A stretch of DNA of 58,882 nucleotides, taken from the NCBI GenBank assembly GCA_900299305.1, contig OMJJ01000119.1:1-58882 (forward strand), in the 5' to 3' direction. Numbering within the stretch: the first letter of the stretch is position 1; each line of letters opens with the position of its first letter. This document shows positions 1 through 58,882 of the stretch, one piece after another. The notes beneath the pieces were generated by a model. The model was not told the DNA's origin. It did no database searches and was given only the letters and a program-made list of their open reading frames with translations. A program made the position numbers and the translations under genes. This stretch comes from a bacterium (GTDB lineage: Bacteria; Armatimonadota; Chthonomonadetes; Chthonomonadales; Chthonomonadaceae).

Positions 1-1
1 C

Positions 2-241
2 CGTGTCGTGGTTGCAACCAACACCGCCTCACGCGATGGGCGATTTATCGACTCCATTGGCTACTACAACCCGCTTACCGAACCCCCTACCGTAAACATC
101 GACGAGGAAAAAGCCCTGAAATGGCTAGGAAACGGCGCACAGCCAACGGAAGTTACCCGCGCCCTGCTTAAAAAGCAGGGGATATACGGGCGTTTTACAG
201 AGGCAAAAGCCGCCGCGAAAGCCGCTAAAAACGCCGAATAA
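2..241 (+). CDS. rpsP: 30S ribosomal protein S16, 5-prime partial at window edge
   Basis: Frame is open from base 2. [14 protein letters not shown] motif is typical of bS16. It heads the conserved rpsP-KH-rimM-trmD-rplS cluster. Confidence 0.9.
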
Positions 242-275
242 GACTCCCCTTAATCTCAACCAAAATTAAGGAGTC

Positions 276-512
276 ATGCAGGTGCAACAACTGATAGAGT
301 ACCTTGTTAAAGAGCTGGTGGATGAACCCGATTCCGTTAGCATTACCGAAATCCCGCAAGAGGACGCTACCACGTATGAAGTGCGTGTAGCCCCAAGCGA
401 CTTGGGTAAAGTTATCGGAAAGCAAGGGCGCATTGCCAACGTCCTTCGTACCGTTGCGAAAGCGGCGGCAATGAAGCAGAAACGTAAAATCTACGTCGAA
501 ATCATCGCCTAG
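276..512 (+). CDS. KH-domain RNA-binding protein (YlqC/UPF0109-like)
   Basis: 78 aa. GKVIGKQGRIANVLRTV contains a KH GXXG loop. It sits in the conserved position between rpsP and rimM. Confidence 0.85.
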   Translation: MQVQQLIEYLVKELVDEPDSVSITEIPQEDATTYEVRVAPSDLGKVIGKQGRIANVLRTVAKAAAMKQKRKIYVEIIA

Positions 513-596
513 TTTTACGTAACGCAAAAGTACCCCAAGAGTGCCGCCTCCTGCTATCCTCCTGCCCAACAAAAGGGTGTTTAAGGGTATCTAAGG

Positions 597-1133
597 ATGT
601 CGCATCCCGAATGGAACTTGACCATCGGCGAGATTGTCGCCCCTTTTAGCCGCTTCGGAGAGGTAAAGGTTCGTATCGAAACCGACTTCCCCGAACGGTT
701 TGAAGACCTAAAGACGGTCTGTATTCGTGCCACAGACGGCAGTGCCAAACTCATGCAGATAGAGCGGGTACGCTTCCATAAGGGGCAGGTACTGCTCCAT
801 CTGCGTGGTGTCTCCTCTATCGACGAAGCAGATGAGTTGCGTGGCTCACTGGTGCAGGTACGCCGCACCGATGCCGTTACGCTATCCAAAGACGAGTACT
901 TTGTTCACGACCTTGTGGGCTGTACCGTAGTACAGGAGAACGGCGAAGCGTTGGGAACGCTCACCTCGGTTATGCGCGGCTCTGCAAACGATGTCTATGT
1001 AGTAGGGCAAGGCAAAAATGAGATACTACTTCCCGCTGTAAAGCAGGTAGTACGCTCGGTAGACATTGCAAAGCGGCAGATTGTGGTAACACTGATTCCG
1101 GGGCTACTACCGGGAACCGCAGAAACGGCGTAA
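597..1133 (+). CDS. rimM: 16S rRNA processing protein RimM
   Basis: 178 aa with RimM N-terminal domain and PRC barrel (EYFVHDLVGCTVV ... NDVYVV ... ILLPAV). Conserved synteny upstream of trmD. Confidence 0.9.
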   Translation: MSHPEWNLTIGEIVAPFSRFGEVKVRIETDFPERFEDLKTVCIRATDGSAKLMQIERVRFHKGQVLLHLRGVSSIDEADELRGSLVQVRRTDAVTLSKDEYFVHDLVGCTVVQENGEALGTLTSVMRGSANDVYVVGQGKNEILLPAVKQVVRSVDIAKRQIVVTLIPGLLPGTAETA

Positions 1134-1139
1134 GGCACG

Positions 1140-1889
1140 ATGCGGATAGATATTGTAACGACCCTACCCGAAATGGTTACGCCCACCCTAGAGACCAGTA
1201 TTCTCAAACGGGCAACAGAGCGCGGCTTGATGGAGTTTCGGGTCGTTAATCTGCGAGACTATACGCACGATAAACACCGTACCACCGACGACACACCCTA
1301 CGGTGGTGGGGGCGGTATGGTGATGAAGATAGAGCCTATCGCCGCCGCACTGGAAGACCTTGCGGGAAGTGATACCGCTCCCAAACCCAGAGTAGTGCTA
1401 ACCGACCCACGTGGACAACGCTGGAACCAAGCACTGGCACGAGAGTGGGCGCAAGAGGCGCACATCATTCTGCTCTGCGGACACTACGAAGGTGTGGATG
1501 ACCGAGTGCGTCAACACCTCGTCACCGACGAAATTTCGATAGGGGACTTTATCCTAACGGGGGGAGAACTCCCCGCCCTGATAATCGCGGATTCGCTCAC
1601 GCGCCTTCAAACGGGTGCACTGGGCGATAGCGAAGCCCCCGACAAAGATACTTTTAGTAACGATTTGCTAGAGTATCCGCACTATACGCGCCCCCGCGAC
1701 TTTCGGGGTTGGTGTGTGCCGGATATTCTGTTGAGTGGCAACCATGCCCTCATCGAAAAGTGGCGACGCTGGAACCAACTGCGAGCGACACAAGAACGAA
1801 GACCTGACCTCTTCGCCAAACTCGAACTATCGGCGAAAGACAAGGTACTGCTGGAATCGGAGGAGCCAAAGGCTCCTGTGGAATCATGA
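1140..1889 (+). CDS. trmD: tRNA (guanine37-N1)-methyltransferase TrmD
   Basis: Motifs TDDTPYGGGGGMVMK and LLCGHYEGVDDRV ... ISIGDFILTGGELPA are diagnostic of TrmD. Confidence 0.95.
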   Translation: MRIDIVTTLPEMVTPTLETSILKRATERGLMEFRVVNLRDYTHDKHRTTDDTPYGGGGGMVMKIEPIAAALEDLAGSDTAPKPRVVLTDPRGQRWNQALAREWAQEAHIILLCGHYEGVDDRVRQHLVTDEISIGDFILTGGELPALIIADSLTRLQTGALGDSEAPDKDTFSNDLLEYPHYTRPRDFRGWCVPDILLSGNHALIEKWRRWNQLRATQERRPDLFAKLELSAKDKVLLESEEPKAPVES

Positions 1890-1935
1890 CCCTTCCGCGC
1901 CCCTTTAAGGCGCAAACAGAGATACGAGGAGAACT

Positions 1936-2406
1936 ATGGCACTCGGAAAGAATGTTATTGCAGAGATTGAAAGAGAAGAGATGGTGCGCTCTCGCGACAT
2001 CTGGGTAAACAACGAGAACCGCCGCCGCGAAACAGAGGCAAAAGAGAAAAAGCGCAAAGAGTGGGAAACGGTCTCCCTAGAGAACCGCGCCTCCCTTCCT
2101 AAGTTCCGCGAAGGAGACACCGTGCGCGTCCATGCCAAAGTGGTAGAGGGCGACAAAGAGCGCGTACAGGTCTTTGAAGGTGTAGTTATCGCCACCAACA
2201 ACAGCCTGAACCGCGAATCGTTCACGGTACGCAAAATCTCCCATGCCGCGGTAGGCGTAGAGAAATCCTTCCTACTCCACTCACCGCGCATTGAGAAAAT
2301 CGAAGTGTCCCGCTACGGAAAAGTACGCCGCGCCAAACTCTACTACCTCCGCGCCAAAATCGGCAAGTCGGCACGTATCAAAGAGGACAGGCATCCTACT
2401 CGCTAG
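1936..2406 (+). CDS. rplS: 50S ribosomal protein L19 with a charged N-terminal insertion
   Basis: [30 protein letters not shown] ... FTVRKIS ... GVEKSF..HSP.I..IEV matches bL19. At 156 aa it is longer than the usual about 115 aa. Confidence 0.9.
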
Positions 2407-2446
2407 GTATTTGCCCTGTGCGTCTTACCTAACACCTACTTTTGCA

Positions 2447-2478
2447 CCCTCTCCTAACTCTTTAGGAGAGGGATTTTG
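2447..2478 (+). terminator. Rho-independent terminator after rplS
   Basis: 11-bp stem CCCTCTCCTAA/TTAGGAGAGGG with a 4-nt loop, followed by ATTTTGTG. Confidence 0.7.
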
Positions 2479-2516
2479 TGCAACTATGGGAACCATATAG
2501 ATAGGCAGACGGAAAG

Positions 2517-3071
2517 GTGATGCGAGAGCCTTTCCTGCGTCGCTTGCCAAATGGCTTACCGTATCATCAGTTTCATTTTCAAGTAGTACGGTTATGGGAA
2601 GTTCCGGTAGAAGAGTTTCTTGAAGGCGGTTTGGGTACTCTCCCTCTTGCACCGTTGTGTCGTGTATCTAAGAGGGAACTCCCGTCTGTTATTCGGCGTA
2701 TGGAAGAGCGTATTGGGCAGGAGAGCATCGATGCTGAGCGTACATGGATAGCGACCTATGTACTGATGGGATTACGATACGATTCGGCGTTTATCGAGCA
2801 GTTGCTGAGAGGAGTACAGACGATGGAAGAGTCAGTGACTTATCAAGCCATTATCCGAAAGGGAGAGGCGAGAGGAAGAGTAGAAGGAAGAGTGGAAGGG
2901 GAGTTAAACCTCCTGCTGTTGTTAGGTCGTAACCGTTTTGGTGAGCCGACTAAGCGAACTCTCTCTAAGCTCCAGTCCATTACCTCAACAGAGCGGCTAG
3001 AGCGATTGGCGATACGGATGCTTACCGCAGAGAGTTGGAAAGAACTCCTCGCCGATACCTACCCCGACTAA
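2517..3071 (+). CDS. Rpn/YhgA-like (DUF4351-type) protein, C-terminal portion only; possible remnant of a putative transposase/nuclease
   Basis: FQVVRLWEVP..EFL...LGTLPLAPL plus the C-terminal EARGRVEGRVEGELNLLLLLGRNRFGEP...L..I....LERL pattern is typical of Rpn-family/DUF4351 proteins. No N-terminal PD-(D/E)XK segment is visible upstream. Confidence 0.5.
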   Translation: MMREPFLRRLPNGLPYHQFHFQVVRLWEVPVEEFLEGGLGTLPLAPLCRVSKRELPSVIRRMEERIGQESIDAERTWIATYVLMGLRYDSAFIEQLLRGVQTMEESVTYQAIIRKGEARGRVEGRVEGELNLLLLLGRNRFGEPTKRTLSKLQSITSTERLERLAIRMLTAESWKELLADTYPD

Positions 3072-3111
3072 CCCCAAAACCTATTTTTATCTACTAGGAG
3101 AGTAAAGCACA

Positions 3112-3912
3112 ATGGACTATCTCGCGCAGTTATCAACCCCTTCGGCTACAGAGGCTCCCCCTACGGAGGTTCTGGCAAACCTGAGCATCGGAACCATCGG
3201 GTTGATAGTACTTATTCTCTCTGTGATGCGCTTTGGGCTACTCAAGCCCACCGCCCCCTCCAAACTCAATGGGATGATGCGAGGGGCGGCAGAGGTCTGT
3301 GAATCGATTTTGGTTGCGTTTGCCCTTGTGTTTATGCTCATTCGCCCCTTTCTCTTTCAGGCATACTACATCCCCTCCCCCTCCATGGAGACCACACTAC
3401 TCGGTCATAATGCAGGAGAAAATGGCTACACCGATTCCGCCAGCGACCATATCTTCGCAAACAAACTTATCTACCGCTATAGCGACCCAGAGTACAAAGA
3501 TATAGTGGTGTTTCGCGCCCCCAAAGAGGCAGACAAGGAGTCGATTTCGCTTGGCAAGCCCCCCAAAGAGAACAACCTTATCAAGCGCGTAATAGGTAAA
3601 CCCGGAGACACCATTCAGGTAAAAGATGTAGAGACCGTTATCAATGGTGAGCATACTCTACAGGCAAAGGTGTTTCGGAACGGAAAAGCACTCGATGAGC
3701 CCTATATCCGTGAGCCGATGACGGCATTTCAGCATACCGATTTCGCTACCGAAGCCCCCCTGAAACTCGGTGCGAACGAGTACTTTATGATGGGGGATAA
3801 CCGCAATATGAGTAGTGACAGCCGCTACTGGGGAGTAGTGACCCGTGACCGTATTATTGCAAAAGCCAGTATAATTTTTATGCCCTTCCAGCGATTTGGA
3901 CGGCTACACTAA
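3112..3912 (+). CDS. lepB: Signal peptidase I (copy 1)
   Basis: TM helix, then IPSPSMETTL (catalytic Ser box), KRVIGKPGD (catalytic Lys box) and GDNRNMSSDSRYWG (box E). Confidence 0.9.
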   Translation: MDYLAQLSTPSATEAPPTEVLANLSIGTIGLIVLILSVMRFGLLKPTAPSKLNGMMRGAAEVCESILVAFALVFMLIRPFLFQAYYIPSPSMETTLLGHNAGENGYTDSASDHIFANKLIYRYSDPEYKDIVVFRAPKEADKESISLGKPPKENNLIKRVIGKPGDTIQVKDVETVINGEHTLQAKVFRNGKALDEPYIREPMTAFQHTDFATEAPLKLGANEYFMMGDNRNMSSDSRYWGVVTRDRIIAKASIIFMPFQRFGRLH

Positions 3913-3945
3913 CCTACCTTATAGAAGCAGAGTGAGAACGTTGTT

Positions 3946-4743
3946 ATGAATTTTTTTGCACAACAGGCTACCAGTCCCATGTATGAAGTTCCCCCCACCG
4001 AAGTTTTGGCGAACATGAGCCTCGGCACAATAGGATTTATTGCGCTGATTCTTTCGTTGGTGCGTTTTGCTTTGCTAAACCCGTTCTCTAAGCGTCCCGC
4101 AACGGGCATGGCACGAGGTATCGCCGAGTTCGCAGAATCGATTCTGGTGGCATTGGTACTCGTCTTCTTGCTCATTCGTCCCTTTCTCTTGCAGGCGTTC
4201 TTTATCCCCTCTCAGTCGATGGAGAACACCCTTTTGGGGCATACGGCGGGCAAAGATGGCTACACCGATACCGTCAACGACCACATTTTCGTTAATAAAC
4301 TGGTCTTCCGCTATAGCGACCCCCAACACCAAGATATTATCGTGTTCCGCGCCCCCAAAGAGGCAGACCACGAGTCGAAGCGGCAGGGGCTTCCGCAGGT
4401 GGAAAACGTACTCATTAAGCGCGTGATAGGAACCCCCGGTGATACCCTTCAGGTCAAAGAGGTGGAGACTACCGAGGGCGGCGAGAAGCGACTGGTAAAA
4501 GCGGTGTTCCGCAATGGCGAGCAACTGAAAGAGCCGTACATAAAAGAGTCGATGGACGCGCTCACCCCGAATCCGTTTGCAGGTACGCCCCTGAAACTCG
4601 GTGCAAACGAGTACTTTGTGATGGGAGATAACCGCAACAACAGCAACGATAGCCGCTTCTGGGGAGTAGTTACCCGTGACCGCGTAATAGGCAAAGCCGC
4701 TTTTATCTTTATGCCCTTCAACCGTATGGGCAGAATAAGGTAG
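3946..4743 (+). CDS. lepB: Signal peptidase I (copy 2, tandem paralog)
   Basis: Same architecture and motifs (IPSQSMENTL, KRVIGTPGD, GDNRNNSNDSRFWG). Collinear with copy 1 over its full length. Confidence 0.9.
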   Translation: MNFFAQQATSPMYEVPPTEVLANMSLGTIGFIALILSLVRFALLNPFSKRPATGMARGIAEFAESILVALVLVFLLIRPFLLQAFFIPSQSMENTLLGHTAGKDGYTDTVNDHIFVNKLVFRYSDPQHQDIIVFRAPKEADHESKRQGLPQVENVLIKRVIGTPGDTLQVKEVETTEGGEKRLVKAVFRNGEQLKEPYIKESMDALTPNPFAGTPLKLGANEYFVMGDNRNNSNDSRFWGVVTRDRVIGKAAFIFMPFNRMGRIR

Positions 4744-4750
4744 CCCCTCT

Positions 4751-5455
4751 ATGAACTGGTGGCATGAGGAAGAACTTGTCTGGGCAGAGGGGTATACCTG
4801 TGCGGTAGGCATAGATGAGGCGGGGAGAGGGGCGTTGGCGGGTCCGGTTGTTGCCGCGTGTGTGGTGCTTCCGTACCGCTTTGCTCCTAGCGGTATCAAC
4901 GACTCTAAGCAACTCTCTGCTAGTCAGCGTGAAGAGCTCTTTACGGCAATTACGAAGGTAGCACGTGGTATCGGGGTGGGTGTGGTGGATGTTGCGACGA
5001 TTGAAGCGGTAAACATCCTTCGGGCAACACATATCGCCATGCGTCTCGCCGTACAAAACCTCCCCGCAGGACTCCAGCCCGACATCGCCCTGATTGATGG
5101 TCGCCCCGTGAAAGATTTTTCCCTCCCGCAAGTGGCACTGGTAAAAGGTGACGAGCGTTGCATCTCCATCGCCGCCGCCTCTATTATCGCAAAGGTCTCC
5201 CGCGATAGAATCATGACCGAACTCGATAGCGAGTACCCCGGCTATGGCTTCGCGGTACATAAGGGCTACGGCGTTCCCCTGCACCTCCGTGCCCTAAAAG
5301 AGCAAGGGGTATCCCCTATACACCGTCGTACTTTTCGCCCCGTGTTAGAGGCAAGTGGCGGCGTGATAAGTTTAGAAGACAAGAGAGAAAAAAGGTCTCA
5401 TGCCCGTTCAAACACTGGGACAACTCGGCGAAACCCTCGCCAAAAACTACCTTGA
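4751..5455 (+). CDS. rnhB: Ribonuclease HII
   Basis: GIDEAGRGALAGPVVAA, NDSKQLS and ASIIAKVSRD motifs. The Arg/Lys-rich C-terminal tail overlaps the next gene by 56 nt. Confidence 0.9.
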   Translation: MNWWHEEELVWAEGYTCAVGIDEAGRGALAGPVVAACVVLPYRFAPSGINDSKQLSASQREELFTAITKVARGIGVGVVDVATIEAVNILRATHIAMRLAVQNLPAGLQPDIALIDGRPVKDFSLPQVALVKGDERCISIAAASIIAKVSRDRIMTELDSEYPGYGFAVHKGYGVPLHLRALKEQGVSPIHRRTFRPVLEASGGVISLEDKREKRSHARSNTGTTRRNPRQKLP

Positions 5456-5774
5456 AACACACAAACTACAGATTATTAGTACAAACTATCACTCTCCTTA
5501 TGGCGAAATAGACATTATCGCAAAAGAGGGGGAGTGTTTTGTGTTTGTAGAGGTGAAAGCACGCAGTAACGTAAAGCGCGGAACTCCCTTAGAGGCGGTA
5601 ACGCCCCGCAAACGGGAGCGTATTCTGCTAACCGCGCAACACTGGCTTAGTACGCACCTTATGGGGAAAGAGGAGCCGCACCTCCGCTTTGATGTGCTTA
5701 GTATCGTCATGGGAAGCGACGGGCTATCTACCATTACGCACCACAAAAGCATCTTTGGAGAAGACACACTGTAG
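5400..5774 (+). CDS. YraN-family (UPF0102) endonuclease-like protein
   Basis: GE..A..YL......I...N......GEIDIIA.......FVEVKAR pattern. Conserved position after rnhB. Confidence 0.85.
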   Translation: MPVQTLGQLGETLAKNYLETHKLQIISTNYHSPYGEIDIIAKEGECFVFVEVKARSNVKRGTPLEAVTPRKRERILLTAQHWLSTHLMGKEEPHLRFDVLSIVMGSDGLSTITHHKSIFGEDTL

Positions 5775-5824
5775 CCTGTGGTAAAATACAAAAAATATAA
5801 AGCGAAACAGGAGGGCTTGGAACA

Positions 5825-6277
5825 TTGAACCTACCCCAAGAGATTGCAGAGGCTTGCGCCCCACTATTCGAGGCGTTGCCCTTAGAGAGAGCGATGGGAG
5901 AACTACTCGGCAGCCACCCCAAACAGACCGCTCTGGTAGAGAAGGTTTTGGCGAACCCCGTGCTATCAAATCGCCCCGAACTCTGCTCTGCCCTATGGCT
6001 CTATGTAGACGATTTAGAGCGAAGCCACACCATTAGCCAAAGCATAGATGGGGCAACCGGCTCCTATTGGCATGGGATTATGCACCGCAGAGAGGGCGAT
6101 TTTGGGAATAGCCGTTACTGGCATCGCCGAGCCACAGGACACCCCTTACTTGTGGGGCAACCGGAGGGTTTAGTAGGTGAGGTGGAGCGGGTTCGAGGCA
6201 AAAATCCTGCCGAACTGGTAGAAAAACAGAGGCAGGAGTGGCTTGCTTTGTTTGAGTGGTGCGCGAATACACCCTAA
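5825..6277 (+). CDS. Hypothetical protein
   Basis: 150-aa ORF with protein-like composition (HGIMHRREGDFGNSRYW motif). No family recognised and the start codon is uncertain. Confidence 0.5.
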   Translation: MNLPQEIAEACAPLFEALPLERAMGELLGSHPKQTALVEKVLANPVLSNRPELCSALWLYVDDLERSHTISQSIDGATGSYWHGIMHRREGDFGNSRYWHRRATGHPLLVGQPEGLVGEVERVRGKNPAELVEKQRQEWLALFEWCANTP

Positions 6278-6428
6278 CCTTTGTATCTCTCCCTAAAACC
6301 GTACCTGTATGTTTTTCTAGGTTTTTTTATTTTACCTTGTGAAAGTACGGGGGTAGTATGGAATAACCCTCTTGATAACCTAAGCACCTTTTATCCAAAT
6401 GGGTGCAATGTAGAGAGGTCAGACAGCG

Positions 6429-6668
6429 ATGTACGAAGCAGATATATACGTTGCTTCGGAACTCGTCACACTAACAAGGCGGGAACTAGAGATACTTACC
6501 CTAGTAATTGAAGGGCACGCCAGTAAAGAGGTGGCTGATATACTTTTTATCAGTAAGCGCACCGTAGATTTCCATCTGGATAATGTCTATGGCAAACTAA
6601 AAGTAAAGAACAAAATGCAGGCACTTCAAAAAGCAACAAAACTAGGCTTGATAGATCGAGCCGCCTAA
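6429..6668 (+). CDS. LuxR/GerE-family helix-turn-helix transcriptional regulator (stand-alone HTH)
   Basis: LTRRELEILTLVIEGHASKEVADILFISKRTVDFHLDNVYGKLKV is a canonical GerE-type HTH. Confidence 0.85.
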   Translation: MYEADIYVASELVTLTRRELEILTLVIEGHASKEVADILFISKRTVDFHLDNVYGKLKVKNKMQALQKATKLGLIDRAA

Positions 6669-6702
6669 TTAGTGTGACATTAGGCTCGAAGCCAAGTACA
6701 AG

Positions 6703-6740
6703 AGAGCAGGGAACGCCTTCCAAAGGTTGTTCCCTGCTCT
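6703..6740. terminator. Hairpin terminator between convergent genes
   Basis: 12-bp stem AGAGCAGGGAAC/GTTCCCTGCTCT. It lies between the LuxR-type gene (+) and the diguanylate cyclase gene (-). Confidence 0.5.
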
Positions 6741-6874
6741 ACTGTTTGCTGTCTTTCCGAATCGGATTCAAGAGAGGTTCTTTGCCACATCAAGTGATGT
6801 AATACCCATACGTGTTGCGTTGGGAGAGGGCTTTGTGATGTAGTTATCACCCCACAAAAAGTAGTAAGCAGTTG

Positions 6875-8407
6875 CTATTTCCCTACTTCATGGAAGTGAC
6901 TCACACGGTTTCTCCCTCCCTTCTTCGAGCGATACAGAGCTTTGTCCGCCTCGTTTACCAACTCGGCAGTGGAACGGCTTCCCGCTCGCAAGGTAGAGAC
7001 CCCCAAACTAATCGTTATCTGGCGGTACTCTATAGGGAGAGCCTCTACCGCCGTCCGAATACGTTCTGCAACCACTATTGCCCCCTCTTTATCCGTTTGG
7101 GGGAGCACGGCGACAAACTCTTCGCCCCCGTATCGGGCAACGAAATCGGTGCCTCTTGCCGCTCTTTTTAGGGTAGAAGCGACCTGCTTTAATACCTCGT
7201 CCCCTGCCGGATGACCGAAATTGTCGTTGAACTCCTTAAACTTATCTACATCCAGCAACAAACCTGAGAGCGGCGCACCAGAACGCTTTGCCCCCATAAA
7301 CTCTTCTGCCAACCGCTCTTGAAACGAACGGTGATTGTTTAGCCCAGTCAAGCCATCCGTTATCGCCATAACCTCCAACTGCTGGTTGACCTGTAGCAAC
7401 TCCATCGCCTGTATCTCTATCTCTACCCGTGCTTCGTTCACGGCAAGAAAGTGCTGTTGTACCTGCTCTTCCATACGGCGGCGGTCAGTAATATCGGCGA
7501 AAGTGACCAAAACCCCGTTAGGCTTAGATTGCTCTGAACTGGAAAGAGGACTTGCATTCACGCTTATCCATGTTGTGTTGCCGTTTGGATGCACCACTCC
7601 CATAACAACATTATGCTGTGCCTTCCCTTGTGAACGAGCCACAGAGATAGGATAGTCGTCATCCTCCCACTTAGTTCCATCTTCGTGAATAACACTCCAG
7701 CCTGGGTCTACAAGAGAGGGATTTGCTATCTGATCCTGTGTTAAGCCTAGTATCTGTTCAGCGCGTTGATTACAAACGACGACTTCTTCCTTCGCGTTAT
7801 AGAGTACAAAACCCTCCTGCATCACATCTATCGCAATGCGGAACCGCTCTTCGCTCTCTGCTAACGCCGAGACCACACGTATATAGTCTCTAAGCGACTC
7901 CTCTTGCAAATCCGAGAGGCGGTGGATTTCCAACTGTGCCGCCGCCTCTCGCCCCAAAACTTTAAGCATCTCTAGTTGCATGGTGGAGAGGTTGCGGGGT
8001 TTGTTGTCAATGACACAGAGGCTTCCTAGTGGGTATCCCTCTGAGGAGAGTAGTGGTATGCCCGCATAGAAGCGAATGTTCGGTTCACCTGTCACCAGAG
8101 GGTTTTGAGCGAATCTCTCATCTTCTAGTGCATCCGGAACAACAAGCGTGTCTGTTTGTAGAATAGCATGAGCGCAGAAAGAGTGGTCTCGGTGGGTCTC
8201 GGTAGCCTCTAGCCCTACTCGTGACTTAAACCACTGTCTCGATTCATCTACAAGGCTAATAAGGGCAATAGGGGTTTCGCAAAACAGGGAAGCCAAACGA
8301 GTGATAGTGTCAAAGGCTTCTTCGGGTTGGGTGTCTAGGATGTGGTACTCTTGGAGCGCAGTCAGACGCTCGGCTTCATGGCGGGGTAGCGGTGCAGGCA
8401 TAATCAT
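6875..8407 (-). CDS. GAF-PAS-GGDEF diguanylate cyclase
   Basis: N-terminal GAF-like region, central PAS-like region, and a C-terminal GGDEF domain (DGLTGLNN ... RYGGEEF). Confidence 0.9.
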   Translation of the reverse strand: MIMPAPLPRHEAERLTALQEYHILDTQPEEAFDTITRLASLFCETPIALISLVDESRQWFKSRVGLEATETHRDHSFCAHAILQTDTLVVPDALEDERFAQNPLVTGEPNIRFYAGIPLLSSEGYPLGSLCVIDNKPRNLSTMQLEMLKVLGREAAAQLEIHRLSDLQEESLRDYIRVVSALAESEERFRIAIDVMQEGFVLYNAKEEVVVCNQRAEQILGLTQDQIANPSLVDPGWSVIHEDGTKWEDDDYPISVARSQGKAQHNVVMGVVHPNGNTTWISVNASPLSSSEQSKPNGVLVTFADITDRRRMEEQVQQHFLAVNEARVEIEIQAMELLQVNQQLEVMAITDGLTGLNNHRSFQERLAEEFMGAKRSGAPLSGLLLDVDKFKEFNDNFGHPAGDEVLKQVASTLKRAARGTDFVARYGGEEFVAVLPQTDKEGAIVVAERIRTAVEALPIEYRQITISLGVSTLRAGSRSTAELVNEADKALYRSKKGGRNRVSHFHEVGK

Positions 8408-8588
8408 CCTTGATAACGAAGTGCGTATTTTAAGGGGTAGCGTTCTATCAGGAGTAGGCTATCCCGTACAAACATTAGCATAAACAAACATCATCATAGC
8501 ACAAAATTTTTGTAAAATCGGTATGGAGCAGGAAAACTGGTATGTGGGAGGTAACTAAGTAAGGTAGAGAGTAGGATAGGAGAGAGAT

Positions 8589-8807
8589 GTGTCTGAAACT
8601 ACCGAAGAGAGCAGAAAACTGCCGCGCCTACGCACTATACAGGGGCTACGCTGTGAACAGTGCGGTAGCCCAGAGGTTGCTCCTTTGCCTACCTTTTCGG
8701 TGGGTAGCGGAACCGCCTCTCGTACCTTTGCGGCGGATGTGATTTGTAAGCGGTGTAGGCATATCGCCCTACCTATTTTAGAGACCAAAAGAGAGGCACA
8801 AAAATGA
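8589..8807 (+). CDS. Small zinc-ribbon protein (hypothetical)
   Basis: 72 aa with CEQC...CKRC cysteine pairs and a GTG start. Its stop overlaps the next ATG (ATGA), suggesting translational coupling. Confidence 0.4.
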   Translation: MSETTEESRKLPRLRTIQGLRCEQCGSPEVAPLPTFSVGSGTASRTFAADVICKRCRHIALPILETKREAQK

Positions 8808-9553
8808 GATTTCAATGGATGTTAGGCGCGGCAGCCGTTGCCTTGCTAGGTAGCCCCGTGCTTGCCCAAGACAAGCCCGGCGGGCAGGTAGCAGAGAGTT
8901 TTGAGAGGGAGATAAAGAAAACGGTTAAAGGAGATTTTCTTATCGCTCTGCCCAAAGACTACGAGAAAGAGGCTACCAAAAAGTTTCCGCTACTTATCTT
9001 TTTACATGGCGCGGGGGAGCGCGGTAGCGACTTAGAGATGGTGAAGAAGCACGGACCTCCCAAACTGATTACGGCGGGTAAGGAGTTACCTTTTATTGTA
9101 GTTTCGCCCCAATGCCCGACAAACGAGCGGTGGTCGGTGGATGTGCTAAACGGGATGTATAAGCACGTTACCAAAAAGTACCGCGTAGACAAAGAGCGGG
9201 TCTACCTAACGGGGCTGAGTATGGGTGGGTTTGGAACGTGGGAGTGGGCAATAGATTCGCCCGGTAAGTTTGCCGCTATCGCTCCTATCTGTGGCGGCGG
9301 CGACCCCAAAAAAGTAGCCGCTCTCAAAGAGATGCCAGTATGGGTGTTTCATGGCGGTAAAGACCCCGTTGTACCCATCAAACTAAGCCAAGATATGGTA
9401 GATGCACTCAAGGCGATAGGTAGCGAAGTAAAATTCACTATCTACCCAGAGGCGGGGCATGACTCTTGGACGGAGACCTACGATAACCCAGAACTGTTTA
9501 AGTGGTTCCTCCAGTATACGCGCAAGGCAAAAGAGAAGGATAAGGGCGAGTAG
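8804..9553 (+). CDS. Secreted alpha/beta hydrolase (carboxylesterase/phospholipase family)
   Basis: Signal peptide, LLIFLHGAGERG, nucleophile elbow GLSMGG, and C-terminal GHDSW. Confidence 0.8.
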   Translation: MRFQWMLGAAAVALLGSPVLAQDKPGGQVAESFEREIKKTVKGDFLIALPKDYEKEATKKFPLLIFLHGAGERGSDLEMVKKHGPPKLITAGKELPFIVVSPQCPTNERWSVDVLNGMYKHVTKKYRVDKERVYLTGLSMGGFGTWEWAIDSPGKFAAIAPICGGGDPKKVAALKEMPVWVFHGGKDPVVPIKLSQDMVDALKAIGSEVKFTIYPEAGHDSWTETYDNPELFKWFLQYTRKAKEKDKGE

Positions 9554-9602
9554 TGAATGCCCTCCAAGTTTGTATTTTCTGTTTAGGAAAGGGTCTGTAT
9601 CT

Positions 9603-11492
9603 ATGTCTGTTTACGGCTTAAAGCGGCTGACCAGAACGCTGTTTTTGCAGGGGTTATTCGCGCTTCTGCTTACTCTCCCCGCGCTTGTTTGGGCGCAAGA
9701 GGCTCCCTATAAGGTCTCGGAGCACTACTCCAAGTTCGAGGCGTACATCCCCATGAGGGATGGAGTACGCCTCTATACGGTGGTATTTGTTCCCAAAGCG
9801 CGTTCCGAAAAGCCTTACCCTATTATGCTCATGCGAACCTGCTATAGTGTTCCTTATGGCGCGAACAACTATCCCGCTCGCTTAGGTCCTTCACGGCAAC
9901 TGATGGAGTCGGGATGTATTTTTGCGATGCAGGATGTACGAGGCAAGTTTATGTCGGAAGGCGAGTGGGTGGAGATACGCCCTCTTCAGAAAAAATACAC
10001 CCGCAAACAGGACATAGACGAGACTACAGATACCTACGATACGGTGGACTGGCTGGTGAAATCGGTTCCCAATAACAACGGGCGGGTAGGAATGTGGGGT
10101 ATCTCTTATCCCGGTTTCTATGCCGCCATGGGGGCTATCAACGCGCACCCTGCGGTAGTAGCCGTATCGCCTCAAGCACCTGTCTCCGAGTGGTTTATGG
10201 GCGACGACCCACACCGCAACGGGGCTTTTATGCTCCTCGATGTCTTCTTCTTTTATGGGGGAACGGGGCGTGTGCGCCCAAGACCGAGTATGGGAATGGA
10301 AGGTGTACCGCTGGATACCAAAGGCTACACCGACTCCTATCGGTTCTTTTTAGATATGGGTGCACTGCCTAATATCGACAAAAAGCAGTATAAGGGGCAG
10401 ATACCCTTCTGGAACGACCTCATGGCGCACGGCACTTACGACTCGTGGTGGAAAGATAGAAGCGTTCCCCCACGTATGAAGAATATCAAACCTGCGTTAC
10501 TAGTAGTGGGAGGGTGGTTCGATGCAGAGGATATGTACGGCGCGTTGAACCTCTATCAAGCCACCGAACAGCAGAACCCTACCGTTCAAAATAACCTTGT
10601 GATGGGACCTTGGACGCATGGCGGTTGGTCGAACGGAGACTTCGCCTCTTTTGGTGACATCGACTTCGGCTCGAAAACAGGGCAGTACTACCGTGACAAC
10701 ATCCTAACCCCCTTCTTTATGTACCACTTGAAGGGAGAGGGAACCCTAAACTTGGCAGAGGCTACCTGCTTTATGACGGGCGCGAACGAGTGGAAAAGCT
10801 ATCCCGCTTGGCCCCCAAAAACGGCAATCGAAAAGAGCCTCTACTTGCAATCGGGAAAAGCGTTAGGATGGTCTGCCCCAACTCAAGAGGATACCTTTAC
10901 TGAGTATGTAAGCGACCCGGCAAATCCCCCCCCCTATTCTGCCTCCGCCATGAAGCAGATGGGGCGCGATTCTCGTTACCTTATTGAAGACCAACGCTTC
11001 GCAAGTGAGCGTTCGGATGTGATAACCTTCCAAACAGATCCGCTACAAGAGGACGTAACGGGGGTAGGTAGGCTCTTCGCCGACCTGTTTGTAAGCACCA
11101 CCGGAACCGATAGCGACTTTGTGGTCAAACTGATAGATGTGTTTCCCGATGATTCCCCCGATTTCAAGGGTAAAAAGATGGGCGGCTATCAGATGCTGGT
11201 GCGCGGCAATATCCTGCGTGCCAAGTTCCGCCAGAGTTTTGAGAAGCCCGTTGCGTTCAAACCGGGAGAGGTGACTCCCGTCTCGTTTGAACTTCAAGAC
11301 ATCTGCCACCGTTTCAAAAAGGGACACCGCATTATGGTACAGGTTCAGAGTAGTTGGTTTCCGCTGGTAGATAGGAACCCACAGAAGTTTGTAGACATCT
11401 ATCACGCACAAGATTCGGACTTCCAAAAAGCGACCAACCGCATCTACCACAGTGCAAAATATCCTTCCAAAATTCGGTTTAGCGTGGAGTAA
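9603..11492 (+). CDS. CocE/NonD-family hydrolase (S15 X-Pro dipeptidyl-peptidase-like)
   Basis: Signal peptide from MSVYGLKRL, GISYPG nucleophile motif, and a C-terminal beta-sandwich typical of the family. I chose ATG 9603 over the track start at 9459, which overlaps the upstream gene. Confidence 0.8.
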   Translation: MSVYGLKRLTRTLFLQGLFALLLTLPALVWAQEAPYKVSEHYSKFEAYIPMRDGVRLYTVVFVPKARSEKPYPIMLMRTCYSVPYGANNYPARLGPSRQLMESGCIFAMQDVRGKFMSEGEWVEIRPLQKKYTRKQDIDETTDTYDTVDWLVKSVPNNNGRVGMWGISYPGFYAAMGAINAHPAVVAVSPQAPVSEWFMGDDPHRNGAFMLLDVFFFYGGTGRVRPRPSMGMEGVPLDTKGYTDSYRFFLDMGALPNIDKKQYKGQIPFWNDLMAHGTYDSWWKDRSVPPRMKNIKPALLVVGGWFDAEDMYGALNLYQATEQQNPTVQNNLVMGPWTHGGWSNGDFASFGDIDFGSKTGQYYRDNILTPFFMYHLKGEGTLNLAEATCFMTGANEWKSYPAWPPKTAIEKSLYLQSGKALGWSAPTQEDTFTEYVSDPANPPPYSASAMKQMGRDSRYLIEDQRFASERSDVITFQTDPLQEDVTGVGRLFADLFVSTTGTDSDFVVKLIDVFPDDSPDFKGKKMGGYQMLVRGNILRAKFRQSFEKPVAFKPGEVTPVSFELQDICHRFKKGHRIMVQVQSSWFPLVDRNPQKFVDIYHAQDSDFQKATNRIYHSAKYPSKIRFSVE

Positions 11493-11497
11493 GCGAA

Positions 11498-12301
11498 ATG
11501 GAGAGTATCAAACGTACAGGCGCGAAGGCGCGTTATGAAGAGGATGGCTTCTTGGTGGTTCCAGAGGTCATCTTCCCAAACGAACTGGTGGAAAACGCCG
11601 TTTTGGGTATGGATGCGATACGGCGCGGAGAGTACGATACCGGAGTACCCCCGCGCCCCTCCCCATGGAAGCCGGGAGACGACCCCAACCTGCTTTGCAA
11701 AATAGAACAGCCTCAGTTTGCAAGCCACGCCATTCGGGAGTTGCTAAACTACCCCGCGTTGGGAGAGTGGGCATCGGCGATTACGGGGGCTACGGGAGTA
11801 CAAGCGTGGTGGATACAACTGCTCTATAAGCCTTCTGCCCCCGAAGGGGTTACACTAAAGACCAATGTGGGTTGGCATCAGGATAGGTACTACTGGGGGA
11901 TTTGGGAGGAGGATAGCGAACTCCTTACGGCGTGGATTGCGCTTTCGGAGGTGGAAGAGGACTGTGGGCCCATGCACTTTGTGCGCGGCTCACACCAGTG
12001 GGGCTTTCGCAATGAAGGAGACTTCTTCGAGCAGAACTTGGAGGGGCAGAAGCACGGTATTTCGGTTCCGGAGGGGGCGAACTGGGAAGAGGTCTCTGGT
12101 GCGATTCCGAAAGGTGGCGTAACGTTTCATCACAAGCTCACCTTTCACGGCTCTCAAGCCAATGTCTCTGGTAGACCGCGCCGCAGTTTGGCAGTACACC
12201 TAAGAACGCAGAACTCGCGCCCTGTTGAGAATCGGCGGGAGGGATTGACGGAGTTTATCGACGATACAACCCTCTGCCCTGTTATCTATGGGAAGATGTA
12301 A
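11498..12301 (+). CDS. Phytanoyl-CoA dioxygenase (PhyH) family Fe(II)/2OG oxygenase
   Basis: WHQD iron-ligand motif, later HFVRGSH, and family-like length of 267 aa. Confidence 0.75.
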   Translation: MESIKRTGAKARYEEDGFLVVPEVIFPNELVENAVLGMDAIRRGEYDTGVPPRPSPWKPGDDPNLLCKIEQPQFASHAIRELLNYPALGEWASAITGATGVQAWWIQLLYKPSAPEGVTLKTNVGWHQDRYYWGIWEEDSELLTAWIALSEVEEDCGPMHFVRGSHQWGFRNEGDFFEQNLEGQKHGISVPEGANWEEVSGAIPKGGVTFHHKLTFHGSQANVSGRPRRSLAVHLRTQNSRPVENRREGLTEFIDDTTLCPVIYGKM

Positions 12302-12332
12302 CTTGTCTTCACCAAAAAGGAGTGTTTTGGTT

Positions 12333-12758
12333 ATGAAACGAAGTAGAAAAATAGGGCTGATAGCCCTCGTGTTGGTGTTATGCACGGGAGTAGTGGCTTC
12401 GGCGCAGTTGGGTTCTCTGTTCAAGGGGGGCGGTATCGCGTTTATCGTCTCGAAGTTTGGCAAAGACATCAACAAAGCCATTAACCGCCTTACGAAAACA
12501 GAAGACAAAACGGATACTTATGCCACAAAAGTAGTTCCTATTATCTCGGTGGGTAACGGGAAAGAGGCGGGTGCGTGTCAGATTATGGGGGCACCGGAAG
12601 CGGTGGAGAAGGTGGGGGCAGTAGCGCAGTTGGAAGGGGATTTTAGCATTGTGAAGGTGCGAATGCGCGGACTAATCCCCATTGAAGGCAAGGATGTAAG
12701 CCACTTAAAGCGCGTGGTGGGCGTGGGAGTAAGCGGTTTGCTAGATATTAAACTTTAA
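12333..12758 (+). CDS. Secreted hypothetical protein
   Basis: Signal peptide MKRSRKIGLIALVLVLCTGVVASAQ at the internal ATG 12333. No family recognised. Its 3-prime end overlaps the convergent operon by 11 bp. Confidence 0.5.
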   Translation: MKRSRKIGLIALVLVLCTGVVASAQLGSLFKGGGIAFIVSKFGKDINKAINRLTKTEDKTDTYATKVVPIISVGNGKEAGACQIMGAPEAVEKVGAVAQLEGDFSIVKVRMRGLIPIEGKDVSHLKRVVGVGVSGLLDIKL

Positions 12759-13758
12759 TGCTGAAGGAACTGTAAAAAATGGCATGAGTGCGGCGCAACA
12801 CGTTTCCTTGATAGCGGTAGCCCCCCATACCGTGTTCAATGTGGTGGTATTTATATGCCTTCTCTGGAGTCTCTGGTCTTATGGGAGGGCGAGGGGTAGG
12901 GTCATTTTCTATTTCGCCTGCCTTTTGCGAAGTCACTCCGGCTATGCCTTCGATACGCGTTATCCCTCGCTCCTCTATCTCTTTCTTACGCTGGTTTTGT
13001 ACAAAAAGGATGGCGGCTTGCATCTCTTGGAGCGTTTTGGAGTCGGTACTCTTTTTGAGGGCTGGAGAGAAGACAGGGCTGAAATAGAGGGCGGTATCCA
13101 ATTTGCGAAAATCGTTCTCTTGCCAATGTTGAGGGTTGGTCTTAGCAAAAGAGTCCCATTCCGCAACAAGTGTGTTGTAGCCCTGTTGTAGCAGAGTAAG
13201 GAGGGGCTGTATCTCCAACTCTGCTTTGTTTTGCATCAGGTTTTGTAGGGCTATCAAGCCATTTTCCCACGCACTCGTCTTTATTTCAAATGCGCTTTTC
13301 GTGGGGAGTATTTTTTGGGGGGCAGGAGGCTCTTTGGCTTTTTGGCGTTCTACCTCCCATTTTTGAAAGTGCAAATCTATCTCCGCAAGCCGTGCTAGAG
13401 TTGCTTTAAGAAGAAACTGTGTCTCGTTTTGTTGCTTTACAATCTGCTCTAAGGAGTTCGTAACGGTTTCCAGATTGGTGTTCGATTTTACTCCCTCTAA
13501 TGCCTCCAAAAGGGTTTGCGACTGACTTTGTAGGGTTGCCTCTATTGAGTTTACCCATAGAGGGCGTTTCGATTCTAAGATGCGCTCTGTCTGTTGCCCA
13601 ATTTGGCGCACTGTACTCTCCGCATCGTCGTCCTCTTCAATGTCGTTGTGCGTTGCATCCAGAAGACGGCTACGGAGTTCGCGCACTTGTGATGCAACTG
13701 CAAAAACCCCAAACAGTAGCAACACGGAAAGAATAGTAGGAATCCAGTCAAGTGTCAT
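12748..13758 (-). CDS. Membrane-anchored coiled-coil protein with GrpE-like C-terminus (paralog 2)
   Basis: N-terminal TM helix (IPTILSVLLLFGVFAVA) and a long Q/E/L-rich helical region. C-terminal RGITRIEG ... GGYRYQGNVLRRTHAIFY resembles the GrpE beta-domain (E. coli QKGYTLNGRTIRAAMVTV). AAGGAG RBS is present. Paralogous to 13777-15114. Confidence 0.5.
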   Translation of the reverse strand: MTLDWIPTILSVLLLFGVFAVASQVRELRSRLLDATHNDIEEDDDAESTVRQIGQQTERILESKRPLWVNSIEATLQSQSQTLLEALEGVKSNTNLETVTNSLEQIVKQQNETQFLLKATLARLAEIDLHFQKWEVERQKAKEPPAPQKILPTKSAFEIKTSAWENGLIALQNLMQNKAELEIQPLLTLLQQGYNTLVAEWDSFAKTNPQHWQENDFRKLDTALYFSPVFSPALKKSTDSKTLQEMQAAILFVQNQRKKEIEERGITRIEGIAGVTSQKAGEIENDPTPRPPIRPETPEKAYKYHHIEHGMGGYRYQGNVLRRTHAIFYSSFSIKV

Positions 13759-13776
13759 CTTGGTACTCTCCTTTGC

Positions 13777-15114
13777 TTAGGATTGTGGCTCGCTTTTGCG
13801 GTAGTAGAGGGCATGGGTGGGTTGGTTGGCAATAACTTGTCCGTTATACTCATAACCTGCCCTACCCGGCACAATTCTATAGAACCGATACTCCAACTTC
13901 TCTTCTGGGGCAGGAATACGGAGCCTGTCATTTTGAGCATCTGCTTCTATTCTGCCCGGTGACATTCGGGAGGCGGTGGTCTCTTTTGCCGCTTGCTCTC
14001 CTATGCGATAGATACCGCGCTTTGCCAACTGCCGCTGTGCCTGTTGTTGTATTTGCTGAACCGTTTCGTGGAGTTGCGCCCAGTTCTTCGAGAGTGCAGG
14101 TGTCCAATCGCCTGTATCGACCTTGAATTCGCTGTAGAGTGCTCTGTCTAGGGGTTCTATATCGGTAGCGTTCCACTGTGTAGGGGATATTTTGGCGAGT
14201 TCATTCCAGCGTCCTACACTAAAGAAGGTGTATGTGTTACGAATCTGCGCCTCGATATCCGGAGCCGCCTGCTCTAGTTTTATCTTCAGTTTGGAGTACT
14301 CCATTTGAGTCACCCAACTCTCCATCAGCGATTCCCAAGTCGGCGCGAGGGTTGTGGATGAAGAGGGTACAAGACTAGGGCTATCCTGAATCGTTTTCGG
14401 TTCGGTAGCTTCTTTCTGTTGTTGAAGGAGAGCGTCTATTTTTGCGTACAGAGGTTGGATTGTGTCCTTGATTATCTTCTGCACATCTTCTTTTGAGAGG
14501 GCTTCGGGGGTAGAACGGTGAGGCTCAGAAGAGATTTCTTTGCTAAGGGGTATCTCCTGTTTCGCCCCAGCCTGTTCTTCTGCCCACAAGAGCATCATCT
14601 GAAGTCTTTCTGAGAGTTGTTCTACCTGGGTAGCAAGTGGTTGAAGTGCATCGAGTTGTTTGGCGACTGCTTGCCTCTCTTCTCCCTCAAGTTGCTTAAT
14701 GTTGGTTATGGCAACCTCCACTTTTGAGGCTACTTTGCCTATCTCTGGGTTGATACCATCCGCAAAATCATCTACAACAGTAGCGAGATTGTCTATGAGC
14801 CTCTTAACATCGTCATATCTTTTTGACATTTCTTCCACTATCTGCTCTCTGTGAGCCAGTAGCACCGCTTGCCATGCTACTTCTAACTGATTGGCATAAT
14901 CTCTGTGTACTCTGTCTACTATGATATACACAAGCACCACAATAAATACAAGTGAACTCATGGCTCCGAGTGCCGCCCACTTGTTGATTAGCCATGCGGC
15001 AAACTCCGTGCAGACTAACAGAGTTGCCAAAAAAATGAGCGGTTTTACAAAAGTAGGAGGCGGAGGAGTTTGCGTCTCTTCTTTTTGGGGTGGCATAGCT
15101 TGGGCTCCTAACAT
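13777..15114 (-). CDS. Membrane-anchored coiled-coil protein with GrpE-like C-terminus (paralog 1)
   Basis: Two N-terminal TM helices and a long coiled coil. C-terminal LAKRGIYRIGE ... AGYEYNGQVIANQPTHALYY is GrpE-like. The likely true start is ATG 15096, preceded by AGGAG. Confidence 0.5.
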   Translation of the reverse strand: MLGAQAMPPQKEETQTPPPPTFVKPLIFLATLLVCTEFAAWLINKWAALGAMSSLVFIVVLVYIIVDRVHRDYANQLEVAWQAVLLAHREQIVEEMSKRYDDVKRLIDNLATVVDDFADGINPEIGKVASKVEVAITNIKQLEGEERQAVAKQLDALQPLATQVEQLSERLQMMLLWAEEQAGAKQEIPLSKEISSEPHRSTPEALSKEDVQKIIKDTIQPLYAKIDALLQQQKEATEPKTIQDSPSLVPSSSTTLAPTWESLMESWVTQMEYSKLKIKLEQAAPDIEAQIRNTYTFFSVGRWNELAKISPTQWNATDIEPLDRALYSEFKVDTGDWTPALSKNWAQLHETVQQIQQQAQRQLAKRGIYRIGEQAAKETTASRMSPGRIEADAQNDRLRIPAPEEKLEYRFYRIVPGRAGYEYNGQVIANQPTHALYYRKSEPQS

Positions 15115-15129
15115 GGGGCTATGGTGGTG

Positions 15130-17553
15130 CTACATGATAACAATGTCGTCTTCTCTTCCTTGATATTGAGGATAGTTAATTATCAGATGAAGGTGAGCAT
15201 CTGGGCGATAGTGAAGGTGAATGCCCATCCGCAAGTCTACCGTCAAGCCTTGTCTATCCACAATCGTATCTTCGTAGAGGTGGTACTCTCTCTCTTCTCC
15301 CTCTATCTTTAGGCGCGTATATACGGTTATTGTCCCCGTTTGCTTACGAGATAAGATAACCGTATGCTCGTCGGACTCGGTGTTTACAGAGCAACCTGCC
15401 CGTATCAGAGAGGGTTCGTCTAGGTTATGAGAGGCAGACGTGAAGCGAACACCAATAGTAAATGGAAAGTTATCAGTGGAGTCTACCAGTGGGCTAAGGG
15501 TGGCTCCCCGCGCTACGTTTAGAGTATAAAACGGGGTGGCAGTGCCTTGCTGAGAAGCGACTTGTGGAGGTTTTGGAAGATAGCGTATCCCTGTAAACAG
15601 TCTTCTTACCCTCTCTACTACACAGGGGATAAACGTACTGCCTCCGGTAAGGCAGAGCCATTTTACTCTGGGGATTTCTCTCATTTTGTCGCGTAGGGAG
15701 GGGTATGCCTCCTTAAAATGGACACGCTTGAGTACGGTATTTACCCCATGTTCCCCCTCTTCGGGAAGCAGGATGGGGTAGGTGTCGGACTCGGTGATAC
15801 CTATCTCTAACATTTTATGTAGGTACTCATTGTAGAGCGAGGCGATTAGGCTCCATGAGACGACTGCCCCCTCTCCAAAGGTATCCGGTGCATTTAACTC
15901 TACTCTCGAATCTTGCCTCAAGCGGGTTTCATCTGGGGGAAAAGAGAGTTTTTCTTTGGCGCGTCGAATATCGTCTACAAAAGCGGTATGACTATATTCG
16001 TCGGGCTTTTTGGGAGAGTTCTCCATAATACGTTCGGCGAGGAGTGCGTCTACAAGGTCGCCCCCTATGGGAAACCCTAATCTAAGGTGTCGCTTAAACT
16101 GATATACCCCTTGCGACTGCGTTATCTCCAAAATACAGATGTCGGTAGTTCCTGCCCCCGAATCGAAGACACAGATGTAGTCGCCGTCGTGCAGGTCGGT
16201 CATACCCCACTGTTCGTGGTGATACAGAAAGTCGATAGCGGCGGCTTCTGGCTCTGATAGGGTCTCTATCTTGTGTCTGGGGAACCCCGCTAGTTCGGCG
16301 GCATCGAGTGTCCTCTCTCTCTGCTCATTGAACTGGATTTCGTTTCCCAATACGGGTAGGCTCATTACTACCCGTGCGTTACTAAAAGGGTCTTTGCCGT
16401 TAAAGAGGGGCTTACTCTGTAGCTCTTGATAGAGGAAGGTAAGAAAGTCGGTGACAACCTCTGGGGCGGTATAGGTTCGGGCCGTGGCTTCGTGCGGGTA
16501 CTCGGTGTCGCTAGAGAGAAGTTTTTTCACAGAGCGAATCACGAGGGAGTCGGAGGTAACACTCGCGGGTACTTCCCATCCAAAGAGGGGTGGGTCTCCT
16601 ATGGCGGGAGGGTACATGACTACCGAAGGCAGACTTTGGCGACTGTTGTTCCACTCTATAGGGATAAGTGTTTCGGGTGCGTTGAGGTTATCTATCACAA
16701 AGACCGCGCTTTTATAGGTTCCAAAGTCTATTCCGATAATCCAACGCTCTCTCGGTTTTTCGAGGGGTTTGGGGTACTGAGCAAACAGCACGACCTCTTG
16801 CGGCGTAGTAAAGCCCAACCCCGACACCTTGAGTTTGCCGTTATACCTCTCTCTACCATATTCATACGGGGGAGGCGTGATGGAGATGTGCCGCCTTTCC
16901 CGTGCGTCAATGGTAAGCGTCCCTTTGGTTTGTACGCCTACCCCCTCCTGTTCGATACGGAAATCGCCCTCTGTTACCTCTAGGGTGATGTCGTCTTCTG
17001 CATCTCCTTCGTTATGTAGGCAGAGCGATTGGGACTGGTGGGGGCTACGGAAAATCAGGGTTTTGCTCAGAACAAAGGTGGGGCCCAAACGCTTACGCTC
17101 TAGAGTGGCACGTACCTGCATCTCGGAATGTACATCCATGTTGGCAGGTCGGAATATCTCGTCGGGGTCGTCGGTTAGCGGTTCGCGGGTGTTGGTGTCT
17201 AGGGTAAAGCAGATATCCTTTGCCTCTTCGGGTACTGCGTTGGGTAGCAGGTCAAATTTCCAAACGAATCGCGGGTTTTTGGCGGAGAGCGGGGCAGGGT
17301 TATTAACGGCTTGGGTCGATTGTACCCCCGCCGGTAAGTTGCTGAAAGCAAAGCGTATACTGCCTGCCCCCTCATGCGTTAGCATTACCGTACAGGGCGT
17401 AGGGGTATACCCAATGAGGACAATGGGGTCTGGGGTAATCGTCGCGATCACTTTTCCCAACGACCATCCGCAGTATACACAGAACTGAATATCGTCGTCA
17501 TCGGGATTATAGGATGTTTTTTTGCAGTGGTGGCAAAACGCGAACGTGTTCAT
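15130..17553 (-). CDS. Hsp70/DnaK-like ATPase with N-terminal zinc ribbon and beta-rich insert
   Basis: CHHC...CVYC zinc ribbon (aa 7-28), then about 240 aa of beta-rich sequence. Actin-fold ATPase motifs follow: IIGIDFGTYKS (phosphate 1), LSEPEAAAI, VFDSGAGTTD (phosphate 2) and LTGGSTFIP (adenosine). The short C-terminal beta domain resembles a lidless substrate-binding domain. Confidence 0.8.
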   Translation of the reverse strand: MNTFAFCHHCKKTSYNPDDDDIQFCVYCGWSLGKVIATITPDPIVLIGYTPTPCTVMLTHEGAGSIRFAFSNLPAGVQSTQAVNNPAPLSAKNPRFVWKFDLLPNAVPEEAKDICFTLDTNTREPLTDDPDEIFRPANMDVHSEMQVRATLERKRLGPTFVLSKTLIFRSPHQSQSLCLHNEGDAEDDITLEVTEGDFRIEQEGVGVQTKGTLTIDARERRHISITPPPYEYGRERYNGKLKVSGLGFTTPQEVVLFAQYPKPLEKPRERWIIGIDFGTYKSAVFVIDNLNAPETLIPIEWNNSRQSLPSVVMYPPAIGDPPLFGWEVPASVTSDSLVIRSVKKLLSSDTEYPHEATARTYTAPEVVTDFLTFLYQELQSKPLFNGKDPFSNARVVMSLPVLGNEIQFNEQRERTLDAAELAGFPRHKIETLSEPEAAAIDFLYHHEQWGMTDLHDGDYICVFDSGAGTTDICILEITQSQGVYQFKRHLRLGFPIGGDLVDALLAERIMENSPKKPDEYSHTAFVDDIRRAKEKLSFPPDETRLRQDSRVELNAPDTFGEGAVVSWSLIASLYNEYLHKMLEIGITESDTYPILLPEEGEHGVNTVLKRVHFKEAYPSLRDKMREIPRVKWLCLTGGSTFIPCVVERVRRLFTGIRYLPKPPQVASQQGTATPFYTLNVARGATLSPLVDSTDNFPFTIGVRFTSASHNLDEPSLIRAGCSVNTESDEHTVILSRKQTGTITVYTRLKIEGEEREYHLYEDTIVDRQGLTVDLRMGIHLHYRPDAHLHLIINYPQYQGREDDIVIM

Positions 17554-17555
17554 AG

Positions 17556-18356
17556 CTACTGCTTCCCTTGTTTTACGGAGTTGATAATTCCCCTAAAGGT
17601 GTTGATGGGTATGGCTACCTGCTTGTTGTTGCCGATGTCGTCGGGTGTGGAGGCGGTATTGATACCGATAAGCCGCCCCCTTTCGTCGATAAGCGGTCCC
17701 CCACTGAAGCCTTTCTGTATGGTACAGGTGTGTATGATAAGGCGTTGTTCGGTGTCACTGGGCAGGAATGCGGAGATGGTTCCGGTGGGCATATCTTGGC
17801 TAGGTGTCTTATCTCCGCTTCCGTCTATCATTGTCTTTCCGTAACCAATCGCAGTTACCTTTGCCCCCTTGTTGAAGGTGGTGTCATCTGCAATGGTGAA
17901 GTGAGCCAGCTTATCTGCCTGAACTTTAAGAATCGCGAAGTCGTTGGGGAGTTGTTTTAGGAATTCGGGGATAGTGTTGGCAGGAGTAGCACTCGCCTCT
18001 CCTTTTTGGGAAACGGTTGCACTCAACTTTATTGGCTTTGCGCTCCCGCTATCGAAGTACACTGTAATTGTGCTTGCTCCCGCAATAACGTGCCGATTGG
18101 TGAGGATGTATCCATCCGCAGTAAGTACACAACCCGTTCCCGACCCCGAATCGGTGACAATGAGGACTGTTGCAGCCTTCGCGTCGTTCGGCTTAAAGAG
18201 GGTGTAGAGTATCGTAACCACTACTATGGGAAGCAAAAGGGCGAGTAGTTTCGCAAGCGAGAAGTTCCCAATGGGTTTCGCGGCTGTTTTGGTAGTTGCG
18301 GTAGTAGTGGTGGTGCTACTGCTGGTAGTAGCCCAGTTATCGGAATAGTATCTCAT
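17556..18356 (-). CDS. Membrane-anchored trypsin-like (S1/HtrA-type) serine protease
   Basis: Ser/Thr-rich N-terminus, one TM helix, then triad motifs LTNRHVI (His), NDFAILKV (Asp) and GFSGGPL (Ser). ATG 18356 has an AAGGAG RBS that overlaps the stop of the upstream gene. Confidence 0.85.
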   Translation of the reverse strand: MRYYSDNWATTSSSTTTTTATTKTAAKPIGNFSLAKLLALLLPIVVVTILYTLFKPNDAKAATVLIVTDSGSGTGCVLTADGYILTNRHVIAGASTITVYFDSGSAKPIKLSATVSQKGEASATPANTIPEFLKQLPNDFAILKVQADKLAHFTIADDTTFNKGAKVTAIGYGKTMIDGSGDKTPSQDMPTGTISAFLPSDTEQRLIIHTCTIQKGFSGGPLIDERGRLIGINTASTPDDIGNNKQVAIPINTFRGIINSVKQGKQ

Positions 18357-18367
18357 AGCACCTCTCC

Positions 18368-21300
18368 TTATCGGGTGAGCTGGGTCGCTCTTATTTGGTG
18401 TGAACTGCACTCTACGTTATTACAAGGGGCTTTGAAGAGAGGGCGCACTCTGCCTTGTACCGCATTACAGGTTTTGCAACGCCATGTCTCTCTCTCGCTG
18501 TCCCACCTTGCCCAGATGTGCATGGCGGTAATGTCTTCGGCATTTAGGTCGGTGTAATGCCCCAAAAGCCACTCGCTAAACCGTTCTATCGCATCCTCAA
18601 AAACGAGCCCTCCCAAATCTAGGTCATCATAGTAGCCTGTGGACTGCCCCGAGTTGATAAGCTCTTGCAGTGCCTTCGAGTGTCCGATGATGGTTTTCTT
18701 TACGTAAGCGTCGTTGTAGTTTCGGGTTGCGTCACCTATCTCATTCAGGCGTGTTTCGAGGTAAAGAATGGTGTGTTCGTGTTGTGCAAGCGCGAGTGCC
18801 GCTCGCTGAATATCACGATTGGGGTACGAAATTTGACGCGCCCCGTCGTTTCGGTTGATGGTGTACATTAGGGTATGTTGCGCCCCATCCCAAGAGATGT
18901 TGACGCCCTCTGTCCAGCCCTTTTTGGGGCGCGAAGCCAACGCTTCTGAGATGAGCAGGAGTGTTTTCGCCTTCTCTATCACGTTGGGAGGCAATATCAG
19001 CGTAATAGAGCGTTGGGTGAAAGGAGTGGTTTGGTTTTGCGCGTTGGGCGGGAACAGAATGCTACGCCGTCCCGCAATCTCATATCCGCTAATGACGTGA
19101 GAGGGAAATGCCCCCCGCACAAAGAGGTTGGCTACCACGCCGGGGTCATCATGTTCCGCAGGGCTGGCGCAAGGGTTTGCACTGAGAGTCTCTGCAAACT
19201 CTGCGGTAGCGATTTTCATTCCCTCCTGAAAGGTTTCGTACAGTTCTACATCGTTAGCACGGTGGGCAAGAGACTGCCACACAAACGTAGAGGTGGAGAA
19301 ACTGCTTAGGAGTTCGGCATATCCCGGAGTTCCGAGTTGTAGGCTGAGTAAAGGACGACCCTCTCGTGCAAGGTCGGCGCATATTTTGGAAAGGTTTTCG
19401 GGGTTTTCCAGCTCGCGCCCACGCTCTGTATGAGAGAGCATTCGCAAAACAGAGATGTTTACTGCTTGCTGACGACCTATGTTGTCTTCGTTGCGGAGTT
19501 GGGTTTCGATTTTACTTTTTAGAGGGTCGAACAGGCTAAAATCGACATCTCCATTGGCACGTCTTGGAAGCCCTGCACGGAAGTTTCCGTTGTTCATACG
19601 GTGTTGTAAATCGGCAAGGCTATGGAGGCTAATGTCGTTTTGCAGTTGGTCGAGTTGCCTTGATACCCATTCTGCGTCGAAGACGTTATCGGAAAAGAGG
19701 TCACGAATCAGTCTTTGGTCACTGGCATCGTTTCGGCTTGCCGCATAGTTCCACTGTTCTACGTAGTCGATAAAGTTAGCCACCTGACTATAGAGGCTCT
19801 CTTCGCCAGTTCTTAGGTCTCGTAGCACATCATCGTATATCTGTAGTCGGGCAGATACCAAGCATCGTTCATAGAGGTTGTTGGCGCGGTAGGCTTTTTC
19901 AAGTAGGTTGTCGTTGCTAATCGTGACCACCTCTTTAACCACTTTCGGCTTGGCTTTGTGGAAGGGAATCAGCGGGTCTACTGGAGGTTTCTCCTCTACC
20001 TCTTCCTCTTCTACTTCCACCTTTGTCGTCTTTTGCGGTACTCCAGTACCTGCGTTCTTGAGTACTTTCGCCATGAGTGCGTGGTCTGCGCTCATCTCTT
20101 TGTCGAGTGCGATTGCCAAACTGAGGGCATAGCGGGGTCCCTTACTTTGGTCGAAGACGAGCGGAAGTAGGTGGAGGCGTACTCTGTGTTTAACGACCCT
20201 CTGCCCACTTTTAGCGATAAGGTCTTCCTTGTTACGCTCTATGGTTCCTGCAATGTAGCCCGGCGTTTGCGGTGCTAGGTACTTTGTGGGTATGGGAGAG
20301 GGGAACTGGTTGGTGAGATCACTCTCTGTGGAGCTACGGGTTACGTTACGGAGTACCGCCTCTAGGCTCTCCGAGTCGGTTTGAATCAGCTCTTTATAGA
20401 GGGGGTCTTTGTTGGTAGCCCACTCCTTCTCTGCGGCGATGTCGGGAGGAAGTCGCAATCCCACAATATCGCGTAGTGTCTGTAGGTCGGCTTCAAAGAG
20501 TACCGTGAGATCTTCGTCCTCTTTCAGAAATCTTTGGTTAAGAGCAGGAGTGTCAATTTCGGAGGGTTTAAGCCAAAACTGTATCAGTTTTTGAATAATC
20601 TGGCGTTGGGCGATATTGATGCACAGCCCTATAGGAAACTGCCGTAGCCCAATACCGAAAGTGGTGTAGCGGTTGGGATAGCCGTGGTTATCAGCGGGGA
20701 GCGACGAGAAGTTCTGCTGCATATCGTGGATACGCGCCCCGAATGCATTGCGTCCTCCTTTGGAGGTAAGACGCATAAAGAGATAGTCGGAAATCTTTTT
20801 CTCTAGTATCGCCATTGCGTCACGGGCGTTTTCGGCGAGGTTGTTCTCTAGTTGGCGTGGAGATACGAGAGTTATCAGGTCATAAGGAGCCTGTTTTCCG
20901 ATGTCGGGGGGCAGGGACTCCTCTCCGTACTGGGCTTGAAAGATGTTCTCGGCTTTACAGAAGTGGTCGAGTTCTTGTACCAGTGCTACAGAGTTTCGCA
21001 TCTGCGAGGGCCAGTCGGTTAGCCCAACGGAGGCGATAGCGGCGATGCCTTCGGTTTCACAGATACCGGGGCTGATGTTAGAGCGCCGTATAGCGTTTGT
21101 GAGCAGATAGCCGAAGTCGATAAAGGTTCCGGAGCCGGTTCCTCCTCCTCCCGAAGCCACTACAAAGACGAGCATAGAACCCGCGTCGTTGCCGGTGGTA
21201 TCAGTGCGAAGGGCGAGAATATCTTTGAGGATACGAGAGCGCAGTTCGTGCAGGTTACTGGTAGCGAGTAGAGAGAGTCGCCCCATCATGCGTACCCCTT

Positions 21301-21625
21301 TTACACCACCCTCGAAGTTCTGAGCGGTGATGTTTTGGCGCAGAATGGGGTCAAACCAGTCTTTCATGCGTAGGGTGGCAGAGGTGGGCGAGTCGGGCTG
21401 TTGGAGGTCTACCATCTTTTGAATGGGAACTCGTAGCGGGTAGGCGTTATCTCGAAATTTTTCTAGTGCCTCGTTGTCGCGCATATCGGTATCTATAAAT
21501 AGGTAGCGCATATTGGGTGGGTCGGGGGTTCCATACGCCATCTGAAAACGTTTGCGGAGGTTATAGACGACCTCTTTACCGGTACCACCGAGTGCTATTA
21601 CTAATCCGGGGCGATTGAGATTCAT
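18368..21625 (-). CDS. Giant tubulin/FtsZ-superfamily GTPase-like protein (Tubulin_2/FtsZ-like type) with C-terminal zinc ribbon
   Basis: N-terminal VIALGGTGKEVV (T1-like loop) and an exact tubulin signature SGGGGTGSGTF at aa 158-168 (nt 21128-21151). Long helical remainder with an acidic KVEVEEEEVEEKPP linker, and C-terminal CKTC...CNNVEC. Confidence 0.75.
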   Translation of the reverse strand: MNLNRPGLVIALGGTGKEVVYNLRKRFQMAYGTPDPPNMRYLFIDTDMRDNEALEKFRDNAYPLRVPIQKMVDLQQPDSPTSATLRMKDWFDPILRQNITAQNFEGGVKGVRMMGRLSLLATSNLHELRSRILKDILALRTDTTGNDAGSMLVFVVASGGGGTGSGTFIDFGYLLTNAIRRSNISPGICETEGIAAIASVGLTDWPSQMRNSVALVQELDHFCKAENIFQAQYGEESLPPDIGKQAPYDLITLVSPRQLENNLAENARDAMAILEKKISDYLFMRLTSKGGRNAFGARIHDMQQNFSSLPADNHGYPNRYTTFGIGLRQFPIGLCINIAQRQIIQKLIQFWLKPSEIDTPALNQRFLKEDEDLTVLFEADLQTLRDIVGLRLPPDIAAEKEWATNKDPLYKELIQTDSESLEAVLRNVTRSSTESDLTNQFPSPIPTKYLAPQTPGYIAGTIERNKEDLIAKSGQRVVKHRVRLHLLPLVFDQSKGPRYALSLAIALDKEMSADHALMAKVLKNAGTGVPQKTTKVEVEEEEVEEKPPVDPLIPFHKAKPKVVKEVVTISNDNLLEKAYRANNLYERCLVSARLQIYDDVLRDLRTGEESLYSQVANFIDYVEQWNYAASRNDASDQRLIRDLFSDNVFDAEWVSRQLDQLQNDISLHSLADLQHRMNNGNFRAGLPRRANGDVDFSLFDPLKSKIETQLRNEDNIGRQQAVNISVLRMLSHTERGRELENPENLSKICADLAREGRPLLSLQLGTPGYAELLSSFSTSTFVWQSLAHRANDVELYETFQEGMKIATAEFAETLSANPCASPAEHDDPGVVANLFVRGAFPSHVISGYEIAGRRSILFPPNAQNQTTPFTQRSITLILPPNVIEKAKTLLLISEALASRPKKGWTEGVNISWDGAQHTLMYTINRNDGARQISYPNRDIQRAALALAQHEHTILYLETRLNEIGDATRNYNDAYVKKTIIGHSKALQELINSGQSTGYYDDLDLGGLVFEDAIERFSEWLLGHYTDLNAEDITAMHIWARWDSERETWRCKTCNAVQGRVRPLFKAPCNNVECSSHQIRATQLTR

Positions 21626-21658
21626 AATCGGGTTTCTCCTCTCTTTAATATCAAACGT

Positions 21659-21979
21659 TTAAGCGTCTAGGCGTGGGCATTTCAGCCAGAAGTAGGCAAG
21701 CAGTCCTCCAAAGAGGGCTACCAGTAGAAGCGTATTGAGTAGAGCCATCATATCCCCCGCCCAGAACGCAAGGTACTCTGTGTGTGGAGAGGAGACAAGA
21801 ATCATATAGAGCAGTAGCCCCCATAACCCTGCCGTCCATGCGTAGCGAATGGCATCGGAGGGAGAGAGTTTACACAGGCGCAAAAAGAGGGGATATAGTA
21901 GTAGATAGACCAGCAAAAATGTTGCCGCAAACTCGATGAAGAGCCAAAGCAACGCATTGGGATTTGTAACAAGTAGCAT
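21659..21979 (-). CDS. Small integral membrane protein (about 3 TM helices)
   Basis: 106 aa from ATG 21979, with an AAGGAG RBS 9 nt upstream. Hydrophobic throughout. The longer track ORF (to 22105) would overlap the vWA gene. Confidence 0.6.
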   Translation of the reverse strand: MLLVTNPNALLWLFIEFAATFLLVYLLLYPLFLRLCKLSPSDAIRYAWTAGLWGLLLYMILVSSPHTEYLAFWAGDMMALLNTLLLVALFGGLLAYFWLKCPRLDA

Positions 21980-22002
21980 CGTTTCTTTCTCCTTACTGAT
22001 AC

Positions 22003-23397
22003 TTACTGGCACACATTGTTTTGAGTGCGCGGAACTACCTGTTCCGTGCTGGGCTTGGGTTGATAGAACAGAGCAAAAAAGATAAAAACTCCCATGGCGG
22101 CCCAACAGGCAATCTGCCTGAATTTGAGGTTCGTGGCTGTGGCGGCAGTGCTTGCTCCGAGTGTGAAGTCGAGTTCTACTTCTATGCCGTTTCGGGGAAT
22201 GAGGTAGAGCCGTGTGAGTGCTTCATACGGAAGCGTAACAGGCTCGGTATGTTCTAGGTATCTGTTTTCGCTTAGGAGTTTTATGTCGGGGTGCACCTTT
22301 TCCAAGAGGCACTCGCCGGTAGTCCCTTCGCTCAGAGAGAGGGTGAGCAGGAGTTCTGGGATAAGTGTTTTGCCCTGTGCCCCTAGGGATAGGGGGAGGT
22401 AGATGTCGTATGGGTTGCTTGGTTTGGCACTAGACTCACACGCAAAGATTCGGATACTCTGATTTTCTGCCGTTAAGGTGCGTGGCAGCGCGTTTCGAGA
22501 GTCGGCGCGGAGCGTGACGCTGGTTTTCAATCGCTTGGTTCCTTGCCTAGACTGAACCGCGAAAAACCCCAACACTCCCGCAACTATAACAGCCAACACT
22601 TTCACAGGAGTTGCGGAAGGGGTAGTACTTACCTCGTAGGGAGTGTCGTTGGTGAGGAGTATCTGATTACGCACTTCGATAACGCTCTGTTTCCCTTTTG
22701 CCTCTGCCTCTATTGCCCACAGTATGAAATAGGTGAGCGACTTTTTGTCTTCTCCTATGCGATCTATACGGGTCTCTTTCATGCCGTTTTCGCTGGTAGT
22801 AAGGCTTTTTAGAGCTTCCCGATAGGCGTTTTCGTTGCCGTTGGTTCCAGCGGTTCCTTTTTTGTGGGTAATCAGCACTGCAACAACGCGGTGGTACTTG
22901 TCTTCTTTTTGGATACGGCTGGCTTGTACCATCAGTTGGTTCCGTGCCTCGTAGTAGCTGTCTTGCACCGCAGATTTGGGGGCGGTAAAGAGGGTATTCA
23001 GGCGACCCCCAAACATTTCGCGGTCATTAAACTCTTTGTTACTAATCTCACCGGGGGCAAGTTGTACCGCGGTATCGAAGTGGTAGAGGGTAAGCCTATC
23101 TTTAGCGGTAAGGAAGTTGCTTCCAATACGTATTAACGCCCACTGCACATCGTTAAGGGGAGTGCCGTGCATTCCTCTAGCGGTATCGACCATAAGGACG
23201 AGGTGGAGTGGATACTTGCAGGGGTTTACCTCTTTTGCAAAGGTTTTAGAAAGAAGTGCCTCGTACAGTTTGTACTGCTCTTGTGCGGAAGCATCAGCAC
23301 GGCAACGCAGGGGTACACCGCCCATCAGAAGGCAGAGCAACAGGGTACTCCAAAGAGGCGCGGGGTATGCGGTTTTCCGTAGAGAGCGTAGTAGCAT
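22003..23397 (-). CDS. vWA-domain membrane protein
   Basis: Signal peptide, then a vWA fold start HLVLMVDTARGMHGTPL (DxSxS degenerated to DTARG). A TM helix follows (VLAVIVAGVLGFFAV), then an about 150-aa domain and a C-terminal TM helix. Confidence 0.7.
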   Translation of the reverse strand: MLLRSLRKTAYPAPLWSTLLLCLLMGGVPLRCRADASAQEQYKLYEALLSKTFAKEVNPCKYPLHLVLMVDTARGMHGTPLNDVQWALIRIGSNFLTAKDRLTLYHFDTAVQLAPGEISNKEFNDREMFGGRLNTLFTAPKSAVQDSYYEARNQLMVQASRIQKEDKYHRVVAVLITHKKGTAGTNGNENAYREALKSLTTSENGMKETRIDRIGEDKKSLTYFILWAIEAEAKGKQSVIEVRNQILLTNDTPYEVSTTPSATPVKVLAVIVAGVLGFFAVQSRQGTKRLKTSVTLRADSRNALPRTLTAENQSIRIFACESSAKPSNPYDIYLPLSLGAQGKTLIPELLLTLSLSEGTTGECLLEKVHPDIKLLSENRYLEHTEPVTLPYEALTRLYLIPRNGIEVELDFTLGASTAATATNLKFRQIACWAAMGVFIFFALFYQPKPSTEQVVPRTQNNVCQ

Positions 23398-23410
23398 GGT
23401 TATATCTCTT

Positions 23411-24853
23411 TTACAAAGAGGGTAGGGCTTTGATTTGCATACCGCCGTTGTTCATAGTAAAGAACACAAGGCGGTTGGCGGTATAGAAGATGCGTATTTG
23501 TCTGTCGCTACCAGGAAAGATGTTGATGAACTGCATGGGTTTGAGCGGAGGTCTGCCCCATGCAAAATAGTGGCTATCTTGGTCTTGGGAGTGAAAAATA
23601 AGAAAGGGAGTACTCTGGCTATACGGAACCAGGAACATCTCGATATTCTCCGTAACGCCTGCATCCATGATATGTGTGTCTCTATAGGTTGCGTTCGCGG
23701 GTCTCTCTCTGCTTAGGCAGAGGAGAGTGAGGCTTTCGTCGAACGCATAGAAGTAGTCTTCTTCTATAAGCAGAGAGCGCAGATGGCGGTGTGGTGTCCA
23801 GTTTAGGCTGTGTTGTCTCTGCTGTGCGAAACTCCCTACCGGAAAGACGATAATCTGATACCTGCGCTGGTTGGAGTTATCTTGGGATTCGTAGTAGATA
23901 ACGGCTCCAAAATTTTTGCCTACGTGCCATGCTTGAATGTGGTGAAAGGGGGTACGGATGATTGGCAAAACATCAAGCACCGGAGAGGCATCTTCACCCG
24001 TTCTGATATGATAGAGCGCACCATTTTGTGCGAGCACATAGAACCCTGTTGCGTGTGGCAGAATACGGCGCGGCGGCAGGTTTTCATAGCTGACGTTGGT
24101 AAGAGGTTTTATGGTACGGGGGTGGGTATTGTTACGACAGAGGTCACTTATCGCATAGAGGCGTGCCTCTTGGGTCTGGTGTGTGCTACCTACTACTAGC
24201 AGATGCTCTTGGTTTAGGCAGGTAGTCAACTCCTGAAAATCCTCTACAGAGAACTCAAATAGGGGTGCGCCGCTTCCGGTATGAAACCCGCATATCTGGT
24301 TTTTATGGCGTACCACAAAGGCGTAGGTTCCCACTTCTAAGGAGGTAGGTACATAGGAGCCAATCATCGTGCTTGCTAGTTGCGGCAGTGTGGTGTGCAT
24401 TTGGGGGAGTGTTTGCAGGGTACTCATATCTATTACCTCAATACTCCCAGACATAGTAAGGCAGTAGAGGCGATTGTGGCGTAGTTGCGCTTCGCGCAGG
24501 AGGGGCATTCCTGCTAAGGGGTAGAGGGTTTCGCCGATGTCGGAGGGAGTAGGATACTCTGCATTTCTTTTTGCGTAGAGGGCATTTGCCGCTAACACAT
24601 CCCCACTTGCAGGTAGAAGGTCGTAGAGAACGCTCTCTGCACTCTTATCCGCACTGCAAGAGATGGGGGCTCCGTGTTCGTTGTAGCGGTAGAAGGTGCC
24701 ACAGGAGGCACAAAAAGGGGTCTGTTGGTAGGGTACCATAGCCTTACAGTCGGGTGCAAGGCAACGCGCCAAATGAGCCGTACCACAACGAGAGCAGTAG
24801 CGATAGTTACTGCTAATCTCTGGTAATATCTTTCCGCAGTGGCATATTGACAT
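23411..24853 (-). CDS. Double zinc-ribbon protein with C-terminal beta-propeller-like domain
   Basis: N-terminus CHCG...CSRCG...CLAPDC...CASCG. The remaining about 400 aa show repeated beta-strand blocks (LYCLTMSGSIEVID, YAFVVRHKNQICGF, FYVLAQNGALYHI) reminiscent of PQQ/BamB-like propellers. I prefer ATG 24853 over the TTG at 24913. Confidence 0.55.
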   Translation of the reverse strand: MSICHCGKILPEISSNYRYCSRCGTAHLARCLAPDCKAMVPYQQTPFCASCGTFYRYNEHGAPISCSADKSAESVLYDLLPASGDVLAANALYAKRNAEYPTPSDIGETLYPLAGMPLLREAQLRHNRLYCLTMSGSIEVIDMSTLQTLPQMHTTLPQLASTMIGSYVPTSLEVGTYAFVVRHKNQICGFHTGSGAPLFEFSVEDFQELTTCLNQEHLLVVGSTHQTQEARLYAISDLCRNNTHPRTIKPLTNVSYENLPPRRILPHATGFYVLAQNGALYHIRTGEDASPVLDVLPIIRTPFHHIQAWHVGKNFGAVIYYESQDNSNQRRYQIIVFPVGSFAQQRQHSLNWTPHRHLRSLLIEEDYFYAFDESLTLLCLSRERPANATYRDTHIMDAGVTENIEMFLVPYSQSTPFLIFHSQDQDSHYFAWGRPPLKPMQFINIFPGSDRQIRIFYTANRLVFFTMNNGGMQIKALPSL

Positions 24854-25089
24854 AAAATATCTCTCTGTTTCTGATAGAATCTTCCCTCGTATTTCGCAAA
24901 CCCAAATGCACAATACTCACTTCTATACCAGTGCATCATACAAAAACAAAAAGTGCGTACAGTTACTTCAATATAGTCAGTATGATTTCTTGTACTGGCA
25001 CAATGATACATAATACTCAAAATGTAGAAGAAGTGTCGACATATACTACCACAAACCTCGTAAAATTCCTATCCAATCCTCTAAAATTA

Positions 25090-25119
25090 TTGACAAGTAC
25101 TATGTTATTTATTTATAAT
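25090..25119 (+). promoter_or_regulatory. Sigma-70-like promoter for the 25262 gene
   Basis: TTGACA (25090-25095), 18-nt spacer, TATAAT (25114-25119), within an AT-rich divergent intergenic region. Confidence 0.45.
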
Positions 25120-25261
25120 AGAGAGGTGTGGAATAGATATGTTAGAGAGTTGTATTTAAATGTAGACAGTGTGATAGTCTTTTGAAGACTATTTTCAGAG
25201 GAGAACTCTGTTCACTTACCTCTATACTGTACAGTAATTTGTAAAACGGAAAGGTATTGCC

Positions 25262-27262
25262 ATGATATTTCTGCCCTTCTTTGTAGATGACCCTAGTGAT
25301 ACCATCAGAAACACCTACCCTCATACTCTGTTTGCCCTAGAGCATCGAGAGCGTTTTCGTAATGTGATATCCCGTATAGACAACGATTCCAGCCGGCTAG
25401 GAATGGTAAGCTATGCCTGGCCCGAACTCCGCACCACCTGCCAAAAGGTGTTTGCTTATAAGTGCGCTTTCTGTGAACGTGCTTTACACCAAGAAGAGGA
25501 GCAGACTCTTACCTACTGGCGGCCTTCTGGATATACTGCCAACCCCTCGACAGGGGTTGTTGAGGGAGGGCAGTATCCATGGCTACAGAATGAGGCACGC
25601 AATGTCTACTATGCTTGTGCCGCCTGTATCGCCGCCAAAGGACACTATTTTCCTATCTGGGGTACGAGACAGGTACCCGGGTCAGATTGGGAAAAGTGCC
25701 GTGACGAGAAGCCACGGCTACTTGCTCCTTATGAAGAGAATCCCAACGCCCACCTTATTTTTGAGAGCGATGGAACGGTAAATTCAAATACAAAAAAAGG
25801 AGTGGCTACCATCACTACCTTTGACCTGAATAGGGAGTCGCTAGTAATAGAACGCCAAAGTGCCTACCAGCAGGTGTATAACTGGCTTGACACCTATACC
25901 GAGAGTAGCCGCGATGCGGAGTTCCAGTTGCGTGGGCTACTGGATATTATGCAACCCTTTGCCATGTGCAAGCGGCAAGCCTTGCGGCAATATACCGAAG
26001 AGAGGCTAAAGCAGGACAAACTTACCCCCTTCCATGAACAGTGGCGAAATACCATTATTGAGCAGGATGAAGCGATACTAGCCGCTACACAAAAGATATA
26101 CCTTAGCCCCATTGTGCCAATGTCGGATTCGGATGTAGAGACCAAGATGTTAGGGGACACTACCCCCATTCTCAAAAAAGTGGTCATTACAAATTTTCGA
26201 GGAATTAAATCGCTTACCATTACCATGCCAGACGCAAAAACTCCTCGTAGTAGGACTTATCGTACCGAACTGGGGCGGCTCTCTGCTTCGTATAATGAAT
26301 CCTCTCCAGAGACGTGTGTACCCAGCATGGTGCTGCTAGGGGAAAATGGTGCCGGCAAGACCGATGTGCTACAAGCCATTGCGCTTGCACTTCTCTCAGA
26401 CCAGCATCGGAATCAGAGCTTGTTACATCTCCCTCCATACAACGAACTACTGCACAAAGGGGAATCGAAAGGCAAGATAGAGGTTGATATGAGTACGGGA
26501 ACCTTTCAGTTTGAGTTTACGGCAAGCGGTGGCACTCAAAAGTATATACCTCATAGAACAGGACACCCCACTCCCCCAGTAGTGGTATTGGGTTACGGAA
26601 CCTTCCGCGACATTTTACTCGAAAACAGAAGGGCGGAAGGGGAACCGTTTCCCATCTGTAATCTATTCGATAACCAAGATGCTCTGCTTAAAGTAAAGTG
26701 GAACCCCGATGAGATTGAAGAGGTACTCAAGATGGCGATGCGCCTTGTCCCCAATGCCGTCCTTCGTTTTACTGCAGCATTCGGAGCAGAGATACAGGAT
26801 ATTAGAGTGGAGCATTGCGACGATGGAGAGATACCCCCGCATCACCACTCCAACGGACATCGGACCGTCGTCTTTTTGGTATGCGATATCATTCATAAAC
26901 TACTCCACTTCGCAAAACAGTCATCCGCACTAAGCCTCTCAAAACAGATACGCTTCACAAAGGCAGTGATACTTATCGACGAACTAGAGTCACATCTCCA
27001 TGTAAGTTGGAAACGTGAGATTATGCCGCGGCTTCGGGAGGAGTTTCCCCAAGTGTCATTTATCGTAACGACCCAAGACCCATTTTTAACGCTCTCCATG
27101 AACAAGGACGAAGTACTACGTCTGTACCGACAAAAGAATGGAGAGATTGGACAAGAGCCTATCAACTGTGAGGAAATCCGTACTACTACCCTTGAGGAGA
27201 TAATGGACACGGATGCCTTTGGGACACCAGAAGGCTGGTATGATACCCTTATTACTGATTAG
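25262..27262 (+). CDS. Fusion protein: N-terminal HNH-like (TIGR02646/PtuB-like) domain plus C-terminal ABC/AAA_15-type ATPase (PtuA-like)
   Basis: N-terminus CAFCE...TYWRP...NVYYACAACIAAKG..FP...LLAPYEENPNAHLIFESDG follows the TIGR02646 HNH layout. C-terminus has Walker A LLGENGAGKTD, Walker B VILIDELESHLH and a FIVTTQDP switch. Confidence 0.65.
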   Translation: MIFLPFFVDDPSDTIRNTYPHTLFALEHRERFRNVISRIDNDSSRLGMVSYAWPELRTTCQKVFAYKCAFCERALHQEEEQTLTYWRPSGYTANPSTGVVEGGQYPWLQNEARNVYYACAACIAAKGHYFPIWGTRQVPGSDWEKCRDEKPRLLAPYEENPNAHLIFESDGTVNSNTKKGVATITTFDLNRESLVIERQSAYQQVYNWLDTYTESSRDAEFQLRGLLDIMQPFAMCKRQALRQYTEERLKQDKLTPFHEQWRNTIIEQDEAILAATQKIYLSPIVPMSDSDVETKMLGDTTPILKKVVITNFRGIKSLTITMPDAKTPRSRTYRTELGRLSASYNESSPETCVPSMVLLGENGAGKTDVLQAIALALLSDQHRNQSLLHLPPYNELLHKGESKGKIEVDMSTGTFQFEFTASGGTQKYIPHRTGHPTPPVVVLGYGTFRDILLENRRAEGEPFPICNLFDNQDALLKVKWNPDEIEEVLKMAMRLVPNAVLRFTAAFGAEIQDIRVEHCDDGEIPPHHHSNGHRTVVFLVCDIIHKLLHFAKQSSALSLSKQIRFTKAVILIDELESHLHVSWKREIMPRLREEFPQVSFIVTTQDPFLTLSMNKDEVLRLYRQKNGEIGQEPINCEEIRTTTLEEIMDTDAFGTPEGWYDTLITD

Positions 27263-27270
27263 GTACGGAA

Positions 27271-27307
27271 GGCAGGAGAGAAATTTCTCTCCTGCCATTC
27301 CATTTTT
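27271..27307 (+). terminator. Rho-independent terminator
   Basis: Perfect hairpin GGCAGGAGAGAA-AT-TTCTCTCCTGCC followed by ATTCCATTTTT, 9 nt after the stop codon. Confidence 0.8.
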
Positions 27308-27538
27308 GCTACTCTTGTGGTAAATATATAGTGTAGACAATTTTACACCTACATTTGCCGCGTAGCGCAAGGTTAGGGTAGAAGCGCAGTGAGGAGCGTA
27401 CAAGGTCGCGTATCTGTAGAGTGCGAGTCTCTTTGTCGGGAGAACTCCACTGCACCAAGATACAACATCCTTCAGAGCAACGTATCACACTGCGTTGCTC
27501 TACCTCTGTCGCAGAGATTTCCATAGCACTTCTCCCTT

Positions 27539-28081
27539 CTAGTTGGCATCTAGCCACTGCACTGCGGCAAGCACCGTTGTAAAGGTAACAGCGGGAACCA
27601 AGAACTGCTCTTGGCACACCGATTCGCCTGCGATGTACTCCGTTGCACCGGTATCAGCACCCAACTTTAGGCGCAGTTCGCGGCGGCAGTTACGAATAAC
27701 CATGCCGCAAGAGCCATCCAGGAAGATAGCCTCCTCATTCGGGGCTTTCGCCTCTAGGTCGCTTACCACCCAAAAGACATAAGGGCGGCTACCCAAAACC
27801 TGCTCTAGTGCCTCTCGTACTTTGAGGTACTGCTCTTGGCAGTAGGGCGTTAGTTGTAGGTAAGGGCTTGCATCTAGTCCTACGCGGGGGAGTACCTGTG
27901 CCATCTCCCAACCAAATTCGCGACAGAGTAGGTAGATTTCGCGCTCACCTATCTCTTGTGCCTCTCCTGCTTCCATCTGCGCGAGGCGTAGTTCCGATAT
28001 GCCCGTCTCTTGGGACAGAGCATAGATGCTGAGTTGCGCGGCGGCTCGCGCTTGGGCTAAAAGGATGTCAAACATGTTCAT
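27539..28081 (-). CDS. XRE-like HTH domain protein with uncharacterised C-terminal domain
   Basis: N-terminal LLAQARAAAQLSIYALSQETGISELRLAQMEAGE resembles a Cro/C1-type HTH. The C-terminal about 110 aa are unrecognised. Confidence 0.5.
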   Translation of the reverse strand: MNMFDILLAQARAAAQLSIYALSQETGISELRLAQMEAGEAQEIGEREIYLLCREFGWEMAQVLPRVGLDASPYLQLTPYCQEQYLKVREALEQVLGSRPYVFWVVSDLEAKAPNEEAIFLDGSCGMVIRNCRRELRLKLGADTGATEYIAGESVCQEQFLVPAVTFTTVLAAVQWLDAN

Positions 28082-28473
28082 TCCATGTTTCCTTGTGTTT
28101 AGGAAGGGGGCAACTAAGTGCCGTGCGCCTCTTGATCAGAGAGAGCGAAAACAGCGCATAGTCGCCCAAGTCGATGACGCTCGTTGGCGGGGTGAATCTG
28201 TGTGCAAGGGCGCGCACCTTGCGGGTTGCCAAGAGCCGAGTATCCGAAATTTCCGAACGACAAAAATAGCGTACCTAGTAGGATGGAATCGATTTCTAAC
28301 GCCTGAATGTAGGCTGGATAAGGGCATTTGAGGTGCTTTGGGGGGATTGGGAAGGCATAAACACAGAAGAGACCCTGAATAGAGGCTGAATAAACTTCTA
28401 ATACATCCCGAATGTACTCCCTGTAAAACTGCACGGCACGATAGCATATTGTCTCAAGAAGGAGAAGGCGAAA

Positions 28474-30453
28474 TTGAGCGAAAAAAAAGTCAAAATATTT
28501 TTTCTAAGCGCATATTGCGCGGAAAACCAAGACCAAGAGTACATCGTACCAGTGGCTGGTGGGGATAATTTTAAGATGAAACTACTTGCCTATTATGTAA
28601 AACACATATTAGCAAATGGAGCATCCCCATGGACTGGTCAGGATGATATGGATATTGAGAGGCAGGTTTTCTCGAAAAATGCGCTCAATACGAGTAGTCG
28701 TCTCCCCAATCTTAGGAAGGAGTTATACAAATTTGTGGGTATCAATCAAAACAGAAGAGGAGATGAAACCTCTTTTTTATTGGCACTCAATAATCAAGAG
28801 CACACAGAGACGGATGTGCGCGTTTTCAAAACCTTAGCCGATGCTTTTACTCTTGGAGTAAAAACACCCTTGGAGGCGCAAGCATTCGTTACGCAAGCCG
28901 CTAGTTTGGTGTCAAACTCTCTTTTGCCCATGGAATGGCAAGAAGATTGGGTGCTATCTTGGCGCGAAGAGATAGACCAACTCTACGCTCAAGCACTAAA
29001 AAAGGCTTTCGCGGTATATTGGACAGACAACATACCAAAGGCTCCACATAAGTACGCAGAGGGATTGGAGCAGACTAAAAGTCTGTTCTCCCGTATCCAA
29101 AAGTATGTAGAATCGAAGGAGGGGAGTACAAAACTCTCTAAAGCATTCCCGCAAACATCTCGTAATGCCAGCGAAATTCTTGATAGCATTGGGAAGACAG
29201 AGTACAGACGATACAAAGGAACACCTAATATCGCTCTTGATACAATCGACCTAGTAAGGCAGGACGAGATCGTTCCGGTACAAGAGAGTAGGCAAGCCTC
29301 CGTAGGATTATCTACTGAAACACGCATCGCCTATACGCCAGAAGAGAGAAAGCAGGTTATCCTTATGGGGGTTGTTGCTCTATTTCACGGAGCTAAATTT
29401 GGAGAAATTCAGCAGATGTACTATAGCTTGGCAACTAGGCTAGATGATAGATTAGGCTTAGAGTGCAACTTATATCAGGAGGGGCTGATTATATTAAAAG
29501 AAGAAGAGGGCGAAACGGGTTTTCGCGTACTACTAGGAGAAACGCAAAATAGACAGGCGTGTATAGAAGCCTTCTGGTGGAATGTCAAAGACGATAGAGA
29601 AAAGGTTTGGGTTTGGATTACAAGTGCCTCAAAACATATTGATACCGTACCACACGATTTTTTGTATGGCATCAAATATCTGTTTTGCTACTGCCCGGAG
29701 GGTGTGGAGATGGGAGTATTACGTGTATGGCTAGAAAGTCCTATGCCATCGCCTCTATCCATAAAGACACAAGACACCGATAAACTCAAGGCACTACGAG
29801 TCTTAGCCTATGCTTATAAAGAAGAAGAGAGATTGCGTGGTAAGATAGAAGAGATTTTGGATAAATGGTGCAACACGGACAAGCGATATCTCCAACAAGT
29901 AAGTGCGGTACTGTGCGGGGCAGTATTGGTAAAGTATGCAAGTGGTGCAGAGAAAGGCTTAAAAATGTTGGAGGCACTGATGCAGGCAGAGGACCAAAAC
30001 CTTGTAGGGCATATTGGAGAGGCACTCTGCCGCTTCCTAGATGACACCCCTACAAGCACACTGAATATCTTGAAAATACTTGATTCCTATCGAAAATCGC
30101 CGGTAGGGATAGGTGTTTTTCTTACACTAATGAGCTATCGCCAGTCAGAAAAAGAGGCACATCTTCTCTTACAACACGCTTTGACAGAGCAAAAAATAAG
30201 GGACTATTGCCAAGAGCTATTCGCACTGGCGATACTAGACAACAAGTATAGCCAAATCGCTTGGAATCAGTTTGGCCGTTGGTATGAAGTAAGTAAGCAA
30301 GCAGAGGAGAAGGGCTATCTGAAGGTTGTGAAGCAGATGTATCGGCAGGGAGATAACCTCGCAGGAAAACCTATCCAAAGACGCTTAAAGCACTATATCG
30401 AACTGTATGAACCAAAGGCTATAGAGCTAATAGAAGAACTCCAAAGGAGTTAG
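28474..30453 (+). CDS. Large hypothetical protein, possible SARP-like winged-helix/BTAD N-terminus plus helical repeats
   Basis: 659 aa, noticeably AT-richer coding sequence. The N-terminal pattern (KIFFLS...KMKLLAYYV...LPNLRKELYKFVG...TETDVRVFKTLAD...DWVLSWREEIDQLYAQALK) loosely follows the SARP/BTAD layout. No P-loop seen. Confidence 0.35.
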   Translation: MSEKKVKIFFLSAYCAENQDQEYIVPVAGGDNFKMKLLAYYVKHILANGASPWTGQDDMDIERQVFSKNALNTSSRLPNLRKELYKFVGINQNRRGDETSFLLALNNQEHTETDVRVFKTLADAFTLGVKTPLEAQAFVTQAASLVSNSLLPMEWQEDWVLSWREEIDQLYAQALKKAFAVYWTDNIPKAPHKYAEGLEQTKSLFSRIQKYVESKEGSTKLSKAFPQTSRNASEILDSIGKTEYRRYKGTPNIALDTIDLVRQDEIVPVQESRQASVGLSTETRIAYTPEERKQVILMGVVALFHGAKFGEIQQMYYSLATRLDDRLGLECNLYQEGLIILKEEEGETGFRVLLGETQNRQACIEAFWWNVKDDREKVWVWITSASKHIDTVPHDFLYGIKYLFCYCPEGVEMGVLRVWLESPMPSPLSIKTQDTDKLKALRVLAYAYKEEERLRGKIEEILDKWCNTDKRYLQQVSAVLCGAVLVKYASGAEKGLKMLEALMQAEDQNLVGHIGEALCRFLDDTPTSTLNILKILDSYRKSPVGIGVFLTLMSYRQSEKEAHLLLQHALTEQKIRDYCQELFALAILDNKYSQIAWNQFGRWYEVSKQAEEKGYLKVVKQMYRQGDNLAGKPIQRRLKHYIELYEPKAIELIEELQRS

Positions 30454-30477
30454 AGAGAGCAGTGCCTGCTGGCTCCT

Positions 30478-31374
30478 CTACTCTTTGTGTGTCTTCTTAT
30501 AGTTTTTGTACCACGTATTGAGTTCGGGACCCCATTGAAAGCGTGGCGACTTATCGGGTTGGTAGCCCTGTAGATGTGCTTTATCAGTGCGAAGAGAGGG
30601 GTGAATATATCGCCAAGCGTTTCTACGAAACTCGGTGGCGATAAGTGCGTACAAATCGGGGTCGTACTTTTCCAGTTTTTCGCGGGTATCTACTCCGTTA
30701 TTGTCGTGGTTCGGTTGCTGGTTACAGTCAAAGTAGGACTGTACCCCCTCTGCCCAGTACTCCTCTGCATTGGTTGCGGCGTAGGTTCCCTTCCAAAGTT
30801 CTTTTTTAAGAGCAGACTGATAGGTCTGCTCTAGTTTTGCTTGGAACCCTGCGTCTAGCGTGTTCAACCCCATCAAGTGAATGGCGTGGGCAAACTCGTG
30901 TACAAGGATGTTTTCGCCTTTGTAAGGGTCTCCCCAAAACTCCAGCAGGTTCTCTTCTGCCGCGCTGACCGCAGGGCGTTCTTTGGTCGCCCCCAACCCT
31001 CGCGCCCGCCTATCCCAATACTTTGCTGGTGTGAGGTCGCTGTGTTCGGGGATTTGCGTGGTACGCTCGTCGTAAGCCATTATCGCAAGACGAATCCGAT
31101 TCTTGATGAGGGCTTGGCGTACATCCTCACGCCCTGCAAGCATCTTATCTACAATGTACCCCGCCTCTGCTACCGCAAAGTCCGATACCTTGTCCGAACC
31201 AAGTACAGGAAAGCCGCCTACCATCAGCCCTTTTTTATAGAAACTAGAGAGCCGAAATGTTTTGACAACACTCTTGGGGGGCGAGGTCACACGGTAGGGA
31301 GGCTCTGCCCAAAGAACCATGCTCCCCGCTATACAAAACAGACACAGAGACCCGATTTTCAAAACGCTTTTCAC
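30478..31374 (-). CDS. Secreted HExxH zinc metallopeptidase-like protein
   Basis: Signal peptide and ILVHEFAHAIH (HExxH) with downstream EEYWAEG. Confidence 0.6.
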   Translation of the reverse strand: MKSVLKIGSLCLFCIAGSMVLWAEPPYRVTSPPKSVVKTFRLSSFYKKGLMVGGFPVLGSDKVSDFAVAEAGYIVDKMLAGREDVRQALIKNRIRLAIMAYDERTTQIPEHSDLTPAKYWDRRARGLGATKERPAVSAAEENLLEFWGDPYKGENILVHEFAHAIHLMGLNTLDAGFQAKLEQTYQSALKKELWKGTYAATNAEEYWAEGVQSYFDCNQQPNHDNNGVDTREKLEKYDPDLYALIATEFRRNAWRYIHPSLRTDKAHLQGYQPDKSPRFQWGPELNTWYKNYKKTHKE

Positions 31375-31389
31375 AGAAAACGGCTCCCA

Positions 31390-33324
31390 TTATGCCATGC
31401 TCAGTGCTGGCTCTTTGGTCTCGCGTACCCTGCGCTCCCGCTCCAAGTAGATTTGTAGCACCTGAATATCGCCAGGGCGCAGACCGGGAATTCGGGAGGC
31501 TTGCCCTACGCTTTGGGGGCGTACTCGTTCTAACTTCTCTCGCCCCTCATAAGAGAGAGAGCGTACCCTGCTGTAGTCAATGTCAGAGGGTATCTCCACT
31601 GCTTCCAACTTCGCGTAGTGTTCTATCTGCATCTCTTGGCGGTGGATATAGCCCTCATACTTCGCCTGAATCTCTACCTGCTCGGCAACAGCGCGGGAGA
31701 TAGGTTGCTCTGGTAGATTGGTAGCGTCGAGTTGTTGCGCGAAATCGGAGAGCAGGGCGTAGTTCAGTTCGGTACGGCGCAGAAGTGAGAGCAGAGAGAC
31801 CTTGTTATCGCCGATAGGAACGGTTCCAAGTGCTTCTAGTTTGGGGCTGTCTTTGGGCATAACAAAGGTGTGCGCGAAGCGATTTGTCTCGCGCTCTATG
31901 GCGTTGCGCTTCTCATTAAACAGGTTCCAGCGGGTATCCGTCACCATCCCTGCTTCTCGTCCAATGGGAGTAAGGCGCAGGTCAGCGTTATCGTGGCGCA
32001 AAACGAGACGGTACTCTGCACGGGAGGTTAGCATACGGTAGGGGTCGGTAACGCCCTTCGTTACGAGGTCGTCTATCAGCACTCCGATATAACTGCCCTG
32101 ACGTGAGAGGGTGATAGCAGGTCGATTTTGTGCGAGTAGTCCCGCATTCATTCCTGCTACCAAGCCTTGTGCCGCCGCCTCTTCGTATCCGCTTGTTCCG
32201 TTTATCTGTCCTGCCAAAAACAGCCTACCTACTCCTTTTACCTCTAGGGTGGGTTGTAGTTGGTCGGGGAAAATCATATCATACTCTACCGCATAGCCGG
32301 CGCGTAGCATCTCCACATTCCGCAAGCCCGGAAGCGTTTTGAGAAAGGCTATCTGTACCTCTGCGGGGAGGCTGGTAGACATCCCTTGCACATAGACCGA
32401 GTTTCCTGCCCACGTCTCCTGCTCCAAAAAGACGGGGTGCGCCTCCTTATCTGCAAAGCGTACAATTTTATCTTCAATGCTAGGGCAGAACCGGGGTCCA
32501 ATACCCACAATATGCCCCCCGTACATCGCCGAGAGGTGTAGGTTCTCGCGGATGATAGTGTGGGTTGCAGTATTGGTATGGGTTTGCCAGCAGGGAAGGA
32601 GGGGGCGCGGCGGCGTAAGTTCTGAATTCAAGAAGGAGAAGGGAGGGCAGTCTTCCGAATCCTGCACCAGTGTCTCGTCAAAGTCGATGGTGTGGAGGTT
32701 GATACGGGGCGTGGTTCCCGTCTTAAAGCGTCCCATGCGTAGCCCAAAGCGTTGTAGGGAGGCGGATAGCCCCACACTGCGCTCTTCGCCATGCCTACCG
32801 CCATGAGTCTTCTTATCTCCGCAGTGCATCAGTCCATTCAGGAAGGTTCCAGTGGTAATCACTACCGCTTTGGCGAGCAGTTCTGTTCCGTCTGCAAGCA
32901 GTACCCCGCAGATATGCCAAGTACCATCGGGCAGTTGCTCCGAGAGAAGGTCTTCTACGGAGGCTTCGATAACGGTTAGGTGGGGGGTGTTTGCCAGTAC
33001 CTCCTGCATAAACTGCGGGTAGAGGTCTTTGTCAGCATGAGCGCGAAGGGTCTGTACTGCGGGTCCCTTGCCGGTTCCCACATAGCGGATATGCGTAAGG
33101 GATTTATCGGTGTTTACGCCCATCTCCCCACCCAGAGCGTCTACCTCACGGGCGAGATGCCCCTTTGCGGGTCCCCCAATAGAGCAGTTGCAGGGCATAT
33201 GCCCAATACGGTCACGCCGTAGCGTAACGACGGCGGTACTACATCCCATCCGCGCCGCCGCAAGCGATGCCTCGCACCCTGCGTGTCCGCCCCCTACCAC
33301 AATAACATCATAAGCCGTAACCAT
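31390..33324 (-). CDS. mnmG: tRNA uridine 5-carboxymethylaminomethyl modification enzyme MnmG (GidA)
   Basis: [18 protein letters not shown] motif and full-length collinearity with GidA motifs (GPRYCPSIEDK-like [30 protein letters not shown]). Confidence 0.95.
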
Positions 33325-33355
33325 GAACTACTCCATTTTTTGTTTCTATGTTCTA

Positions 33356-34336
33356 TTATAGCATGGGTAGCGGGGAACAGGAGGGGCAGATTATTGGGGG
33401 GGGTATCTGTTGGGTGGTGTTCATATTCTCTAGGCGGGTAATACGAGCGGTAGAACAGGCGCACTCTGCAAAACGCTGTATGTCCCACAAGTCGGCAAAA
33501 ACGCGCCCTCTCTGTTGGCGTAGTCCGTACTCTACGGCAGTCTCCAGTGTTTTGATTTTGGGAGGAGAGTAGTCGCCTTGCTCGCGTAACGCCTCCATCG
33601 CACCATTTCCATCACGGGTGGGAATGACACAACAGACGCTTGCCCCGCACCCAAAAGCGAAATCCAGCGACTTTTGTGCCCAATACAGCCCCTCCTCTTC
33701 GGAGAGAAAGGGGGGACGTAGCAGAAGGAACACCCGCAAATCTATGCCGTTCTGCGCCAAAAACTGCGCCGCCTCCTGAAACTGCGCTAGGGTTGTGCGT
33801 TTGTTTAGGCGTTTGAGTATGTCGGGGTGCGCTGTCTCTAAGCCTATCGCTACCTCTAGTTTTGCCGTGAGTAGGCGTTGAAAAGCGAGGGTGCGCCCAC
33901 CAATAAAGGCGGGGTGGCACTCCACAATAACGCGCTCGAAGGGGGTAAGCAGTTCGGCGATAGCGGGATAGTCTTCGGGGGGAATGGCTTGTGGGTCGAA
34001 GAAACTCCCCGCGTTGTACAGTTTTATCTGTTTGGCGGGGGGGAGTTGGGAGAGGGCAGTGCGAATCTGAGTAGGGATTGCCCCCAAAGGAACCCGTTCG
34101 TCGAGGGTGTTTTGCCATAAATCACACATCAGGCAACGAAAAGGGCACTCTTTGTTGGTAAGGAAGAGGGTTGCGGTGGAGATGGGAGAGCCGTCCGCCC
34201 CTATCTCCTCTTCCCAAAGTGAGGCGTAGGCGATAAGAGGGTTCAGCGGGTTTTTTGCCCCCCTCTTAGCAAGAATCCATTGTGTTTGCTCGCGTTTTGA
34301 GGTCGGTATCTGCATAACAAGGCTACTTTTAAACAA
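33356..34336 (-). CDS. Radical SAM protein (TIGR01210/archaeosine RaSEA-like type)
   Basis: CPFRCLMCDLW gives a CX3CX2C cluster motif. TIM-barrel-like length of 326 aa. Confidence 0.65.
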   Translation of the reverse strand: MFKSSLVMQIPTSKREQTQWILAKRGAKNPLNPLIAYASLWEEEIGADGSPISTATLFLTNKECPFRCLMCDLWQNTLDERVPLGAIPTQIRTALSQLPPAKQIKLYNAGSFFDPQAIPPEDYPAIAELLTPFERVIVECHPAFIGGRTLAFQRLLTAKLEVAIGLETAHPDILKRLNKRTTLAQFQEAAQFLAQNGIDLRVFLLLRPPFLSEEEGLYWAQKSLDFAFGCGASVCCVIPTRDGNGAMEALREQGDYSPPKIKTLETAVEYGLRQQRGRVFADLWDIQRFAECACSTARITRLENMNTTQQIPPPIICPSCSPLPML

Positions 34337-34392
34337 AAAGCCCCCTCTGAAAGTCGGTTTGTGCCGCTTCCAGAGGGGGCTATATTAAGGAG

Positions 34393-34605
34393 TTAGCGGT
34401 TTCCTTTGGACGCTTTGTACTTGTCTATCTCGTCCGCGAGCCGCACTCTTGTACCCGCAGGGTCTTTCTCCATCTGCGAGGTGTCTAAGCCTGTTGCGAG
34501 GCGTTTGCTGTTGTTCCCAGTTTTGGATACCGTCAAGCCAAGCACTGCCACTACGACGATAACGATAACCACCACCGCAACAACGGGATTGACTTGCGAC
34601 TTCAT
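34393..34605 (-). CDS. Small single-pass membrane protein
   Basis: 70 aa with TM helix VVAVVVIVIVVVAVLGL, starting 12 nt downstream of the pilin-like gene. Confidence 0.45.
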   Translation of the reverse strand: MKSQVNPVVAVVVIVIVVVAVLGLTVSKTGNNSKRLATGLDTSQMEKDPAGTRVRLADEIDKYKASKGNR

Positions 34606-34617
34606 TCGGTTATACCT

Positions 34618-35427
34618 CTACTGATTCAAGGGATGCAGTACAAGTTTTACGAGGTCGAAAAAAGAACCCGTTTTGTACTTGGCATGACCATCGGCATATA
34701 CCGCAAGAGTTGCACCTGTAGCGTTCTCTCCTGTACCGCCGAGTGCCTTAGGAATTACTGCAGCATCTCTTACTCCTTGGTGTGCGCCATAGGAGTTACA
34801 GAACGAGATGACAGCATCGGTAGGTGTACCTAGTTTTGCGAGAGGCTGACCGGCAAGGTAGAAGTCTTGCGGGTTGTTGCTATCGTAGGGAGGTCCGAGC
34901 AGGGGACCAATCAGGCGTACAAAGAGCTCCAGTGGGATACGGTTTACAGCAGGAGAGGGGTTTTGTCCTACTCCACCAAACGCATAACCGTAGGAGCCAT
35001 ATGCATTTAGGGGGAGGTTATCTGTCCCCATTACAACGGGGTCGCCGCCGAGAGTAGGGCAGAGGAACATCTGGTAGTTCTTTACGTAGGGCTGTAGTTT
35101 TGCCTCTATAAAGAGTCCGCGTTGCCCTTCTAGGTCTATCGACCAGACGGGAGGTCCTGCGGGTAGTCCTTTGCTAAGTCCGGTAGCATCATCGTTGGTA
35201 CGCCCATCTTGCATCAGCCAAGGGAACTGTTCATCGTAGTCTTGAACGTACATTAGGGTAGCAGTGCCAATCTGCTTGAGGTTAGAGAGACAGGTAGTTT
35301 TGCGGGCGGCTTCACGTGCTTTTGCAAACACGGGGAACAGGATCGCGGCGAGTATCGCAATAATAGCGATAACCACGAGAAGTTCAATCAGCGTAAACCC
35401 TCTTTTACTGCTTCGAAACATAGACAT
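34618..35427 (-). CDS. Prepilin-type N-terminal cleavage/methylation domain protein (DUF1559/H-X9-DG type)
   Basis: [45 protein letters not shown] is the canonical type IV pilin-like leader of this family. Confidence 0.9.
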
Positions 35428-35635
35428 TTCCTTTCCACATCCACAGATATATTTTATAGGTTAGTACAAGGCAAACGAAAAGATTTCCTACTAAAAACGT
35501 TTCGCCTCTTTCTTATTATAACAAGGTACATCTAACAAGAAAAGAGGCTTTTTGTGTTTTTAGCAAAATTTCTAAAACATAGGGATAGAATACCCTTAGA
35601 AGAGAGTTTGAGTCTCTCTTTTTGAAAAAAGATGT

Positions 35636-36808
35636 TTAGAATTCGTCATTCATCCACATCGTTGCGCCCCGCATCAGGTTTTGGAACGCTTGGTAGCCCT
35701 GCTCATCGTGAACTTGAAGCCTGTCCGCTTGTCGTATCGCGTCTAGGGTAGGAGAACCGAAATAGGCTTGGCTCATGGCTTGGATGTCTAACGAGAGTTG
35801 AGGTGTAGCGGTGGTACGTTTTACCGTTACATTTCCCGCCTCAAACTCTACGTGCCATGTACCGGTATTCCAGTCAGCATTTGCATCGTGAAGGGCGATG
35901 ACTACGCTTCCGCTCTGGTCTGCGTCGGGTTTCCACGCCTCTAAAGCGGGGGAAAAATCCACCACGCGCCCTTGCGTACAGGGTTGTAGCGTGGTTCCTA
36001 TGTCCCAGTGGTAGAACTGTGACCAGAGGGTATCGTCTATGGGCGCGCTCCAAGTAAACTTATCTGTCTGCATGGTGTGCCGCTTTAGAAGACCCAGTAA
36101 TCCCCTCTGGGCGCGTCCTGTTAGCGCAATAAACTCCCGTATTGGGGTCTTGTCCTGTTTGCTATGCCGTATTACCAGATAGCCTTCCGCTTTGCCGTCT
36201 CGTTCGTACAGGTAGGTATAGGTGTAGTGGTCGGCTCTATCTTTGAGAATGTCCCATGCGCGTTCGGCTCTCTGCAAGCACCCCCGATATTGAGTCACAA
36301 AGGTCTCATACATTTGACGAATGGCAGGAGTGTCTTGTTCCGTCGCAACGCGACAAAATTCGGTTTCGGGGCTACTAGGCAGAATAGTGGGGGATACAGA
36401 GTAGTCGCGTTTGGTTCCTACCCACTCCCAACCAAAGCGGCGGTAGTAGTCGAAACTAAAGGGGAAGAGCGTAGAGGTGATATGCCCTGTCTCGCGCATC
36501 TGTGCAATAGTGAACTCTAGGCACTTACCTGCGTAGCCCTTGCCCCTCACTGCCGGCATACACGCCACCCCGCCAATTCCTCCCATTGGTACAACGGCGC
36601 GGTCTGCCAGATAGATGCGGTAGTCGTTTACCACCACAACGGCTTGTAGCCCTGCGCTATCAAACACCCCGCAGGTATACGATTTGCCGTGCGTAGTATC
36701 GACCCAATCCCCTACGCTATCACGCCGCTCTCCGTGATGAAAGGCTTGCGCCCAAATCGGGTTGGCGAGAGGTATCTCTTCTGGTGTCAAAACTCGAATT
36801 TCCAACAT
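35636..36808 (-). CDS. GNAT N-acetyltransferase, Eis-like (GNAT plus SCP2-like C-terminus)
   Basis: 390 aa with acetyl-CoA site VRGKGYAGK and overall Eis/YpeA-like architecture. Confidence 0.7.
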   Translation of the reverse strand: MLEIRVLTPEEIPLANPIWAQAFHHGERRDSVGDWVDTTHGKSYTCGVFDSAGLQAVVVVNDYRIYLADRAVVPMGGIGGVACMPAVRGKGYAGKCLEFTIAQMRETGHITSTLFPFSFDYYRRFGWEWVGTKRDYSVSPTILPSSPETEFCRVATEQDTPAIRQMYETFVTQYRGCLQRAERAWDILKDRADHYTYTYLYERDGKAEGYLVIRHSKQDKTPIREFIALTGRAQRGLLGLLKRHTMQTDKFTWSAPIDDTLWSQFYHWDIGTTLQPCTQGRVVDFSPALEAWKPDADQSGSVVIALHDANADWNTGTWHVEFEAGNVTVKRTTATPQLSLDIQAMSQAYFGSPTLDAIRQADRLQVHDEQGYQAFQNLMRGATMWMNDEF

Positions 36809-36848
36809 GGGACTCCGTTTCTAAACTGTTCAGTAAGTAAACTATTTT

Positions 36849-37793
36849 CTAGGGGGAGGGTTCACGGCGCGGAACGCTTACCGTCCACATATCATGCGCG
36901 AGGTGGGCATTGGGGAAAATCTCTTGTGCCTCCGCCAACAACTCCGTTAGTCCTCTCTCGGTATCTCCCTCATAACGTGCGCTAAAGTGGGTCAGCGCGA
37001 GCATCTTCGCACCTGCCTGTAGTGCGACCTCCGCCGCCGACTTCGCAGTAGAGTGGTTTGCGCGGTCTGCCAAAGCCTTATCGGTGTGCATATAGGTCGC
37101 TTCGTGGATAAGCAAATCGCAGTCTTGCGCGAGTTCTATGGCGTTTGGCGTGAAGGTGGTATCTCCGCAGAACACGATTTTGCGCCCTTGCCTCTCTGCG
37201 CCCACAAGAGAAGCCCCCTCTATTGTGCGTCCATCGGGAAGCGTTACCGTCTCGCCGCGTTTGAGTTGTCCATAGAGCGGACCCTCTGGTATCCTTAACG
37301 CTTGTGCGCGTTCTACCTCAAAGCGTCCGGGCAGAGTTTTTTCGCATACCGCATACCCAAAGGTGGTAATGCCGTGCGCCATGGGGGCGGCAAAAACCTC
37401 TAACCTCTCTGTGTCGCACACCCTGCCCGGTTTGGTAATCTCTATCTGAATGGGGTACTGTAGCCGGGTGCGACTTGTGTCTAAGGAGCAACGGACATAC
37501 TCGGCAAGCCCTTGCGGTCCATAAATCGTAACCGGAGTCTCGATACCGTCTTGCAGAGAGCGGCTTGCGAGTAGCCCTACCAGTCCAAAAAGGTGGTCGC
37601 CGTGCAGGTGGGTAATAAATATCTTTTCGAGTTGGCTAAGGCGAAGCGGAGAGCGTAGTACCTGATGTTGCGTACCCTCTCCGCAGTCGAAGAGCCAGAG
37701 TTTGGACTGCTGGTCGAGTTGGAGCGCGATACTGGTAACGTTTCGTTTGCGAGTGGGCGCACCCGCGCTAGTGCCTAAGAAGGTAATCTTCAC
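36849..37793 (-). CDS. rnz: Ribonuclease Z
   Basis: [15 protein letters not shown].....L......LFDCGEGTQ and the HLHGDH metallo-beta-lactamase motif. Confidence 0.9.
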
Positions 37794-37837
37794 CTAAAAA
37801 AACCTTTGTAAAACCTTAAAATTTGTTTCAAAACCCC

Positions 37838-37866
37838 TTGACTTTTAGAAACAGACCCCCTAGAAT
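37838..37866 (+). promoter_or_regulatory. Near-consensus sigma-70 promoter
   Basis: TTGACT (37838-37843), 17-nt spacer, TAGAAT (37861-37866). No protein-coding ORF lies downstream. Confidence 0.6.
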
Positions 37867-37872
37867 AGAAAT

Positions 37873-38082
37873 TGACTATGAAAGGGGGTGGTGACTAGCA
37901 TGGATTACAGTCAACGAGGTGACCAGGCGGACTAGCCTGTTTTAGCCGCTTTCTGTTTTTGCTTCGCCCTTCGCTTCTGCGTCGGTGAACCAATTTAAGA
38001 AAGTGCAGGTCATGAACGGGCATCCGCCCTGTTCGCCTGATGAAGCCCGAACGCGCACTGCGCGTTCGGGCTATAACTTTTT
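37873..38082 (+). ncRNA. Candidate small non-coding RNA of unknown family (about 200 nt)
   Basis: Bounded by the promoter above and a 13-bp GC-rich terminator. Only 6- and 11-codon ORFs lie inside. Internal helices are possible (GGUGACCAGGCGG with CCGCCCUGUUCGCC, and hairpin GGCGGACUA/UAGCCGCU). Confidence 0.4.
38044..38082 (+). terminator. Rho-independent terminator
   Basis: AGCCCGAACGCGC-ACT-GCGCGTTCGGGCT, then ATAACTTTTT. It may also serve the convergent minus-strand gene that ends at 38083. Confidence 0.75.
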
Positions 38083-39237
38083 CTAGTTCCCCAACCCGAC
38101 AATGGCACTTGCACCTACTATCACCAACGAGGAGAACATCCTTCCATCTGAACTATCCTTACCAACGCACATCACCTTATCTCCTGCCCGTAAATCGGCA
38201 AAACGAATGGGTACAAGGTCGGCAACCGGAGTCTGCCCCGGTATAATCACCACAAGGTCTTCCCCCTTTTCACGAGTGATAACAAACGGACTAAGAGAGG
38301 CTACTTTCCCCGTCATGGCAAGGCTCTCTGATTCGGGACCGCGGAACATGGCAAACATCTCATTCGCAGGTACTTTGGGGTAGGAGTTTTTGCCGATGAG
38401 AAGTATCGCCGCAACGTATATCTTCGCGCCGAGCCTATCAGTTTGGTACTTTCCTTGCGCCGTTATGGTGTCGCCGATTTTCACGGTGTCGGGGTCTATG
38501 GGGATTTGGCGATACAGTTTGGCTTCGGGGTGGATAAACACACCCACGTTCTGCTCGGCAAAGCGAGGGCGAAACTCTACTTCTCTATCGCGTACCTTTA
38601 CCACCTCCCCAAACAGAGAACTCTGGCTGTCAGGGGCTTGCTGTAGTTCGATACGAGCGGCAAGCAAGAGTCCATCTGCGGAGCGTTTGCCGTATACCGC
38701 TATGGCTTGCGAAACACGAAGATTGTTGGCGGGACCTTGTACGGTCTTCATAACGGGGGTGTTCGGAGCGGTGAGAACGGGTAAATCCGCCCCTGCATCG
38801 TCCGTTACGGTAAGGGGTTGGAGCGTTTTGATTTTTCCGCCCCACATCACCGAATTACCATACCCACCTGCCTGTATCCCTTTCGTCTCCCCTCCGAAAA
38901 AGCCATCGTTTGCGGTAGGAGCCATTATCATATTTGCGATAAGGGGTTTTCCTGCGATTTTGTCACCCATCGCCATAATACGCATTCCTACCGTCAAATC
39001 TTTGATGGGCAGAAACTGCATGGTTTGGAGTTTGGTATCGGCATTGATAAGGACGCGGGTAAGTTGGGACGAGAAGCGAGGGCGTACCTGCAACACGTCT
39101 GCCCGTACCGAAACTATCGTGCCTGTGAGTTGCGGAAACCAGCTTGCCCCTGCGGGTTCGTCGTCGTCTGCGCGTACACTCGGAGCCAACCCTATCAGAA
39201 GAGCCAGCATCAGCCCTTTGAAAACTGCTTTTTGCAT
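38083..39237 (-). CDS. Secreted protein with four internal beta-rich repeats (DUF5666-like)
   Basis: Signal peptide. Repeated module of the form G.IVSV....L.VRPRF......V.I...T.L........DL.VG..I.A.G occurs about four times. Confidence 0.55.
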   Translation of the reverse strand: MQKAVFKGLMLALLIGLAPSVRADDDEPAGASWFPQLTGTIVSVRADVLQVRPRFSSQLTRVLINADTKLQTMQFLPIKDLTVGMRIMAMGDKIAGKPLIANMIMAPTANDGFFGGETKGIQAGGYGNSVMWGGKIKTLQPLTVTDDAGADLPVLTAPNTPVMKTVQGPANNLRVSQAIAVYGKRSADGLLLAARIELQQAPDSQSSLFGEVVKVRDREVEFRPRFAEQNVGVFIHPEAKLYRQIPIDPDTVKIGDTITAQGKYQTDRLGAKIYVAAILLIGKNSYPKVPANEMFAMFRGPESESLAMTGKVASLSPFVITREKGEDLVVIIPGQTPVADLVPIRFADLRAGDKVMCVGKDSSDGRMFSSLVIVGASAIVGLGN

Positions 39238-40875
39238 CTATTTGCCCTCCTGAGCCATTTTTTCGCGTAGGTTGCCATACGCCACGATACCCTCTGTACC
39301 TACATAGACCCGCCCATTCGCTACGGTAGGGCAAGAGAACTTACGTGCGTCCTTGAGTACATCGCGTTTTGCCTGCATATTGGAGTGGTAGAGTTCCTGC
39401 CCCGTGAGTGCGTCGTAGGCATGGAGTACTCCATCCTCCCCCGAATCGCCGTCGTTTTTGTTCGATTCTATCACCCAAACAATCGCGTCCTTATGCCCAT
39501 TACTAGAGACAGTAGGCGCGCCCGGCTGGTTGAGGGTCTTCTTGAGTGTCCAAGCGGTCTCTAGTTTGGGTTTCTTTTGGCTGGTATCTATTCGCATGGC
39601 AACTACACCCGCTTCGCCTTTGGGACCGGTTTCGTTCCCAGAGACATAGACGATTTTATTGGTGTCGCCTCCATCGAAAAAAGCGGGGGTCGTCTTGATG
39701 TTGCTATGGTAGAAGGCTTTGGGGTCTCCAAAGAGACGTTGCTTGTGTAGTTCACCACCCACACCGCCCAGATTGTCGCGGTCTACCATATAGATAAACC
39801 CATCCTTCCCGCAGGTAACAAGGAGTTTTCGTCCTCCGATGTCGGGAAGCACAATACCACTAGAGCCTCCCATATCTTGGTCGGTGGCATCCAGAAACTT
39901 GAAGTTGCCGGGGACATAGTAGTCACGTTTGTCTTTGGTCATGCGAATCTCGCTACCAGTAGGAATCAGTTTGAGGATGCTTTCGCATACGTTTTCGCCG
40001 CCCGTATCGAGGTCATAACTGCCTCTATCGGTTCCCAAGCCCCCGTTACCCGTCACCGCAAAAAGGTTGCCGTCGCGGTCTGCCGACACCCCCGCCGAAC
40101 CCCACATACCGCCGCCGTCGATGGTGGGCGCGGGAGTAAAAGCGCGTTGGGGAGAGGAGGGGTCTTGTACATTCAAACCAATGACCCAACCGTGCCACTC
40201 ACCCACATCGCACCGTGACCCGAAGGGGATATAGAGCCAGCCCTTTACGAGATTGAGTGCGCCCCGTTGGGTCAGTTGCCCCGCATCGAAGTCTAGCCCT
40301 TTATAGTGTCCCTTTAGGGTTTGCGGGTAGCCTTTTTTAATCTCGCCAGTGAGGATGTCTAACGCCCATACCCGATATGCCTGGCGGATACCGGGCTGTG
40401 TTACCCCACACACATATATCGTTTTGCGCCCCAAGTCAATAACGGGGGTGGAGGTGATACCGTGATAGGGGCGGATGTTGTTGCAGTCGTTGTACTGCGC
40501 TTCGTTGAGGTAGGGGGCAACGGTCTTTTGCCACAAAATCTCACCCGTAACCGCGTCTAGGGCATAGACGTTGTTCTTTTCGGTTCCGGTATAGAGTACA
40601 TCTCGCTTTTTGCCCTTGATGTTTAGGTTCGAGATATGTAGGGGTGAGCCGTATATCTGACCATCTAGCGGAACCTCCCAGATTTTACCGAAATCGTTGG
40701 GGTTGACGGTTTGGGGGCTAAGTTTGACTTCGTTGCGGTTCCAGCCCAAACGCGCCTCGTCACCATGAAACGTAGTGATGTGAACCCCCTGCGCCTGTGC
40801 CGAGGTATCTAGCCCACAAGCGACGAGGCAGAAGGCTAGGGAGGCGATATTTCGCAATGCAGAAATAGGTTTCAA
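39238..40875 (-). CDS. Secreted PQQ-like/BamB-like beta-propeller repeat protein
   Basis: Signal peptide. Repeated YALDA.TGEILW / VWALDILTGE / LHAYDALTGQELY motifs are typical of PQQ-like propellers. Confidence 0.7.
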   Translation of the reverse strand: MKPISALRNIASLAFCLVACGLDTSAQAQGVHITTFHGDEARLGWNRNEVKLSPQTVNPNDFGKIWEVPLDGQIYGSPLHISNLNIKGKKRDVLYTGTEKNNVYALDAVTGEILWQKTVAPYLNEAQYNDCNNIRPYHGITSTPVIDLGRKTIYVCGVTQPGIRQAYRVWALDILTGEIKKGYPQTLKGHYKGLDFDAGQLTQRGALNLVKGWLYIPFGSRCDVGEWHGWVIGLNVQDPSSPQRAFTPAPTIDGGGMWGSAGVSADRDGNLFAVTGNGGLGTDRGSYDLDTGGENVCESILKLIPTGSEIRMTKDKRDYYVPGNFKFLDATDQDMGGSSGIVLPDIGGRKLLVTCGKDGFIYMVDRDNLGGVGGELHKQRLFGDPKAFYHSNIKTTPAFFDGGDTNKIVYVSGNETGPKGEAGVVAMRIDTSQKKPKLETAWTLKKTLNQPGAPTVSSNGHKDAIVWVIESNKNDGDSGEDGVLHAYDALTGQELYHSNMQAKRDVLKDARKFSCPTVANGRVYVGTEGIVAYGNLREKMAQEGK

Positions 40876-40890
40876 TGCGGTTCCTCCTTG

Positions 40891-42153
40891 TTATAAGTGC
40901 CACGGGGCGCGGTAGGGGCGATAGAGCCAGCGGTTCGCCTCCTCGTTGCCTACGATGCGCTCTGTTTGCGGATTCCAGTTGATCTTTTGCCCCGAACGAA
41001 TGGCGATATTTCCTAAATGGCACACCGTTACCGAGCGGAATCCGATCTCGGCATCGCATATCGGGGTTTGGCGGGTACGAATGCACTCTAACCAGTTTTC
41101 GTGATGTTCCGGACTCTCGTAGAGGTGAACATCGTTTGCGCCCAGTTGTATCTCCAATAGGTCGGGTGAAGAGGCATCTAGCACCCCCCTATCCACGAAT
41201 ATCCACCCGTTTGTACCTACAAAGCGCACTCCGCGCTGGAGGTTACTACAGCGCAAGCGCACTCCATTGGCGTAGGTATAGAGTATCTCGAAGGTACTAG
41301 CGGTATCGAACGCACCTTCGGTGGGGAAGGTAGCGTACCCCTCTATCTCCACCGGTCCCGATTCGTCCATGCCTAGCCCCCACTGTGCGATGTCGTTCTG
41401 GTGTGCGCCCCAGTCGGTCATCATCCCCCCGGAGTAGTCGTAAAACCAGCGGAAGTTGAAGCCAAAGCGGTCTGTTTGAAACGGCACAAGCGGCGCAGGA
41501 CCGAGGTACATCTTCCAGTCCAGCCCTTTGGGTGGGTTGGTAATGCGTGGGTCGCCGCCTTTGGGTGCCCCCGAAAAGCCCGTATGTACGGTATGCACCT
41601 TTCCGATTTTGCCGCTTCGTACCAGTTCGCAGGCGTAACGGAACTTGCTATCCGAACGCTGTTGGCTTCCTACTTGGCACACTCTTCCGTAGCGGCGTAT
41701 CGCATTGATAACGGGTCTCCCCTCTCCAATCGAGTAGGTAAAGGGCTTTTCGCAGTAGATGTCTTTTCCTGCCTCCGCCGCGTTTTTGGTGATGAGTGCG
41801 TGCCAGTGGTCTGGGGTGGCTATCAGTACCGTGTCGATGTCTTTTCTGTCCAAAATGTAGCGGTAGTCGTTGTAGGCGGCGCAGTGTTCCCCTATCTTCA
41901 TTTTGGTCTTCATGCGGTAGGGTTCGTACACATCACATACCGCAAGAATATCCACATCGCGCCGCCCCATCAGTTTATCGAGGTGCGCGTTTCCCATACC
42001 CCCCGCGCCAATCAGCGCAATAGACACCCGATTAGAGACCGCTTGCCGGTTTGCATTGCCAAGCGCGTTCGAGGGAACGAGGGTAGGAAGCAGACCGGTC
42101 GCAAGGGAGGTTGTCAGGAACTGCTTTCGTGAGAGGGTGGGTTTCAATCTCAT
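40891..42153 (-). CDS. Gfo/Idh/MocA-family oxidoreductase with Tat-like signal
   Basis: SRKQFLTTSLATG leader, Rossmann motif IALIGAGGMGNAH, and family-typical EKP motif (CEKPF). Confidence 0.85.
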   Translation of the reverse strand: MRLKPTLSRKQFLTTSLATGLLPTLVPSNALGNANRQAVSNRVSIALIGAGGMGNAHLDKLMGRRDVDILAVCDVYEPYRMKTKMKIGEHCAAYNDYRYILDRKDIDTVLIATPDHWHALITKNAAEAGKDIYCEKPFTYSIGEGRPVINAIRRYGRVCQVGSQQRSDSKFRYACELVRSGKIGKVHTVHTGFSGAPKGGDPRITNPPKGLDWKMYLGPAPLVPFQTDRFGFNFRWFYDYSGGMMTDWGAHQNDIAQWGLGMDESGPVEIEGYATFPTEGAFDTASTFEILYTYANGVRLRCSNLQRGVRFVGTNGWIFVDRGVLDASSPDLLEIQLGANDVHLYESPEHHENWLECIRTRQTPICDAEIGFRSVTVCHLGNIAIRSGQKINWNPQTERIVGNEEANRWLYRPYRAPWHL

Positions 42154-42935
42154 GCTTTTGCGGTAAGTCCTAAGTTACGGGCGTGGAAAGCAATCGCCTC
42201 TTGTACATGAATATCCCAGTAGTCCCACGTATGCGCTCCGGGAAACTCTTCGTACTCATGCGGGTAGCCTATCGCTTCGAGGTGGGCATGGAAGGCGCGG
42301 TTGTAGTCGATGAGGAAATCGTCTACCCCGCAGTCGATACGCAGATGGGGACGCTGTGACGGCTTGAGGTTTTCGGCAAGAGCAAAGCAGTCGTTCTCAC
42401 CTCCTACGGGGCTATCTCCAATAATCCGCCGGAACTCCGTCGCGAAGGTGTTGGCGGGGTCGTCGGGTAGAGGTGTGTGTGCGAAGGCAACCGCTCCCGA
42501 ATGGCTGACCGCAGAGGAGAAGAGGTGCGGGTATTTGAGGGCGAGTTTTGCCGCGCCATACCCACCCATAGATAGCCCACCAATACAACGTCCCTCCCGT
42601 GTGGCGTTGGTCTGGAAAAGGGTATCTATATAGTTTACGAGGTCGTGTACGAGGGCAGTCTCCCACTTCATTCCCTCTACCGCATCGCAGTAGAAGCCGC
42701 GCCCTCCATCGGGCATAACGACAATGAGAGGCAAATCTGCCACATAGCGTTCTATGCTCGTGCGGCGTTGCCAAATACTCTGGTCGTCCGACAAGCCGTG
42801 CAGAAGGTAGAAGGTCGCAAAGGGGGCAGTAAGATTTTTTTCGGGCAGAATAACAGTGGCGGAGGTCGCTTTTTGCAGTGCCTCGCTAAAAAACTTGATT
42901 TCGCAAACAGCCATGGGGGGCGGTTCCTTTCCCAA
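42150..42935 (-). CDS. Esterase-family protein (esterase D/putative esterase type)
   Basis: YLLHGLSDD and nucleophile elbow GLSMGGYGA, plus a C-terminal GAHTW motif. It overlaps the next start by 4 nt. Confidence 0.8.
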   Translation of the reverse strand: MGKEPPPMAVCEIKFFSEALQKATSATVILPEKNLTAPFATFYLLHGLSDDQSIWQRRTSIERYVADLPLIVVMPDGGRGFYCDAVEGMKWETALVHDLVNYIDTLFQTNATREGRCIGGLSMGGYGAAKLALKYPHLFSSAVSHSGAVAFAHTPLPDDPANTFATEFRRIIGDSPVGGENDCFALAENLKPSQRPHLRIDCGVDDFLIDYNRAFHAHLEAIGYPHEYEEFPGAHTWDYWDIHVQEAIAFHARNLGLTAKA

Positions 42936-43026
42936 AAACAGGTGTAAAACGAGATAGTACTATGATTCGCGATTGGAAGCGATTCCCCTCCTGTAATTTT
43001 GCGAAGGAGTAGGGTAGAATCTGTTT

Positions 43027-43374
43027 GCGAGAAGGTTGGATGGTCGCTCCTGCCGTTTTGGTTGGGAGAGGAAAGTCCGGGCTTCATAGGGCGCGATGCC
43101 GGATAACGTCCGGGCGGGGCAACCCGACGGAAAGTGCCACAGAAAAGACACAGCCGCGCCTTCGGGTGGCGGCAACGGTGAAATGGTGCGGTAAAAGCGC
43201 ACCAGCGGCGTGGAGACACGTCGGCTAGGTAAACCCCATCGGAAGCAAGGTCAGACAGAAGGGGCTGAGGTGGCTCCGCCGACCCTTCGGGATAGACCGC
43301 ATGAGGAGTTGGGTAACTAACTTCCTAGAGAGATGACCATACAAATACAGAACCCGGCTTATAGACCTTCTCGC
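43027..43374 (+). ncRNA. rnpB: RNase P RNA, bacterial type A
   Basis: GAGGAAAGTCCGGGCT, ACAGAAAAGACA, GGTAAACCCCATCGGAAGCAAGGTCAGA and ACAGAACCCGGCTTATAG universal motifs. P1 pairs GCGAGAAGGT (43027) with ACCTTCTCGC (43374). TAGAAT lies 6 nt upstream. Confidence 0.92.
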
Positions 43375-43471
43375 TTTTACGATTGCCAATCCCCCCGCAG
43401 TACCCCCTAACCCTCTTTTATACAGGTGATAGTTCGTCATCCTAAGCACCTAATAGCGTTATGTGATTACG

Positions 43472-44311
43472 CTACCCCTCCCGTTCACGAGAGCGTAGTA
43501 ACTCTTCGGTGGGCTCTGCTTGCTCTTGGCTAGGGCGTAGCAGTTCGTTACTGTGTTCGGGGAGAGCGGAGGCGCGTAGCAAGGTCTGTACCTCTTGCAC
43601 TCGCTCTATGTTTTGACGTAGGTAGCCCGCACAAGTCTCAGCGGCTTCGTGGAGAGTAGGGTCGGTGTTACGATTCAGTAGGCTCTCTACCGCCTCTAGC
43701 GCAGAGGCATCTCCTACCTGTTCATAAGCTTTGAGTATCGCGAGTTTGAAAGCGGTAGCGGGCATTTGCCGTGTGTAGGAGTGTAGTAGGCTTTTGTTTA
43801 GCAGTTGCCTGTGTTCGGGAGTGAGGAGAGGGGCATCCGCCAACTTCATCATAGGGAGCAAGAGGGTGAGGCACTGCTCAATCGTAGGCTCGGTACGGCG
43901 TTTTGTGACTCCATACTTAATGAGAAGCGGAACATACCTCACCTCTTGGTTTTGCTGTAGTAACTTGGCAAAGGTGAGCAGAGAGCTAGATTCGCGTGTG
44001 TAAGCCCCTCCGCACCACAGAAGTGCGTATATGCCATAGATAATCTGCCCGGAAACCCAACCATGTCCCAACGCATCCCAAAAAAGGTATAACCAAAGCC
44101 ATTTAAACGCGAATGTAGTGTATCGGGTTACACGGTGTGATACTGCTATCATTGCCAAAAGCACCTGTATGCCCGGCTCTCCTTGTGCTAGTAACTCCTT
44201 TACGGTAGCCCTCCTACCCTCTTCACTAAAGAGGTTATTCGCTCTACAGTACAGTACGAAACGCTCCAACCAGTTCAGTTTTAGCGGCGCAAGAGCGGGT
44301 TTGGTAGGCAT
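43472..44311 (-). CDS. Hypothetical helical protein with central hydrophobic segments
   Basis: 279-aa ORF, 9 nt downstream of the DUF1553 gene on the same strand. No family recognised. Confidence 0.5.
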   Translation of the reverse strand: MPTKPALAPLKLNWLERFVLYCRANNLFSEEGRRATVKELLAQGEPGIQVLLAMIAVSHRVTRYTTFAFKWLWLYLFWDALGHGWVSGQIIYGIYALLWCGGAYTRESSSLLTFAKLLQQNQEVRYVPLLIKYGVTKRRTEPTIEQCLTLLLPMMKLADAPLLTPEHRQLLNKSLLHSYTRQMPATAFKLAILKAYEQVGDASALEAVESLLNRNTDPTLHEAAETCAGYLRQNIERVQEVQTLLRASALPEHSNELLRPSQEQAEPTEELLRSREREG

Positions 44312-44320
44312 GGCATGTCC

Positions 44321-46789
44321 CTAGTCGATATAGACAAACTCGTTTGCACTTAGGAGAGCCAAGCAGAAATCTGCGAGGGCAGTACTCGCTGCAACGTCCG
44401 CCGATTTCCCCGTGCGTTGATAGCGCAGGGTTTGCGACTGCACGAAGCCCAACGCCTCTCGCATTTCGTTTTCGGAAGGAGGGCGCACCAGTGCCAAAAG
44501 GTACGCTTTTCGGATGCGGCTTTTCAGGGTTTCGTAGTCGGAGAGGGGCTTTTCGGCTTGGGTTTCGCGCAGAACCCGTCCGGCGAAGTGGGCGGCTTGT
44601 GTCATCATAAAGCGGCTATTGAGGAGGGTAAGTGCTTGGGTTGGAGTGGTGGAGGTGGCTCTGCGCGTGCAGTTCGTCTCCATCACGGGGCTATCAAAGA
44701 CGTTTAGGAAGGTGACGGGCAACGAGCGGCGTACCAGCAGGTAGAGCGAACGCCGCCCCCCTTTCTCCTCACCGCTTGCCACAATCTCGCCCGTGTCCCG
44801 CATCTCGTTTCCGATAGGTGCGCCGTACATCGTTGTATCCAGCGTTCCCGTAGTAGCCAGTATCCCATCCCTAATCGCCTCCGCCTCTAAACGTCGCGCC
44901 CGTTGCCGCCAAAGCAGTCGGTTCTCCACATCTTTCGCGGCGCACTCCGGACGGTAGGCGGAGGCTTGGCAGTAGGTATCACTCGTTACGATAAGGCGAT
45001 GGAGCGGCTTGAGTGTCCACGCGCTACTCCCCGCAATTCCACGTACAAACTGCGTAGCCAGCCAGTCTAGCAGTTGCGGATGAGTTGGCTGTTGCCCTGA
45101 ACGCCCAAAATTCTCTATTGAGGGGACTATCCCTACCCCAAAATGGTGCGCCCATACTCTATTCACTAGCACTCGTGCCGTAAGCGGGTTATCGGGGCGC
45201 GTTATCCACTCCGCAAGGGCGAGTCGCCTTCTGGTAGTGTTCGCCTCCTTAGCGATGGCGGGGAGTTGGAAAGGGTGCTTGGGGTCGTTTAGAACGGCAG
45301 GTATGCCGGGTTCCACCGCCTCCCCCAGTTTGGTATACTCCCCACGTAGGAGAATATGCGTGGTAGGAGGTTGGGTATCTTGGTCGTATAGGGCGCGTAT
45401 CTCTTGGAGCCTGACCCGCTTACCCTCCTCCTTAGCACGTGCCTCCGCTATCGCTTTGAGTTCGGACTGGAAGGCGGGGAACTGCTTGGAAAGAACCTCC
45501 ACGCTTGCGTTGGGGCTACCTTTAAGTTTGGCGCGGTACTCCCCAATAAGTCTCTGTTCTCGTTGCACCAAGCCTTGCAGGGCAGTATCTACCTGTGCGT
45601 TTACCGCTTTGGCGTGTGTCTGCTCCTCTGCGGTTCCTGCTACAATCACGCGGCGGTAGGTCGGTAGCAGTTTACCGGTGGGTCGAATGGCTCCTGCCAG
45701 TATCGCCTGTAGACGGTAGTAGTCTTTTTGAGAGAGAGGCTCGTACTTGTGGTCGTGGCAACGCGCACACTGGAGAGTTACGCCGAGAGTAGAGGAGACG
45801 AGTATCGTCTGGGTATCGTGCAACATTCGGTACTGATACTCGGTGAACTGGTGTTCGTTGAAGTCGTCGCGGGTGGCATCGACAGCCGTTCTCAGGAAGC
45901 CCGTCGCGGTGACTGCCTCCTCAATTTCGGGTGTCCACTGCTTTGCGTTACGATAACCGCTCAGTTCGTCCCCCGCTATCTGCTCTTTTAGAAAACGGTT
46001 ATAGGGCTTGTCGGCGTTCAGACTACGAATCACGTAGTCGCGGTATCGCCAAGCGTTCTCGCGGATTCTATCCTCTTGCAGTACCCCCTCGCTATCGGCG
46101 TACCCTGCGGTATCTAGCCAGTACCGCGCCCACCGCTCTCCATATCGCGAGTCTGCTAGAAGGCGGTTGACCACCTTTTCGTAGGCGTTGGGAGAGGTGT
46201 CGGCGAGGAAATCGGCAACCTCTTTGGGGGTAGGCGGTAGCCCGATAAGGTCGTAGGTAACACGGCGCAAGAGGGTACGGCGGTCTGCACGGGGCGAGAG
46301 GGATAGCCCTTTTTTCTGTAAGGCGGAGACGATAAACGAATCTATGGGGTTGGCGGCTTTTACAGAGGGAACAGGGGGGCATATCGGCGCACGAAACGCC
46401 CAGTGTCCGCTCTCTTTGGTGCTTCCTTTCGCCCCCGTCTCAATCCAGTGGGCGATTTTTTGAACCTCAGAGGCAGAGAGTTTGTTAGGACTAGGCGGCA
46501 TTTTACCCGATTTTACGGCGGTATAGAGGCGGCTCTTTTCGGGAGTTCCTACCACGATTGCCGTTCCGAAGTTTCCACCTTGTAAGGCACTTCCCAGAGT
46601 GCGTAAGTCCAGCCCTGCTTGTGCCATTCCCGCTCCATGACACCCAAAACAGCGGGCTTGTAGTAGGGGGAGGATGTCGCGCTCGTAGGTTATGGGGGGA
46701 GTGGTGGGCTTGGGAGTATCCGCAAAAGCGAACAGGGAAAGCCCCACAAATGCGACCAGTAGCAACCCGTATAAAAAACTTCTCTTCAC
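44321..46789 (-). CDS. PSCyt1/DUF1549/DUF1553 domain protein (planctomycete-type cytochrome c fusion)
   Basis: Signal peptide and heme motif CFGCHG. DUF1549-like RRVTYDLIGLPPTPKEV and DUF1553-like HPQLLDWLATQFV....WTLKPLHRLIVTSDTYCQ. Confidence 0.85.
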   Translation of the reverse strand: MKRSFLYGLLLVAFVGLSLFAFADTPKPTTPPITYERDILPLLQARCFGCHGAGMAQAGLDLRTLGSALQGGNFGTAIVVGTPEKSRLYTAVKSGKMPPSPNKLSASEVQKIAHWIETGAKGSTKESGHWAFRAPICPPVPSVKAANPIDSFIVSALQKKGLSLSPRADRRTLLRRVTYDLIGLPPTPKEVADFLADTSPNAYEKVVNRLLADSRYGERWARYWLDTAGYADSEGVLQEDRIRENAWRYRDYVIRSLNADKPYNRFLKEQIAGDELSGYRNAKQWTPEIEEAVTATGFLRTAVDATRDDFNEHQFTEYQYRMLHDTQTILVSSTLGVTLQCARCHDHKYEPLSQKDYYRLQAILAGAIRPTGKLLPTYRRVIVAGTAEEQTHAKAVNAQVDTALQGLVQREQRLIGEYRAKLKGSPNASVEVLSKQFPAFQSELKAIAEARAKEEGKRVRLQEIRALYDQDTQPPTTHILLRGEYTKLGEAVEPGIPAVLNDPKHPFQLPAIAKEANTTRRRLALAEWITRPDNPLTARVLVNRVWAHHFGVGIVPSIENFGRSGQQPTHPQLLDWLATQFVRGIAGSSAWTLKPLHRLIVTSDTYCQASAYRPECAAKDVENRLLWRQRARRLEAEAIRDGILATTGTLDTTMYGAPIGNEMRDTGEIVASGEEKGGRRSLYLLVRRSLPVTFLNVFDSPVMETNCTRRATSTTPTQALTLLNSRFMMTQAAHFAGRVLRETQAEKPLSDYETLKSRIRKAYLLALVRPPSENEMREALGFVQSQTLRYQRTGKSADVAASTALADFCLALLSANEFVYID

Positions 46790-46820
46790 GCTGTTACCCC
46801 TCTTCCTCTTCCAAACTGCC

Positions 46821-46849
46821 TTGACAATAGAGCCGTTTCCCGATACAAT
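46821..46849 (+). promoter_or_regulatory. Consensus-like sigma-70 promoter of the toxin-antitoxin pair
   Basis: TTGACA (46821-46826), 17-nt spacer, TACAAT (46844-46849), about 40 nt upstream of ATG 46891. Confidence 0.6.
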
Positions 46850-46890
46850 GACAACAGAGCTTTCGTCATTTCAAGGAAAAGGTTGGCGTT

Positions 46891-47097
46891 ATGGCAATCA
46901 AACACCCTATACACTCTATTCCCAATACTACGGAGGCGGATATCGACTCAAAGCGAGTTACACCTATCGTTCTGTCTGCCTCTGAGACGAAGGATTTGCT
47001 CCAAAGTCTTCATGCCGCGCCTCAACCTCTCTCTTTAGAGGTACAGAACGCGATAGCGAACTATAAGCGCATTAAGGCGAAGCCTCTACCCAAATGA
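46891..47097 (+). CDS. DUF1778 (TacA-like) antitoxin, short form
   Basis: 68 aa. IVLSASETKDLLQSLHAAPQPLSLEVQNAIANYKRI resembles the C-terminal toxin-neutralising half of DUF1778 antitoxins. Its stop overlaps the toxin ATG (ATGA). Confidence 0.55.
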   Translation: MAIKHPIHSIPNTTEADIDSKRVTPIVLSASETKDLLQSLHAAPQPLSLEVQNAIANYKRIKAKPLPK

Positions 47098-47633
47098 ACA
47101 AGGGAGTAGAGCCGCCCCAATACACATTAGAGAAGTTGGCAACACACCATGATATTTGGTCGTTTGACTGCCAACACTCCTATCTGAACGCTTTTCTTTT
47201 TTATCACGCTTTGCGTGAAACACTCCACGACCTCTCACTAACCTTTGTGCTTTGCGATAACTCCCATTCACCAGCAAAAGTCGCAGGATATTTCACTTTG
47301 CGCTCTGACTCCTACTACCCCGAAGACCATAGCGAAGTAGATTTGATACCCGTTGTTGAGCTGGTGGCGTTGGCACGAGATAAGGACTATAGTAGGCAAG
47401 GTATTGGTGACTATCTGTTGATAGAAGCCCTGAAAAATGTATATAACGCCTCAAAACTGGTTGGTATTACGGGGATACACCTCGCACCTAGCCAAGAGGG
47501 GACACGTCTCTACAAAAGATACAACTTTGGTACACATCCGCTCTCCTATCGCCGAGATTTACTTTTCTTGCCCTCCAACACTATTCGCCAAATCGTTCAA
47601 CCTCTCTTGGCAGAAGAGACTGATTTGGAATAG
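47094..47633 (+). CDS. GNAT-family acetyltransferase toxin (TacT-like)
   Basis: HDIWSFDCQHSYLNAFL ... VAGYFTL ... PVVELVALARDKDYSRQGIGDYLLIEALK ... RLYKRYNF follows the TacT/GNAT-toxin layout. Confidence 0.65.
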   Translation: MNKGVEPPQYTLEKLATHHDIWSFDCQHSYLNAFLFYHALRETLHDLSLTFVLCDNSHSPAKVAGYFTLRSDSYYPEDHSEVDLIPVVELVALARDKDYSRQGIGDYLLIEALKNVYNASKLVGITGIHLAPSQEGTRLYKRYNFGTHPLSYRRDLLFLPSNTIRQIVQPLLAEETDLE

Positions 47634-47652
47634 AAGCAGTAGGTAATATCTC

Positions 47653-48627
47653 TCAATCCTCTTCTTCTTTCCCCAATGCCGCCGCTACGTTTCGCATTAG
47701 CCCTTTGTGTTTGGCACGTTTCACAGGAGATTTACGGAACTTCTCTCGAAATTCCTCCTCACTTAGCAGAGCAAGTTCGGAAAGGCGCGGAGTATCGGTT
47801 ATCGGGCGGGGTTGGAAGGCGGTTTCTTGGGTGGGGGTGGCACGGCGCAGGTTGAAGGGGCATACCTCTTGGCAGATGTCGCACCCAAAGATACGGTTTC
47901 CCGATGCGGAGAGGGCGGGGTGGAACTCCTCTGGTATGTCGCCTTTCAGTTCGATGGTAAGGTAGGAGATACAACGACGTGCGTCTAGTTGGTAGGGGGC
48001 GATGATAGCGTGGGTGGGGCAAGCGTCGATACAGCGGGTACAGGTTCCACATCCGCCAAAAGCGGGGGTATCGCGTGGCAGGAGTATGTTTGTGATAATT
48101 TCGCCAAGCAGGAAGTAGGAGCCGCGTTTGGTGTTGATAAGGAGGGTGTTTTTTCCGAACCAGCCCAGCCCAGCGCGTTGCGCGACTTCGCGCTCCAAAA
48201 GCGGTCCGGTATCTACATAGACGCGCCCCGTCGTCTCCTCTCCTGCCAACTCTTTTAGGTATGCCAATAACTCCCGTAGACGCGGGGTCATTATGTCGTG
48301 ATAGTCGTCGCCACGGGCATAGCGGGCAAAAATAGCGGCATCGGGGTCGAGGTTTTCTGGAGTTCCTGCCCCGTCCGCCCCCATATAGTTCATGCCCACC
48401 ACAATAATCGACTGTGCATTAGGAAGCAGTTCGGAGGGGTCTAGTCTGCGGTGAATATCACGGGTAAGGTAGTGCATCTCGCCAGCATAGCCCTGCTCCA
48501 CCCACTCCCAGTAGGCAGTTGCAAAAACAGAAGGCTCTGCCCCCGTAATGCCTACAAGTTCGAAGCCGAGTGCGTGTGCGCGTTGCTTTACTGCGTCTGC
48601 CCAAGCGTGTTGTGTTTCAGAGAACAT
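47653..48627 (-). CDS. queG: Epoxyqueuosine reductase QueG
   Basis: Two ferredoxin-type clusters CGTCTRCIDACP and CDICQEVCP, plus an N-terminal cobalamin-binding-like region and a C-terminal HEAT-like tail. Confidence 0.9.
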   Translation of the reverse strand: MFSETQHAWADAVKQRAHALGFELVGITGAEPSVFATAYWEWVEQGYAGEMHYLTRDIHRRLDPSELLPNAQSIIVVGMNYMGADGAGTPENLDPDAAIFARYARGDDYHDIMTPRLRELLAYLKELAGEETTGRVYVDTGPLLEREVAQRAGLGWFGKNTLLINTKRGSYFLLGEIITNILLPRDTPAFGGCGTCTRCIDACPTHAIIAPYQLDARRCISYLTIELKGDIPEEFHPALSASGNRIFGCDICQEVCPFNLRRATPTQETAFQPRPITDTPRLSELALLSEEEFREKFRKSPVKRAKHKGLMRNVAAALGKEEED

Positions 48628-48716
48628 CTTCTAAGCAGGTCTCCCATGAATCACGAGGGAGGGGTGCTATAGTAAGCCCCCTCCCTTACGCGAAGTACTC
48701 CCCTTATGCTCTGCTC

Positions 48717-51371
48717 TTACTTGGAGCGTGTTGCTTTCGCCTCTTGCCCTACAGGAATATCTACCGGAAGTGGGCGCACCACCCCGTTGGGGGCGACAGG
48801 GAGGGTAGTCATTAGGACTGCGTCGATTCCAAAGCGGTACTCCTTGTCGGCGGCAGGTCCTTCCACACGCATCGTAAAGCGTTGGTTCAGCCCTTTTTTC
48901 AGGTTCACATTTCCCAAGAACACCCAGCCCATCTGCTGTGCTTTATAGCGTACCCCAATAGGGCGCGGGTCGGCGATAGGCTGGGCAGGTTCTGCGTTTA
49001 CATACCACGTAATCGGTGAGGTGTGCTTGCTAGGAACGGTTCCTGCCAACCAGATACTGTATCTCCCGTCCCGCAGGACATCGAAAGTGTAGACGGCTCC
49101 ATAGGGCAACTTGCTAGAGGGGGGCGATGTGGTAGAGAGGCTGAGGTATGCCTGATTACTCGTCTCTGCATCGTAACTTACTTCTGTGAAGGTGTGCCTT
49201 TGGGTACTTTCCCCTTCTAACCAGATGTAGGGTGAGGTGCGTGCTATTAGTTCGTCTATTTCGCGGCGGCAGTCACTAAAGGAGATTTCGTAGTTGCCTT
49301 GTGTGTAACTTGCTGTTGCGACCTCTATCTTACCGCGCTCCTCAATCCCTGTTAGGACTTTGAGGTCTGTAGCATACGTTGCCAACGCCTTGAACTGTGT
49401 AAGGGCATCCAGAGCGGCTTCGGCGGGGAAGAGCATCTGCTTGTTGGGTACAAGAATAACGGGGCGTTCGTCGATGATAACCTCTAGAGTGGTCTTGTTC
49501 AGAACTTTGGTAGGAACGGGCGTACCATCGGCGTAGAACGCGAACACGGCTTTGGGGTTGGGTACTTGGAAGTGAGTTTTGCGCGTACCCCGCAACGATT
49601 GAATAACGTAACGAGTCCGTGCCTCTCCTCTACCGAGAGTGTAACCTGTGTAGGAGGGCCACCAGTCGAGATAGTCTCCAAGTACATACTTCCCTAGCCA
49701 CAGTACGTTGGTGGTAGAAGGAACGAACCCATAACGCGCCATACCGGGGCTAAACTGCGGAAAGGTAAGCGTAGGGGGCGACTCGGTAGAGAATAGGTTT
49801 GCCGCAACTTCAGTTTGGAAACTGGTAAGAGTGGTAAGGGCTTCGGGGGACTGTAGCCAGTCTGCGCCTTGTGTGGGCTGGAAGTCTCCTAAGAAGAAGC
49901 CTTTGCTTCCCGATTTTTTTGCAGTGCTGAAATCGGCTTGGGCAGAGGGGGCGAGGTTTGCGGTGTTCTCGGCTTCGGTTTCGGTGACGAGGCTCCAGAG
50001 GTTGCGTTTTGCCTGCTCTATGGCACTATAGGCGGGGGTAAGTTTGCGGCTTAGGCTGGTGGTATCTCCCGACTGGAGTGCCACGCTCAAGCCATCGTAG
50101 CCGCCTTCCGAATCGGGGTTCAGGAAGATGGGGTGCTGTTGTGTCCATGTGTACACCACGGGAACATTGGCAACGTTGCGCTTGAGGATGTTCGCCATGG
50201 TATTCATATAGTACAGAATACTCTCGTTTCGGAACTGCAAAAAGTCTTGCCACCACCGCGATTGGCTCATGTCTGTCGAGAGGCTTTTGCGCTTTATGGG
50301 GTCGTAGTAGAAGGCAAGTCCGCGTGTATTTGCCCATAGCGGAGTGAGTTGTGCCATCTGCCCATGCGTCTTGTAGTCTGCGCCTAGCAGTGACCAAGCA
50401 GCTTTTAAGTCCTCTACGGAGGGGTACTGCCGAATAAGCCACGCCTCAAACTCTAGTCGGAAAGTGGGCGAATCGGGGATAAGGTAGTCGCGCTCTCCCT
50501 CTATGCCCATGCTACGCGCTAAGGGGTCGTGGAAGAAGCGTAGCCCTGCCCCAAACTTTATCTGTTTTAGGTATGCCAGTAGGCTATCTCGATAGCCGTC
50601 GAAGCCGCTCCATAGGTCGGGCAAAGAGCCTTTTTCCGCAGGGAAACTTTTGTGCGGATAGACTAGGGCAACGGTGCGCCCTGTGTCGGGGGGCGGCTCG
50701 ATGGGAACGGTGAGAACGGGGGAGGTGATAGGAAAATAGGCGTTCTCTACCACGAGGCGGGAGTTGGTGACATCGTAGAGGTAGAACAGCGTAGAATCGG
50801 CGTTGGGTATTGTCCACTGGGCGGTGAGGTCTTCGCGGGTGTCGTACCGATAGGAGGCGGGTTTTACCACCGTACCTGTGAGGGGGGCGGTAATCCCTTT
50901 TCCAAAGGATAGCCCATACCGAAACTCATTGGCATCAAGGTAACTAACGAGACGTTGGAGGGCAGTTGCGGGTATCTCTGTTAGTGACTTTTCGCACCAG
51001 ATGATGAGGTCGTGAATCCCTTTTGCTTTTAGGTTGGCAAGTGCTTTTACGTCCTCTTGCCACACGGTATCGGTGGGTGTGGAGAGCGAGCGGGGGGCAA
51101 ACTTACCACCGACAGGGACGTAGGGCGCGTTATCCCATATTAGGCAGTGATGTTCGTTTACTGACCATGCGTGCTTTGTCCCTGTAGCATCGGTGTAGGA
51201 GCCGGAGGTCGTTATGCGCGTCTCTGGAACTCCGAAGGGTGTGGTTTCGATGGAGAGACCCTGCGGAAAGGGCTTTTTTTGGGCAAAAACGCTACTCCCT
51301 GAGATATACAGAGCGAATAGCCCTAGGGCGAAAGTAGTACACCATAAATGTTTTCGGGGGGGCAAGTGCAT
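48717..51371 (-). CDS. Large secreted hypothetical protein (possible glycoside-hydrolase-like barrel plus C-terminal beta-sandwich)
   Basis: 884 aa with a signal peptide. The product guess rests only on weak GH42-like features (WQEDVKALANLKAKGIHDLIIW). Confidence 0.4.
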   Translation of the reverse strand: MHLPPRKHLWCTTFALGLFALYISGSSVFAQKKPFPQGLSIETTPFGVPETRITTSGSYTDATGTKHAWSVNEHHCLIWDNAPYVPVGGKFAPRSLSTPTDTVWQEDVKALANLKAKGIHDLIIWCEKSLTEIPATALQRLVSYLDANEFRYGLSFGKGITAPLTGTVVKPASYRYDTREDLTAQWTIPNADSTLFYLYDVTNSRLVVENAYFPITSPVLTVPIEPPPDTGRTVALVYPHKSFPAEKGSLPDLWSGFDGYRDSLLAYLKQIKFGAGLRFFHDPLARSMGIEGERDYLIPDSPTFRLEFEAWLIRQYPSVEDLKAAWSLLGADYKTHGQMAQLTPLWANTRGLAFYYDPIKRKSLSTDMSQSRWWQDFLQFRNESILYYMNTMANILKRNVANVPVVYTWTQQHPIFLNPDSEGGYDGLSVALQSGDTTSLSRKLTPAYSAIEQAKRNLWSLVTETEAENTANLAPSAQADFSTAKKSGSKGFFLGDFQPTQGADWLQSPEALTTLTSFQTEVAANLFSTESPPTLTFPQFSPGMARYGFVPSTTNVLWLGKYVLGDYLDWWPSYTGYTLGRGEARTRYVIQSLRGTRKTHFQVPNPKAVFAFYADGTPVPTKVLNKTTLEVIIDERPVILVPNKQMLFPAEAALDALTQFKALATYATDLKVLTGIEERGKIEVATASYTQGNYEISFSDCRREIDELIARTSPYIWLEGESTQRHTFTEVSYDAETSNQAYLSLSTTSPPSSKLPYGAVYTFDVLRDGRYSIWLAGTVPSKHTSPITWYVNAEPAQPIADPRPIGVRYKAQQMGWVFLGNVNLKKGLNQRFTMRVEGPAADKEYRFGIDAVLMTTLPVAPNGVVRPLPVDIPVGQEAKATRSK

Positions 51372-51429
51372 GGTTCTATCGTACCTTTTGGTGAGGCTGC
51401 TCCTATTTAAAAGGAGTGGCTTTAGAGAA

Positions 51430-51780
51430 TTAGTACTCCGATACGGGCGAGAAATGGATAACGGTAACGGTGTCTTCCACCGAGATGTCTTCGGTGTAGA
51501 TACGCCTCAGCAAATTCAGAAGGTCATCGGTGGTACGAAATTCGGGGTTCTCTTTCTGAATTTCACGTGGGGAGAGCGAGTCGATGGTCTTCACCTCTAC
51601 TCTGTCCAGAATACAGGTAAACAGTTTTTGCCGCCGCCCAAAGCGGGGTCCCACCGTTACCCATGCCAACATACCTGACTGATATTTGTCGGATTTATCT
51701 CCCAAGCGAACCGTAATGGTCTTACGACCATTTTTGAGCACCTCTTCGTAGAATTCGGAGTAGAAATTTAGAGCGAACAT
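51430..51780 (-). CDS. Small PUA/ASCH-like domain protein (tentative)
   Basis: 116 aa. N-terminal F....Y..VL.G.KT.T.R pattern resembles ASCH domains. Confidence 0.35.
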   Translation of the reverse strand: MFALNFYSEFYEEVLKNGRKTITVRLGDKSDKYQSGMLAWVTVGPRFGRRQKLFTCILDRVEVKTIDSLSPREIQKENPEFRTTDDLLNLLRRIYTEDISVEDTVTVIHFSPVSEY

Positions 51781-52018
51781 GAATCGGAGTGGTTTCCTTT
51801 GGTACGAGAATTCTTGAGGGTTTCATAGTAACACAAAAGAGCCTTCTCGTCAACTATAGGGACGAGAGCGTAATAGGGCTTTGTTCGCTAGGGAGTAGGA
51901 TTTCGTACAGGAGAGAGCCTTCAATCTTTTCTTTTCCGTTTCTGCAACCGAGTTTCTAGAGCATTGTACTTTTGTTTGGGGCTACCCCAAAAGAAGCAAC
52001 TTGGGCTATAATACAACT

Positions 52019-53860
52019 ATGCCCACCCCACAGATACAGGAAAAACTGAAGACCCTGCCCACCAAGCCCGGCTGTTATCTCTATAAGGATAGTGTGGGAA
52101 CCATTATCTACGTCGGGAAAGCCATTAACCTCCGCAATCGAGTGCGCTCCTACTTCCAACCCGCTGCAAACCATACTCCCAAAGTGCGCCGACTGGTACA
52201 AAACATTGTGGATATGGAGTACATCGTGGTCGATAGCGAACTAGAGGCTCTGGTGCTAGAGTGTTCGCTCATCAAGAAGCATCAGCCGCACTACAACGTG
52301 CGCCTTCGCGACGACAAGCAGTACCCCTATATCTGCCTCACCATGAACGAACCCTTCCCCCGTCTGATAGTGGTGCGCCGTGCCAAGGACGATAAAAACC
52401 GCTACTTTGGTCCCTACCCCAACTCCCGTGCCGTCTACAACACGATGGAGCTGGTCAATCGGCTCTTTCCGCTCATTGCCTGTGGGAAGAGTTTCGATGG
52501 TAGACCCGTACAAAAGCCCTGCCTCTATCACCATTTGGGGCAGTGCTTGGCTCCTTGCGCGGGTATTGCCGACAAAGAGGAGTACCTTACAGCGGCAAAG
52601 GATGTAGGCGATTTTTTGGAAGGGCGGCAAGAGCATATTCTCAAACGCTTACGGGTAGAGATGGAAGAGGCGGCAGAAGACCTTGCTTTTGAACGCGCCG
52701 CACGGCTACGAGACCGTTTGCAGGGGGTAGAGGAGGTGCTCCAACGCCAAAAGGTTATCTCCAACGACTTTATCGACCAAGATGTTATCGCCGTGGTAGA
52801 AGATACCTCCGGCTTGGGAAGTGCCTGTGTGCAGATGTTCTATGTGCGCGGCGGCAAACTGATAGGGCAGAGCCACTATTTTGTGGAGGGGGCTGGCGAC
52901 GAAATGCACTCCGATATTGTGCAGGAGTTTGTGAAGCAGTACTACCAAAACGCGAACTACATCCCTCAAGAGATTCTTCTGCCCGAAAACCTTACCGAAA
53001 TGGGTATTATTCAGTCGTGGTTGAAGCATAAGAAGGGCAAGAAGGTAGAGATACACGTCCCTGTGCGCGGGGATAAGCGCAAACTGGTAGAGATGGCAAC
53101 CGAAAACGCTGTTCATGCCCTAGACCAGATAAAAGCGGAGATGCGTGCCAAACTGGGAAGCACTGAAGTAGCCCTAAATCAGTTGGCAGAAGCACTTGGA
53201 CTGCCCGAATCTCCAAAAAGAATCGAATGTTTTGATATTTCTAACACACAAGGGGAAAACCAAGTCGCCTCGATGGTCGTATGTGAGAATGGAGAGATGA
53301 ATAAGCAAGAGTATCGCCGCTTCAAAATTAAACGCGAAGACGACAAACCCAACGACTTCGCCTCCATGCGAGAGGTGATAACGCGCCGACTAAATGAGGC
53401 AAAACAGAACCATCCGCGCTTCAACCGCTTGCCTAGCCTTATCATCGTAGATGGTGGGAAGGGGCAGGTGGCGTATGCAAAAGCGGCAATGGAAGAGGTG
53501 GATTTGCACGTTCCACTAGCGGGGCTGGCAAAGCAGTTTGAGCATCTGTTTTTGCCCAATGAGAGCGACCCCATTATTCTGCCGCGCAACAGCCAAGCAC
53601 TCTATCTTGTTCAGCGTATCCGTGACGAGGCGCACCGATTCGCAAACACCTATCAGGCGCAGGTACGAGATAAGCGTAACACCCGCTCCCTATTAGACGA
53701 CATACCTGGTATTGGCGAAAAGCGCAGAAGGGCACTCCAACTCCATTTTGGAAGCATTAGCAAAATAAGAGCGGCTACCGTACAGGAGTTGGCGCAAGCC
53801 CCCACCATGAATCTCAAAATAGCAGAGGTTGTCTATGAACACCTCCACGAACCCGCGTAG
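52019..53860 (+). CDS. uvrC: Excinuclease ABC subunit C
   Basis: GIY-YIG motif (PGCYLYKDSVGTIIYVGKAINLRNRVRSYF), UVR domain, Endo V-like domain and C-terminal (HhH)2. ATG 52019 is preferred to the TTG at 52001. Confidence 0.95.
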   Translation: MPTPQIQEKLKTLPTKPGCYLYKDSVGTIIYVGKAINLRNRVRSYFQPAANHTPKVRRLVQNIVDMEYIVVDSELEALVLECSLIKKHQPHYNVRLRDDKQYPYICLTMNEPFPRLIVVRRAKDDKNRYFGPYPNSRAVYNTMELVNRLFPLIACGKSFDGRPVQKPCLYHHLGQCLAPCAGIADKEEYLTAAKDVGDFLEGRQEHILKRLRVEMEEAAEDLAFERAARLRDRLQGVEEVLQRQKVISNDFIDQDVIAVVEDTSGLGSACVQMFYVRGGKLIGQSHYFVEGAGDEMHSDIVQEFVKQYYQNANYIPQEILLPENLTEMGIIQSWLKHKKGKKVEIHVPVRGDKRKLVEMATENAVHALDQIKAEMRAKLGSTEVALNQLAEALGLPESPKRIECFDISNTQGENQVASMVVCENGEMNKQEYRRFKIKREDDKPNDFASMREVITRRLNEAKQNHPRFNRLPSLIIVDGGKGQVAYAKAAMEEVDLHVPLAGLAKQFEHLFLPNESDPIILPRNSQALYLVQRIRDEAHRFANTYQAQVRDKRNTRSLLDDIPGIGEKRRRALQLHFGSISKIRAATVQELAQAPTMNLKIAEVVYEHLHEPA

Positions 53861-53895
53861 AGAGAACTACGCGCCCACCAGAAAGGATATTTCCC

Positions 53896-54696
53896 ATGCG
53901 AACCCGTTCCCAAAAGGGTTGGATGTTTGCCCTTCCGCTTATGTTCTTAGGCGGAGTAGCCCTTCATACCGCTCCTGCCTACGCACATTTTGCACAAGAC
54001 ACCACCGAGTACACCCTAAAACGTACCTACACTCCAAAAACCACCGACCACTACCGAGTTAAACTGGCACTCACCGTAAACTCTCCTCAGTTTTCTGGTG
54101 ATTTAGATGCGGAGATGCGCTTTAAGGAGGTGGCAGGTGAGGTAAAGGAGGGCGAATTCAAAGTCAATACCGAATTCGTCTCTGGAGTGGCAAAACTGAT
54201 GGGTGGAGAGTTCCCCCTTCCCGAAGACCAACTTCCTCCTACTGCCGTCCGTACCATCAAAGAGGGGGCAGTTACAAAGCGCGAATTCATCAACCCCAAC
54301 AAAAAAGATGAGGGGATAGCAGGCTTGCTAAACATCGCAGATGCGATTATGCCCACCAAAGCCGTAAAAGCGGGCGATAAATGGGATGTAGAGTTTACCG
54401 ACCCTAGCAATAAAGACGCAAAGTTCAAAATCGGAGAGGCTTCTTTAACGGGTAAAGAAAAACTCAAGGATTATGACACCGTTAAAATCCATTGGAAGGT
54501 CACTATTGCTGGTAAAAAAGATGGTAAAGAGAACAAGATGGAGTTTGAGGGGGATACCAACATCGACATTAAGTCGGGGCGGGCTATTCAGACCAAAGTT
54601 AAGGCACAAGCCAATGTTCAGGAAGGGCTGAAGATTCGTAGTTTGCAGATAGATATGCTCACTGCCAAAGAGGTAGAGGAGCTGGATAAGAAGTAA
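53896..54696 (+). CDS. Secreted hypothetical protein
   Basis: 266 aa with a signal peptide ending AYAHF. Lys/Glu-rich beta-type sequence, no family recognised. Confidence 0.55.
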   Translation: MRTRSQKGWMFALPLMFLGGVALHTAPAYAHFAQDTTEYTLKRTYTPKTTDHYRVKLALTVNSPQFSGDLDAEMRFKEVAGEVKEGEFKVNTEFVSGVAKLMGGEFPLPEDQLPPTAVRTIKEGAVTKREFINPNKKDEGIAGLLNIADAIMPTKAVKAGDKWDVEFTDPSNKDAKFKIGEASLTGKEKLKDYDTVKIHWKVTIAGKKDGKENKMEFEGDTNIDIKSGRAIQTKVKAQANVQEGLKIRSLQIDMLTAKEVEELDKK

Positions 54697-54710
54697 GCAA
54701 CACTCTCTAA

Positions 54711-54756
54711 CCTACTCTCCTTTCCCCCTGCGTTCAGTGGAGGAAAGGAGAGTAGG
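54711..54756 (+). terminator. Rho-independent-type terminator hairpin
   Basis: 15-bp stem CCTACTCTCCTTTCC/GGAAAGGAGAGTAGG, 15 nt after the stop codon. Confidence 0.65.
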
Positions 54757-54852
54757 TAGTGTTTGGAGTACCGGAACCGCTTTGCGTAAACGTACAAAAC
54801 TTATAAGCAACATCAGTTAGGAACTATTGAGAAGCGCAGAGCCGTAAAAAGG

Positions 54853-56070
54853 ATGTCGCTTCTTGTGATTAAACTCCTCTTTATTAAGGTGTGGAAGATA
54901 TTCTCTGGAAGGAATGACAAAACCGTGAAACGAGCAACTCTATTTGGTATTGTAACCAGTCTATTTATGGGTATAAACCTCTCTATGGGGGTAAGGGCGC
55001 AAGAGACACCTGCAAATCAGGTACTAAAGTTCAGTTTTGAGAAGGATGTTCAGAAGTGGCAAGCGATAGGAACCGACCTCACTACAGCAACCCTTGCTCA
55101 TGCCACAGATCCCGCTCATGTGCATGGGGGAAGTGGTGCGCTTCAGTATAACTACAAAATCCATGAGGGGGAGAAGTCGGGGGCGTTTGGGGCGATACTT
55201 GTGGGGAAACTCGCCAAAATGAAGACCCTGCGTATCTGGGTACAGCCCGACCACAATACTGTTATTGGGGTCATCTTGCAGGAGCGTGATGGGGGGCGTT
55301 ATATGGGGTTTGCGTATGTGAACGCGGATAAGTGGAACGAGATGCGCTTTGCTGTAGAAGACTTTATTCTTAGTACAAACCCCGGCGACCCCAAAGACCC
55401 CGATGGAAAACTAGACATAGAACAGGTAGACTCTATTGCCGTAACCGACTATAGCCAATGGCTTGCGGGAGGCGGTAAAGGAGAGCTACAGGAGAAGCTC
55501 TTCCCGTATCGGCGCGGCGACCATGTAATGTACCTCGATGATGTAGAGGCACTCACCGACGTTCAGCCGGAACTGACCCCAAAAAAGGGAGAGGATACTG
55601 TCGTCGACTCGCTGGAGCGTCCGCAACCCTCTTGGGTACCGCTGGGTAGTGTAAAGATGTTAAGCATTGAGGAGAGCAAGCCGCTTAAAGGCAAAAGCCT
55701 AAAGATAGAGTATAAAGTAACCCCCGATATGTTTGGAGCCGTTACCAAAAACCTAACACGCCCTCTCTTTACGCAAAACGACAAAATAGGGTTCAGTGTG
55801 GCGAGCCTAAAACCGATTCGCTTATTGGTACAGGTAGAAGATAGGCAGGGAGGACGCTACAACACTACTCTAAACCTCTTAGGGGATAGCGACCCCCGCG
55901 AAGTTATCATTGCATGGAAAGAACTCTCTATCGCCCCCGACTCCAAAACAAAGGTCTCCTTAGACCCCGCAAAAATTGTGCGCCTGTTCTTTATGGATAT
56001 TACGGGCGCGATAGACACCGTTACACAAGAGAATACACTTTGGATAAATAGTCTGCGCTCTGTTCACTAA
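54853..56070 (+). CDS. Secreted hypothetical protein with two beta-sandwich (CBM/CIA30-like) modules (tentative)
   Basis: Signal-like segment LFGIVTSLFMGINLSMGVRAQE. The true start is probably internal. The domain guess is weak. Confidence 0.45.
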   Translation: MSLLVIKLLFIKVWKIFSGRNDKTVKRATLFGIVTSLFMGINLSMGVRAQETPANQVLKFSFEKDVQKWQAIGTDLTTATLAHATDPAHVHGGSGALQYNYKIHEGEKSGAFGAILVGKLAKMKTLRIWVQPDHNTVIGVILQERDGGRYMGFAYVNADKWNEMRFAVEDFILSTNPGDPKDPDGKLDIEQVDSIAVTDYSQWLAGGGKGELQEKLFPYRRGDHVMYLDDVEALTDVQPELTPKKGEDTVVDSLERPQPSWVPLGSVKMLSIEESKPLKGKSLKIEYKVTPDMFGAVTKNLTRPLFTQNDKIGFSVASLKPIRLLVQVEDRQGGRYNTTLNLLGDSDPREVIIAWKELSIAPDSKTKVSLDPAKIVRLFFMDITGAIDTVTQENTLWINSLRSVH

Positions 56071-56093
56071 ACAGACGTAGAGGGAGTGACTGA

Positions 56094-57398
56094 ATGCCAG
56101 ATTCTAAACCGCTACCAGACTGGTGGCAACGAGAACGCCAACGCCGCAACAACTGGGTTCTCATCTTTCTTATTTTGTTGTTAGGGCTGATAGGCTACTA
56201 CTACTGGGTCTCTGCCTACGGAGTCATTGGTGCTCAACCGGGTGTCACCTTCGATACCAGCAACTACCTCGCCTTTATTCATGTAGACGAGAAAGGGAAC
56301 TCCTCTCTCTATGCGGTTCGTGCCGATGGAACCGATTTACGCCGCCTCACCCCCGAAGGGGATAAATCCAACAAACAAGACCCCTCTTGGACACTAGACG
56401 GGAAGAGCCTACTCTACTCCTCCACCAACAACAAGAACCAAGTGATGCAGGTCTACCTTATGGGAGACGGTATCGCCAAACAGATGACCTACGGCACTGG
56501 AAACAAGTTCTCTCCTACGGCGGTAGCGGGTAGCCAGATGGTCTCCTTCCTCTCTCAAGGTGCGGTAAAAACGGTATTGATGAACGGTGAAGACGTACAC
56601 CAAGTGATGCCTCCGCCCCATGCCGGACACGACGACGGCAAGGAAGAAGGGGCTCCCGAAGCCGGTGAACTACGCGGTCCCTACCTCTGGGCACAGTACT
56701 CTCCTAACGGAGAACTCCTTGCCGCTATCCAGTCTTTGAGCAGTGAGGACAACCCGCATAATCTGGGTATCTACTCACCCGGCGACCAAGTGCTTAGGGT
56801 ACTCCTGAAGGGTAAAAGCGAGATATTCGACAGTGGACGCGAGATGAGCGCACACTGGGAACCCAAAGGCAAACGCCTTCTCTGCTCTTTTGCCGAGTAC
56901 CATATTCCCAAGGATATGAAGCCCAAAGAGCTAAAAGATGTGGAGTTTTTGAGTGGGCTAAAACTGTGGAACTTTGAGGGGGCAAAGCCCGACTACAAGA
57001 ATATCTTCGTCTCGGTGGATTACACTTTGGAACCCCGTAATATCTCTTGGTCGCCCGACGGAAACCTGGTTGCGATGGAGATATGGTATCACAAGAAGGG
57101 GGGAGACAAGGTACTCAAGGGAATTGCGGTGCTAGACATCAGCAAGGACATCTCGTTCTCTATAAAAACCGAAAAAGAGGCACTAGACTTTCCTACGATG
57201 CTTATGGCAGATAAGACTGGTAGCCCCCAACGCCCCGTATTCTCCCAAGACGGGTCACGTTTGCTGTACGAAATGGTAAAGCCGGAAGGGGGCAGAGACA
57301 TCTGGGTTGCCAACCTAGATGGAACCTCTCGGAAGAACCTGACCGCTACCCTAAAAGGCGACAACGCCCAAGCCATATGGGCACCCCTCAAAAAGTAA
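56094..57398 (+). CDS. TolB-like/PD40 beta-propeller protein with N-terminal membrane anchor
   Basis: TM helix WVLIFLILLLGLIGYYYWV. Repeated PD40-like blocks (DPSWTLDGKSLLYSS, FSPTAVAGSQMVSF, QYSPNGELLAA, SWSPDGNLVA, PVFSQDGSRLLY). Confidence 0.75.
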   Translation: MPDSKPLPDWWQRERQRRNNWVLIFLILLLGLIGYYYWVSAYGVIGAQPGVTFDTSNYLAFIHVDEKGNSSLYAVRADGTDLRRLTPEGDKSNKQDPSWTLDGKSLLYSSTNNKNQVMQVYLMGDGIAKQMTYGTGNKFSPTAVAGSQMVSFLSQGAVKTVLMNGEDVHQVMPPPHAGHDDGKEEGAPEAGELRGPYLWAQYSPNGELLAAIQSLSSEDNPHNLGIYSPGDQVLRVLLKGKSEIFDSGREMSAHWEPKGKRLLCSFAEYHIPKDMKPKELKDVEFLSGLKLWNFEGAKPDYKNIFVSVDYTLEPRNISWSPDGNLVAMEIWYHKKGGDKVLKGIAVLDISKDISFSIKTEKEALDFPTMLMADKTGSPQRPVFSQDGSRLLYEMVKPEGGRDIWVANLDGTSRKNLTATLKGDNAQAIWAPLKK

Positions 57399-57421
57399 CC
57401 CCTCTATATCCCCGTAGAGGC

Positions 57422-57458
57422 AAAAAAAGACCGCTATCACTACACAGAGATAGCGGTC
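57422..57458 (-). terminator. Rho-independent terminator of the glycosyltransferase gene
   Basis: Stem GACCGCTATC/GATAGCGGTC. On the minus strand it is followed by TTTTTTT (plus-strand A-tract 57422-57428). Confidence 0.75.
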
Positions 57459-57561
57459 AATGTTTTACACCCCAAAATGACAACCAACTACAGAAAGGAG
57501 ATCACATCTCTTTTGACGGCGATGCGTTTTGAAATGTTCCCCACTATTTTTGGTTGTCGGG

Positions 57562-58677
57562 CTAGTTTTTTTTACGGGCTTCTATCGCCTTGTAAATCAC
57601 ATCGTCCCATACCGCTAATATCGCCGGAGTACTGAATCTTTCGCGCACGTCGGGGGCATGAGAGGCGAGCAATGCCCGTTTTTCGGGGTCGTTCATCAGG
57701 GTATCGAGTGCCTGTGCGAGTGCCGCCTCGTCTTTGGGGGGTAGGAGAATACCGTCGTAGTCGGGGCGAATGAGTTCACTAGGGCCACTGGGGCAGTCGA
57801 AACTAATCACGGCACACCCTACCGCCATCGCCTCTAGCAGAGCGTTGGGAAACCCCTCCACCCAAGAGGAGAGTACAAATATCTCCGATTCGCGTAGCCT
57901 GTCGAATGGTTCGAGGGTCTGCCCCGGCAGTTGAATACGCGCCTCCATTCCTAATGCGCGTACCTGTGCCTCTAACTCTCCGCGTAGCCCCCCCTCTCCG
58001 TAGATAACAAGAGACCAGTCGGGATGTTTTTTCGCCACTTTACTAAAAGCGTTTATGAGTACGCCAAATCCCTTTTCAGAGCGTAGGCTTCCCAACGCCA
58101 TAACGCGCTTTTGGGGAGAGGTGTTCGGCTCTCGCGGTTTGAGGAGAGCGGGGGAGAGGGTGATGGGGTTTGCTATTACGCGCACCCGCTTCCGAATCTC
58201 CTCCGAAAAGTAGTGGCTAGAACGCTCTGTCTGCATTACGAGGCAGTCGGCTTTGGCGTAGGTTTTGTTGCGTAGGTACTCCCACACCTTCCCAATAGAG
58301 CGTTGGGCAGGGTCGGTGCGTTCGGAGACGATAACGGGGTAGGAGTAGGGTTTCATGGCAAGGAGAGTAAGCACGTTATTGCGCGACATGAACGAGATAA
58401 CCACATCGGGCTTCGTCTCCAAAATTGCCTTGCGTAGCACCCGCACCCGCACCATCATGGCAAACAAGCCCACAATCGGGTTTGGCGACGACTTCTCTAT
58501 ATCCAGACAGCGGTGCTTAATGGCGGGGTGCAGGGTATAGTTGGGAGTGGCTTTGCCGTCATCTATGGTTAGCAGGGTGACAGTCTCGCCGCGCTCTGCC
58601 CACGCATTGAGCAGAACCGTTGCGACACGTGCCGCCCCGCCGCCATGTAGCCCTTCACAAAAGAGGGTAATTCGCAT
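57562..58677 (-). CDS. Glycosyltransferase family 4 (GT-B fold)
   Basis: MRITLFCEGLHGGGAARV N-terminus and C-terminal E(x7)E-type region (SSWVEGFPNALLEAMAVGCAVIS). Confidence 0.85.
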   Translation of the reverse strand: MRITLFCEGLHGGGAARVATVLLNAWAERGETVTLLTIDDGKATPNYTLHPAIKHRCLDIEKSSPNPIVGLFAMMVRVRVLRKAILETKPDVVISFMSRNNVLTLLAMKPYSYPVIVSERTDPAQRSIGKVWEYLRNKTYAKADCLVMQTERSSHYFSEEIRKRVRVIANPITLSPALLKPREPNTSPQKRVMALGSLRSEKGFGVLINAFSKVAKKHPDWSLVIYGEGGLRGELEAQVRALGMEARIQLPGQTLEPFDRLRESEIFVLSSWVEGFPNALLEAMAVGCAVISFDCPSGPSELIRPDYDGILLPPKDEAALAQALDTLMNDPEKRALLASHAPDVRERFSTPAILAVWDDVIYKAIEARKKN

Positions 58678-58735
58678 AAAAAACCGTTTCTAACTCATGT
58701 TAGGCACTCGCCCTCATTCTGTCCTTGCAGGACAT

Positions 58736-58866
58736 CTTTCCCCCAAGTTTGGGGGAAAGAGAGAATAGAGAGGTATGCTCGTTATGAGCAAGGTATACCT
58801 GTGCCAAAAGGCTGGAACCTTACTACACATTGCATTCGCCTCTTCGCCCAAACTTGGGAGAAGAGG
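58736..58866. repeat. Pair of related palindromic hairpin elements in inverted orientation
   Basis: CTTTCCCCCAAGTTTGGGGGAAAG (58736-58759). The reverse complement of 58839-58866 is CCTCTTCTCCCAAGTTTGGGCGAAGAGG. Both share the CCCAAGTTTGGG core. Confidence 0.4.
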
Positions 58867-58882
58867 TTGGTGATGAGGGCTA

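Follow-up and report, generated by a model that had tools for sequence, protein, structure and literature searches.

A tubulin/FtsZ-like GTPase is encoded with Hsp70-like, GrpE-like, vWA and protease proteins in a rare module found chiefly in Armatimonadota

Do eight tightly packed genes for a tubulin/FtsZ-like GTPase, a vWA protein, an Hsp70-like ATPase, GrpE-like proteins and a membrane protease form a single module, and what might such a module do? We addressed this question in a 58,882-nt stretch of DNA (the window; contig OMJJ01000119.1, assembly GCA_900299305.1) from a member of Chthonomonadaceae (Armatimonadota). All eight minus-strand ORFs of a preliminary description are present at the positions given in the table and, with RBS-preceded starts, the gaps between them are the 13, 23, 33, 11, 2, 15 (or 33) and 18 nt that it had claimed. 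AGGAG-type RBSs lie upstream of G3, G4, G5 and G8, and that of G5 (GATAAGGAG) indeed overlaps the TAA stop codon of G4, as previously noticed. Of the originally proposed span, 12748-24913, the 12748 end was retained, whereas the upstream TTG at 24913 lacks an RBS; the ATG at 24853 is thus the likeliest start of G1, which sets the operon span to 12748-24853. Consensus matching placed promoter-like sites for both the operon and its divergent PtuA-like neighbour in the region between them, where the total of such sites is not above that in shuffled sequences.

Table. Coordinates of the operon genes, their main domains and the upstream region in the window.
Feature	Position (nt)	Strand	Description
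G1	23411..24853	-	480 aa, soluble, double zinc ribbon at N-terminus
G2	22003..23397	-	464-aa membrane protein, vWA domain
G2 vWA domain	22828-23214	-	~aa 62-190
G3	21659..21979	-	106 aa, small polytopic, 2-3 TM
G4	18368..21625	-	1085-aa FtsZl1/Tubulin_2 GTPase
G4 tubulin/FtsZ fold	20582-21604	-	aa 8-348
G5	17556..18356	-	266-aa trypsin/HtrA-like serine protease, membrane-tethered
G6	15130..17553	-	807-aa soluble Hsp70-like ATPase
G6 Hsp70 NBD	15484-16752	-	~aa 268-690
G7	13777..15114	-	445 aa, 2-TM hairpin, coiled coil, C-terminal GrpE-like domain
G7 GrpE-like domain	13801-14247	-	~aa 290-438
G8	12748..13758	-	336 aa, one N-terminal TM, long helices, C-terminal GrpE-like domain
G8 GrpE-like domain	12769-13221	-	~aa 180-330
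Divergent intergenic region	24854..25261	.	promoter-like sites for operon and PtuA-like neighbour
Operon promoter-like site	25039-25010	-	consensus match only
PtuA-like gene promoter-like site	25090-25119	+	consensus match only

A gene-neighbourhood check revealed that the order G1-G2-(G3)-G4-G5-G6-GrpE-like recurs in ~10 independent metagenomic or MAG loci, mostly from Chthonomonadales plus one UBP9 MAG, with identity of the tubulin-like protein down to ~23-28% (the 23% figure comes from the partial L013 instance; otherwise the lowest value is ~27%). The packing is thus beyond chance, and the proposal of one module with co-localised homologues holds. Its content is nonetheless variable: G3 is found in most but not all clades (it is missing from L003 and L025), L004 keeps G1-G5 without the Hsp70/GrpE pair, a short Burkholderiales contig (L012) carries only this pair, and the protease and GrpE-like genes vary in copy number. 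The tubulin-like family is rare (~20 full-length clusters), as is the GrpE-like one (22 representatives among 1.84 billion); full-length genome matches number 6 among 185,579 species, and the distribution is sparse and patchy even inside Armatimonadota. This rarity, together with flanking genes that differ from locus to locus and the IS elements in L003, argues for an accessory, mobile character. Collectively, these data confirm that the eight genes form a rare module conserved mainly in Armatimonadota.

The assignment of G4 to the tubulin superfamily is borne out by its match to Pfam Tubulin_2 (PF13809; E 1.4e-35) and by an AF2 model (pLDDT 82, pTM 0.74) for which Foldseek retrieved TubZ, FtsZ, CetZ and tubulin, all with prob 1.0. 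The fold domain carries the motifs GGTG and GGGTGSG, and the GTP-binding motifs are invariant across 22 homologues; the protein continues with a helical extension of ~700 aa, a disordered acidic linker (530-570) and, at the C-terminus, a Zn ribbon with a weak rubredoxin-like match. In G2, a signal-like N-terminus and the vWA domain are followed by two TM helices (263-281 and 426-444) with a middle domain between them; Cys463, in the short tail that ends the protein, is invariant. Its family profile matched the vWA domains of ITIH1/ITIH4 (E 1.4e-4) and, more weakly, other vWA proteins, so that the proposed vWA membrane protein stands, but not with an intact MIDAS: this motif is degenerate in the window lineage (DTARG), DxSxS being present in four other aligned homologues (L001, L003, L006 and L013). 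Both genes recall the FtsZl1 (Pfam Tubulin_2)-vWA operons (Makarova and Koonin 2010, Biol Direct 5:33, PMC2875224), in agreement with the reported link of FtsZ/tubulin-like families to vWA and membrane proteins. In those operons as in this one, long non-FtsZ extensions mark a divergent GTPase of the FtsZ/tubulin family, the adjacent gene encodes a vWA protein bearing TM segments and a signal peptide, many of the partners sit in the membrane, OmpA-like partners occur (here in L006 and L013), and the distribution is sparse. In contrast, the degenerate MIDAS of the window lineage departs from those operons, Hsp70, GrpE and protease have 0 occurrences in PMC2875224, and the protein kinases and P-loop GTPases that are frequent partners there are absent here.

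G5 proved to be the TM-anchored trypsin-like protease initially described. It matches Pfam Trypsin_2 (E 8e-24) and, partially, the NCBIfam models of DegP/DegS/HtrA, and its extracytoplasmic protease domain, with an intact H89/D139/S218 triad, follows a cytoplasmic N-terminal YYxxxW motif and TM 32-50. However, Q/E/N replace the triad in the sister lineage L007/L008, which keeps the rest of the operon, and the second protease copies of L001 and L010 are inactive by sequence. Proteolysis therefore cannot be universally essential, and the idea of a protease effector is weakened. By analogy only, G5 resembles the protease of DegS/RseA proteolysis, in being an N-terminally TM-anchored periplasmic trypsin-fold enzyme encoded with membrane-spanning partners putatively able to pass a signal inward; unlike in that pathway, Pfam reports no PDZ domain, there is no sigma or anti-sigma factor, and the triad has been lost in one sister lineage.

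The Hsp70-like call on G6 is backed by Pfam HSP70 (E 3.6e-13), NCBIfam matches to HscA/DnaK and a profile match to DnaK NBDs in the PDB (E 5e-15). All phosphate and adenosine motifs are present, and IDFGT, EPExAA, DxGAGTTD and TGGS are invariant; an N-terminal Zn ribbon and a ~230-aa region with no assignable domain precede the NBD, and a ~110-aa C-terminal domain follows it. G7 and G8 are paralogous as described (BLASTP E 3e-15), yet the pair is a lineage-specific duplication and not general to the module, since other clades have instead one longer gene whose product comprises a signal peptide, a ~90-230-aa extracytoplasmic domain, a TM and the cytoplasmic GrpE-like domain. Neither Pfam nor HMM searches against PDB sequences detected GrpE homology in the G7/G8 domain, whereas hhalign against a profile built from 14 GrpE sequences yielded prob 85.5%, E 5.7e-6 and a score of 43.0, compared with 30.4 +/- 2.1 for block-shuffled controls (0/150 reaching the real score) and 11.6 for column-shuffled ones (0/100). 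The AF2 model of G8, of a confidence too low for judging the fold, orders long helices, a helix bundle and beta strands as fits GrpE, the G8 domain carries the motif GGYRYQGNVLRRTHAIFY, and the GrpE signature GYxxxGRxLRPAxV is recognisable as GGYRxxGxVLRPTxAxFY. Furthermore, one or two GrpE-like-domain genes trail every full-length Hsp70-like homologue having downstream sequence (11 distinct loci including the window, from Armatimonadota, UBP9 (L013) and Burkholderiales (L012) MAGs). Profile-profile similarity and this strict adjacency support the claimed GrpE-like C-termini as probable divergent GrpE homologues, at that level of comparison plus context.

As in the DnaK-GrpE pair, the gene for an Hsp70-type NBD whose catalytic motifs are all present thus adjoins one whose product is laid out like GrpE (long helix, helical bundle, beta domain). 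Unlike in that pair, the GrpE-like domain falls below Pfam detection and shares its polypeptide with TM segments, to which other clades of the module add an extracytoplasmic domain; G6 differs from DnaK in its Zn ribbon and ~230-aa region. Pfam found no J-domain among the operon proteins, and the G6 matches from Pfam and the PDB profile search all stop short of a DnaK-type lid or substrate-binding domain. These results therefore fall short of showing a complete Hsp70/GrpE chaperone cycle of the kind suggested earlier.

In G1, a double zinc ribbon, upheld by a Pfam DZR match (E 0.012) and a Cys pattern invariant in 7 homologues, is joined by a conserved YRY / DLLPASGD linker to a ~400-aa beta-rich domain; a TM scan found no TM helix. 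Propeller tests on this domain gave no support to the beta-propeller proposed for it. Zn ribbons are also a trait of the core proteins of GAP1-N2 DO-GTPase-centric predicted conflict systems (Kaur, Burroughs, Iyer, Aravind 2020, eLife 9:e52696, PMC7159879), which are likewise predicted to be membrane-proximal and NTP-dependent, use trypsin-like peptidases (here G5) as processing components, and feature either tubulin with an extracellular vWA-TM protein or, separately, Hsp70 with GrpE. The claim of novelty must accordingly be tempered: Hsp70/GrpE and protease are new with respect to PMC2875224, but tubulin plus vWA or Hsp70 plus GrpE had been predicted in linkage to DO-GTPases. Nevertheless, the defining DO-GTPase is absent here, with no P-loop, and no product could so far be recognised as GAP1; the GrpE-like domain has diverged strongly and is anchored to the membrane; and themes that do not overlap in PMC7159879 (Firmicutes, Actinobacteria) meet in one Armatimonadota operon.

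By analogy with Kaur et al. (2020), envelope surveillance or conflict (e.g. anti-phage) would be the most likely role, rather than housekeeping. Besides that precedent, the conflict reading is favoured by the rarity and accessory, mobile character of the module, by the Septu PtuA-like gene adjoining the operon in the window, which substantiates the defence-like islet noted there, by an AAA_21 ATPase gene at the matching position in L007, a weak HEPN-like insertion in L004, an inserted ZorB/MotB-like gene with a coiled-coil gene in L006 and L013, and the varying protease/GrpE-like copy number. It is weakened by the PADLOC defence models, which match no operon component beyond generic protease hits, by the lack of a nuclease, TIR, pore-former or other classical toxic effector among the operon genes, and by the make-up of the flanks at other loci, where defence genes are not a consistent feature (L025 has AraC regulators and GH2, L001 and L006 have amidase, racemase and FtsW/PBP cell-wall genes).

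Those cell-wall neighbours, the missing toxic effector, the predominance of membrane proteins and the association of a Tubulin_2/FtsZl1 protein with vWA and, in L006/L013, OmpA-like proteins, which PMC2875224 describes, fit instead a housekeeping or developmental cytoskeleton of the kind that Makarova and Koonin put forward for FtsZl1 operons; its FtsZ-like polymer, anchored via the vWA protein and the Hsp70-like/GrpE-like pair, would remodel membrane, vesicles or a surface structure. We regard this as possible though rather unlikely, given the very sparse distribution, the variable contexts with IS elements in L003, the differing gene content and the defence gene in the window with its AAA_21 counterpart in L007, none of them decisive. 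A quality-control or secretion helper, in which the chaperone pair and the periplasmic protease fold, insert or degrade an adhesin-like vWA client on a tubulin-like scaffold, would draw on the intact NBD motifs and dedicated GrpE-like partners of G6, the HtrA/DegP-like protease and the signal peptide and two TM helices of the vWA protein; it appears improbable, because J-domain and substrate-binding-domain matches are lacking, L004 dispenses with the pair, the protease is dead by sequence in L007/L008, and the conserved GTPase and three Zn-ribbon proteins are left unexplained. More doubtful still is a degenerate GAP1-N2 system with G1 as an inactivated DO-GTPase or GAP1 equivalent: DO-GTPases typically have two N-terminal Zn ribbons, as G1 does, and the published systems associate with either the tubulin/vWA or the Hsp70/GrpE set, but a Walker A motif is missing from all eight proteins, Pfam, NCBIfam and PADLOC gave no GTPase match, the G1 motifs RHxRLY and GYDAGxG resemble beta-strand repeats more than a P-loop fold, and the two themes, tubulin and Hsp70, stay apart in the published systems. 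Chance adjacency of functionally unrelated genes is effectively refuted by synteny in ~10 loci of Armatimonadota and UBP9 in differing contexts, along with gaps of 2-33 nt and the stop codon/RBS overlap.

No experimentally characterised counterpart of this module is known, and its function is a predicted one. Signal peptide, TM positions and the positive-inside rule place the vWA and protease domains in the predicted periplasm, and the tubulin-like, Hsp70-like, Zn-ribbon and GrpE-like parts in the predicted cytoplasm. In a surveillance or conflict machine so arranged, the vWA domain would bind a ligand or a perturbed envelope component, as might the extracytoplasmic domain carried by the one long GrpE-like protein of other clades, and the tethered DegS-like protease may process a partner. 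The membrane-anchored GrpE-like proteins would serve the Hsp70-like ATPase both as recruiters to the membrane and as the factors that reset its nucleotide state, and this ATPase, together with G1, could gate GTP-dependent assembly of the FtsZ-like protein there. The last step is likened to FtsA tethering FtsZ, where a tubulin-fold GTPase is likewise paired with an ASKHA-fold (actin/Hsp70 superfamily) ATPase, here the candidate membrane link; unlike FtsA, G6 belongs to the Hsp70 clade and its predicted link is indirect, via the GrpE-like proteins. Triad loss in L007/L008, the degenerate MIDAS of the window lineage, the missing J-domain and substrate-binding-domain matches and a GrpE domain undetected by Pfam and PDB HMMs weaken this reading. 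Judged from its sequences, the operon merges features of FtsZl1-vWA operons with two themes of GAP1-N2 systems, tubulin/vWA and Hsp70/GrpE, and we give about an even chance to its being a conserved, horizontally mobile module for a membrane-spanning two-NTPase machine with a predicted role in surveillance or conflict.

The eight minus-strand genes, designated G1 to G8 in order of transcription, were delimited by taking as start codons those with a Shine-Dalgarno-like sequence ahead (table). From G1 to G8, the intergenic gaps amount to 13, 23, 33, 11, 2, 15 (or 33) and 18 nt, and the GGAG-type RBS of G5 contains the TAA stop codon of G4. On ORF coordinates, gaps and RBS/stop overlap alike, the packed eight-gene operon of the preliminary description was accurate. 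The 350 nt upstream of G1 display promoter-like hexamers on both strands, which are consensus matches only. A 156-aa ORF at 12288-12758 (plus strand), with a signal-peptide-like N-terminus and no family match, is convergent with G8, their 3′ ends overlapping by 11 nt. The gene of a GAF-PAS-GGDEF diguanylate cyclase (6875-8407, minus strand) lies ~4 kb past the operon 3′ end, beyond hydrolase, S15-peptidase and PhyH genes, and has no evident link to the operon.

Coordinates and assigned products of the operon genes in the window, in order of transcription
Gene	Coordinates	Strand	Product
G1	23411-24853	minus	double Zn-ribbon protein
G2	22003-23397	minus	vWA membrane protein
G3	21659-21979	minus	small protein, 2-3 TM helices
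G4	18368-21625	minus	tubulin/FtsZ-like protein
G5	17556-18356	minus	trypsin-like protease
G6	15130-17553	minus	Hsp70-like ATPase
G7	13777-15114	minus	putative GrpE-like protein
G8	12748-13758	minus	putative GrpE-like protein

G4 is a member of the FtsZ/tubulin superfamily and, within it, of the Tubulin_2 group, which equals the FtsZl1 ('FtsZ-like') proteins of Makarova and Koonin (PMC9871819). Indeed, the protein matched PF13809 (Tubulin_2) at 123.7 bits (cutoff 27, E 1.4e-35) over model positions 1-355 of 356. An AlphaFold2 (AF2) model built from 22 homologues (pLDDT 82, pTM 0.74) further evidenced similarity of the first ~350 residues to TubZ, FtsZ, CetZ and tubulins (Foldseek probability 1.00, E down to 3e-6), with a target-normalised TM-score of ~0.5 over ~340 columns. 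The T1 (GGTG) and T4 (GGGTGSG) motifs are kept, residues G13, G14, G16, G161, G162, T163, G164 and G166 being invariant across the 22 homologues, and an acidic residue, a candidate for the T7-type catalytic position, is conserved after H7 (APYD). Profile, fold and motifs therefore bear out the earlier tubulin-superfamily call. Beyond the tubulin fold, G4 continues for ~700 helical residues, for which no relatives were detectable, and finishes with a rubredoxin-like Zn ribbon.

G6 scored 49.1 bits against PF00012 (cutoff 20.6) and also matched the NCBIfam HscA and DnaK families, while its family profile retrieved DnaK NBDs from the PDB (E 5e-15). The phosphate and adenosine motifs (IDFGT, K343, EPExAA, DxGAGTTD and TGGS) are all invariant. 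Outside the NBD, G6 comprises an N-terminal Zn ribbon, ~230 aa to which no domain could be assigned, and a ~110-aa C-terminal domain. Of the Hsp70/GrpE chaperone cycle envisaged in the preliminary description, the Hsp70 NBD was recovered, whereas the remaining Hsp70 hallmarks were not: profile matches span the NBD only, the ~110-aa C-terminal region is too short for an SBD plus lid, and none of the eight products matched DnaJ or a J-domain at E ≤ 0.1, although a housekeeping DnaJ may be encoded outside the operon.

In their last 145 residues, G7 and G8 are paralogues (E 3e-15), and it is this region that was formerly annotated as GrpE-like. Standard searches did not recover this relationship: a Pfam scan of 11 members of the G7/G8 family gave no match to GrpE (PF01025) at E ≤ 10, the family HMM profile A1 found no GrpE in the PDB but only spurious influenza PB2 matches, and large homology searches with G8 and its family returned the query itself and one homologue only. 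The AF2 model of G8, derived from a 3-sequence alignment, was of low confidence (pLDDT 55) and yielded only helical-bundle noise in Foldseek; the order of its secondary-structure elements is compatible with GrpE. On the other hand, the family alignment exhibits the GrpE layout and a GGYRxxGxVLRPTxAxFY motif mirroring the GrpE signature KGYxLxGRxLRPAxV. In profile-profile comparisons, the hhalign probability rose steadily with the depth of the GrpE profile, from 5% for E. coli GrpE alone to 26-30% for a 3-sequence profile and 67% for a 14-sequence one (E. coli GrpE, eleven plasmid-borne grpE and two PDB sequences), reaching 85.5% when the latter was gap-trimmed. The best alignment, between a 24-sequence family profile and the 14-sequence GrpE profile (E 5.7e-6, score 43.0, 140 columns), was equalled by none of 150 controls in which the GrpE columns were shuffled in blocks so as to leave the short motif intact (30.4 ± 2.1, maximum 41.4), and by none of 100 full column shuffles (score 11.6). 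This convincing separation was specific to the 14-sequence GrpE profile; with the 3-sequence profile, 14 of 200 block shuffles reached the real score, which therefore did not exceed them. With an HMM of the domain, each full-length G6-family gene that has downstream sequence also proved to be immediately followed by one or two GrpE-like-domain genes (11 distinct loci, including the window). Because the profile-profile score stands above shuffles and adjacency to the Hsp70-like gene is strict, we accept the term GrpE-like, with moderate support, for what would be a remote homologue of GrpE rather than a proven GrpE fold. The window clade carries two such genes and the other clades a single one of 567-675 aa, in whose product an extracytoplasmic domain (~90-230 aa) and a TM helix lie between the signal peptide and the cytoplasmic GrpE-like domain; the G7/G8 pair is a lineage-specific duplication.

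G1 had been described as a double Zn-ribbon/beta-propeller protein. Its eight-Cys double Zn ribbon is invariant, whereas the propeller was not confirmed: the G1 profile matched only Zn ribbons in the PDB, plus BamB non-significantly, and hhalign against BamB gave a probability of 0.9%. G2 alone had no match in Pfam; the profile of its seven-member family hit the vWA domains of ITIH1/ITIH4 in the PDB (E 1.4e-4) with weaker hits to further vWA proteins, and the homologue from the UBP9 MAG showed weak Pfam VWA matches. The vWA domain proposed for G2 thus holds by family profile, yet its MIDAS is degenerate in the window: in the alignment with homologous loci from other metagenomic contigs and MAGs (handles within L001-L025), DxSxS is intact in L001, L003, L006 and L013, but the window has DTARG in its place and L007, its closest relative, DTAEG. 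The vWA gene shares one operon with the FtsZl1 gene and is adjacent in all complete loci. A lone Cys near the G2 C-terminus (window 22003-22017), two to three residues from the end in the window clade, is invariant in seven of seven G2 homologues. It stands beyond the final TM helix and a stretch rich in Pro, and on the extracytoplasmic side could form a disulphide or be lipidated.

The anticipated membrane-anchored trypsin-like protease was confirmed in G5, which matched PF13365 (Trypsin_2; 85.5 bits, E 8e-24) and, partially, DegP/DegS, possesses a single TM helix ahead of the protease domain, and retains the triad H89, D139 and S218, as do 8 of 12 homologues. A YYxxxW peptide is conserved at its cytoplasmic N-terminus. 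In L007 and L008 the whole triad is gone (Q/E/N) and the operon is retained; protease activity would seem dispensable in this sister lineage. L001 and L010 harbor two protease genes; in both loci the second copy lacks the His of the triad, and that of L010 the Ser as well. From hydrophobicity analysis and the positive-inside rule, we infer that the vWA and protease domains lie outside the cytoplasmic membrane, and G1, G4, G6 and the GrpE-like domains inside. Zn ribbons are present on three of the cytoplasmic proteins.

G4 has full-length relatives in only ~20 clusters, every one of metagenomic or MAG origin, and the G8 family counts 22 representatives among 1.84 billion. With one genome per species, full-length Hsp70-like relatives were found in four Armatimonadota/Chthonomonadales MAGs, one UBP9 MAG and one Burkholderiales MAG, and a metagenome scan provided one further complete locus. 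The best relatives of the window are L008 and L009, which makes a Chthonomonas-like source probable. The order G1-G2-(G3)-G4-G5-G6-GrpE-like is common to L001/L002/L011, L003, L006, L007, L010 and L025, the tubulin-like protein being down to ~27% identical among loci with kept gene order, and flanking genes vary from locus to locus. This recurrence amid differing flanks sustains the earlier view of a single conserved module. L008, cut upstream, retains G3 through the GrpE-like genes, L013 holds a partial version of the cluster, G3 is absent from L003 and L025, and L004 carries G1 to G5 and lacks the Hsp70-like/GrpE-like pair. Because of these variations, that of L004 included, the cluster is best described as two modules, tubulin/vWA/protease and Hsp70-like/GrpE-like.

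Several loci bear additional genes or disruptions. In L003, a 3.5-Mb contig, transposase genes (DDE_3, Y1_Tnp, DDE_Tnp_1; 1-1291, 1344-9681) flank and interrupt the system, and an upstream 1340-aa protein, cut at the locus end, has a weak Hsp70-like match (E 2e-9). A gene pair is inserted between the protease and Hsp70-like genes in two distant versions, L006 (14411-17073) and L013 (6368-9081), encoding an N-terminally anchored coiled-coil TM protein of ~600 aa and a ZorB/MotB-like OmpA-domain protein (ZorB1, E 4e-15), which recalls ZorAB of Zorya as well as the OmpA-type partners seen in FtsZl1 operons. In L004, a 166-aa protein with a weak, below-threshold HEPN match (E 8e-4) and an 88-aa ORF (9188-9969), just upstream of the tubulin-like gene, may constitute an inserted toxin-antitoxin-like pair, and its tubulin and protease genes have a flavodoxin-like gene between them. 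L007 has its Hsp70-like gene broken into ORFs of 254 and 525 aa (14043-16481) and L008 its G8 homologue into two overlapping ORFs (8229-9309), which frameshifts, decay or errors of assembly could explain.

Divergent from the operon in the window, a 666-aa protein (25262-27262, plus strand) matched PADLOC PtuA1 over nearly its full length (E 5e-90), corroborating the defence-like islet previously noted beside the operon; its sequence identifies it as a predicted Septu-type defence ATPase. Since its N-terminal part also matches PtuB1 (E 6e-27), a PtuA/PtuB fusion is suggested. Past this gene lie those of a small HTH protein (27539-28081, minus strand) and a 659-aa protein without Pfam or PADLOC match (28474-30453, plus strand), which might belong to the same defence islet. 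L007 has an AAA_21/AAA_15 ATPase gene of similar length in the position of the PtuA-like gene, followed by same-sized genes for proteins of 180 aa (faint HTH_3 match) and 670 aa (no match).

PADLOC-DB v2, which has no model for the system, returned no system-level match for G1-G8. G5 gave generic protease-domain matches only, and weak ones (E ≥ 0.001) were scored for G6 (PDC-M61B) and for G7 (ZorA2, HamA, BrxC), the latter probably reflecting coiled-coil composition. A Zorya-like reading of the window was rejected, the ZorA match of G7 being weak (E 0.0014) and ZorB/MotB-like genes occurring only as the L006/L013 insertions.

The preliminary description had linked the operon to the FtsZl families of Makarova and Koonin (2010; PMC2875224), who reported FtsZl1-vWA operons whose partners include OmpA-like proteins, kinases and GTPases, and who suggested a role in membrane remodelling. 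Tubulin_2 being FtsZl1 and the operon holding a vWA gene, this link proved sound. Nevertheless, Hsp70, GrpE and protease, all present here, are unmentioned in that text, and most vWA proteins of those operons have an intact MIDAS, unlike those of the window and L007. Kaur et al. (2020; PMC7159879) described DO-GTPase systems of the GAP1-N2 type, in which three themes occur without overlap, namely tubulin plus vWA, Hsp70 plus GrpE, and kinase/phosphatase plus vWA; in contrast, the first two concur here in one operon, along with a tethered protease. Membership in the DO-GTPase systems was rejected for want of a P-loop, since the Walker A pattern [AG]xxxxGK[ST] of a TRAFAC-clade DO-GTPase is absent from all of G1-G8 and no GTPase family was hit in Pfam or NCBIfam in this respect. 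The products include no obvious equivalent of the three-domain GAP1 (GAP1-N2, -M, -C). Literature searches retrieved neither a characterised tubulin/Hsp70/protease system nor an experimental study of any FtsZl1/Tubulin_2 protein. The novelty claimed for the module consequently stands in that no characterised equivalent was found, but related themes had already been predicted by Kaur et al. (2020); the module is a variant on computationally predicted themes, outside the DO-GTPase systems.

As to mechanism, the extracytoplasmic vWA and DegS-like parts would sense or process an envelope target, the membrane-anchored GrpE-like proteins would recruit and recycle the Hsp70-like ATPase, and the latter, with G1, might control GTP-dependent FtsZ-like assembly at the membrane, a pairing of tubulin and ASKHA folds analogous to FtsZ-FtsA. 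A role in surveillance or conflict is most likely, on circumstantial grounds, because the system is rare and patchy, varies in context and composition, and has defence-related neighbours, that is, the PtuA-like gene in the window, the AAA_21 ATPase gene that takes its place in L007 and the weak HEPN-like insert in L004. However, the module has no known effector, and the flanks at other loci are not defence-related. The anatomy initially outlined largely holds. A more novel proposal, which we regard as speculative and rather improbable, is that the device would be a transmembrane signalling or immune system of a kind not recognised before, independent of a DO-GTPase/GAP1 core, with a GrpE-type exchange factor as the transducer. 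The extracytoplasmic/TM part of the GrpE-like protein, the vWA receptor and the protease would then act on an envelope event, such as damage or the attachment of a phage, by driving nucleotide exchange in the dedicated Hsp70-like ATPase, which would trigger or dissolve FtsZ-like polymers at the membrane, an FtsZ/FtsA-like cytoskeletal pair being repurposed for defence.

For FtsZl1, a third branch among the tubulin homologues of prokaryotes, the module is a conserved setting, compact enough to be tested, in which a tubulin-fold GTPase and a protease come together with a receptor-like vWA protein and an Hsp70-fold ATPase that has its own predicted membrane-anchored exchange factor. It indicates that tubulin plus vWA and Hsp70 plus GrpE, predicted as alternative add-ons to GTPase-centred conflict systems, can make a self-standing system without the GTPase core. 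Should the mechanism set out above prove right, this would be the first membrane-tethered, possibly signal-regulated exchange factor of the GrpE type, and a new coupling of two great cytoskeletal/chaperone NTPase folds outside cell division. The module is an experimental entry to the unstudied FtsZl1 branch and to a possible transmembrane GrpE-type exchange factor.

Follow-up and report, generated by a model that had tools for sequence, protein, structure and literature searches.

Reviews describe bacteria as having a single type of Hsp70 exchange factor, the soluble GrpE (PMC4753570); transmembrane forms are unmentioned in a 2025 review of GrpE-like factors. In vertebrate mitochondria two paralogues, GrpEL1 and GrpEL2, serve one Hsp70, and a hetero-oligomer of the two has been proposed and disputed (PMC12987570). 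Hsp70 and GrpE also form one theme of the DO-GTPase/GAP1-N2 conflict systems of Actinobacteria and Firmicutes, described by Kaur, Burroughs, Iyer and Aravind in 2020 (PMC7159879). The constant core of those systems is one or two DO-GTPases (TRAFAC P-loop) with a GAP1 protein; the tubulin theme and the HSP70+GrpE theme do not overlap, and the GrpE is described as an ordinary exchange factor (PMC7159879). In the operons of FtsZ-like family 1 (FtsZl1), described by Makarova and Koonin in 2010, the partners are vWA proteins, kinases, GTPases and OmpA-like proteins, and Hsp70 or GrpE is unmentioned (PMC2875224).

The window analysed here, a stretch of DNA of 58,882 nucleotides taken as a whole, carries an Armatimonadota operon whose last two genes, A and B, likely code for membrane-anchored proteins that belong, as very divergent members, to the GrpE superfamily and serve the operon's own non-canonical Hsp70. 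The locus resembles the DO-GTPase/GAP1-N2 systems in that an Hsp70 and a putative exchange factor share a membrane-proximal operon of several genes that is rich in NTPases and includes zinc ribbons; that class, too, repeatedly contains tubulin homologues and trypsin-like peptidases (PMC7159879). It resembles the FtsZl1 operons, at the superfamily level, in having a tubulin/FtsZ-superfamily GTPase (here Tubulin_2) amid membrane proteins; unlike in those operons, the neighbouring genes here gave no sign of a vWA family or a MIDAS motif. Like GrpEL1 and GrpEL2, which are recruited to the membrane-associated import motor (PMC12987570), A and B would be a paralogue pair serving one Hsp70. However, the GrpEL proteins are canonical, soluble and not encoded in tandem, whereas the anchoring of A and B would be intrinsic, through their TM helices.

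Organization of the gene string

Genes A (13777-15114, 445 aa) and B (12748-13758, 336 aa) were open reading frames on the minus strand, exactly where the earlier note had placed them. They closed a string of closely spaced genes on the minus strand, with 18 nt between them, and gene A began 15 nt past the Hsp70-like gene. The neighbour past gene B (12288-12758) was convergent, on the plus strand. Related loci (prefixed L below) were gathered with the Hsp70 alignment as query. A trypsin-like (HtrA/DegP-type) serine protease with an N-terminal hydrophobic segment (17556-18410, minus strand, 284 aa; Pfam Trypsin_2, 8.8e-24) was syntenic with the Hsp70-like gene and kept in L001-L004 and L020-L024. 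The gene of a tubulin/FtsZ-like GTPase (18368-21625, minus strand, 1085 aa; Pfam Tubulin_2, PF13809, 1.4e-35) was also syntenic, lying in the same operon or neighbourhood at most related loci. Directly upstream of it, a small membrane protein (21659-22105, minus strand) was conserved in that position, with phmmer matches in L001, L002, L004, L022, L023 and L024; its true start is probably later than the ORF start, since the homologues were 105-123 aa long. Further upstream, the same string held a signal/TM protein (22003-23397, minus strand, 464 aa) and a zinc-ribbon protein (23411-24913, minus strand, 500 aa), the latter conserved in L022/L023 at 1e-26; no Pfam family was recognised in either. 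A promoter-like site was located at 25039-25010 on the minus strand. Because the signals in promoter and terminator scans of the gene string were not above shuffles, the operon ends were set by gene spacing only. Tubulin_2 was the sole GTPase family in Pfam and NCBIfam scans of the operon. A DO-GTPase/GAP1 system was ruled out for the window by the absence of a Walker A (P-loop) motif from all eight operon proteins; GAP1 had no model in the libraries scanned.

The Hsp70-family ATPase (15130-17553, minus strand, 807 aa; Pfam HSP70, 3.6e-13), the predicted partner of A and B, began with a zinc ribbon and two beta-sandwich domains, after which came an Hsp70 NBD and an SBD-beta-like domain but no alpha-lid. 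The motifs IGIDFGT, EPE.AA.D, VFD.GAGTTD and LTGGS were conserved. Its AF2 model (pLDDT 84) matched DnaK, Hsc70 and BiP in Foldseek at E ~1e-23 over ~600 columns, with DnaK-GrpE complexes among the matches, and the protein models as a true Hsp70 fold with NBD and SBD-beta. NCBIfam gave HscA/DnaK at 4e-19, the best models being those of HscA. HscA works independently of GrpE (PMC4753570), and this resemblance counts against a GrpE-type dependence of the partner.

Genes A and B are paralogues with predicted membrane anchors

The earlier reading of A and B as tandem paralogues was confirmed by BLASTP (E 6e-13, 30% identity over 145 C-terminal residues) and by MAFFT (32% identity across ~190 residues). 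The MAFFT alignment also reproduced the motif block that the two had been said to share, W..LAK..P.QW...D...LD.ALY ... RGI.RI ... GY.Y.G.V...THA.(F/Y)Y. A profile built from these two sequences retrieved 27 proteins at E <= 1e-3 among 1.84 billion representatives, with the domain at the extreme C-terminus in all of them except the multi-stretch match P0034. The shared C-terminal block is a conserved domain family and no chance match. Gene B retained the family consensus ('RIEG..G', 'GGYRYQGNVLRRTHAIFY') and matched the family profile at 1.2e-59 in hmmsearch. Gene A was a divergent paralogue type, with 'GYEY.G.VIAN.PT.ALYY' and with 'RIGE' where others have 'RIEG'.

N-terminal TM helices had been proposed for both proteins, and a 19-residue Kyte-Doolittle scan found hydrophobic segments in each. 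Gene A had two adjoining segments (~aa 25-44 and 48-67, windows up to 2.7), which probably form a TM hairpin (14914-15042, minus strand, aa ~25-67) and were followed by DRVHRDY; gene B had one (~aa 5-25). Arg-rich stretches lay C-terminal to the hydrophobic segments in both genes. Positive residues after TM helices fit a cytoplasmic C-terminal domain, which we infer for A and B. A helical stalk followed, rich in E/A/L/Q in gene A (aa ~75-250) and in E/L/Q in gene B, where it ended in a Pro-rich linker (aa ~143-152); flexible P/S/T-rich linkers preceded the GrpE-like domain. The long, heptad-like Q/E/L-rich helix described in the earlier note was recovered in composition and as heptad-like windows (A 83-153, B 67-96) by a score that is crude, so that a coiled coil is likely. 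The GrpE-like domain occupied aa 252-445 of gene A (13780-14361, minus strand), where AF2 modelled helices and then a small beta domain, and aa 161-336 of gene B (12751-13278, minus strand), which was aligned to the gene A domain and is a member of the family alignment A2.

Relationship to GrpE

The search with the PF01025 HMM that had been suggested as a check was negative. A and B gave no match at E <= 1 and 25 family members none at E <= 10, all of them staying below the gathering score of 25.8 bits. When A, B and the alignments A1, A2, A6 and A7 were used as phmmer/hmmsearch queries against PDB sequences, no significant GrpE was found; the A7 profile reached GrpE chains only at E 0.06-0.4, amid noise. 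Scans of A and B with Pfam, NCBIfam, PADLOC and PHROGs returned weak coiled-coil noise only (ZorA, MCE, BrxC).

By contrast, GrpE similarity was found in both profile-profile and structural comparison, on which the earlier claim of a GrpE-like C-terminal domain had been staked beforehand. The AF2 model of the gene A domain (pLDDT 88.6, pTM 0.81) consisted of a short helical domain with a C-terminal beta-wing, and GrpE was its nearest fold. When this model was run through Foldseek against the PDB, an unbiased scan, the four best matches were all GrpE over ~180 columns: 9blt_C and 9bls_C (human GrpEL1, E 1.5e-3, prob 1.00), 3a6m_B (T. thermophilus GrpE, prob 0.93) and 1dkg_A (E. coli GrpE, prob 0.87). 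The fifth-best match had an E-value of 1.9, leaving a 40-fold gap after GrpE. The E-values of the GrpE matches were marginal (~1e-3 to 5e-2, none <= 1e-3). Their TM-scores were 0.36-0.49 with large rmsd, because the helices of the monomer model pack unlike those of the extended GrpE dimer.

When the family alignment A2 was compared with A3, an alignment of 13 diverse bona fide GrpE, hhalign returned E 1.1e-4 and prob 57% over 92 columns in one register, in which 'LD.AL' was placed on 'DnLeRAL', 'RGieRI' on 'k.Gv..I' and 'GGYR..G.VLRPT.AV' on 'kGY.l.dRViRPAmV'. The GrpE motifs V.D.LeRAL, G.e.I and GY...dRV.RPA.V were thus matched collinearly. The score was 33.9, ~10 sd above column-shuffled profiles (11.4 +/- 2.1, max 18.8), of which 0/200 attained it, and a reversed profile scored 11.2. 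Homologues from Fimbriimonadaceae ('G.ERIDPT.GSPFEPG') bridged the two: their match to the family had E 6.7e-24 with prob 99.6%, and that to GrpE had E 6.7e-7 with prob 92%, which ties the family to GrpE transitively. Structure comparison, hhalign and these intermediates support the C-terminal domain of A and B as a very divergent relative of GrpE. The similarity was wider than the beta-domain first aligned by eye, as the 'V.D.LDRAL' helix of GrpE corresponded to 'LD.ALY' of the family.

The family shared with GrpE (PF01025; 1DKG, 3A6M, 9BLS/9BLT) the helical stalk, the short helical domain and the C-terminal beta-wing, as well as collinear LDRAL, G(V/I)..I and GY..(G/D).V(L/I)RP(A/T).(V/F) motifs and a gene beside Hsp70, and GrpE was its closest structure in the PDB. 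Unlike GrpE, it fell under any useful PF01025 threshold and was N-terminally anchored in the membrane, with a preceding extracytoplasmic domain in longer relatives; its proteins were 280-1000 aa long compared with ~200 aa for GrpE, and the window held a tandem duplicate. In place of DnaK, the partner was a zinc-ribbon/beta-sandwich-fused Hsp70 without alpha-lid. The GrpE segment 'FDP..H.A' at the start of the beta-wing was absent in the window's family and was replaced by 'EG..G......E.D' with a longer insert; it was partly present in Fimbriimonadaceae ('GSPFEPG') and kept in proteins of L041, L030 and L037. The position aligned with E. coli GrpE R183, which we take to be a DnaK contact, was variable across the family.

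The family and its relatives

A word-based homologue search with gene A returned only itself. The family is rare and without GrpE annotation in databases, and the sources label its members "hypothetical protein". Apart from the window, nine distinct loci had one or two family genes immediately downstream of their Hsp70 homologue (adjacency loci L001, L002=L019, L003=L021, L004, L022/L023, which are near-identical at 91%, L024, L026, L027, L028 and L038), all from Armatimonadota MAGs or metagenome contigs; the adjacency to Hsp70 was strict. Longer single-copy relatives consisted of an extracytoplasmic domain of 150-250 aa, one TM helix, a helical stalk and the GrpE-like domain.

Near more distant relatives of the operon Hsp70, TM and helical-stalk proteins keeping 'FDP..H' were found, directly downstream of the Hsp70 gene in L041 and L037, and in L030 ~2.6 kb away and on the other strand. 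GrpE was the top Pfam match of these proteins (E 1.9e-5, 2e-4 and 4.4e-3 across the three), at 17-25 bits, just under the PF01025 gathering score, and proteins of this type matched GrpE in hhalign at E 8.7e-10. Beside the most distant Hsp70 relatives (Burkholderiales, Vulcanimicrobiota, Selenomonadaceae and Thermoplasmata loci), no GrpE-like genes were found at E < 1.

Possible function of A and B

On the present analysis, A and B most likely act as GrpE-type partners or exchange factors that are tethered to the membrane and dedicated to the operon Hsp70. The N-terminal helices would hold each protein in the cytoplasmic membrane, and the long helical stalk would reach into the cytoplasm and end in the GrpE-type short helical domain and beta-wing. 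By analogy with GrpE, whose dimer is held together by its long helices and a four-helix bundle, a dimer may form through the stalk and the helical domain. The beta-wing would then bind and open the NBD of the adjacent zinc-ribbon Hsp70, promoting ADP release and fixing the ATPase cycle at the membrane, where the tubulin-like GTPase, the membrane protease and the small membrane proteins presumably act too.

A GrpE homologue might have given up exchange and serve as a tether or adaptor, docking the Hsp70 at the membrane or presenting it there as a client or regulator; in one variant the operon's trypsin-like protease might exert control by cutting the Pro/Ser/Thr-rich linker. The loss of FDP..H, the variable R183-equivalent position, the strictly syntenic protease and the flexible linkers before the domain are consistent with this, as is the likeness of the partner to HscA-type Hsp70s, which need no exchange factor (PMC4753570). 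However, binding by GrpE is itself exchange, a wedge opening the NBD (PMC4753570), so that a retained interaction would normally promote it, and the invariant residues of the family (the R-I strand, PG.GGY and A..Y) fall in the beta-wing, the part of GrpE that contacts the NBD. We consider this tether or adaptor reading unlikely. The similarity to GrpE could also be convergent or due to chance, an unrelated helical and small-beta fold being drawn to GrpE by composition, coiled-coil-like helices and targeted comparison. This would agree with the uniformly negative HMMER-level searches of the window family, the marginal Foldseek E-values with low TM-scores and the modest probability of the direct hhalign match. 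It is made very unlikely by an unbiased scan in which GrpE took the top four places before a wide gap, by an alignment collinear over three separate motifs and far above shuffles, by intermediates that join both profiles and by a genomic partner that is an Hsp70; moreover, proteins with more canonical GrpE domains occurred near distant Hsp70 relatives, in L041 and L037 again directly downstream.

If the GrpE likeness were uninformative on function, A and B could be mainly membrane anchors or organisers of the Tubulin_2 GTPase, in the manner of FtsZ tethers. The TM-plus-stalk build suits a tether, the tubulin-like gene accompanies most related loci, and membrane proteins abound in FtsZl1-type operons (PMC2875224). 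Yet the family gene stayed beside the Hsp70 gene and not the tubulin gene, which lay 2.4-4 kb from the Hsp70/GrpE-like pair in L041, L037 and L038, and no tubulin homologue was detected in the available DNA of L026-L028 (the L026 and L027 contigs end just upstream of the Hsp70-like gene). This is the least probable of the readings.

A wider view, speculative and rather doubtful, would extend the exchange-factor reading to signalling: the family might comprise transmembrane GrpE-type exchange factors that carry signals, with the window pair as a sensor-less heterodimeric derivative. An outside event, such as phage contact or envelope damage, would act through the extracytoplasmic domain to switch nucleotide exchange on a dedicated Hsp70, which could then set in motion a membrane-associated defence or remodelling system through its tubulin-like GTPase and protease.

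If A and B are GrpE-type exchange factors, a rare branch of GrpE missed by standard HMMs, with membrane anchors and sometimes extracytoplasmic domains, would widen the known co-chaperone repertoire. The prediction also provides a testable Hsp70/co-chaperone pair within an uncharacterised Armatimonadota tubulin-like/protease operon.

The GrpE dimer binds Hsp70 asymmetrically (PMC12987570). A and B would most likely form a heterodimer that hard-wires the asymmetry of the GrpE homodimer, with one wing directed to the NBD and the other to the SBD, and the tandem genes are a natural case for asking whether two specialised subunits can divide the asymmetric use of a GrpE dimer between them. Many related loci carried a single family copy, so a heterodimer is no general requirement and the homodimer is probably the ancestral state. 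A rough NJ tree suggests that tandem duplication took place more than once, with cases in L003, L038 and the window/L001/L002 clade.

Architecture of the paralogous proteins A and B

The earlier note had described genes A (13777-15114, minus strand, 445 aa) and B (12748-13758, minus strand, 336 aa) as tandem paralogues with a common C-terminal motif block, and this was borne out. BLASTP aligned their final 145 residues at 30% identity (E = 6e-13), and the C-terminal ~190 residues, aligned globally, were 32% identical and showed the motifs first noticed. The N-terminal transmembrane (TM) helices and long heptad-like helix were likewise predicted. Protein A had two adjoining hydrophobic segments (aa ~25-44 and ~48-67) and protein B one (aa ~5-25); the stalk regions between these and the C-terminal domain were rich in E, L, Q and A and almost free of proline, with heptad-like stretches by a crude measure. 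Basic residues came after the hydrophobic segments in both proteins, so that, by the positive-inside rule, the rest of each would lie in the cytoplasm. The extracytoplasmic part of A and B was almost nil.

The domain family of A and B was real but rare. A word-based homologue search with gene A recovered no match except gene A itself, and an exhaustive HMMER search of 1.84 billion representatives with a two-sequence profile returned 27 proteins at E ≤ 1e-3 (13 at E ≤ 1e-10), annotated as "hypothetical protein" and once as "prefoldin subunit 5". The domain was at the extreme C-terminus in all matches (proteins of 224-997 aa) except P0034, a 1756-aa protein matched in multiple stretches. The consensus of 25 aligned members was W..L..D.ALY ... 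Q..R..EL...G..RIEG..G ... E.D ... F..I.PG.GGYR..G.VLRPT.AVFY, with D, R-I, G, G-Y and A invariant. Most members had a TM segment. Longer members (those of related loci L004 and L022-L024, database proteins P0022, P0024, P0025 and P0030, and others) had an N-terminal hydrophobic or signal segment, 150-250 residues, a TM helix, a helical stalk and the GrpE-like domain, a layout that appears receptor-like with a putative extracytoplasmic domain. The extra hydrophobic segment and ~150-250 residues ahead of the TM helix were present in the single-copy genes of L004 (12463-14436), L022 (12492-14507), L023 (12492-14519) and L024 (12273-15113).

Similarity of the C-terminal domain to GrpE

No Pfam family matched any member even at E ≤ 10; PF01025, the search named in the earlier note, was absent from A, B and the other members, and PDB sequences, searched with profiles as well as with single sequences, gave no significant GrpE match. 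Structure and profile-profile comparison did show GrpE similarity. The AlphaFold2 model of the A domain (25-sequence alignment; pLDDT 88.6, pTM 0.81) had three helices (9-56, 65-76 and 88-114) followed by a small beta domain. When searched against the whole PDB with Foldseek, its best four matches were all GrpE, over ~180 columns each: human GrpEL1 (9blt_C / 9bls_C, E = 1.5e-3, probability 1.00), Thermus thermophilus GrpE (3a6m_B, E = 1.2e-2, probability 0.93) and Escherichia coli GrpE (1dkg_A, E = 5e-2, probability 0.87); the fifth match had E = 1.9 and probability 0.16. TM-scores were modest (0.36-0.49) and the rmsd large, which we attribute to the monomer model folding back the N-terminal helices, the GrpE stalk being extended in the dimer.

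The family profile was aligned by hhalign with 13 bona fide GrpE sequences (E. coli and 12 from PLSDB records of Proteobacteria, Bacteroidota, Actinomycetota, Bacillota and one haloarchaeon) at E = 1.1e-4 (probability 57%, 92 columns). The family's PLDRALY was placed over GrpE V.DnLeRAL (L-D-R-A-L being identical in gene A and E. coli GrpE), RGIeRIEG over k.Gv..I, and GGYR..G.VLRPT.AV over kGY.l.dRViRPAmV. Against this score of 33.9, 100 column-shuffled GrpE profiles gave 11.4 ± 2.1 (maximum 18.8), 100 shuffled family profiles gave 10.7 ± 1.7, and the reversed profile gave 11.2.

Intermediate forms were found near other Hsp70 homologues. In the Fimbriimonadaceae loci L026, L027, L028 and L038, the genes that come immediately after the Hsp70 homologue carried the form G.ERIDPT.GSPFEPGEVVP, which looks visibly nearer GrpE Gv..Idp.G..FDP..H; their profile gave E = 6.7e-24 (99.6%) against the window family and E = 6.7e-7 (92%) against GrpE. 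FDP..H itself was kept in TM and helical-stalk proteins near more distant Hsp70 relatives: proteins of 434 aa in L041 and 370 aa in L037, both immediately downstream, and one of 532 aa in L030, ~2.6 kb away on the opposite strand. At their C-termini the top Pfam match was GrpE, just below the gathering score (E = 2e-4, 4.4e-3 and 1.9e-5), and hhalign matched them to GrpE at E = 8.7e-10 (96.5%). These Hsp70-like genes (750-1189 aa) and their paired proteins spanned 7760-12688 (L041), 9380-12591 (L037) and 4334-11458 (L030); L041 and L037 also had Tubulin_2 homologues at a distance of 2.4-3 kb. The GrpE-like domain of the earlier note thus stood on structure, profiles and intermediates but not on PF01025 membership: fold, profile-profile comparison and gene context support a divergent GrpE superfamily member, spanning the short helical domain and beta-wing of GrpE, that lies outside PF01025 as now defined.

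The predicted Hsp70 partner and its gene string

The 807-aa Hsp70-like protein (15130-17553, minus strand; Pfam HSP70, 3.6e-13) kept the ASKHA/Hsp70 motifs IGIDFGT.K, EPE.AA.D, VFD.GAGTTD and LTGGS..P. Its AF2 model (pLDDT 84.2) matched DnaK, Hsc70, BiP and mortalin in Foldseek at E ~1e-23 over ~600 columns (NBD and SBD-beta), including chains of DnaK-GrpE and mortalin-GrpEL1 complexes, and the predicted fold is that of a true Hsp70. Ahead of the NBD came a zinc ribbon and a pair of beta-sandwich domains, and the alpha-helical lid was absent. The best NCBIfam matches were HscA models, a caveat on GrpE partnership; HscA functions without GrpE (PMC4753570). The protein also matched phage family phrog_22485 (3e-11, unknown function).

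The minus-strand string was tightly packed (-103 to +33 nt between neighbours). It comprised a 500-aa zinc-ribbon protein (23411-24913; conserved in L022 and L023), a 464-aa signal/TM protein (22003-23397) with no family match and no vWA or MIDAS motif, a small membrane protein (21659-22105; conserved immediately ahead of the tubulin-like gene in six of the related loci), a 1085-aa tubulin-like GTPase (18368-21625; Pfam Tubulin_2, 1.4e-35), a 284-aa trypsin-like protease (17556-18410; Trypsin_2, 8.8e-24), the Hsp70-like gene, gene A (starting 15 nt past it) and gene B (18 nt past A). The gene after B was convergent, which makes A and B the terminal genes, as previously proposed. The 3' end of the tubulin-like ORF shared 43 nt (18368-18410) with the longest protease ORF, and 103 nt were common to the 464-aa and small-protein ORFs; translation probably starts downstream of the ORF starts given here.

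Related loci and copy number

Scanning genomes with the alignment of Hsp70-like proteins gave 26 loci. One or two family genes came directly after the Hsp70 homologue in L001, L002 (=L019), L003 (=L021), L004, L022, L023, L024, L026, L027, L028 and L038; L022 and L023 were 91% identical, leaving nine distinct loci with the pairing. All were from Armatimonadota MAGs (Chthonomonas, Chthonomonadales, Capsulimonadaceae, Fimbriimonadaceae) or metagenome contigs. The small membrane protein, tubulin-like GTPase and protease were also syntenic in Chthonomonas-like loci, and the flanking genes varied.

In a rough neighbor-joining tree of the last 150 residues, A grouped with the first genes of L001 and L002 and B with the second, indicating that the A/B split is older than these lineages, whose Hsp70s were ~52% identical. 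The L003 and L038 pairs grouped with each other; these pairs suggest independent duplications. A single gene was present in L004, L022, L023, L024, L026 and L027. Gene B kept the family consensus, and gene A was of a derived type (RIGE, GYEY, a two-residue AN insert and two TM helices versus one). An ancestral homodimer repeatedly turned into a putative heterodimer would fit. A GrpE dimer binds one Hsp70 asymmetrically, its two wings contacting the NBD and the SBD respectively (PMC12987570), which makes specialised A and B subunits plausible by analogy. We infer nucleotide-exchange activity for the A and B domains, their heterodimer and a putative role for the operon as a system. In the Armatimonadota MAG of L002/L019, the second gene was split over two overlapping frames (8229-9104 and 8827-9309, within 8229-9309), reflecting either a frameshift in a pseudogene or a misassembly.

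Comparison with known systems and neighboring genes

In the DO-GTPase/GAP1-N2 conflict systems of Actinobacteria and Firmicutes, tubulin and HSP70+GrpE occur as separate themes (Kaur et al. 2020, PMC7159879); by contrast, the window operon joined both themes, had no P-loop GTPase, and its GrpE was transmembrane and highly divergent. FtsZl1 operons encode vWA proteins, kinases and GTPases, with Hsp70 or GrpE unmentioned (Makarova & Koonin 2010, PMC2875224); the window GTPase was assigned to Tubulin_2, a possible counterpart of FtsZl1. Within a limited literature search, a 2025 review of GrpE-like factors did not mention transmembrane or membrane-anchored forms.

A divergently transcribed 666-aa Septu-type gene (25262-27262, plus strand), fusing an N-terminal PtuB-like HNH (6e-27) to a PtuA ATPase (PADLOC 5e-90), adjoined the operon, which weakly suggests that the operon sits in a defence island. 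A perfect TTGACA-18-TATAAT was present at 25090-25119 (plus strand). Outside the operon, a 510-aa protein with a GGDEF-type RYGGEEF motif (6875-8407, minus strand) looked like an ordinary diguanylate-cyclase-type signalling protein.

Follow-up and report, generated by a model that had tools for sequence, protein, structure and literature searches.

The 58.9-kb stretch of Armatimonadota DNA analysed here (58,882 nt, hereafter the window) encodes, at positions 15130-17553 of the minus strand, an 807-aa Hsp70-like protein with an ATG start. We consider, with a probability of roughly 55%, that this protein is a specialised, self-contained and J-protein-independent chaperone or clamp dedicated to the membrane-associated FtsZl1 cluster in which it is encoded. 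What is new here is a GrpE-like C-terminal module on the two membrane-anchored coiled-coil proteins encoded downstream, which is supported by weak but mutually consistent signals.

Gene cluster and domain layout of the Hsp70-like protein

The Hsp70-like gene is a member of an eight-gene FtsZl1 (Tubulin_2) cluster in an Armatimonadota bacterium (Table 1), and clusters of this kind correspond to the FtsZl1 neighbourhoods described in 2010 by Makarova and Koonin (PMC2875224). The 1085-aa protein scores 123.7 bits against Pfam Tubulin_2 (cut-off 27), and the tubulin signature loop GGGTGSG is present in its sequence. The 284-aa protease matches Pfam Trypsin_2 with 85 bits and HtrA-family models in NCBIfam, and its sequence contains the His, Asp and Ser motifs (TNRHV, NDFAIL, and GFSGGP). 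Its stop codon and the Hsp70-like start codon that follows are 2 nt apart, and in related loci the protease gene is conserved as the first or second gene upstream of the Hsp70-like gene. The Hsp70-like gene is tightly packed with this protease gene and with the GrpE-like gene on its downstream side, and is probably translationally coupled.

Further upstream, the 464-aa protein displays a signal-peptide-like N-terminus, a possible vWA domain with a degenerate MIDAS-like motif (VDTARG where DxSxS is expected), and two TM helices that flank ~145 cytoplasmic residues. The window protein itself has no match in Pfam or the PDB; its positional homologue in related locus L004, to which phmmer connects it (E 8e-6), has sub-threshold VWA and VWA_2 matches (E 0.003-0.005). 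Homologues of the small membrane protein (loci L001, L003, L006, and L012-L014) are only 103-111 aa long, so the true start is probably further downstream than the listed TTG. The 500-aa protein has a sub-threshold match to Pfam DZR (E 0.012), homologues in L002, L004, L006, L012, and L013, and no match among PDB sequences; that its beta-rich region forms a propeller is only a guess. A Septu PtuA-like defence ATPase (E 5e-90) adjoins the cluster in divergent orientation.

Table 1. Positions in the window of the cluster genes and of the domains of the Hsp70-like protein.
Feature	Positions	Strand	Basis or remarks
336-aa paralogue	12748..13758	-	N-terminal TM anchor, coiled coil, GrpE-like C-terminal module ~aa 165-336 (12751-13266)
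445-aa protein	13777..15114	-	two TM helices, long coiled coil, GrpE-like C-terminal module ~aa 280-445 (13780-14277)
Hsp70-like: eight-strand beta domain, aa 697-807, at SBD-beta position and of its size	15133..15465	-	AF2, Foldseek
Hsp70-like: nucleotide-binding domain, aa 270-690	15484..16746	-	Pfam, PDB, Foldseek, invariant catalytic residues
Hsp70-like: second predicted beta-sandwich (Ig-like) domain, aa 143-260	16774..17127	-	AF2, block pLDDT about 82-95
Hsp70-like: first predicted beta-sandwich (Ig-like) domain, aa 34-120	17194..17454	-	AF2, block pLDDT about 76-92
Hsp70-like: C4 zinc ribbon C7xxC10 ... C25xxC28, aa 1-31	17461..17553	-	read from sequence
Trypsin/HtrA-like serine protease, 284 aa	17556..18410	-	one TM helix; Ser/Thr-rich N-terminal tail
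FtsZl1 / Tubulin_2 protein, 1085 aa	18368..21625	-	GGGTGSG signature; C-terminal CxxC...CxxxxC ribbon
Small membrane protein	21659..22105	-	two predicted TM helices; listed TTG start overlaps upstream gene
Possible degenerate vWA protein, 464 aa	22003..23397	-	sequence and TM scan
First cluster gene, 500 aa	23411..24913	-	double zinc ribbon, then beta-rich region; no TM helix

The original prediction, made from the DNA sequence, identified the product of this ORF as an Hsp70-type ATPase, and the database comparisons agree. Pfam HSP70 (PF00012) is matched above its cut-off (49.1 bits versus 20.6, E 3.6e-13), with the match spanning only profile positions 26-249 of 599, the best matches among PDB sequences are DnaK nucleotide-binding domains (E 4e-10), and the AF2 model (pLDDT 84) matches Hsp70s in Foldseek at E 1e-23. 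Assignment to MreB/ParM or to the sugar kinases was ruled out; the best HMM, PDB and Foldseek matches are all Hsp70s. The motifs quoted in the prediction were located at aa 274-279 (GIDFGT), 464-471 (DSGAGTTD), 635-643 (LTGGSTFIP), and 696-704 (FPFTIGVRF), and the protein ends in ...HLHLII. HscA and DnaK are the best NCBIfam models, but their equivalog cut-offs are missed (68.5 bits versus 620 for the HscA subfamily and 41.5 versus 648 for DnaK). None of the 12 family members deviates at the counterparts of DnaK D8, T11, E171, D194, T199, D201, and G341/G342, and the family also retains K343, aligned to the DnaK catalytic lysine, which we take to be K70 in DnaK's own numbering. Judged from its sequence, the nucleotide-binding domain is catalytically complete.

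The N-terminal zinc ribbon was likewise confirmed. It can be aligned through in 10 of the 12 close homologues, and C25, C28, G29, and W30 hardly vary among its members; the two exceptions have shorter N-termini, with P0011 retaining only the second CxxC and P0012 starting past the ribbon. The ribbon is also found in eleven more distant relatives. Zinc-ribbon Pfam matches of the Hsp70-like protein are sub-threshold only. Where one or two Ig-like sandwiches had been anticipated, the AF2 model predicts two, the first with no significant Pfam match and the second with only weak matches, namely to the Ig-like families Cep192_D4 (E 0.095) and, in a homologue, FixG_C (E 0.15). The beta-rich region described as an insert does exist, but it extends the N-terminus, following the ribbon and preceding the ATPase rather than interrupting the latter.

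At the other end of the protein, the AF2 model bears out the description of this Hsp70 as lidless: no helix occurs beyond aa 689, eight strands span aa 700-805 (about 106-110 residues), and the chain stops two residues past the eighth strand. The proposed resemblance of this domain to SBD-beta, an assignment drawn from one AF2 model and whole-chain Foldseek alignments, is supported at the fold level only. The best 50 PDB matches in Foldseek are all two-domain (NBD+SBD) Hsp70 chains with ~570-625 aligned columns, but the resemblance did not extend to sequence profiles, with hhalign giving 0.2-1.5% against SBD-beta and a PDB profile search returning no Hsp70 match. The spacing from RGA to FPFT is 11 residues (TLSPLVDSTDN), compared with 18 between GAA and TPLS in DnaK, and the VLLL interdomain linker motif (VLLLD in DnaK) is missing from the sequence.

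GrpE-like partners, J-domain searches and distribution

The 445-aa and 336-aa proteins align with each other over their C-terminal modules. An hhalign comparison of 31 C-modules with three authentic GrpEs gave 54% (E 1.3e-4) and 64% (E 6.6e-5), the match covering GrpE residues 99-189 and placing IDSLDRAL on IEPLDRALY and KGYxLxGRxxRxA on GGYRxxGxVLxPT. Bridging sequences from L031 and L027 gave 43% against GrpE and 49% against the C-module family in the same register. Pfam GrpE (PF01025) does not match either window protein, and is matched below threshold by 4 of 49 family members (best E 0.025); two matches inspected singly were in the C-terminal register (profile positions 72-161 of 165). 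The best PDB match of the AF2 model (pLDDT 65) in Foldseek is GrpEL1 (9blt_C; E 1.1, probability 0.10), and profile searches of PDB sequences with the C-modules did not find GrpE. A GrpE HMM applied to 4306 locus ORFs had, among its four best matches, three ORFs from directly downstream of an Hsp70-like gene, one of these three retaining FDPxxHE and another LDPxxHE. Each of these signals is singly sub-significant, but they are mutually consistent, and a divergent GrpE is the most probable identity of the module. The hhalign scores, the sub-threshold Pfam matches, the GrpEL1 fold match and the HMM ranking strengthen the GrpE-like label originally given to the downstream proteins. The notion of a GrpE-like ectodomain did not hold, as the modules are predicted to form the C-terminal part of membrane-anchored proteins, on the cytoplasmic side; in the 336-aa protein, three basic residues after the TM helix point to a cytoplasmic C-terminus.

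In each of the 13 distinct Armatimonadota loci that extend downstream of the Hsp70-like gene, a GrpE-like gene comes after it (L009 and L011, which duplicate L003 and L005, respectively, were left out of the distinct-locus count), and the 10 distinct loci nearest in sequence have Tubulin_2 and trypsin-like genes on the upstream side. The full-length Hsp70-like family is confined to Armatimonadota. Distant relatives bearing the ribbon occur in Burkholderiales, Vulcanimicrobiota, Selenomonadaceae, and Fimbriimonas, and six distant-relative loci have a Tubulin_2 gene ~3-9 kb away. The linkage with GrpE-like and Tubulin_2 genes persists among deeply diverged members, where identity falls to 27% and lower. 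A MAG assigned to Chthonomonas calidirosea, a species with a cultured type strain, carries a closely related cluster.

The original prediction also stated that the operon encodes no J-protein. A J-domain HMM built from six sequences detected no J domain in any six-frame ORF of the 58.9-kb window or among the 4306 ORFs of 32 related loci, in keeping with that statement. The DnaK residues R167, N170, and T173, which are known from DnaK genetics and the DnaK-J-domain structure 5NRO to contact DnaJ, correspond to E430, S433, and E436 in the Hsp70-like protein, with a charge reversal at the R167 position, and these positions are not conserved in any of the 12 family members. The lack of a linked J domain, the replaced J-contact residues and the missing VLLL linker together lead to the reading of J-independence. 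It should be noted that, to our knowledge, any bacterium has a DnaJ encoded elsewhere in its genome, of which 58.9 kb was seen here, and the host's housekeeping DnaJ could act in trans on this ATPase. The two outcomes that would have told against the prediction, namely placement of the ATPase in another actin-fold family and a J domain in a neighbouring product, were not seen in the HMM and AF2 analyses.

Proposed mechanism and alternative explanations

If the Hsp70-like protein is dedicated to the FtsZl1 cluster, its cycle might run as follows. The GrpE-like proteins would be dimeric nucleotide-exchange factors tethered at the cytoplasmic face of the membrane, and the two paralogues in the window, possibly as a heterodimer, would keep the ATPase membrane-bound as well as reset it. 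Targeting, normally the task of a J-protein, may fall to the zinc-ribbon/Ig module in cis, which would recruit the ATPase to a fixed partner, most likely either the tubulin-like protein, itself equipped with a zinc ribbon, or the membrane components by way of their cytoplasmic tails. The lidless beta domain would rapidly bind and release an extended stretch of this partner, and through ATP turnover the tubulin-like/membrane complex would be assembled, disassembled or gated; envelope or membrane remodelling and anti-invader defence are candidate roles for the complex. The original prediction had suggested that the tubulin-like or vWA protein might stimulate the Hsp70. Since the 464-aa protein has a signal peptide, its vWA-like domain is probably outside the cell, where it could not touch a cytoplasmic Hsp70; the vWA-like and protease domains, both predicted to be extracytoplasmic, could thus not be direct clients of this ATPase. 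The most specific form of the model, namely a J-free Hsp70 machine that is targeted by its own zinc-ribbon/Ig module, reset by a membrane-tethered, long-stalked GrpE homo- or heterodimer, and uses its lidless clamp to remodel an FtsZl1 polymer at the cytoplasmic membrane, is tentative, and we would sooner bet against it than for it in every detail.

Another explanation with some claim to attention, although we hold it to be doubtful, is that the cluster works as a regulated conflict system against invaders, such as Kaur, Burroughs, Iyer and Aravind have proposed (PMC7159879). Here the Hsp70/GrpE-like pair would be an NTP-dependent thresholding switch, and the tubulin-like polymer and protease would act as effectors or in processing. 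The Hsp70 itself would work by the mechanism of our main explanation, with only the biological purpose being different. The GTPase-centred systems of that paper recruit tubulin, or HSP70 plus GrpE, along with vWA, trypsin, and zinc-ribbon components, the present cluster is sparsely and patchily spread across phyla, transposase genes lie within and beside it in L002, and the protease has generic matches to protease components of defence systems. However, the DO-GTPase/GAP1 core was not seen, no P-loop GTPase family was detected in the eight cluster proteins (Pfam, NCBIfam), and no cluster protein matches a PADLOC defence family, the generic trypsin fold excepted. The divergent Septu-like ATPase gene beside the cluster also fits this explanation, but a single neighbouring defence gene is weak evidence, and gene content and order are rather stable within Armatimonadota, unlike those of typical fast-swapping effector modules.

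Two further explanations concern the ATPase itself. It is unlikely that the protein is an ordinary client-folding Hsp70 paralogue (HscA/HscC-like) that uses host DnaJ and GrpE in trans and whose position in the cluster is incidental or co-regulatory. The proximity of its nucleotide-binding domain to the HscA and DnaK models and the presence of a DnaJ elsewhere in any bacterium agree with such a role, whereas the scores far below every equivalog cut-off (68 bits versus 620), the altered J-contact residues, the loss of both lid and VLLL linker, and the strict linkage to the GrpE-like gene and Tubulin_2 speak against it. Even more improbable is a non-chaperone actin-fold scaffold or filament ATPase in which the beta domains are oligomerisation or adhesion modules. 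The Hsp70 nucleotide-binding domain does fall within the actin/ASKHA fold, there is a weak match to the BeeR actin-like family (E 1e-4), and multimeric assemblies of HSP70 components have been speculated upon (PMC7159879), but the best sequence and structure matches are Hsp70s rather than MreB, ParM or actin, the Hsp70 domain order of nucleotide-binding domain, short linker and eight-strand beta domain is kept, and a dedicated GrpE-like partner fits only an Hsp70-type nucleotide cycle.

If the most specific form of the model is true, it would represent a prokaryotic chaperone-driven regulator of a tubulin-superfamily cytoskeleton and a first functional handle on FtsZl1 systems. Hsp70s are generally held to need J-domain proteins for targeting and for stimulation of their ATPase. 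A conserved family that has neither lid, linker motif, J-contact residues nor a linked J-protein, but retains a dedicated GrpE-like exchange factor, would be a natural test of the reach of this rule. We found no functional study of FtsZl1/Tubulin_2 proteins in the literature since their description in 2010, and the Hsp70-like/GrpE-like pair offers a tractable biochemical entry to the role of these systems.

Comparison with known systems

As in the DnaK-DnaJ-GrpE system (and HscA/HscB), a nucleotide-binding domain with all catalytic residues is followed by a beta domain at the place of SBD-beta, and the neighbouring gene specifies a GrpE-like protein made up of a long helical stalk and, at its C-terminus, a predicted beta domain. 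Unlike the DnaK system, this locus has no lid, VLLL linker or J-protein, and the J-contact residues are replaced; the Hsp70-like protein also carries ~265 extra N-terminal residues (the zinc ribbon and two predicted Ig-like domains) and falls far short of the DnaK and HscA equivalog scores. In contrast to canonical GrpE, its partner has a membrane anchor, is much longer and scores under the Pfam GrpE threshold. Yeast Ssz1, in the ribosome-associated complex, is the Hsp70 of one stable complex rather than of general folding, and its substrate-binding region is shortened. Ssz1 is among the Foldseek matches of the Hsp70-like model (6sr6, 5mb9), but it is bound to the J-protein Zuotin and has neither a zinc-ribbon/Ig extension nor a dedicated GrpE, and the two have no evolutionary link beyond membership of the Hsp70 family.

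Gene clusters with related components have been published, which lowers the novelty of this one: the FtsZl1 neighbourhoods of PMC2875224 and the HSP70/GrpE and tubulin themes of PMC7159879. The latter paper (Kaur et al. 2020) describes GAP1-N2 type DO-GTPase systems, sometimes with an HSP70 that lacks the peptide-binding domain, in which, as here, a tubulin-family protein, or HSP70 plus GrpE, is accompanied by vWA, zinc-ribbon, trypsin, and TM components. There, the tubulin theme and the HSP70/GrpE theme are separate and the HSP70 theme includes a DnaJ-fused protein, whereas the present cluster holds tubulin, Hsp70-like and GrpE-like genes together, with DnaJ missing and no DO-GTPase/GAP1 core seen; those systems are from Firmicutes or Actinobacteria, and this one is from Armatimonadota. 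The cluster shares with the FtsZl1-vWA neighbourhoods of PMC2875224 an FtsZl1 of ~1000 aa with GGGTGSG, a neighbouring, probably vWA-like protein with a signal peptide and TM helices, a number of lineage-specific membrane proteins and, in two related loci, an OmpA-like gene. The supplementary tables of that paper list COG0443 (DnaK; amb2961) and COG0576 (GrpE; Cagg_1315) in FtsZl1 neighbourhoods of two other phyla, as well as one Do-protease gene, although its text never names Hsp70, GrpE or proteases as components. A predicted GTPase and protein kinases, highlighted in the paper, set those neighbourhoods apart from the present cluster, which lacks them and has the Hsp70-like, GrpE-like, and trypsin genes as its fixed core.

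Identity and architecture of the Hsp70-like protein

The Hsp70-like gene is an intact reading frame of 807 codons with an ATG start. It stands sixth in a cluster of eight closely spaced genes that run in one direction from 24913 to 12748. Pfam HSP70 (PF00012) matches residues 301-522 with 49.1 bits against a curated cut-off of 20.6 (E 3.6e-13), and a PDB sequence search is headed by DnaK nucleotide-binding domains (NBDs; E 4e-10). The top NCBIfam models are HscA and DnaK, with scores far under their equivalog cut-offs (e.g., 68.5 vs. 620). Foldseek comparison of the whole AlphaFold2 model (12-sequence alignment, mean pLDDT 84) with the PDB returned Hsp70s only, the best being a truncated DnaK (7kru_B, E 9.7e-24). 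The original prediction of an Hsp70-like ATPase is thus borne out: every motif quoted for it is found in the reading frame, and the protein was placed in no other actin-fold family.

The family is small, with only 12 clusters (90% identity) among 5.8 billion proteins, and its 12 members can be aligned over their whole length with 27-53% identity. Counterparts of DnaK D8, T11, E171, D194, T199, D201 and G341/G342 show no variation among them, and neither does K343 of the Hsp70-like protein, which aligns with the DnaK catalytic lysine. This conservation of catalytic residues suggests that the ATPase should be active. When the family was aligned to E. coli DnaK with MAFFT, the region past about DnaK residue 345 came out misaligned and K70 was gapped; this alignment was used only for catalytic sites that agree with the PDB-sequence alignments and the 12-member family alignment.

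No helix follows residue 689 in the model and the chain ends at residue 807, so the protein is lidless, as had been predicted. All of the best 50 Foldseek matches are chains that include the substrate-binding domain as well as the NBD (567-625 aligned columns). NBD-only crystal structures, some of which were seen in the PDB sequence search, are absent from these 50, which implies that the C-terminal domain adds score in the position of the beta part of the substrate-binding domain (SBD-beta). Sequence profiles give no such support, as hhalign comparisons of the domain with DnaK or with a four-sequence SBD-beta alignment reached 0.2-1.5%, and its profile found no Hsp70 among PDB sequences. The predicted resemblance of the C-terminus to the DnaK beta subdomain therefore holds for fold and position but not for sequence profiles. 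In the modeled structure the domain is SBD-beta-like in fold and position, and its homology to SBD-beta is likely but unproven.

The N-terminal CxxC...CxxC ribbon and the Ig-like sandwiches had also been anticipated; the former is present in the sequence and two of the latter appear in the model. The proposed insert of about 240 aa is indeed beta-rich (230 residues), but the model shows it as an N-terminal extension rather than within the ATPase. Pfam scans of the N-terminal 265 residues of five family members gave zinc-ribbon and Ig-like matches below threshold only. The second Ig-like domain has a non-significant match (E 0.095) to Cep192 domain 4, a centrosomal protein's sandwich of the ASH/PapD-like type, and that of one homologue a non-significant match to FixG_C (E 0.15); these are a lead on sandwich type only. 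A derivation of the ribbon and two sandwiches from the DnaJ zinc-finger and C-terminal domains was considered but is not proposed, as Pfam gave no match to DnaJ_C or DnaJ_CXXCXGXG.

Features of the window and of related loci (prefix L). Nucleotide positions refer to the window unless a locus is named; residue ranges of the Hsp70-like domains are from the AlphaFold2 model.
Feature	Position	Strand	Size	Remarks
Gene 1, double zinc-ribbon protein	23411-24913	-	500 aa	N-terminal double ribbon
Gene 2, probably vWA-like protein			464 aa	Signal peptide and TM helices
Gene 3, small TM protein	21659-22105	-		Listed TTG start overlaps upstream gene end by ~100 nt
Gene 4, Tubulin_2/FtsZl1	18368-21625	-	1085 aa	123.7 bits; GGGTGSG motif; C-terminal ribbon (CKTC...CNNVEC)
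Gene 5, TM-anchored trypsin/HtrA-like protease	17556-18410	-	284 aa	His/Asp/Ser triad intact
Gene 6, Hsp70-like protein	15130-17553	-	807 aa	Starts 2 nt past protease stop codon
Gene 6, small ribbon	aa 1-31 (17461-17553)	-		C7xxC10 and C25xxC28
Gene 6, first beta-sandwich	aa 34-120			
Gene 6, second beta-sandwich	aa 143-259			
Gene 6, Cep192 domain 4 match	aa 173-242 (~16828-17037)			Second Ig-like domain
Gene 6, NBD	aa 270-690			
Gene 6, eight-strand beta domain	aa 700-805			After short coil
Gene 7, GrpE-like protein	13777-15114	-	445 aa	Next gene after Hsp70-like
Gene 8, GrpE-like protein	12748-13758	-	336 aa	Second gene after Hsp70-like
Diguanylate cyclase	6875-8407	-		GAF-PAS-GGDEF; GGDEF E 1e-46; ~4 kb past cluster end
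PtuA-like protein	25262-27262	+	666 aa	Matches models of the Septu defence ATPase PtuA (E 5e-90)
L001, two extra genes	7251-9913	+		Between protease and Hsp70-like gene
L006, two extra genes	7205-9915	+		Between protease and Hsp70-like gene
L006, second Hsp70-like paralogue	15856-17313	+		Truncated; after 997-aa GrpE-like gene
L002, transposases	762-1208, 5001-5840, 14529-15659			Y1_Tnp, DDE_Tnp_1; 3.5-Mb contig
L022, gene after Hsp70-like	8813-10180	+	~450 aa	Not GrpE-like
L024, gene after Hsp70-like	11708-13066	+	~450 aa	Not GrpE-like
L029, gene after Hsp70-like	3856-5205	+	~450 aa	Not GrpE-like

J domains and the downstream GrpE-like proteins

The note's failure to see a J domain in any operon product is matched by the searches. 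A J-domain HMM built from six sequences found none in six-frame ORFs of the 58.9-kb window (best E 1.6) and none among 4306 ORFs of 32 related loci (≤10 kb flank each; best E 0.31), and Pfam scans of the eight cluster and ten flanking proteins showed no DnaJ. DnaK residues R167, N170 and T173, which are J-domain contacts according to DnaK/DnaJ genetics and structure 5NRO, correspond to E430, S433 and E436 in PDB-sequence and family alignments, and are kept in none of the family members. The stretch between NBD and beta domain lacks a VLLL motif and spans 11 residues from 'RGA' to 'FPFT', vs. 18 in DnaK ('GAA' to 'TPLS'). A housekeeping DnaJ encoded beyond the 58.9-kb window could still act on the protein in trans.

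The two GrpE-like proteins are paralogues: in each, N-terminal transmembrane (TM) helices are accompanied by a long coiled coil and, at the C-terminus, by a conserved module of ~170 aa (C-module). Its consensus, LDxALY ... GxxRIE ... PGxGGYRxxGxVLxPTxAxxY, is reminiscent of the GrpE motifs IDSLDRAL, FGVEVI and KGYxLxGRxxRxAxVxV. An exhaustive HMMER search of 1.84 billion proteins yielded only 51 representatives, and a large-database search with an alignment of the module returned one protein. We consider the C-modules to be divergent GrpE domains, with a probability of roughly 0.8.

Pfam GrpE matches neither window protein; sub-threshold matches occur in 4 of 49 C-module members, and the two inspected singly cover the profile's C-terminal half. 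When 31 C-modules were compared by hhalign with three authentic GrpE sequences (E. coli from its genome, Geobacillus and human GRPEL1 from PDB alignments), the probability was 54% (E 1.3e-4), or 64% (E 6.6e-5; GrpE residues 99-189) with another column setting. These values were reached only with the three authentic sequences, and comparison with E. coli GrpE singly aligned the expected motifs at only 4-5%. A database search with E. coli GrpE was of no use for a diverse profile, its best 120 matches being enterobacterial and 88-99% identical. Profiles of 6 and 31 C-modules gave coiled-coil noise only and no GrpE among PDB sequences, and an AlphaFold2 model of the module (three sequences, pLDDT 65) had GrpEL1 as its top match among PDB-library chains at E 1.1. 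Among the 4306 locus ORFs, three of the top four matches to a GrpE HMM lie directly downstream of an Hsp70-like gene, a position held by only ~30 ORFs. Two of these three ORFs, one keeping the GrpE hallmark FDPxxHE (L027) and the other LDPxxHE (L031), act as bridging sequences and gave 43% with GrpE and 49% with the Armatimonadota C-module in the same register (hhalign). These tests agree, and none is significant singly.

An 'ectodomain' had been assigned to the GrpE-like proteins. This is contradicted by their predicted topology, in which the C-module would be cytoplasmic: homologues in L001, L002 and L004 have a hydrophobic signal-like start and an extra region before the TM helix located ahead of the coiled coil, and the TM helix of the 336-aa protein is followed by three basic residues.

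The gene cluster and its relatives

The Hsp70-like gene is strictly linked to GrpE-like and FtsZl1 genes. Of the 32 related loci (L009 being a duplicate of L003 and L011 of L005), the 10 distinct ones nearest in sequence share the gene order Tubulin_2, trypsin, Hsp70-like, GrpE-like. Wherever downstream flank is available in a distinct Armatimonadota locus (13 of 13), the gene after the Hsp70-like gene encodes the GrpE-like module. Relatives similar over the full length come from Armatimonadota alone (Chthonomonas, Chthonomonadales, Capsulimonadaceae, Fimbriimonadaceae and Armatimonadia), which makes this phylum the most probable origin of the window. Remoter relatives, 790-830 aa long and found in Burkholderiales, Vulcanimicrobiota, Selenomonadaceae and Fimbriimonas, retain the N-terminal CxxC...CxxC ribbon ~250 residues ahead of the NBD, and in six of these loci a Tubulin_2 gene lies ~3-9 kb off. 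The association between the Hsp70-like protein and FtsZl1 thus predates the Armatimonadota family and extends beyond it.

Several loci depart from this arrangement. The extra genes of L001 and L006 encode a coiled-coil TM protein (~630 aa) and an OmpA-like protein (~260 aa, E 5e-5). In the metagenomic locus L006, the second Hsp70-like paralogue (phmmer match with the window protein at E 2.7e-63; Pfam HSP70 at E 3e-5) indicates that the Hsp70-like/GrpE-like gene pair can be duplicated. In L022, L024 and L029, from Vulcanimicrobiota and Burkholderiales, the conserved product of the next gene has a repeat-like, beta-rich C-terminus (…SCSPTGERFSFLCEM…YYG…GRYLCRDEE…) and may correspond to the 500-aa first gene of the window.

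Within the window, the 464-aa protein has no domain match, and its positional homologue in L004 has a VWA match (E 0.003-0.005); searches of PDB sequences with the 464-aa and 500-aa proteins returned nothing. A Cys4 zinc ribbon is present in three cytoplasmic cluster proteins (tubulin-like, 500-aa and Hsp70-like) and could be a common docking element. The protease carries a ~50-residue Ser/Thr-rich tail (TTSSSTTTTTATTKTAAK) ahead of its single TM helix, which, if cytoplasmic, would be an extended segment reachable by the Hsp70-like clamp. For the small TM protein, the length of its homologues (103-111 aa) points to an internal ATG (…KETMLLV…) as the probable true start. The genes between the cluster and the diguanylate cyclase look unrelated (peptidases, PhyH dioxygenase).

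Possible role and comparison with known systems

The Hsp70-like protein combines an active-looking NBD, a lidless SBD-beta-like domain and a zinc-ribbon/Ig module in cis, with no J domain in the loci searched. We propose that membrane-tethered GrpE-like dimers would localize and reset the ATPase, and that the N-terminal module would provide the targeting normally given by J-proteins. The lidless clamp might grip a fixed partner along an extended stretch of its chain; the FtsZl1 protein or cytoplasmic tails of membrane components could be this partner, and the complex would be assembled, disassembled or gated through ATP turnover. Stimulation of the ATPase by the vWA protein had been suggested, but the vWA-like and protease domains are predicted to lie outside the membrane and are thus unlikely to activate it directly.

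Such a cluster might remodel the envelope or act in defence. Defence is hinted at by transposases within and beside the L002 cluster, one of them between the vWA-like and tubulin-like genes, and by the divergent PtuA-like gene next to the window cluster; its product appears to be a known anti-phage protein and is possibly a fusion, its N-terminal part also matching PtuB models. The cluster proteins themselves, however, match no known defence family, PADLOC finding none except for the generic trypsin fold.

FtsZl1 was defined by Makarova and Koonin 2010 (PMC2875224), who proposed a membrane-remodeling machine. Besides vWA and OmpA-like proteins, the operons they described encode kinases and a novel GTPase; the OmpA-like gene of L001 and L006 agrees with this. 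Hsp70, GrpE and proteases are unmentioned in the text of that paper; its supplementary neighborhood tables contain amb2961 of M. magneticum (DnaK-like, COG0443, 1626 aa), Cagg_1315 of C. aggregans (GrpE-like, COG0576, 1083 aa) and a Do-type protease beside an FtsZl1 gene in Gemmata. This Hsp70 family is described in none of the papers returned by literature searches on FtsZl1/Tubulin_2 (PF13809) and Hsp70. In the DO-GTPase/GAP1 conflict systems described by Kaur et al. 2020 (PMC7159879), one theme recruits tubulin and vWA, and HSP70, GrpE and a DnaJ-fused protein belong to a second theme that does not overlap with it. In contrast, the cluster studied here is without the DO-GTPase/GAP1 core, and joins tubulin with Hsp70/GrpE without DnaJ.

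Follow-up and report, generated by a model that had tools for sequence, protein, structure and literature searches.

Sequence profiles and structural modeling indicated that the 1085-aa protein studied here, encoded in a 58,882-nucleotide stretch of DNA (the window), is truly related to tubulin and FtsZ, although very divergent, and belongs to the FtsZl1 branch (Pfam Tubulin_2). FtsZl1 is an already named family, and the protein does not represent a new type. The family was described by Makarova and Koonin (2010, Biol Direct 5:33; PMC2875224); its typical members, ~1050 aa long, contain a coiled-coil or helical region and end in an alpha-helical C-terminus, and T6-H7/T7 elements cannot be identified in them. 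The architecture of the window protein fits that description. The likeness extends to a divergent FtsZ-like GTPase domain at the N-terminus that carries GGGTG(S/T)G, a length of ~1000–1100 aa with a helical middle, alpha-rich C-terminus and no T6-H7/T7 elements, and an operon with a vWA-domain protein, several TM proteins and lineage-specific extra genes. Specific to this case is an Armatimonadota subfamily, not available in 2010, within a conserved operon. Based on this operon and its context, we infer, with about an even chance of being right, that FtsZl1 is a GTP-regulated hub in an accessory, NTP-thresholded, envelope-spanning conflict or stress module.

The FtsZl1 gene has an ATG start with an AGGAG Shine-Dalgarno motif ~10 nt upstream, and its product, as the initial annotation had stated, is about three times the size of FtsZ. 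Its full-length homologues share 27–63% identity. The Pfam match to Tubulin_2 (PF13809; aa 8–348) scored 123.7 bits (cut-off 27; E 1.4e-35) and covered profile positions 1–355 of 356. The AlphaFold2 (AF2) model of aa 1–440 had a pLDDT of 84.2 and a pTM of 0.79, and its top 50 PDB matches in Foldseek were FtsZ, CetZ, TubZ or tubulin (E ~6e-7, probability 1.0, TM 0.47–0.51 per target), with alignments covering nearly the whole FtsZ core (~306/307 residues). The viral top 10 were phage FtsZ, PhuZ or tubulin-like proteins. Alignment by hhalign of a 159-sequence family profile to E. coli FtsZ gave a probability of 87.8% (E 3.3e-6; 78–88% over the hhalign comparisons made), with T1, S2, the T3-like loop, T4 and S5 confidently aligned. 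Together, these three independent tests identified aa 8–348 as a tubulin/FtsZ-type GTPase domain whose nucleotide-binding loops are intact, and bore out the tubulin-superfamily reading of the initial annotation, for which a profile search and an alignment of the T loops had been proposed.

The T1-like loop noted initially, ALGGTGKEVV, aligned to FtsZ GVGGGGGN, with G13 present in 100% and G16 in 97% of the 159 family members. The T3-like loop (pattern GVxGxRxxGR), aligned to FtsZ GAGANPEVGR, has G107, R112, G115 and R116 conserved in 89–97% of these members, and T4 has G161–G166 conserved in 92–100%. The T1 and T4 glycine motifs were invariant or nearly so both in 16 full-length homologues and in the 159 diverse members. 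In a six-frame translation of the window, GGGTGSG was expected ~0.001 times and observed once. The initial annotation was correct in reporting this signature; the span given (aa 159–166, nt 21128–21151) takes in one extra preceding Gly (GGGGTGSG), and the 7-mer itself is aa 160–166 (nt 21128–21148). No recognisable T7 loop had been seen, which agrees with there being no conserved acidic residue after the H7-like helix across the 159 members, and the Pfam search found neither an FtsZ_C nor a Tubulin_C domain in the protein. In the AF2 model, an H7-like helix is retained and an H8-like helix comes after it, and D301 in this region is conserved only within the subfamily; it is paired with FtsZ D212 where the hhalign alignment has low confidence, which counts against the module reading. 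Beyond the nucleotide loops, W90, R112, R116, N211, E218, G324 and P331 were near-invariant in the family.

The long helical region and acidic linker described initially were both recovered in the AF2 model of aa 351–1085. The middle region has long helices at ~aa 496–524, 572–605 and 611–641, with no Pfam match and no significant structural counterpart in the PDB (best E 0.078). Two linker segments (aa 531–549 and 556–570) had pLDDT below 50, and the acidic run within the predicted disordered linker occurs only in the three closest of the 16 full-length homologues compared. The C-terminal alpha/beta domain formed AF2 blocks of pLDDT 72–91 over model residues 531–730 and has conserved columns in the alignment of full-length homologues; a 303-aa protein (P0057) matches aa 776–1070 of FtsZl1 alone. 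The terminal cysteine knuckle of the initial annotation was found as CKTC (aa 1050–1053) followed by C1068 and C1073 (Cx4C), in a pattern, W-R-C..C...C.N..C, kept in 13 of 16 close homologues. Among 154 long family members, 38, about a quarter, have a similar C-terminal CxxC...Cx2-5C, and the zinc ribbon counts among the differences of the window protein from the family (Table 1).

Table 1. Positions of features of the FtsZl1 gene and its operon in the window (for 18368..21625, the stop codon is counted within the end coordinate).
Feature	Position	Strand	Basis
FtsZl1/Tubulin_2-family protein, 1085 aa	18368..21625	-	ORF, Pfam PF13809 E 1.4e-35, full-length homologues
N-terminal tubulin/FtsZ-fold GTPase domain, aa 8-348	20582..21604	-	Pfam, AF2, Foldseek, hhalign
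T1-like glycine loop ALGGTGKEVV, aa 11-20	21566..21595	-	conservation, FtsZ alignment
T3-like loop GGVKGVRMMGR, aa 106-116	21278..21310	-	conservation, FtsZ alignment
T4 signature GGGGTGSG, aa 159-166	21128..21151	-	motif and conservation
Middle region, family-specific, mostly alpha-helical, ~aa 350-880	18986..20578	-	AF2 model aa 351-1085
Disordered linker (predicted), aa 531-570	19916..20035	-	pLDDT below 50
Acidic EVEEEEVEEK, aa 537-546	19988-20017	-	inside predicted disordered linker
C-terminal alpha/beta domain, ~aa 880-1085	18371..18985	-	AF2 blocks, conserved columns
Zinc-ribbon knuckle, C1050-x2-C1053 ... C1068-x4-C1073	18407..18478	-	motif scan and conservation
Promoter-like site, 10/12 consensus matches, upstream of first operon gene	25010..25039	-	consensus match only
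First gene: N-terminal double zinc ribbon, beta-rich C-terminal region, cytosolic	23411..24913	-	weak Pfam DZR/Zn-ribbon matches
Divergent vWA-domain membrane protein, 464 aa	22003..23397	-	orthologue motifs, profile matches, TM scan
Small membrane protein, ~106 aa, 2-3 predicted TM	21659..21979	-	TM scan
TM-anchored trypsin-like serine protease	17556..18410	-	Pfam Trypsin_2 8.8e-24; TM 50-68
Hsp70-like (actin-fold) ATPase, 807 aa	15130..17553	-	Pfam HSP70 3.6e-13; conserved partner
445-aa protein: 2 TM, coiled coil, conserved C-terminal domain	13777..15114	-	
336-aa protein: 1 TM, coiled coil, conserved C-terminal domain; last operon gene	12748..13758	-	

The FtsZl1 gene is the fourth of eight co-directional, tightly spaced genes with intergenic gaps of 2 to 33 nt, and the gene order is kept around homologues of only 27–40% identity, Armatimonadota relatives included. 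The sole overlap (43 nt) arises from the listed GTG start of the trypsin gene and is removed by an in-frame ATG at 18356. Promoter-like sites in the region were not more numerous than expected from shuffling. TM segments were predicted in five of the eight products. The first product is 500 aa from a TTG start (~480 aa from an in-frame ATG), showed no TM segment or P-loop in a sequence scan, and has orthologues upstream of the tubulin-like gene in five loci (L001, L003, L004, L007 and L088). The vWA protein, whose presence fits the expectation for FtsZl1, has a signal-like N-terminus and TM segments at 263–281 and 426–444. Its MIDAS motif is degenerate (DTARG, with TH replacing TD), which differs from the family and counts against the module reading; its orthologues carry DVSxS and TD, one of them matches Pfam VWA at 2.9e-5, and the top PDB matches of the vWA profile were weak (E 0.017–1.4) but all vWA domains. 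In L001, L004, L005, L007, L009 and L088, the small membrane protein gene directly precedes the tubulin-like gene, and the protease gene, in whose product the His, Asp and GFSGGP Ser motifs can be read, lies downstream of the tubulin-like gene in all orthologous loci. The Hsp70-like ATPase, like the first product a cytosolic protein, has an N-terminal zinc ribbon (CHHC...CVYC), the motifs IDFGT, DSGAGTTD and TGGSTFIP, and partial NCBIfam matches to HscA/DnaK. Of 50 evaluable Tubulin_2 loci, which represent several phyla, 15 have an Hsp70-like gene in the same orientation no more than 6 kb downstream; Pfam HSP70 confirmed six of these genes, all in other phyla. The 445-aa and 336-aa proteins are paralogues encoded by adjacent genes.

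Compared with the FtsZl1 family, the window operon has no protein kinase or P-loop GTPase, and has instead the trypsin-like protease, the zinc-ribbon Hsp70-like ATPase and the zinc-ribbon/beta-rich protein. The family search found 1594 representative clusters, with a median length of 1053 aa among the matches listed; only 15 of the 1594 clusters matched at E <= 1e-30, indicating that the full-length subfamily is small. In the genome collection searched, which holds one genome per species, the full-length matches (L005–L008) were all Armatimonadota MAGs, and complete operons came only from Armatimonadota genome loci and unclassified metagenome contigs. Flanking genes vary from locus to locus. 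Next to the window operon, in divergent orientation, is a Septu gene in which PtuB and PtuA are fused (PADLOC E 5e-90). A cluster from Acidobacteriota that combines Tubulin_2 and Hsp70-like genes with one for a GrpE-domain protein directly follows Azaca ZacB and ZacC (E 8e-187 and 1201 bits), and transposase genes flank one orthologous operon. Four orthologous operons (L088, L090, L091 and L092), unlike that of the window, add a 3-TM protein with a long cytoplasmic tail, one with a weak Pfam MotA_ExbB match, and a single-TM OmpA-like protein. This pair resembles ZorA/ZorB (MotAB-like) of the envelope-anchored defence system Zorya by analogy only; the window operon has no ZorC or ZorD equivalents, and its only PADLOC signal of this kind was a weak ZorA match of the 445-aa protein (E 0.0014).

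A P-loop or dinucleotide-binding Rossmann fold as the source of the glycine-rich motifs has next to no likelihood: such loops alone are not fold-specific, but the full-length Tubulin_2 match, the exclusively FtsZ/tubulin-superfamily Foldseek matches, each at probability 1.0, and the hhalign alignment refute it, and the protein has no Walker A motif. We also consider it very improbable that the protein is a paralogue of cell-division FtsZ or a plasmid or phage segregation tubulin of the TubZ/PhuZ type. FtsZ, TubZ and PhuZ share the fold and were among the best structural matches, with the T1, T3 and T4 loops of FtsZ alignable, and the neighbouring tubulin-fold and actin/Hsp70-superfamily genes and the membrane association recall the FtsZ-FtsA pair. 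However, the best Pfam family was Tubulin_2, not Tubulin or FtsZ_C; the similarity to FtsZ is limited to short motifs, a PDB sequence search returned no match at all, and the family profile reached only 9–10 bits around T4. It has no T7 NxDxxD, FtsZ_C or C-terminal FtsA/ZipA-binding peptide, it is three times longer and its C-terminal domains are unrelated, and its partner is Hsp70-like rather than FtsA-like. TubZ and PhuZ, divergent prokaryotic tubulin-fold proteins of ~310–450 aa, are plasmid- or phage-encoded and have a working T7 and C-terminal tails driving filaments, whereas this gene is chromosomal, with no dcw, plasmid or phage context and with housekeeping neighbours (mnmG, rnhB and lepB).

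A housekeeping membrane-remodelling or cytoskeletal machine, in which FtsZl1 filaments at the membrane would shape or remodel the envelope with vWA, TM and OmpA-type partners (vesicles, envelope biogenesis), was the original proposal for the family (PMC2875224), and we regard it as possible but rather unlikely. The TM segments, the vWA partner, the 3-TM/OmpA-like pair and the peptidoglycan or glycosylation genes adjoining some loci favor it. Against it are the sparse, patchy distribution and varying flanks, the Septu, Azaca or transposase genes in three contexts, the lack of both elements through which FtsZ and tubulin form filaments, the T7 loop and the C-terminal domain, and the protease and Hsp70-like ATPase, which are atypical as cytoskeletal accessories. 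It is similarly doubtful that FtsZl1 is a GTP switch that binds and slowly hydrolyses GTP as a monomer or dimer, with the helical and zinc-ribbon portion as the functional scaffold and no cytomotive filament. The missing T7-type residue and FtsZ_C/Tubulin_C domains, and a C-terminal 735 aa with no structural relative, point to this, but the near-invariant residues listed above could form a different interface or active site, and the H7-like and H8-like helices and nearly the whole FtsZ core are retained. To our knowledge, all tubulin/FtsZ-superfamily members characterised so far polymerise.

The conflict or stress module is backed by the small subfamily, its restricted distribution, the varying flanks, the Septu, Azaca and transposase adjacency, and the GAP1-N2/DO-GTPase conflict systems of Kaur, Burroughs, Iyer and Aravind (2020, eLife 9:e52696; PMC7159879). 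In these NTP-dependent systems, which include tubulin and HSP70 components and in which HSP70-family components and zinc ribbons recur, a Tubulin_2-type protein whose C-terminus bears a helical extension is linked to vWA membrane proteins, and a Paenibacillus homologue (P0024) sits in a locus of this type, where Pfam detects DO-GTPase and GAP1-N2. Here, in Armatimonadota, the tubulin and Hsp70-like genes instead lie within one operon. Several observations count against the module: Pfam found no DO-GTPase or GAP1 (N2/M) gene, which define those systems, and no FNIII-repeat protein was found in the window operon; defence genes adjoin only two of ~9 independent contexts, and others adjoin genes for the cell wall or glycosylation (amidase and racemase, FtsW-PBP, glycosyltransferases); and the partner set is fairly constant, where conflict systems typically have hypervariable effectors. 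In addition, neither PADLOC nor NCBIfam has a model that fits the protein. No experiment on FtsZl1 members was found in the searchable literature, and GTP binding, hydrolysis and assembly are therefore deduced here.

We do not think that the FtsZl1 operon is a cell-division or housekeeping cytoskeleton. In the conflict or stress module, FtsZl1 would bind GTP, and its nucleotide state would control self-association and partner binding at the cytoplasmic face of the membrane. Because the protein has neither a canonical T7 loop nor an FtsZ_C/Tubulin_C domain, any assembly and GTPase activation would use an interface other than that of FtsZ/tubulin protofilaments, probably one that involves the helical region together with the H8-like helix conserved in the subfamily (R298, D301 and N305). 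The Hsp70-like ATPase may act as a further partner driven by nucleotide and assemble or remodel the complex, which the vWA protein, the TM components and the membrane-anchored protease would tie to the cell envelope.

Examination of the open reading frame designated FtsZl1 indicated that the gene is real, as had been noted, encoding 1085 aa from an ATG start with a ribosome-binding site, AGGAG, ~10 nt upstream. The T1-like glycine loop, the tubulin/FtsZ signature GGGTGSG, the acidic run and the terminal cysteine knuckle (CxxC...CxxxxC) described in the initial annotation were all found (see table), although the range first noted for GGGTGSG had taken in one additional preceding glycine. GGGTGSG was observed once in the window, against a chance expectation of ~0.001 per six-frame translation. 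As there was no second tubulin-signature ORF in the window, a canonical ftsZ was not found there. The T1 and T4 motifs were both kept across the family (16 homologues; 159 members), and both aligned to the corresponding T1 and T4 loops of FtsZ by hhalign.

The proposal that the N-terminal domain belongs to the tubulin superfamily was supported by profile searches, structural comparison and profile alignment. The profile search suggested at the outset matched Pfam Tubulin_2 (PF13809) over the whole domain and above the curated threshold (aa 8-348, profile positions 1-355 of 356, E 1.4e-35, 123.7 bits versus a cut-off of 27). An AlphaFold2 (AF2) model of aa 1-440, produced with 33 homologues, had a pLDDT of 84.2 and a pTM of 0.79. 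The best 50 PDB matches of this model by Foldseek were without exception FtsZ, CetZ, TubZ or tubulin (probability 1.0, E ~6e-7 to 1e-5, TM 0.33-0.51 per target), and the best 10 matches among viral structures (BFVD) were phage FtsZ, PhuZ or tubulin-like proteins. In local mode, hhalign paired E. coli FtsZ with the 33-sequence family profile at 78% probability and with the 159-sequence profile at 87.8% (E 3.3e-6). The confident blocks were T1 (GLGGTG/GVGGGG), S2 (the DTD motif), a T3-like loop (GVxGxRxxGR paired with FtsZ GAGANPEVGR), T4 and S5. A PDB sequence search with the FtsZl1 protein alone gave zero matches, the family profile retrieved only 9-10-bit FtsZ matches near the T4 motif plus coiled-coil noise, and no NCBIfam or PADLOC model matched the protein.

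The Pfam, Foldseek and hhalign results therefore excluded an unrelated P-loop or Rossmann fold, which the initial annotation had named as the outcome contrary to its reading, and a motif scan found no Walker A motif in the FtsZl1 protein. A canonical division FtsZ, typified by Pfam Tubulin and FtsZ_C domains, a length of ~350-450 aa and a dcw context, was also rejected: the match was to Tubulin_2 and the neighbourhood was not dcw.

The T7 "synergy" loop, at the start of H8, bears a catalytic acidic residue in FtsZ (NxDxxD) and in alpha-tubulin (E254). No position past the H7-like helix was D or E in at least 50% of the 159 family members, which bore out the lack of a T7 loop noted by eye. Judged from this alignment, the absence of T7 is a trait of the whole family. 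Within the Armatimonadota subfamily, R298, D301 and N305 were conserved on the H8-like helix. The D301 position (14/16 D, 2/16 E) was conserved only in this subfamily and paired with D212 of E. coli FtsZ only in a low-confidence stretch of the hhalign alignment; we treat this possible correspondence as a lead, not a result. Pfam FtsZ_C and Tubulin_C had no match in the FtsZl1 protein. Past the H8-like helix the AF2 model was irregular with few strands, yet the Foldseek alignments covered ~306 of 307 FtsZ residues.

These features are consistent with those of a family already named. Tubulin_2 is the FtsZl1 family of Makarova and Koonin 2010 (PMC2875224), to which the Pfam model has been tied (PMC9871819). 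In FtsZl1, the T6-H7/T7 elements were not confidently identifiable and an FtsZ-type C-terminal domain was absent, and FtsZl1 operons were reported to encode vWA proteins and lineage-specific membrane proteins (PMC2875224). The protein in the window had the family architecture of an FtsZ-like N-terminus, an extended helical or coiled-coil region and an alpha-rich C-terminal domain within ~1000 aa (the latter parts as modelled for aa 351-1085). The description of the protein as giant fits the family norm, the median length of 173 retrieved relatives being 1053 aa. Of the 1594 representative clusters that the protein matched at E <= 1e-3, 174 remained at a threshold of 1e-10 and 15 at 1e-30. Over 159 diverse members, conservation extended to G13, G14, T15, G16, D45, T46, W90, G107, R112, G115, R116, S158, G161-G166, D170, Y173, N211, E218, P247, G324 and P331. 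Full-length homologues from metagenomes and MAGs were 981-1089 aa with 27-63% identity. Armatimonadota accounted for the full-length matches in the genome collection and for most of those ranking next. Identity was 63% for an Armatimonadota MAG, 71% over aa 3-437 for an uncultured Chthonomonas sp. and 39% for a MAG assigned to Chthonomonas calidirosea; Chthonomonadaceae and Capsulimonadaceae MAGs were also among these relatives. They make a Chthonomonadales-like Armatimonadota bacterium the most likely source of the window. The window protein is a new member of a family that is already named and widespread, and what had been flagged as unusual about it belongs to the traits of that family.

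The remainder of the protein (aa 351-1085) was modelled separately with a pLDDT of 74.8. Foldseek of this model against the PDB identified nothing significant, the best match having an E of 0.078 and matches being to generic helical-repeat proteins with TM <0.15, and Pfam had no match within aa 441-1085. The acidic run was confined to the three closest sequences. The zinc ribbon was kept in 13 of 16 close homologues, and 38 of the 154 long members of the family had a similar pattern. By these comparisons neither feature is exclusive to the window protein; a specific function for the acidic linker is improbable. A 303-aa representative (P0057) aligned with the query at aa 776-1070 only (E 2e-20), and may be either the alpha/beta and zinc-ribbon domain as a standalone protein or a truncated gene call.

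The FtsZl1 gene is the fourth of eight co-directional, tightly spaced genes (24913-12748, minus strand; see table). Gene order was kept even where the homologue shares just 27-37% identity, with one or two protease genes depending on the locus. The assignment of the 464-aa membrane protein as a divergent vWA protein was based on its orthologues, which have DVSxS and TD and one of which matched Pfam VWA (2.9e-5), and on its family profile, whose top PDB matches were all vWA domains, if weak; the window's own copy had no Pfam match. In that copy the MIDAS is degenerate, with DTARG for DxSxS and TH for TD, and more distant orthologues (in loci L001, L088 and L086) retain DVSxS and TD. In the window's lineage the vWA domain may therefore be independent of metal. 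If the trypsin-like gene starts at its listed GTG, it shares 43 nt with the 3' end of FtsZl1, an overlap avoided by an in-frame ATG at 18356, and the cytoplasmic N-terminus of the protease has a Thr/Ser-rich run, TTSSSTTTTTATTKT, ahead of its TM anchor. In the closest full-length relative (63%), the Hsp70-like gene was called as two ORFs of 254 and 525 aa, which could reflect a frameshift, a pseudogene or faulty assembly.

The 445- and 336-aa proteins end in a domain with the motif GGYRYxGxVLRxTxA, which resembles the GrpE C-terminus (KGYTLNGRTIRAAM). This motif, along with a GrpE-domain gene in an Acidobacteriota cluster, prompted the idea that they are membrane-anchored GrpE-like exchange factors; hhalign gave only 3-4% probability and Pfam GrpE matched 0 of 7 members, so the idea was not supported and is no more than a lead. 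A weak PADLOC match of the 445-aa protein to ZorA (E 0.0014) was treated as a coiled-coil artefact. In four orthologous loci, a protein with three TM segments and a long cytoplasmic tail, together with a single-TM OmpA-like protein, was inserted between the protease and the Hsp70-like gene. The pair resembles the ZorA/ZorB or MotA/MotB arrangement, and the 3-TM protein had one weak Pfam MotA_ExbB match. Homologues of the pair were absent from the window.

Features of the FtsZl1 protein, its operon, the surrounding window and related loci
Feature	Position	Length	Remarks
T1-like loop, ALGGTGKEVV	aa 11-20		GGTG at aa 13-16
T4 signature, GGGTGSG	aa 160-166		nt 21128-21148 (-)
Long helices in mostly helical region	~aa 496-524, 572-605, 611-641		AF2 model
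Disordered segment with acidic run	aa 531-570		AF2 model
Acidic run, EVEEEEVEEK	aa 537-546		
Well-predicted alpha/beta domain ending in Zn ribbon	~aa 880-1085		AF2 model
C-terminal Zn knuckle	C1050-x2-C1053 ... C1068-x4-C1073		
Operon gene 1		500 aa	Double Zn ribbon and beta-rich region, cytosolic
Operon gene 2	22003-23397 (-)	464 aa	Membrane protein, divergent vWA domain
Operon gene 3		~106 aa	Small TM protein
Operon gene 4	18368-21625 (-)	1085 aa	FtsZl1
Operon gene 5	17556-18410 (-)	284 aa	Trypsin-like protease, N-terminal TM anchor, intact His/Asp/Ser triad
Operon gene 6		807 aa	Hsp70-like ATPase, N-terminal Zn ribbon; phosphate-1, phosphate-2 and adenosine motifs intact
Operon gene 7	13777-15114 (-)	445 aa	TM and coiled-coil protein, paralogous to gene 8, conserved C-terminal domain
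Operon gene 8	12748-13758 (-)	336 aa	TM and coiled-coil protein, paralogous to gene 7, conserved C-terminal domain
Tandem signal peptidase I (S26) paralogues	3112-3912, 3946-4743 (+)		
GAF-PAS-GGDEF diguanylate cyclase	6875-8407 (-)		
Promoter-like site	25090-25119 (+)		5' of Septu gene
Fused Septu PtuB-PtuA	25262-27262 (+)	666 aa	
HTH gene	27539-28081 (-)	180 aa	
Hsp70-like gene called as two ORFs	L004 14043-16481		Locus of closest full-length relative
Inserted 3-TM/OmpA-like pair	L088 14212-17294; L090 7665-10192; L091 14411-17073; L092 13927-16658		Orthologous operons
Azaca-adjacent cluster	L066 1178-19633		Pyrinomonadaceae (Acidobacteriota) MAG
Hsp70-superfamily ORF directly 3' of Tubulin_2	L024, L030, L031, L048, L056, L062, L066, L070 (and L022, L047)		Loci outside Armatimonadota

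The other genes of the window include mnmG, rnhB, two lepB and a GGDEF gene, which indicates a chromosome and not a phage or plasmid; the signal peptidase paralogues and the diguanylate cyclase are ordinary chromosomal genes. Of the possible signs of an island boundary, tRNA genes were absent from the window, and the GC content of the operon did not deviate markedly. Divergently adjoining the operon is a separate gene for a fused Septu protein, with an N-terminal HNH-like PtuB (PADLOC E 6e-27) and an ATPase, PtuA (E 5e-90). A perfect TTGACA-18-TATAAT sigma-70 consensus lies 5' of this gene; in the promoter/terminator scan overall, the count of sites was not above shuffle expectation. Beyond the Septu gene are an HTH gene and a gene for a 659-aa protein without known function, an arrangement kept in related loci (L004, L007). 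In the Acidobacteriota locus L066, three unknown genes lie immediately downstream of the Azaca genes ZacB and ZacC. Tubulin_2 and an Hsp70-like gene come next, then a 449-aa gene and one whose 730-aa product has a GrpE domain at its C-terminus. A tubulin and Hsp70 cluster thus adjoins a known defence system in a second, independent case.

Tubulin-domain, vWA and HSP70 proteins have been described by Kaur et al. 2020 in GTPase-centred conflict systems defined by DO-GTPases and GAP1 (PMC7159879). The window operon shares with these systems a tubulin-domain protein, a vWA membrane protein and an HSP70-family component, but the defining DO-GTPase and GAP1 genes are absent from it. Pfam DO-GTPase2 matched none of the operon proteins and none has a Walker A motif, phmmer with a Paenibacillus DO-GTPase2 found nothing in the Armatimonadota loci, and GAP1 (GAP1-N2/GAP1-M) had no Pfam or phmmer match at the operon. 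Pfam detected both DO-GTPase2 and GAP1 in the Paenibacillus locus used as a positive control (L087); the Paenibacillus homologue P0024 sits in precisely this kind of system, with VWA, Tubulin_2, VWA, DO-GTPase2 and GAP1-N2/M. We would describe the operon as a lineage-specific "theme" within the known FtsZl1 systems and would not place it in the DO-GTPase/GAP1 class. In 15 of 50 evaluable Tubulin_2 loci, Armatimonadota included, the 6 kb downstream contained an Hsp70-like ORF on the same strand, and Pfam HSP70 was confirmed for six of these 15 neighbours. Such loci include Acidobacteriota, WOR-3, Planctomycetota, Treponema and Candidatus Thiomargarita, and Tubulin_2 and Hsp70-like NTPases appear to be a recurrent gene pair.

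Based on these data, we favor, at about even odds, a role for FtsZl1 as a GTP-regulated hub close to the membrane. In this role FtsZl1 would bind GTP, the Hsp70-like ATPase, the envelope-facing vWA protein and the protease would act with it in an accessory conflict or envelope-stress module, and any assembly would employ an interface unlike the T7 contact of FtsZ and tubulin. An accessory or conflict role is favored by the small and patchy distribution of the full-length subfamily, the variation of flanking genes between loci, the Septu neighbour, the Azaca-adjacent Acidobacteriota cluster and the transposases that flank one orthologous operon. Against it, other loci adjoin cell-wall or glycosylation genes, the partner set is fairly constant, and PADLOC-DB v2 has no defence-system model for the operon, whose partners gave generic protease-domain matches and two marginal ones. 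Of the two main alternatives, the original proposal that FtsZl1 functions in membrane remodelling is possible, though we do not consider it probable. The other, a non-polymerising GTP switch, is a mechanism compatible with either role and is given about the same weight.

The operon and the Tubulin_2/Hsp70-like pair, present in ~30% of sampled loci from several phyla, might represent a distinct, undescribed envelope-spanning machine. Its core would be a joint assembly of the tubulin-fold GTPase with the actin/Hsp70-fold ATPase, free of DO-GTPase and GAP1. Polymerisation or GTPase activation would then be T7-independent, acting through family-specific residues such as R112, R116, N211 and E218, or through the subfamily residues R298, D301 and N305, and the output would be protease-mediated anti-phage or envelope-stress signalling. 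We consider this reading unlikely.

Few branches of the tubulin/FtsZ superfamily are as divergent as FtsZl1/Tubulin_2, which is widespread and raises the question of how a tubulin fold operates without the T7 loop and the C-terminal domain. Sixteen years after its description, we found no experimental study of the family in the searchable literature, and the residual interest of the locus lies there and in the Armatimonadota operon being a clean variant, with tubulin-like, Hsp70-like, protease and degenerate vWA genes. The locus leaves knowledge of the family unchanged and offers a compact, well-conserved example. Its full-length orthologues reach as low as 27% identity, and one of them is from a MAG assigned to Chthonomonas calidirosea, a thermophile in culture. 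As its partners are defined (protease, Hsp70-like ATPase, vWA protein and TM anchors) and it is free of DO-GTPase and GAP1, the locus is a reasonable place to begin biochemistry and to ask whether tubulin and Hsp70 modules serve in defence.
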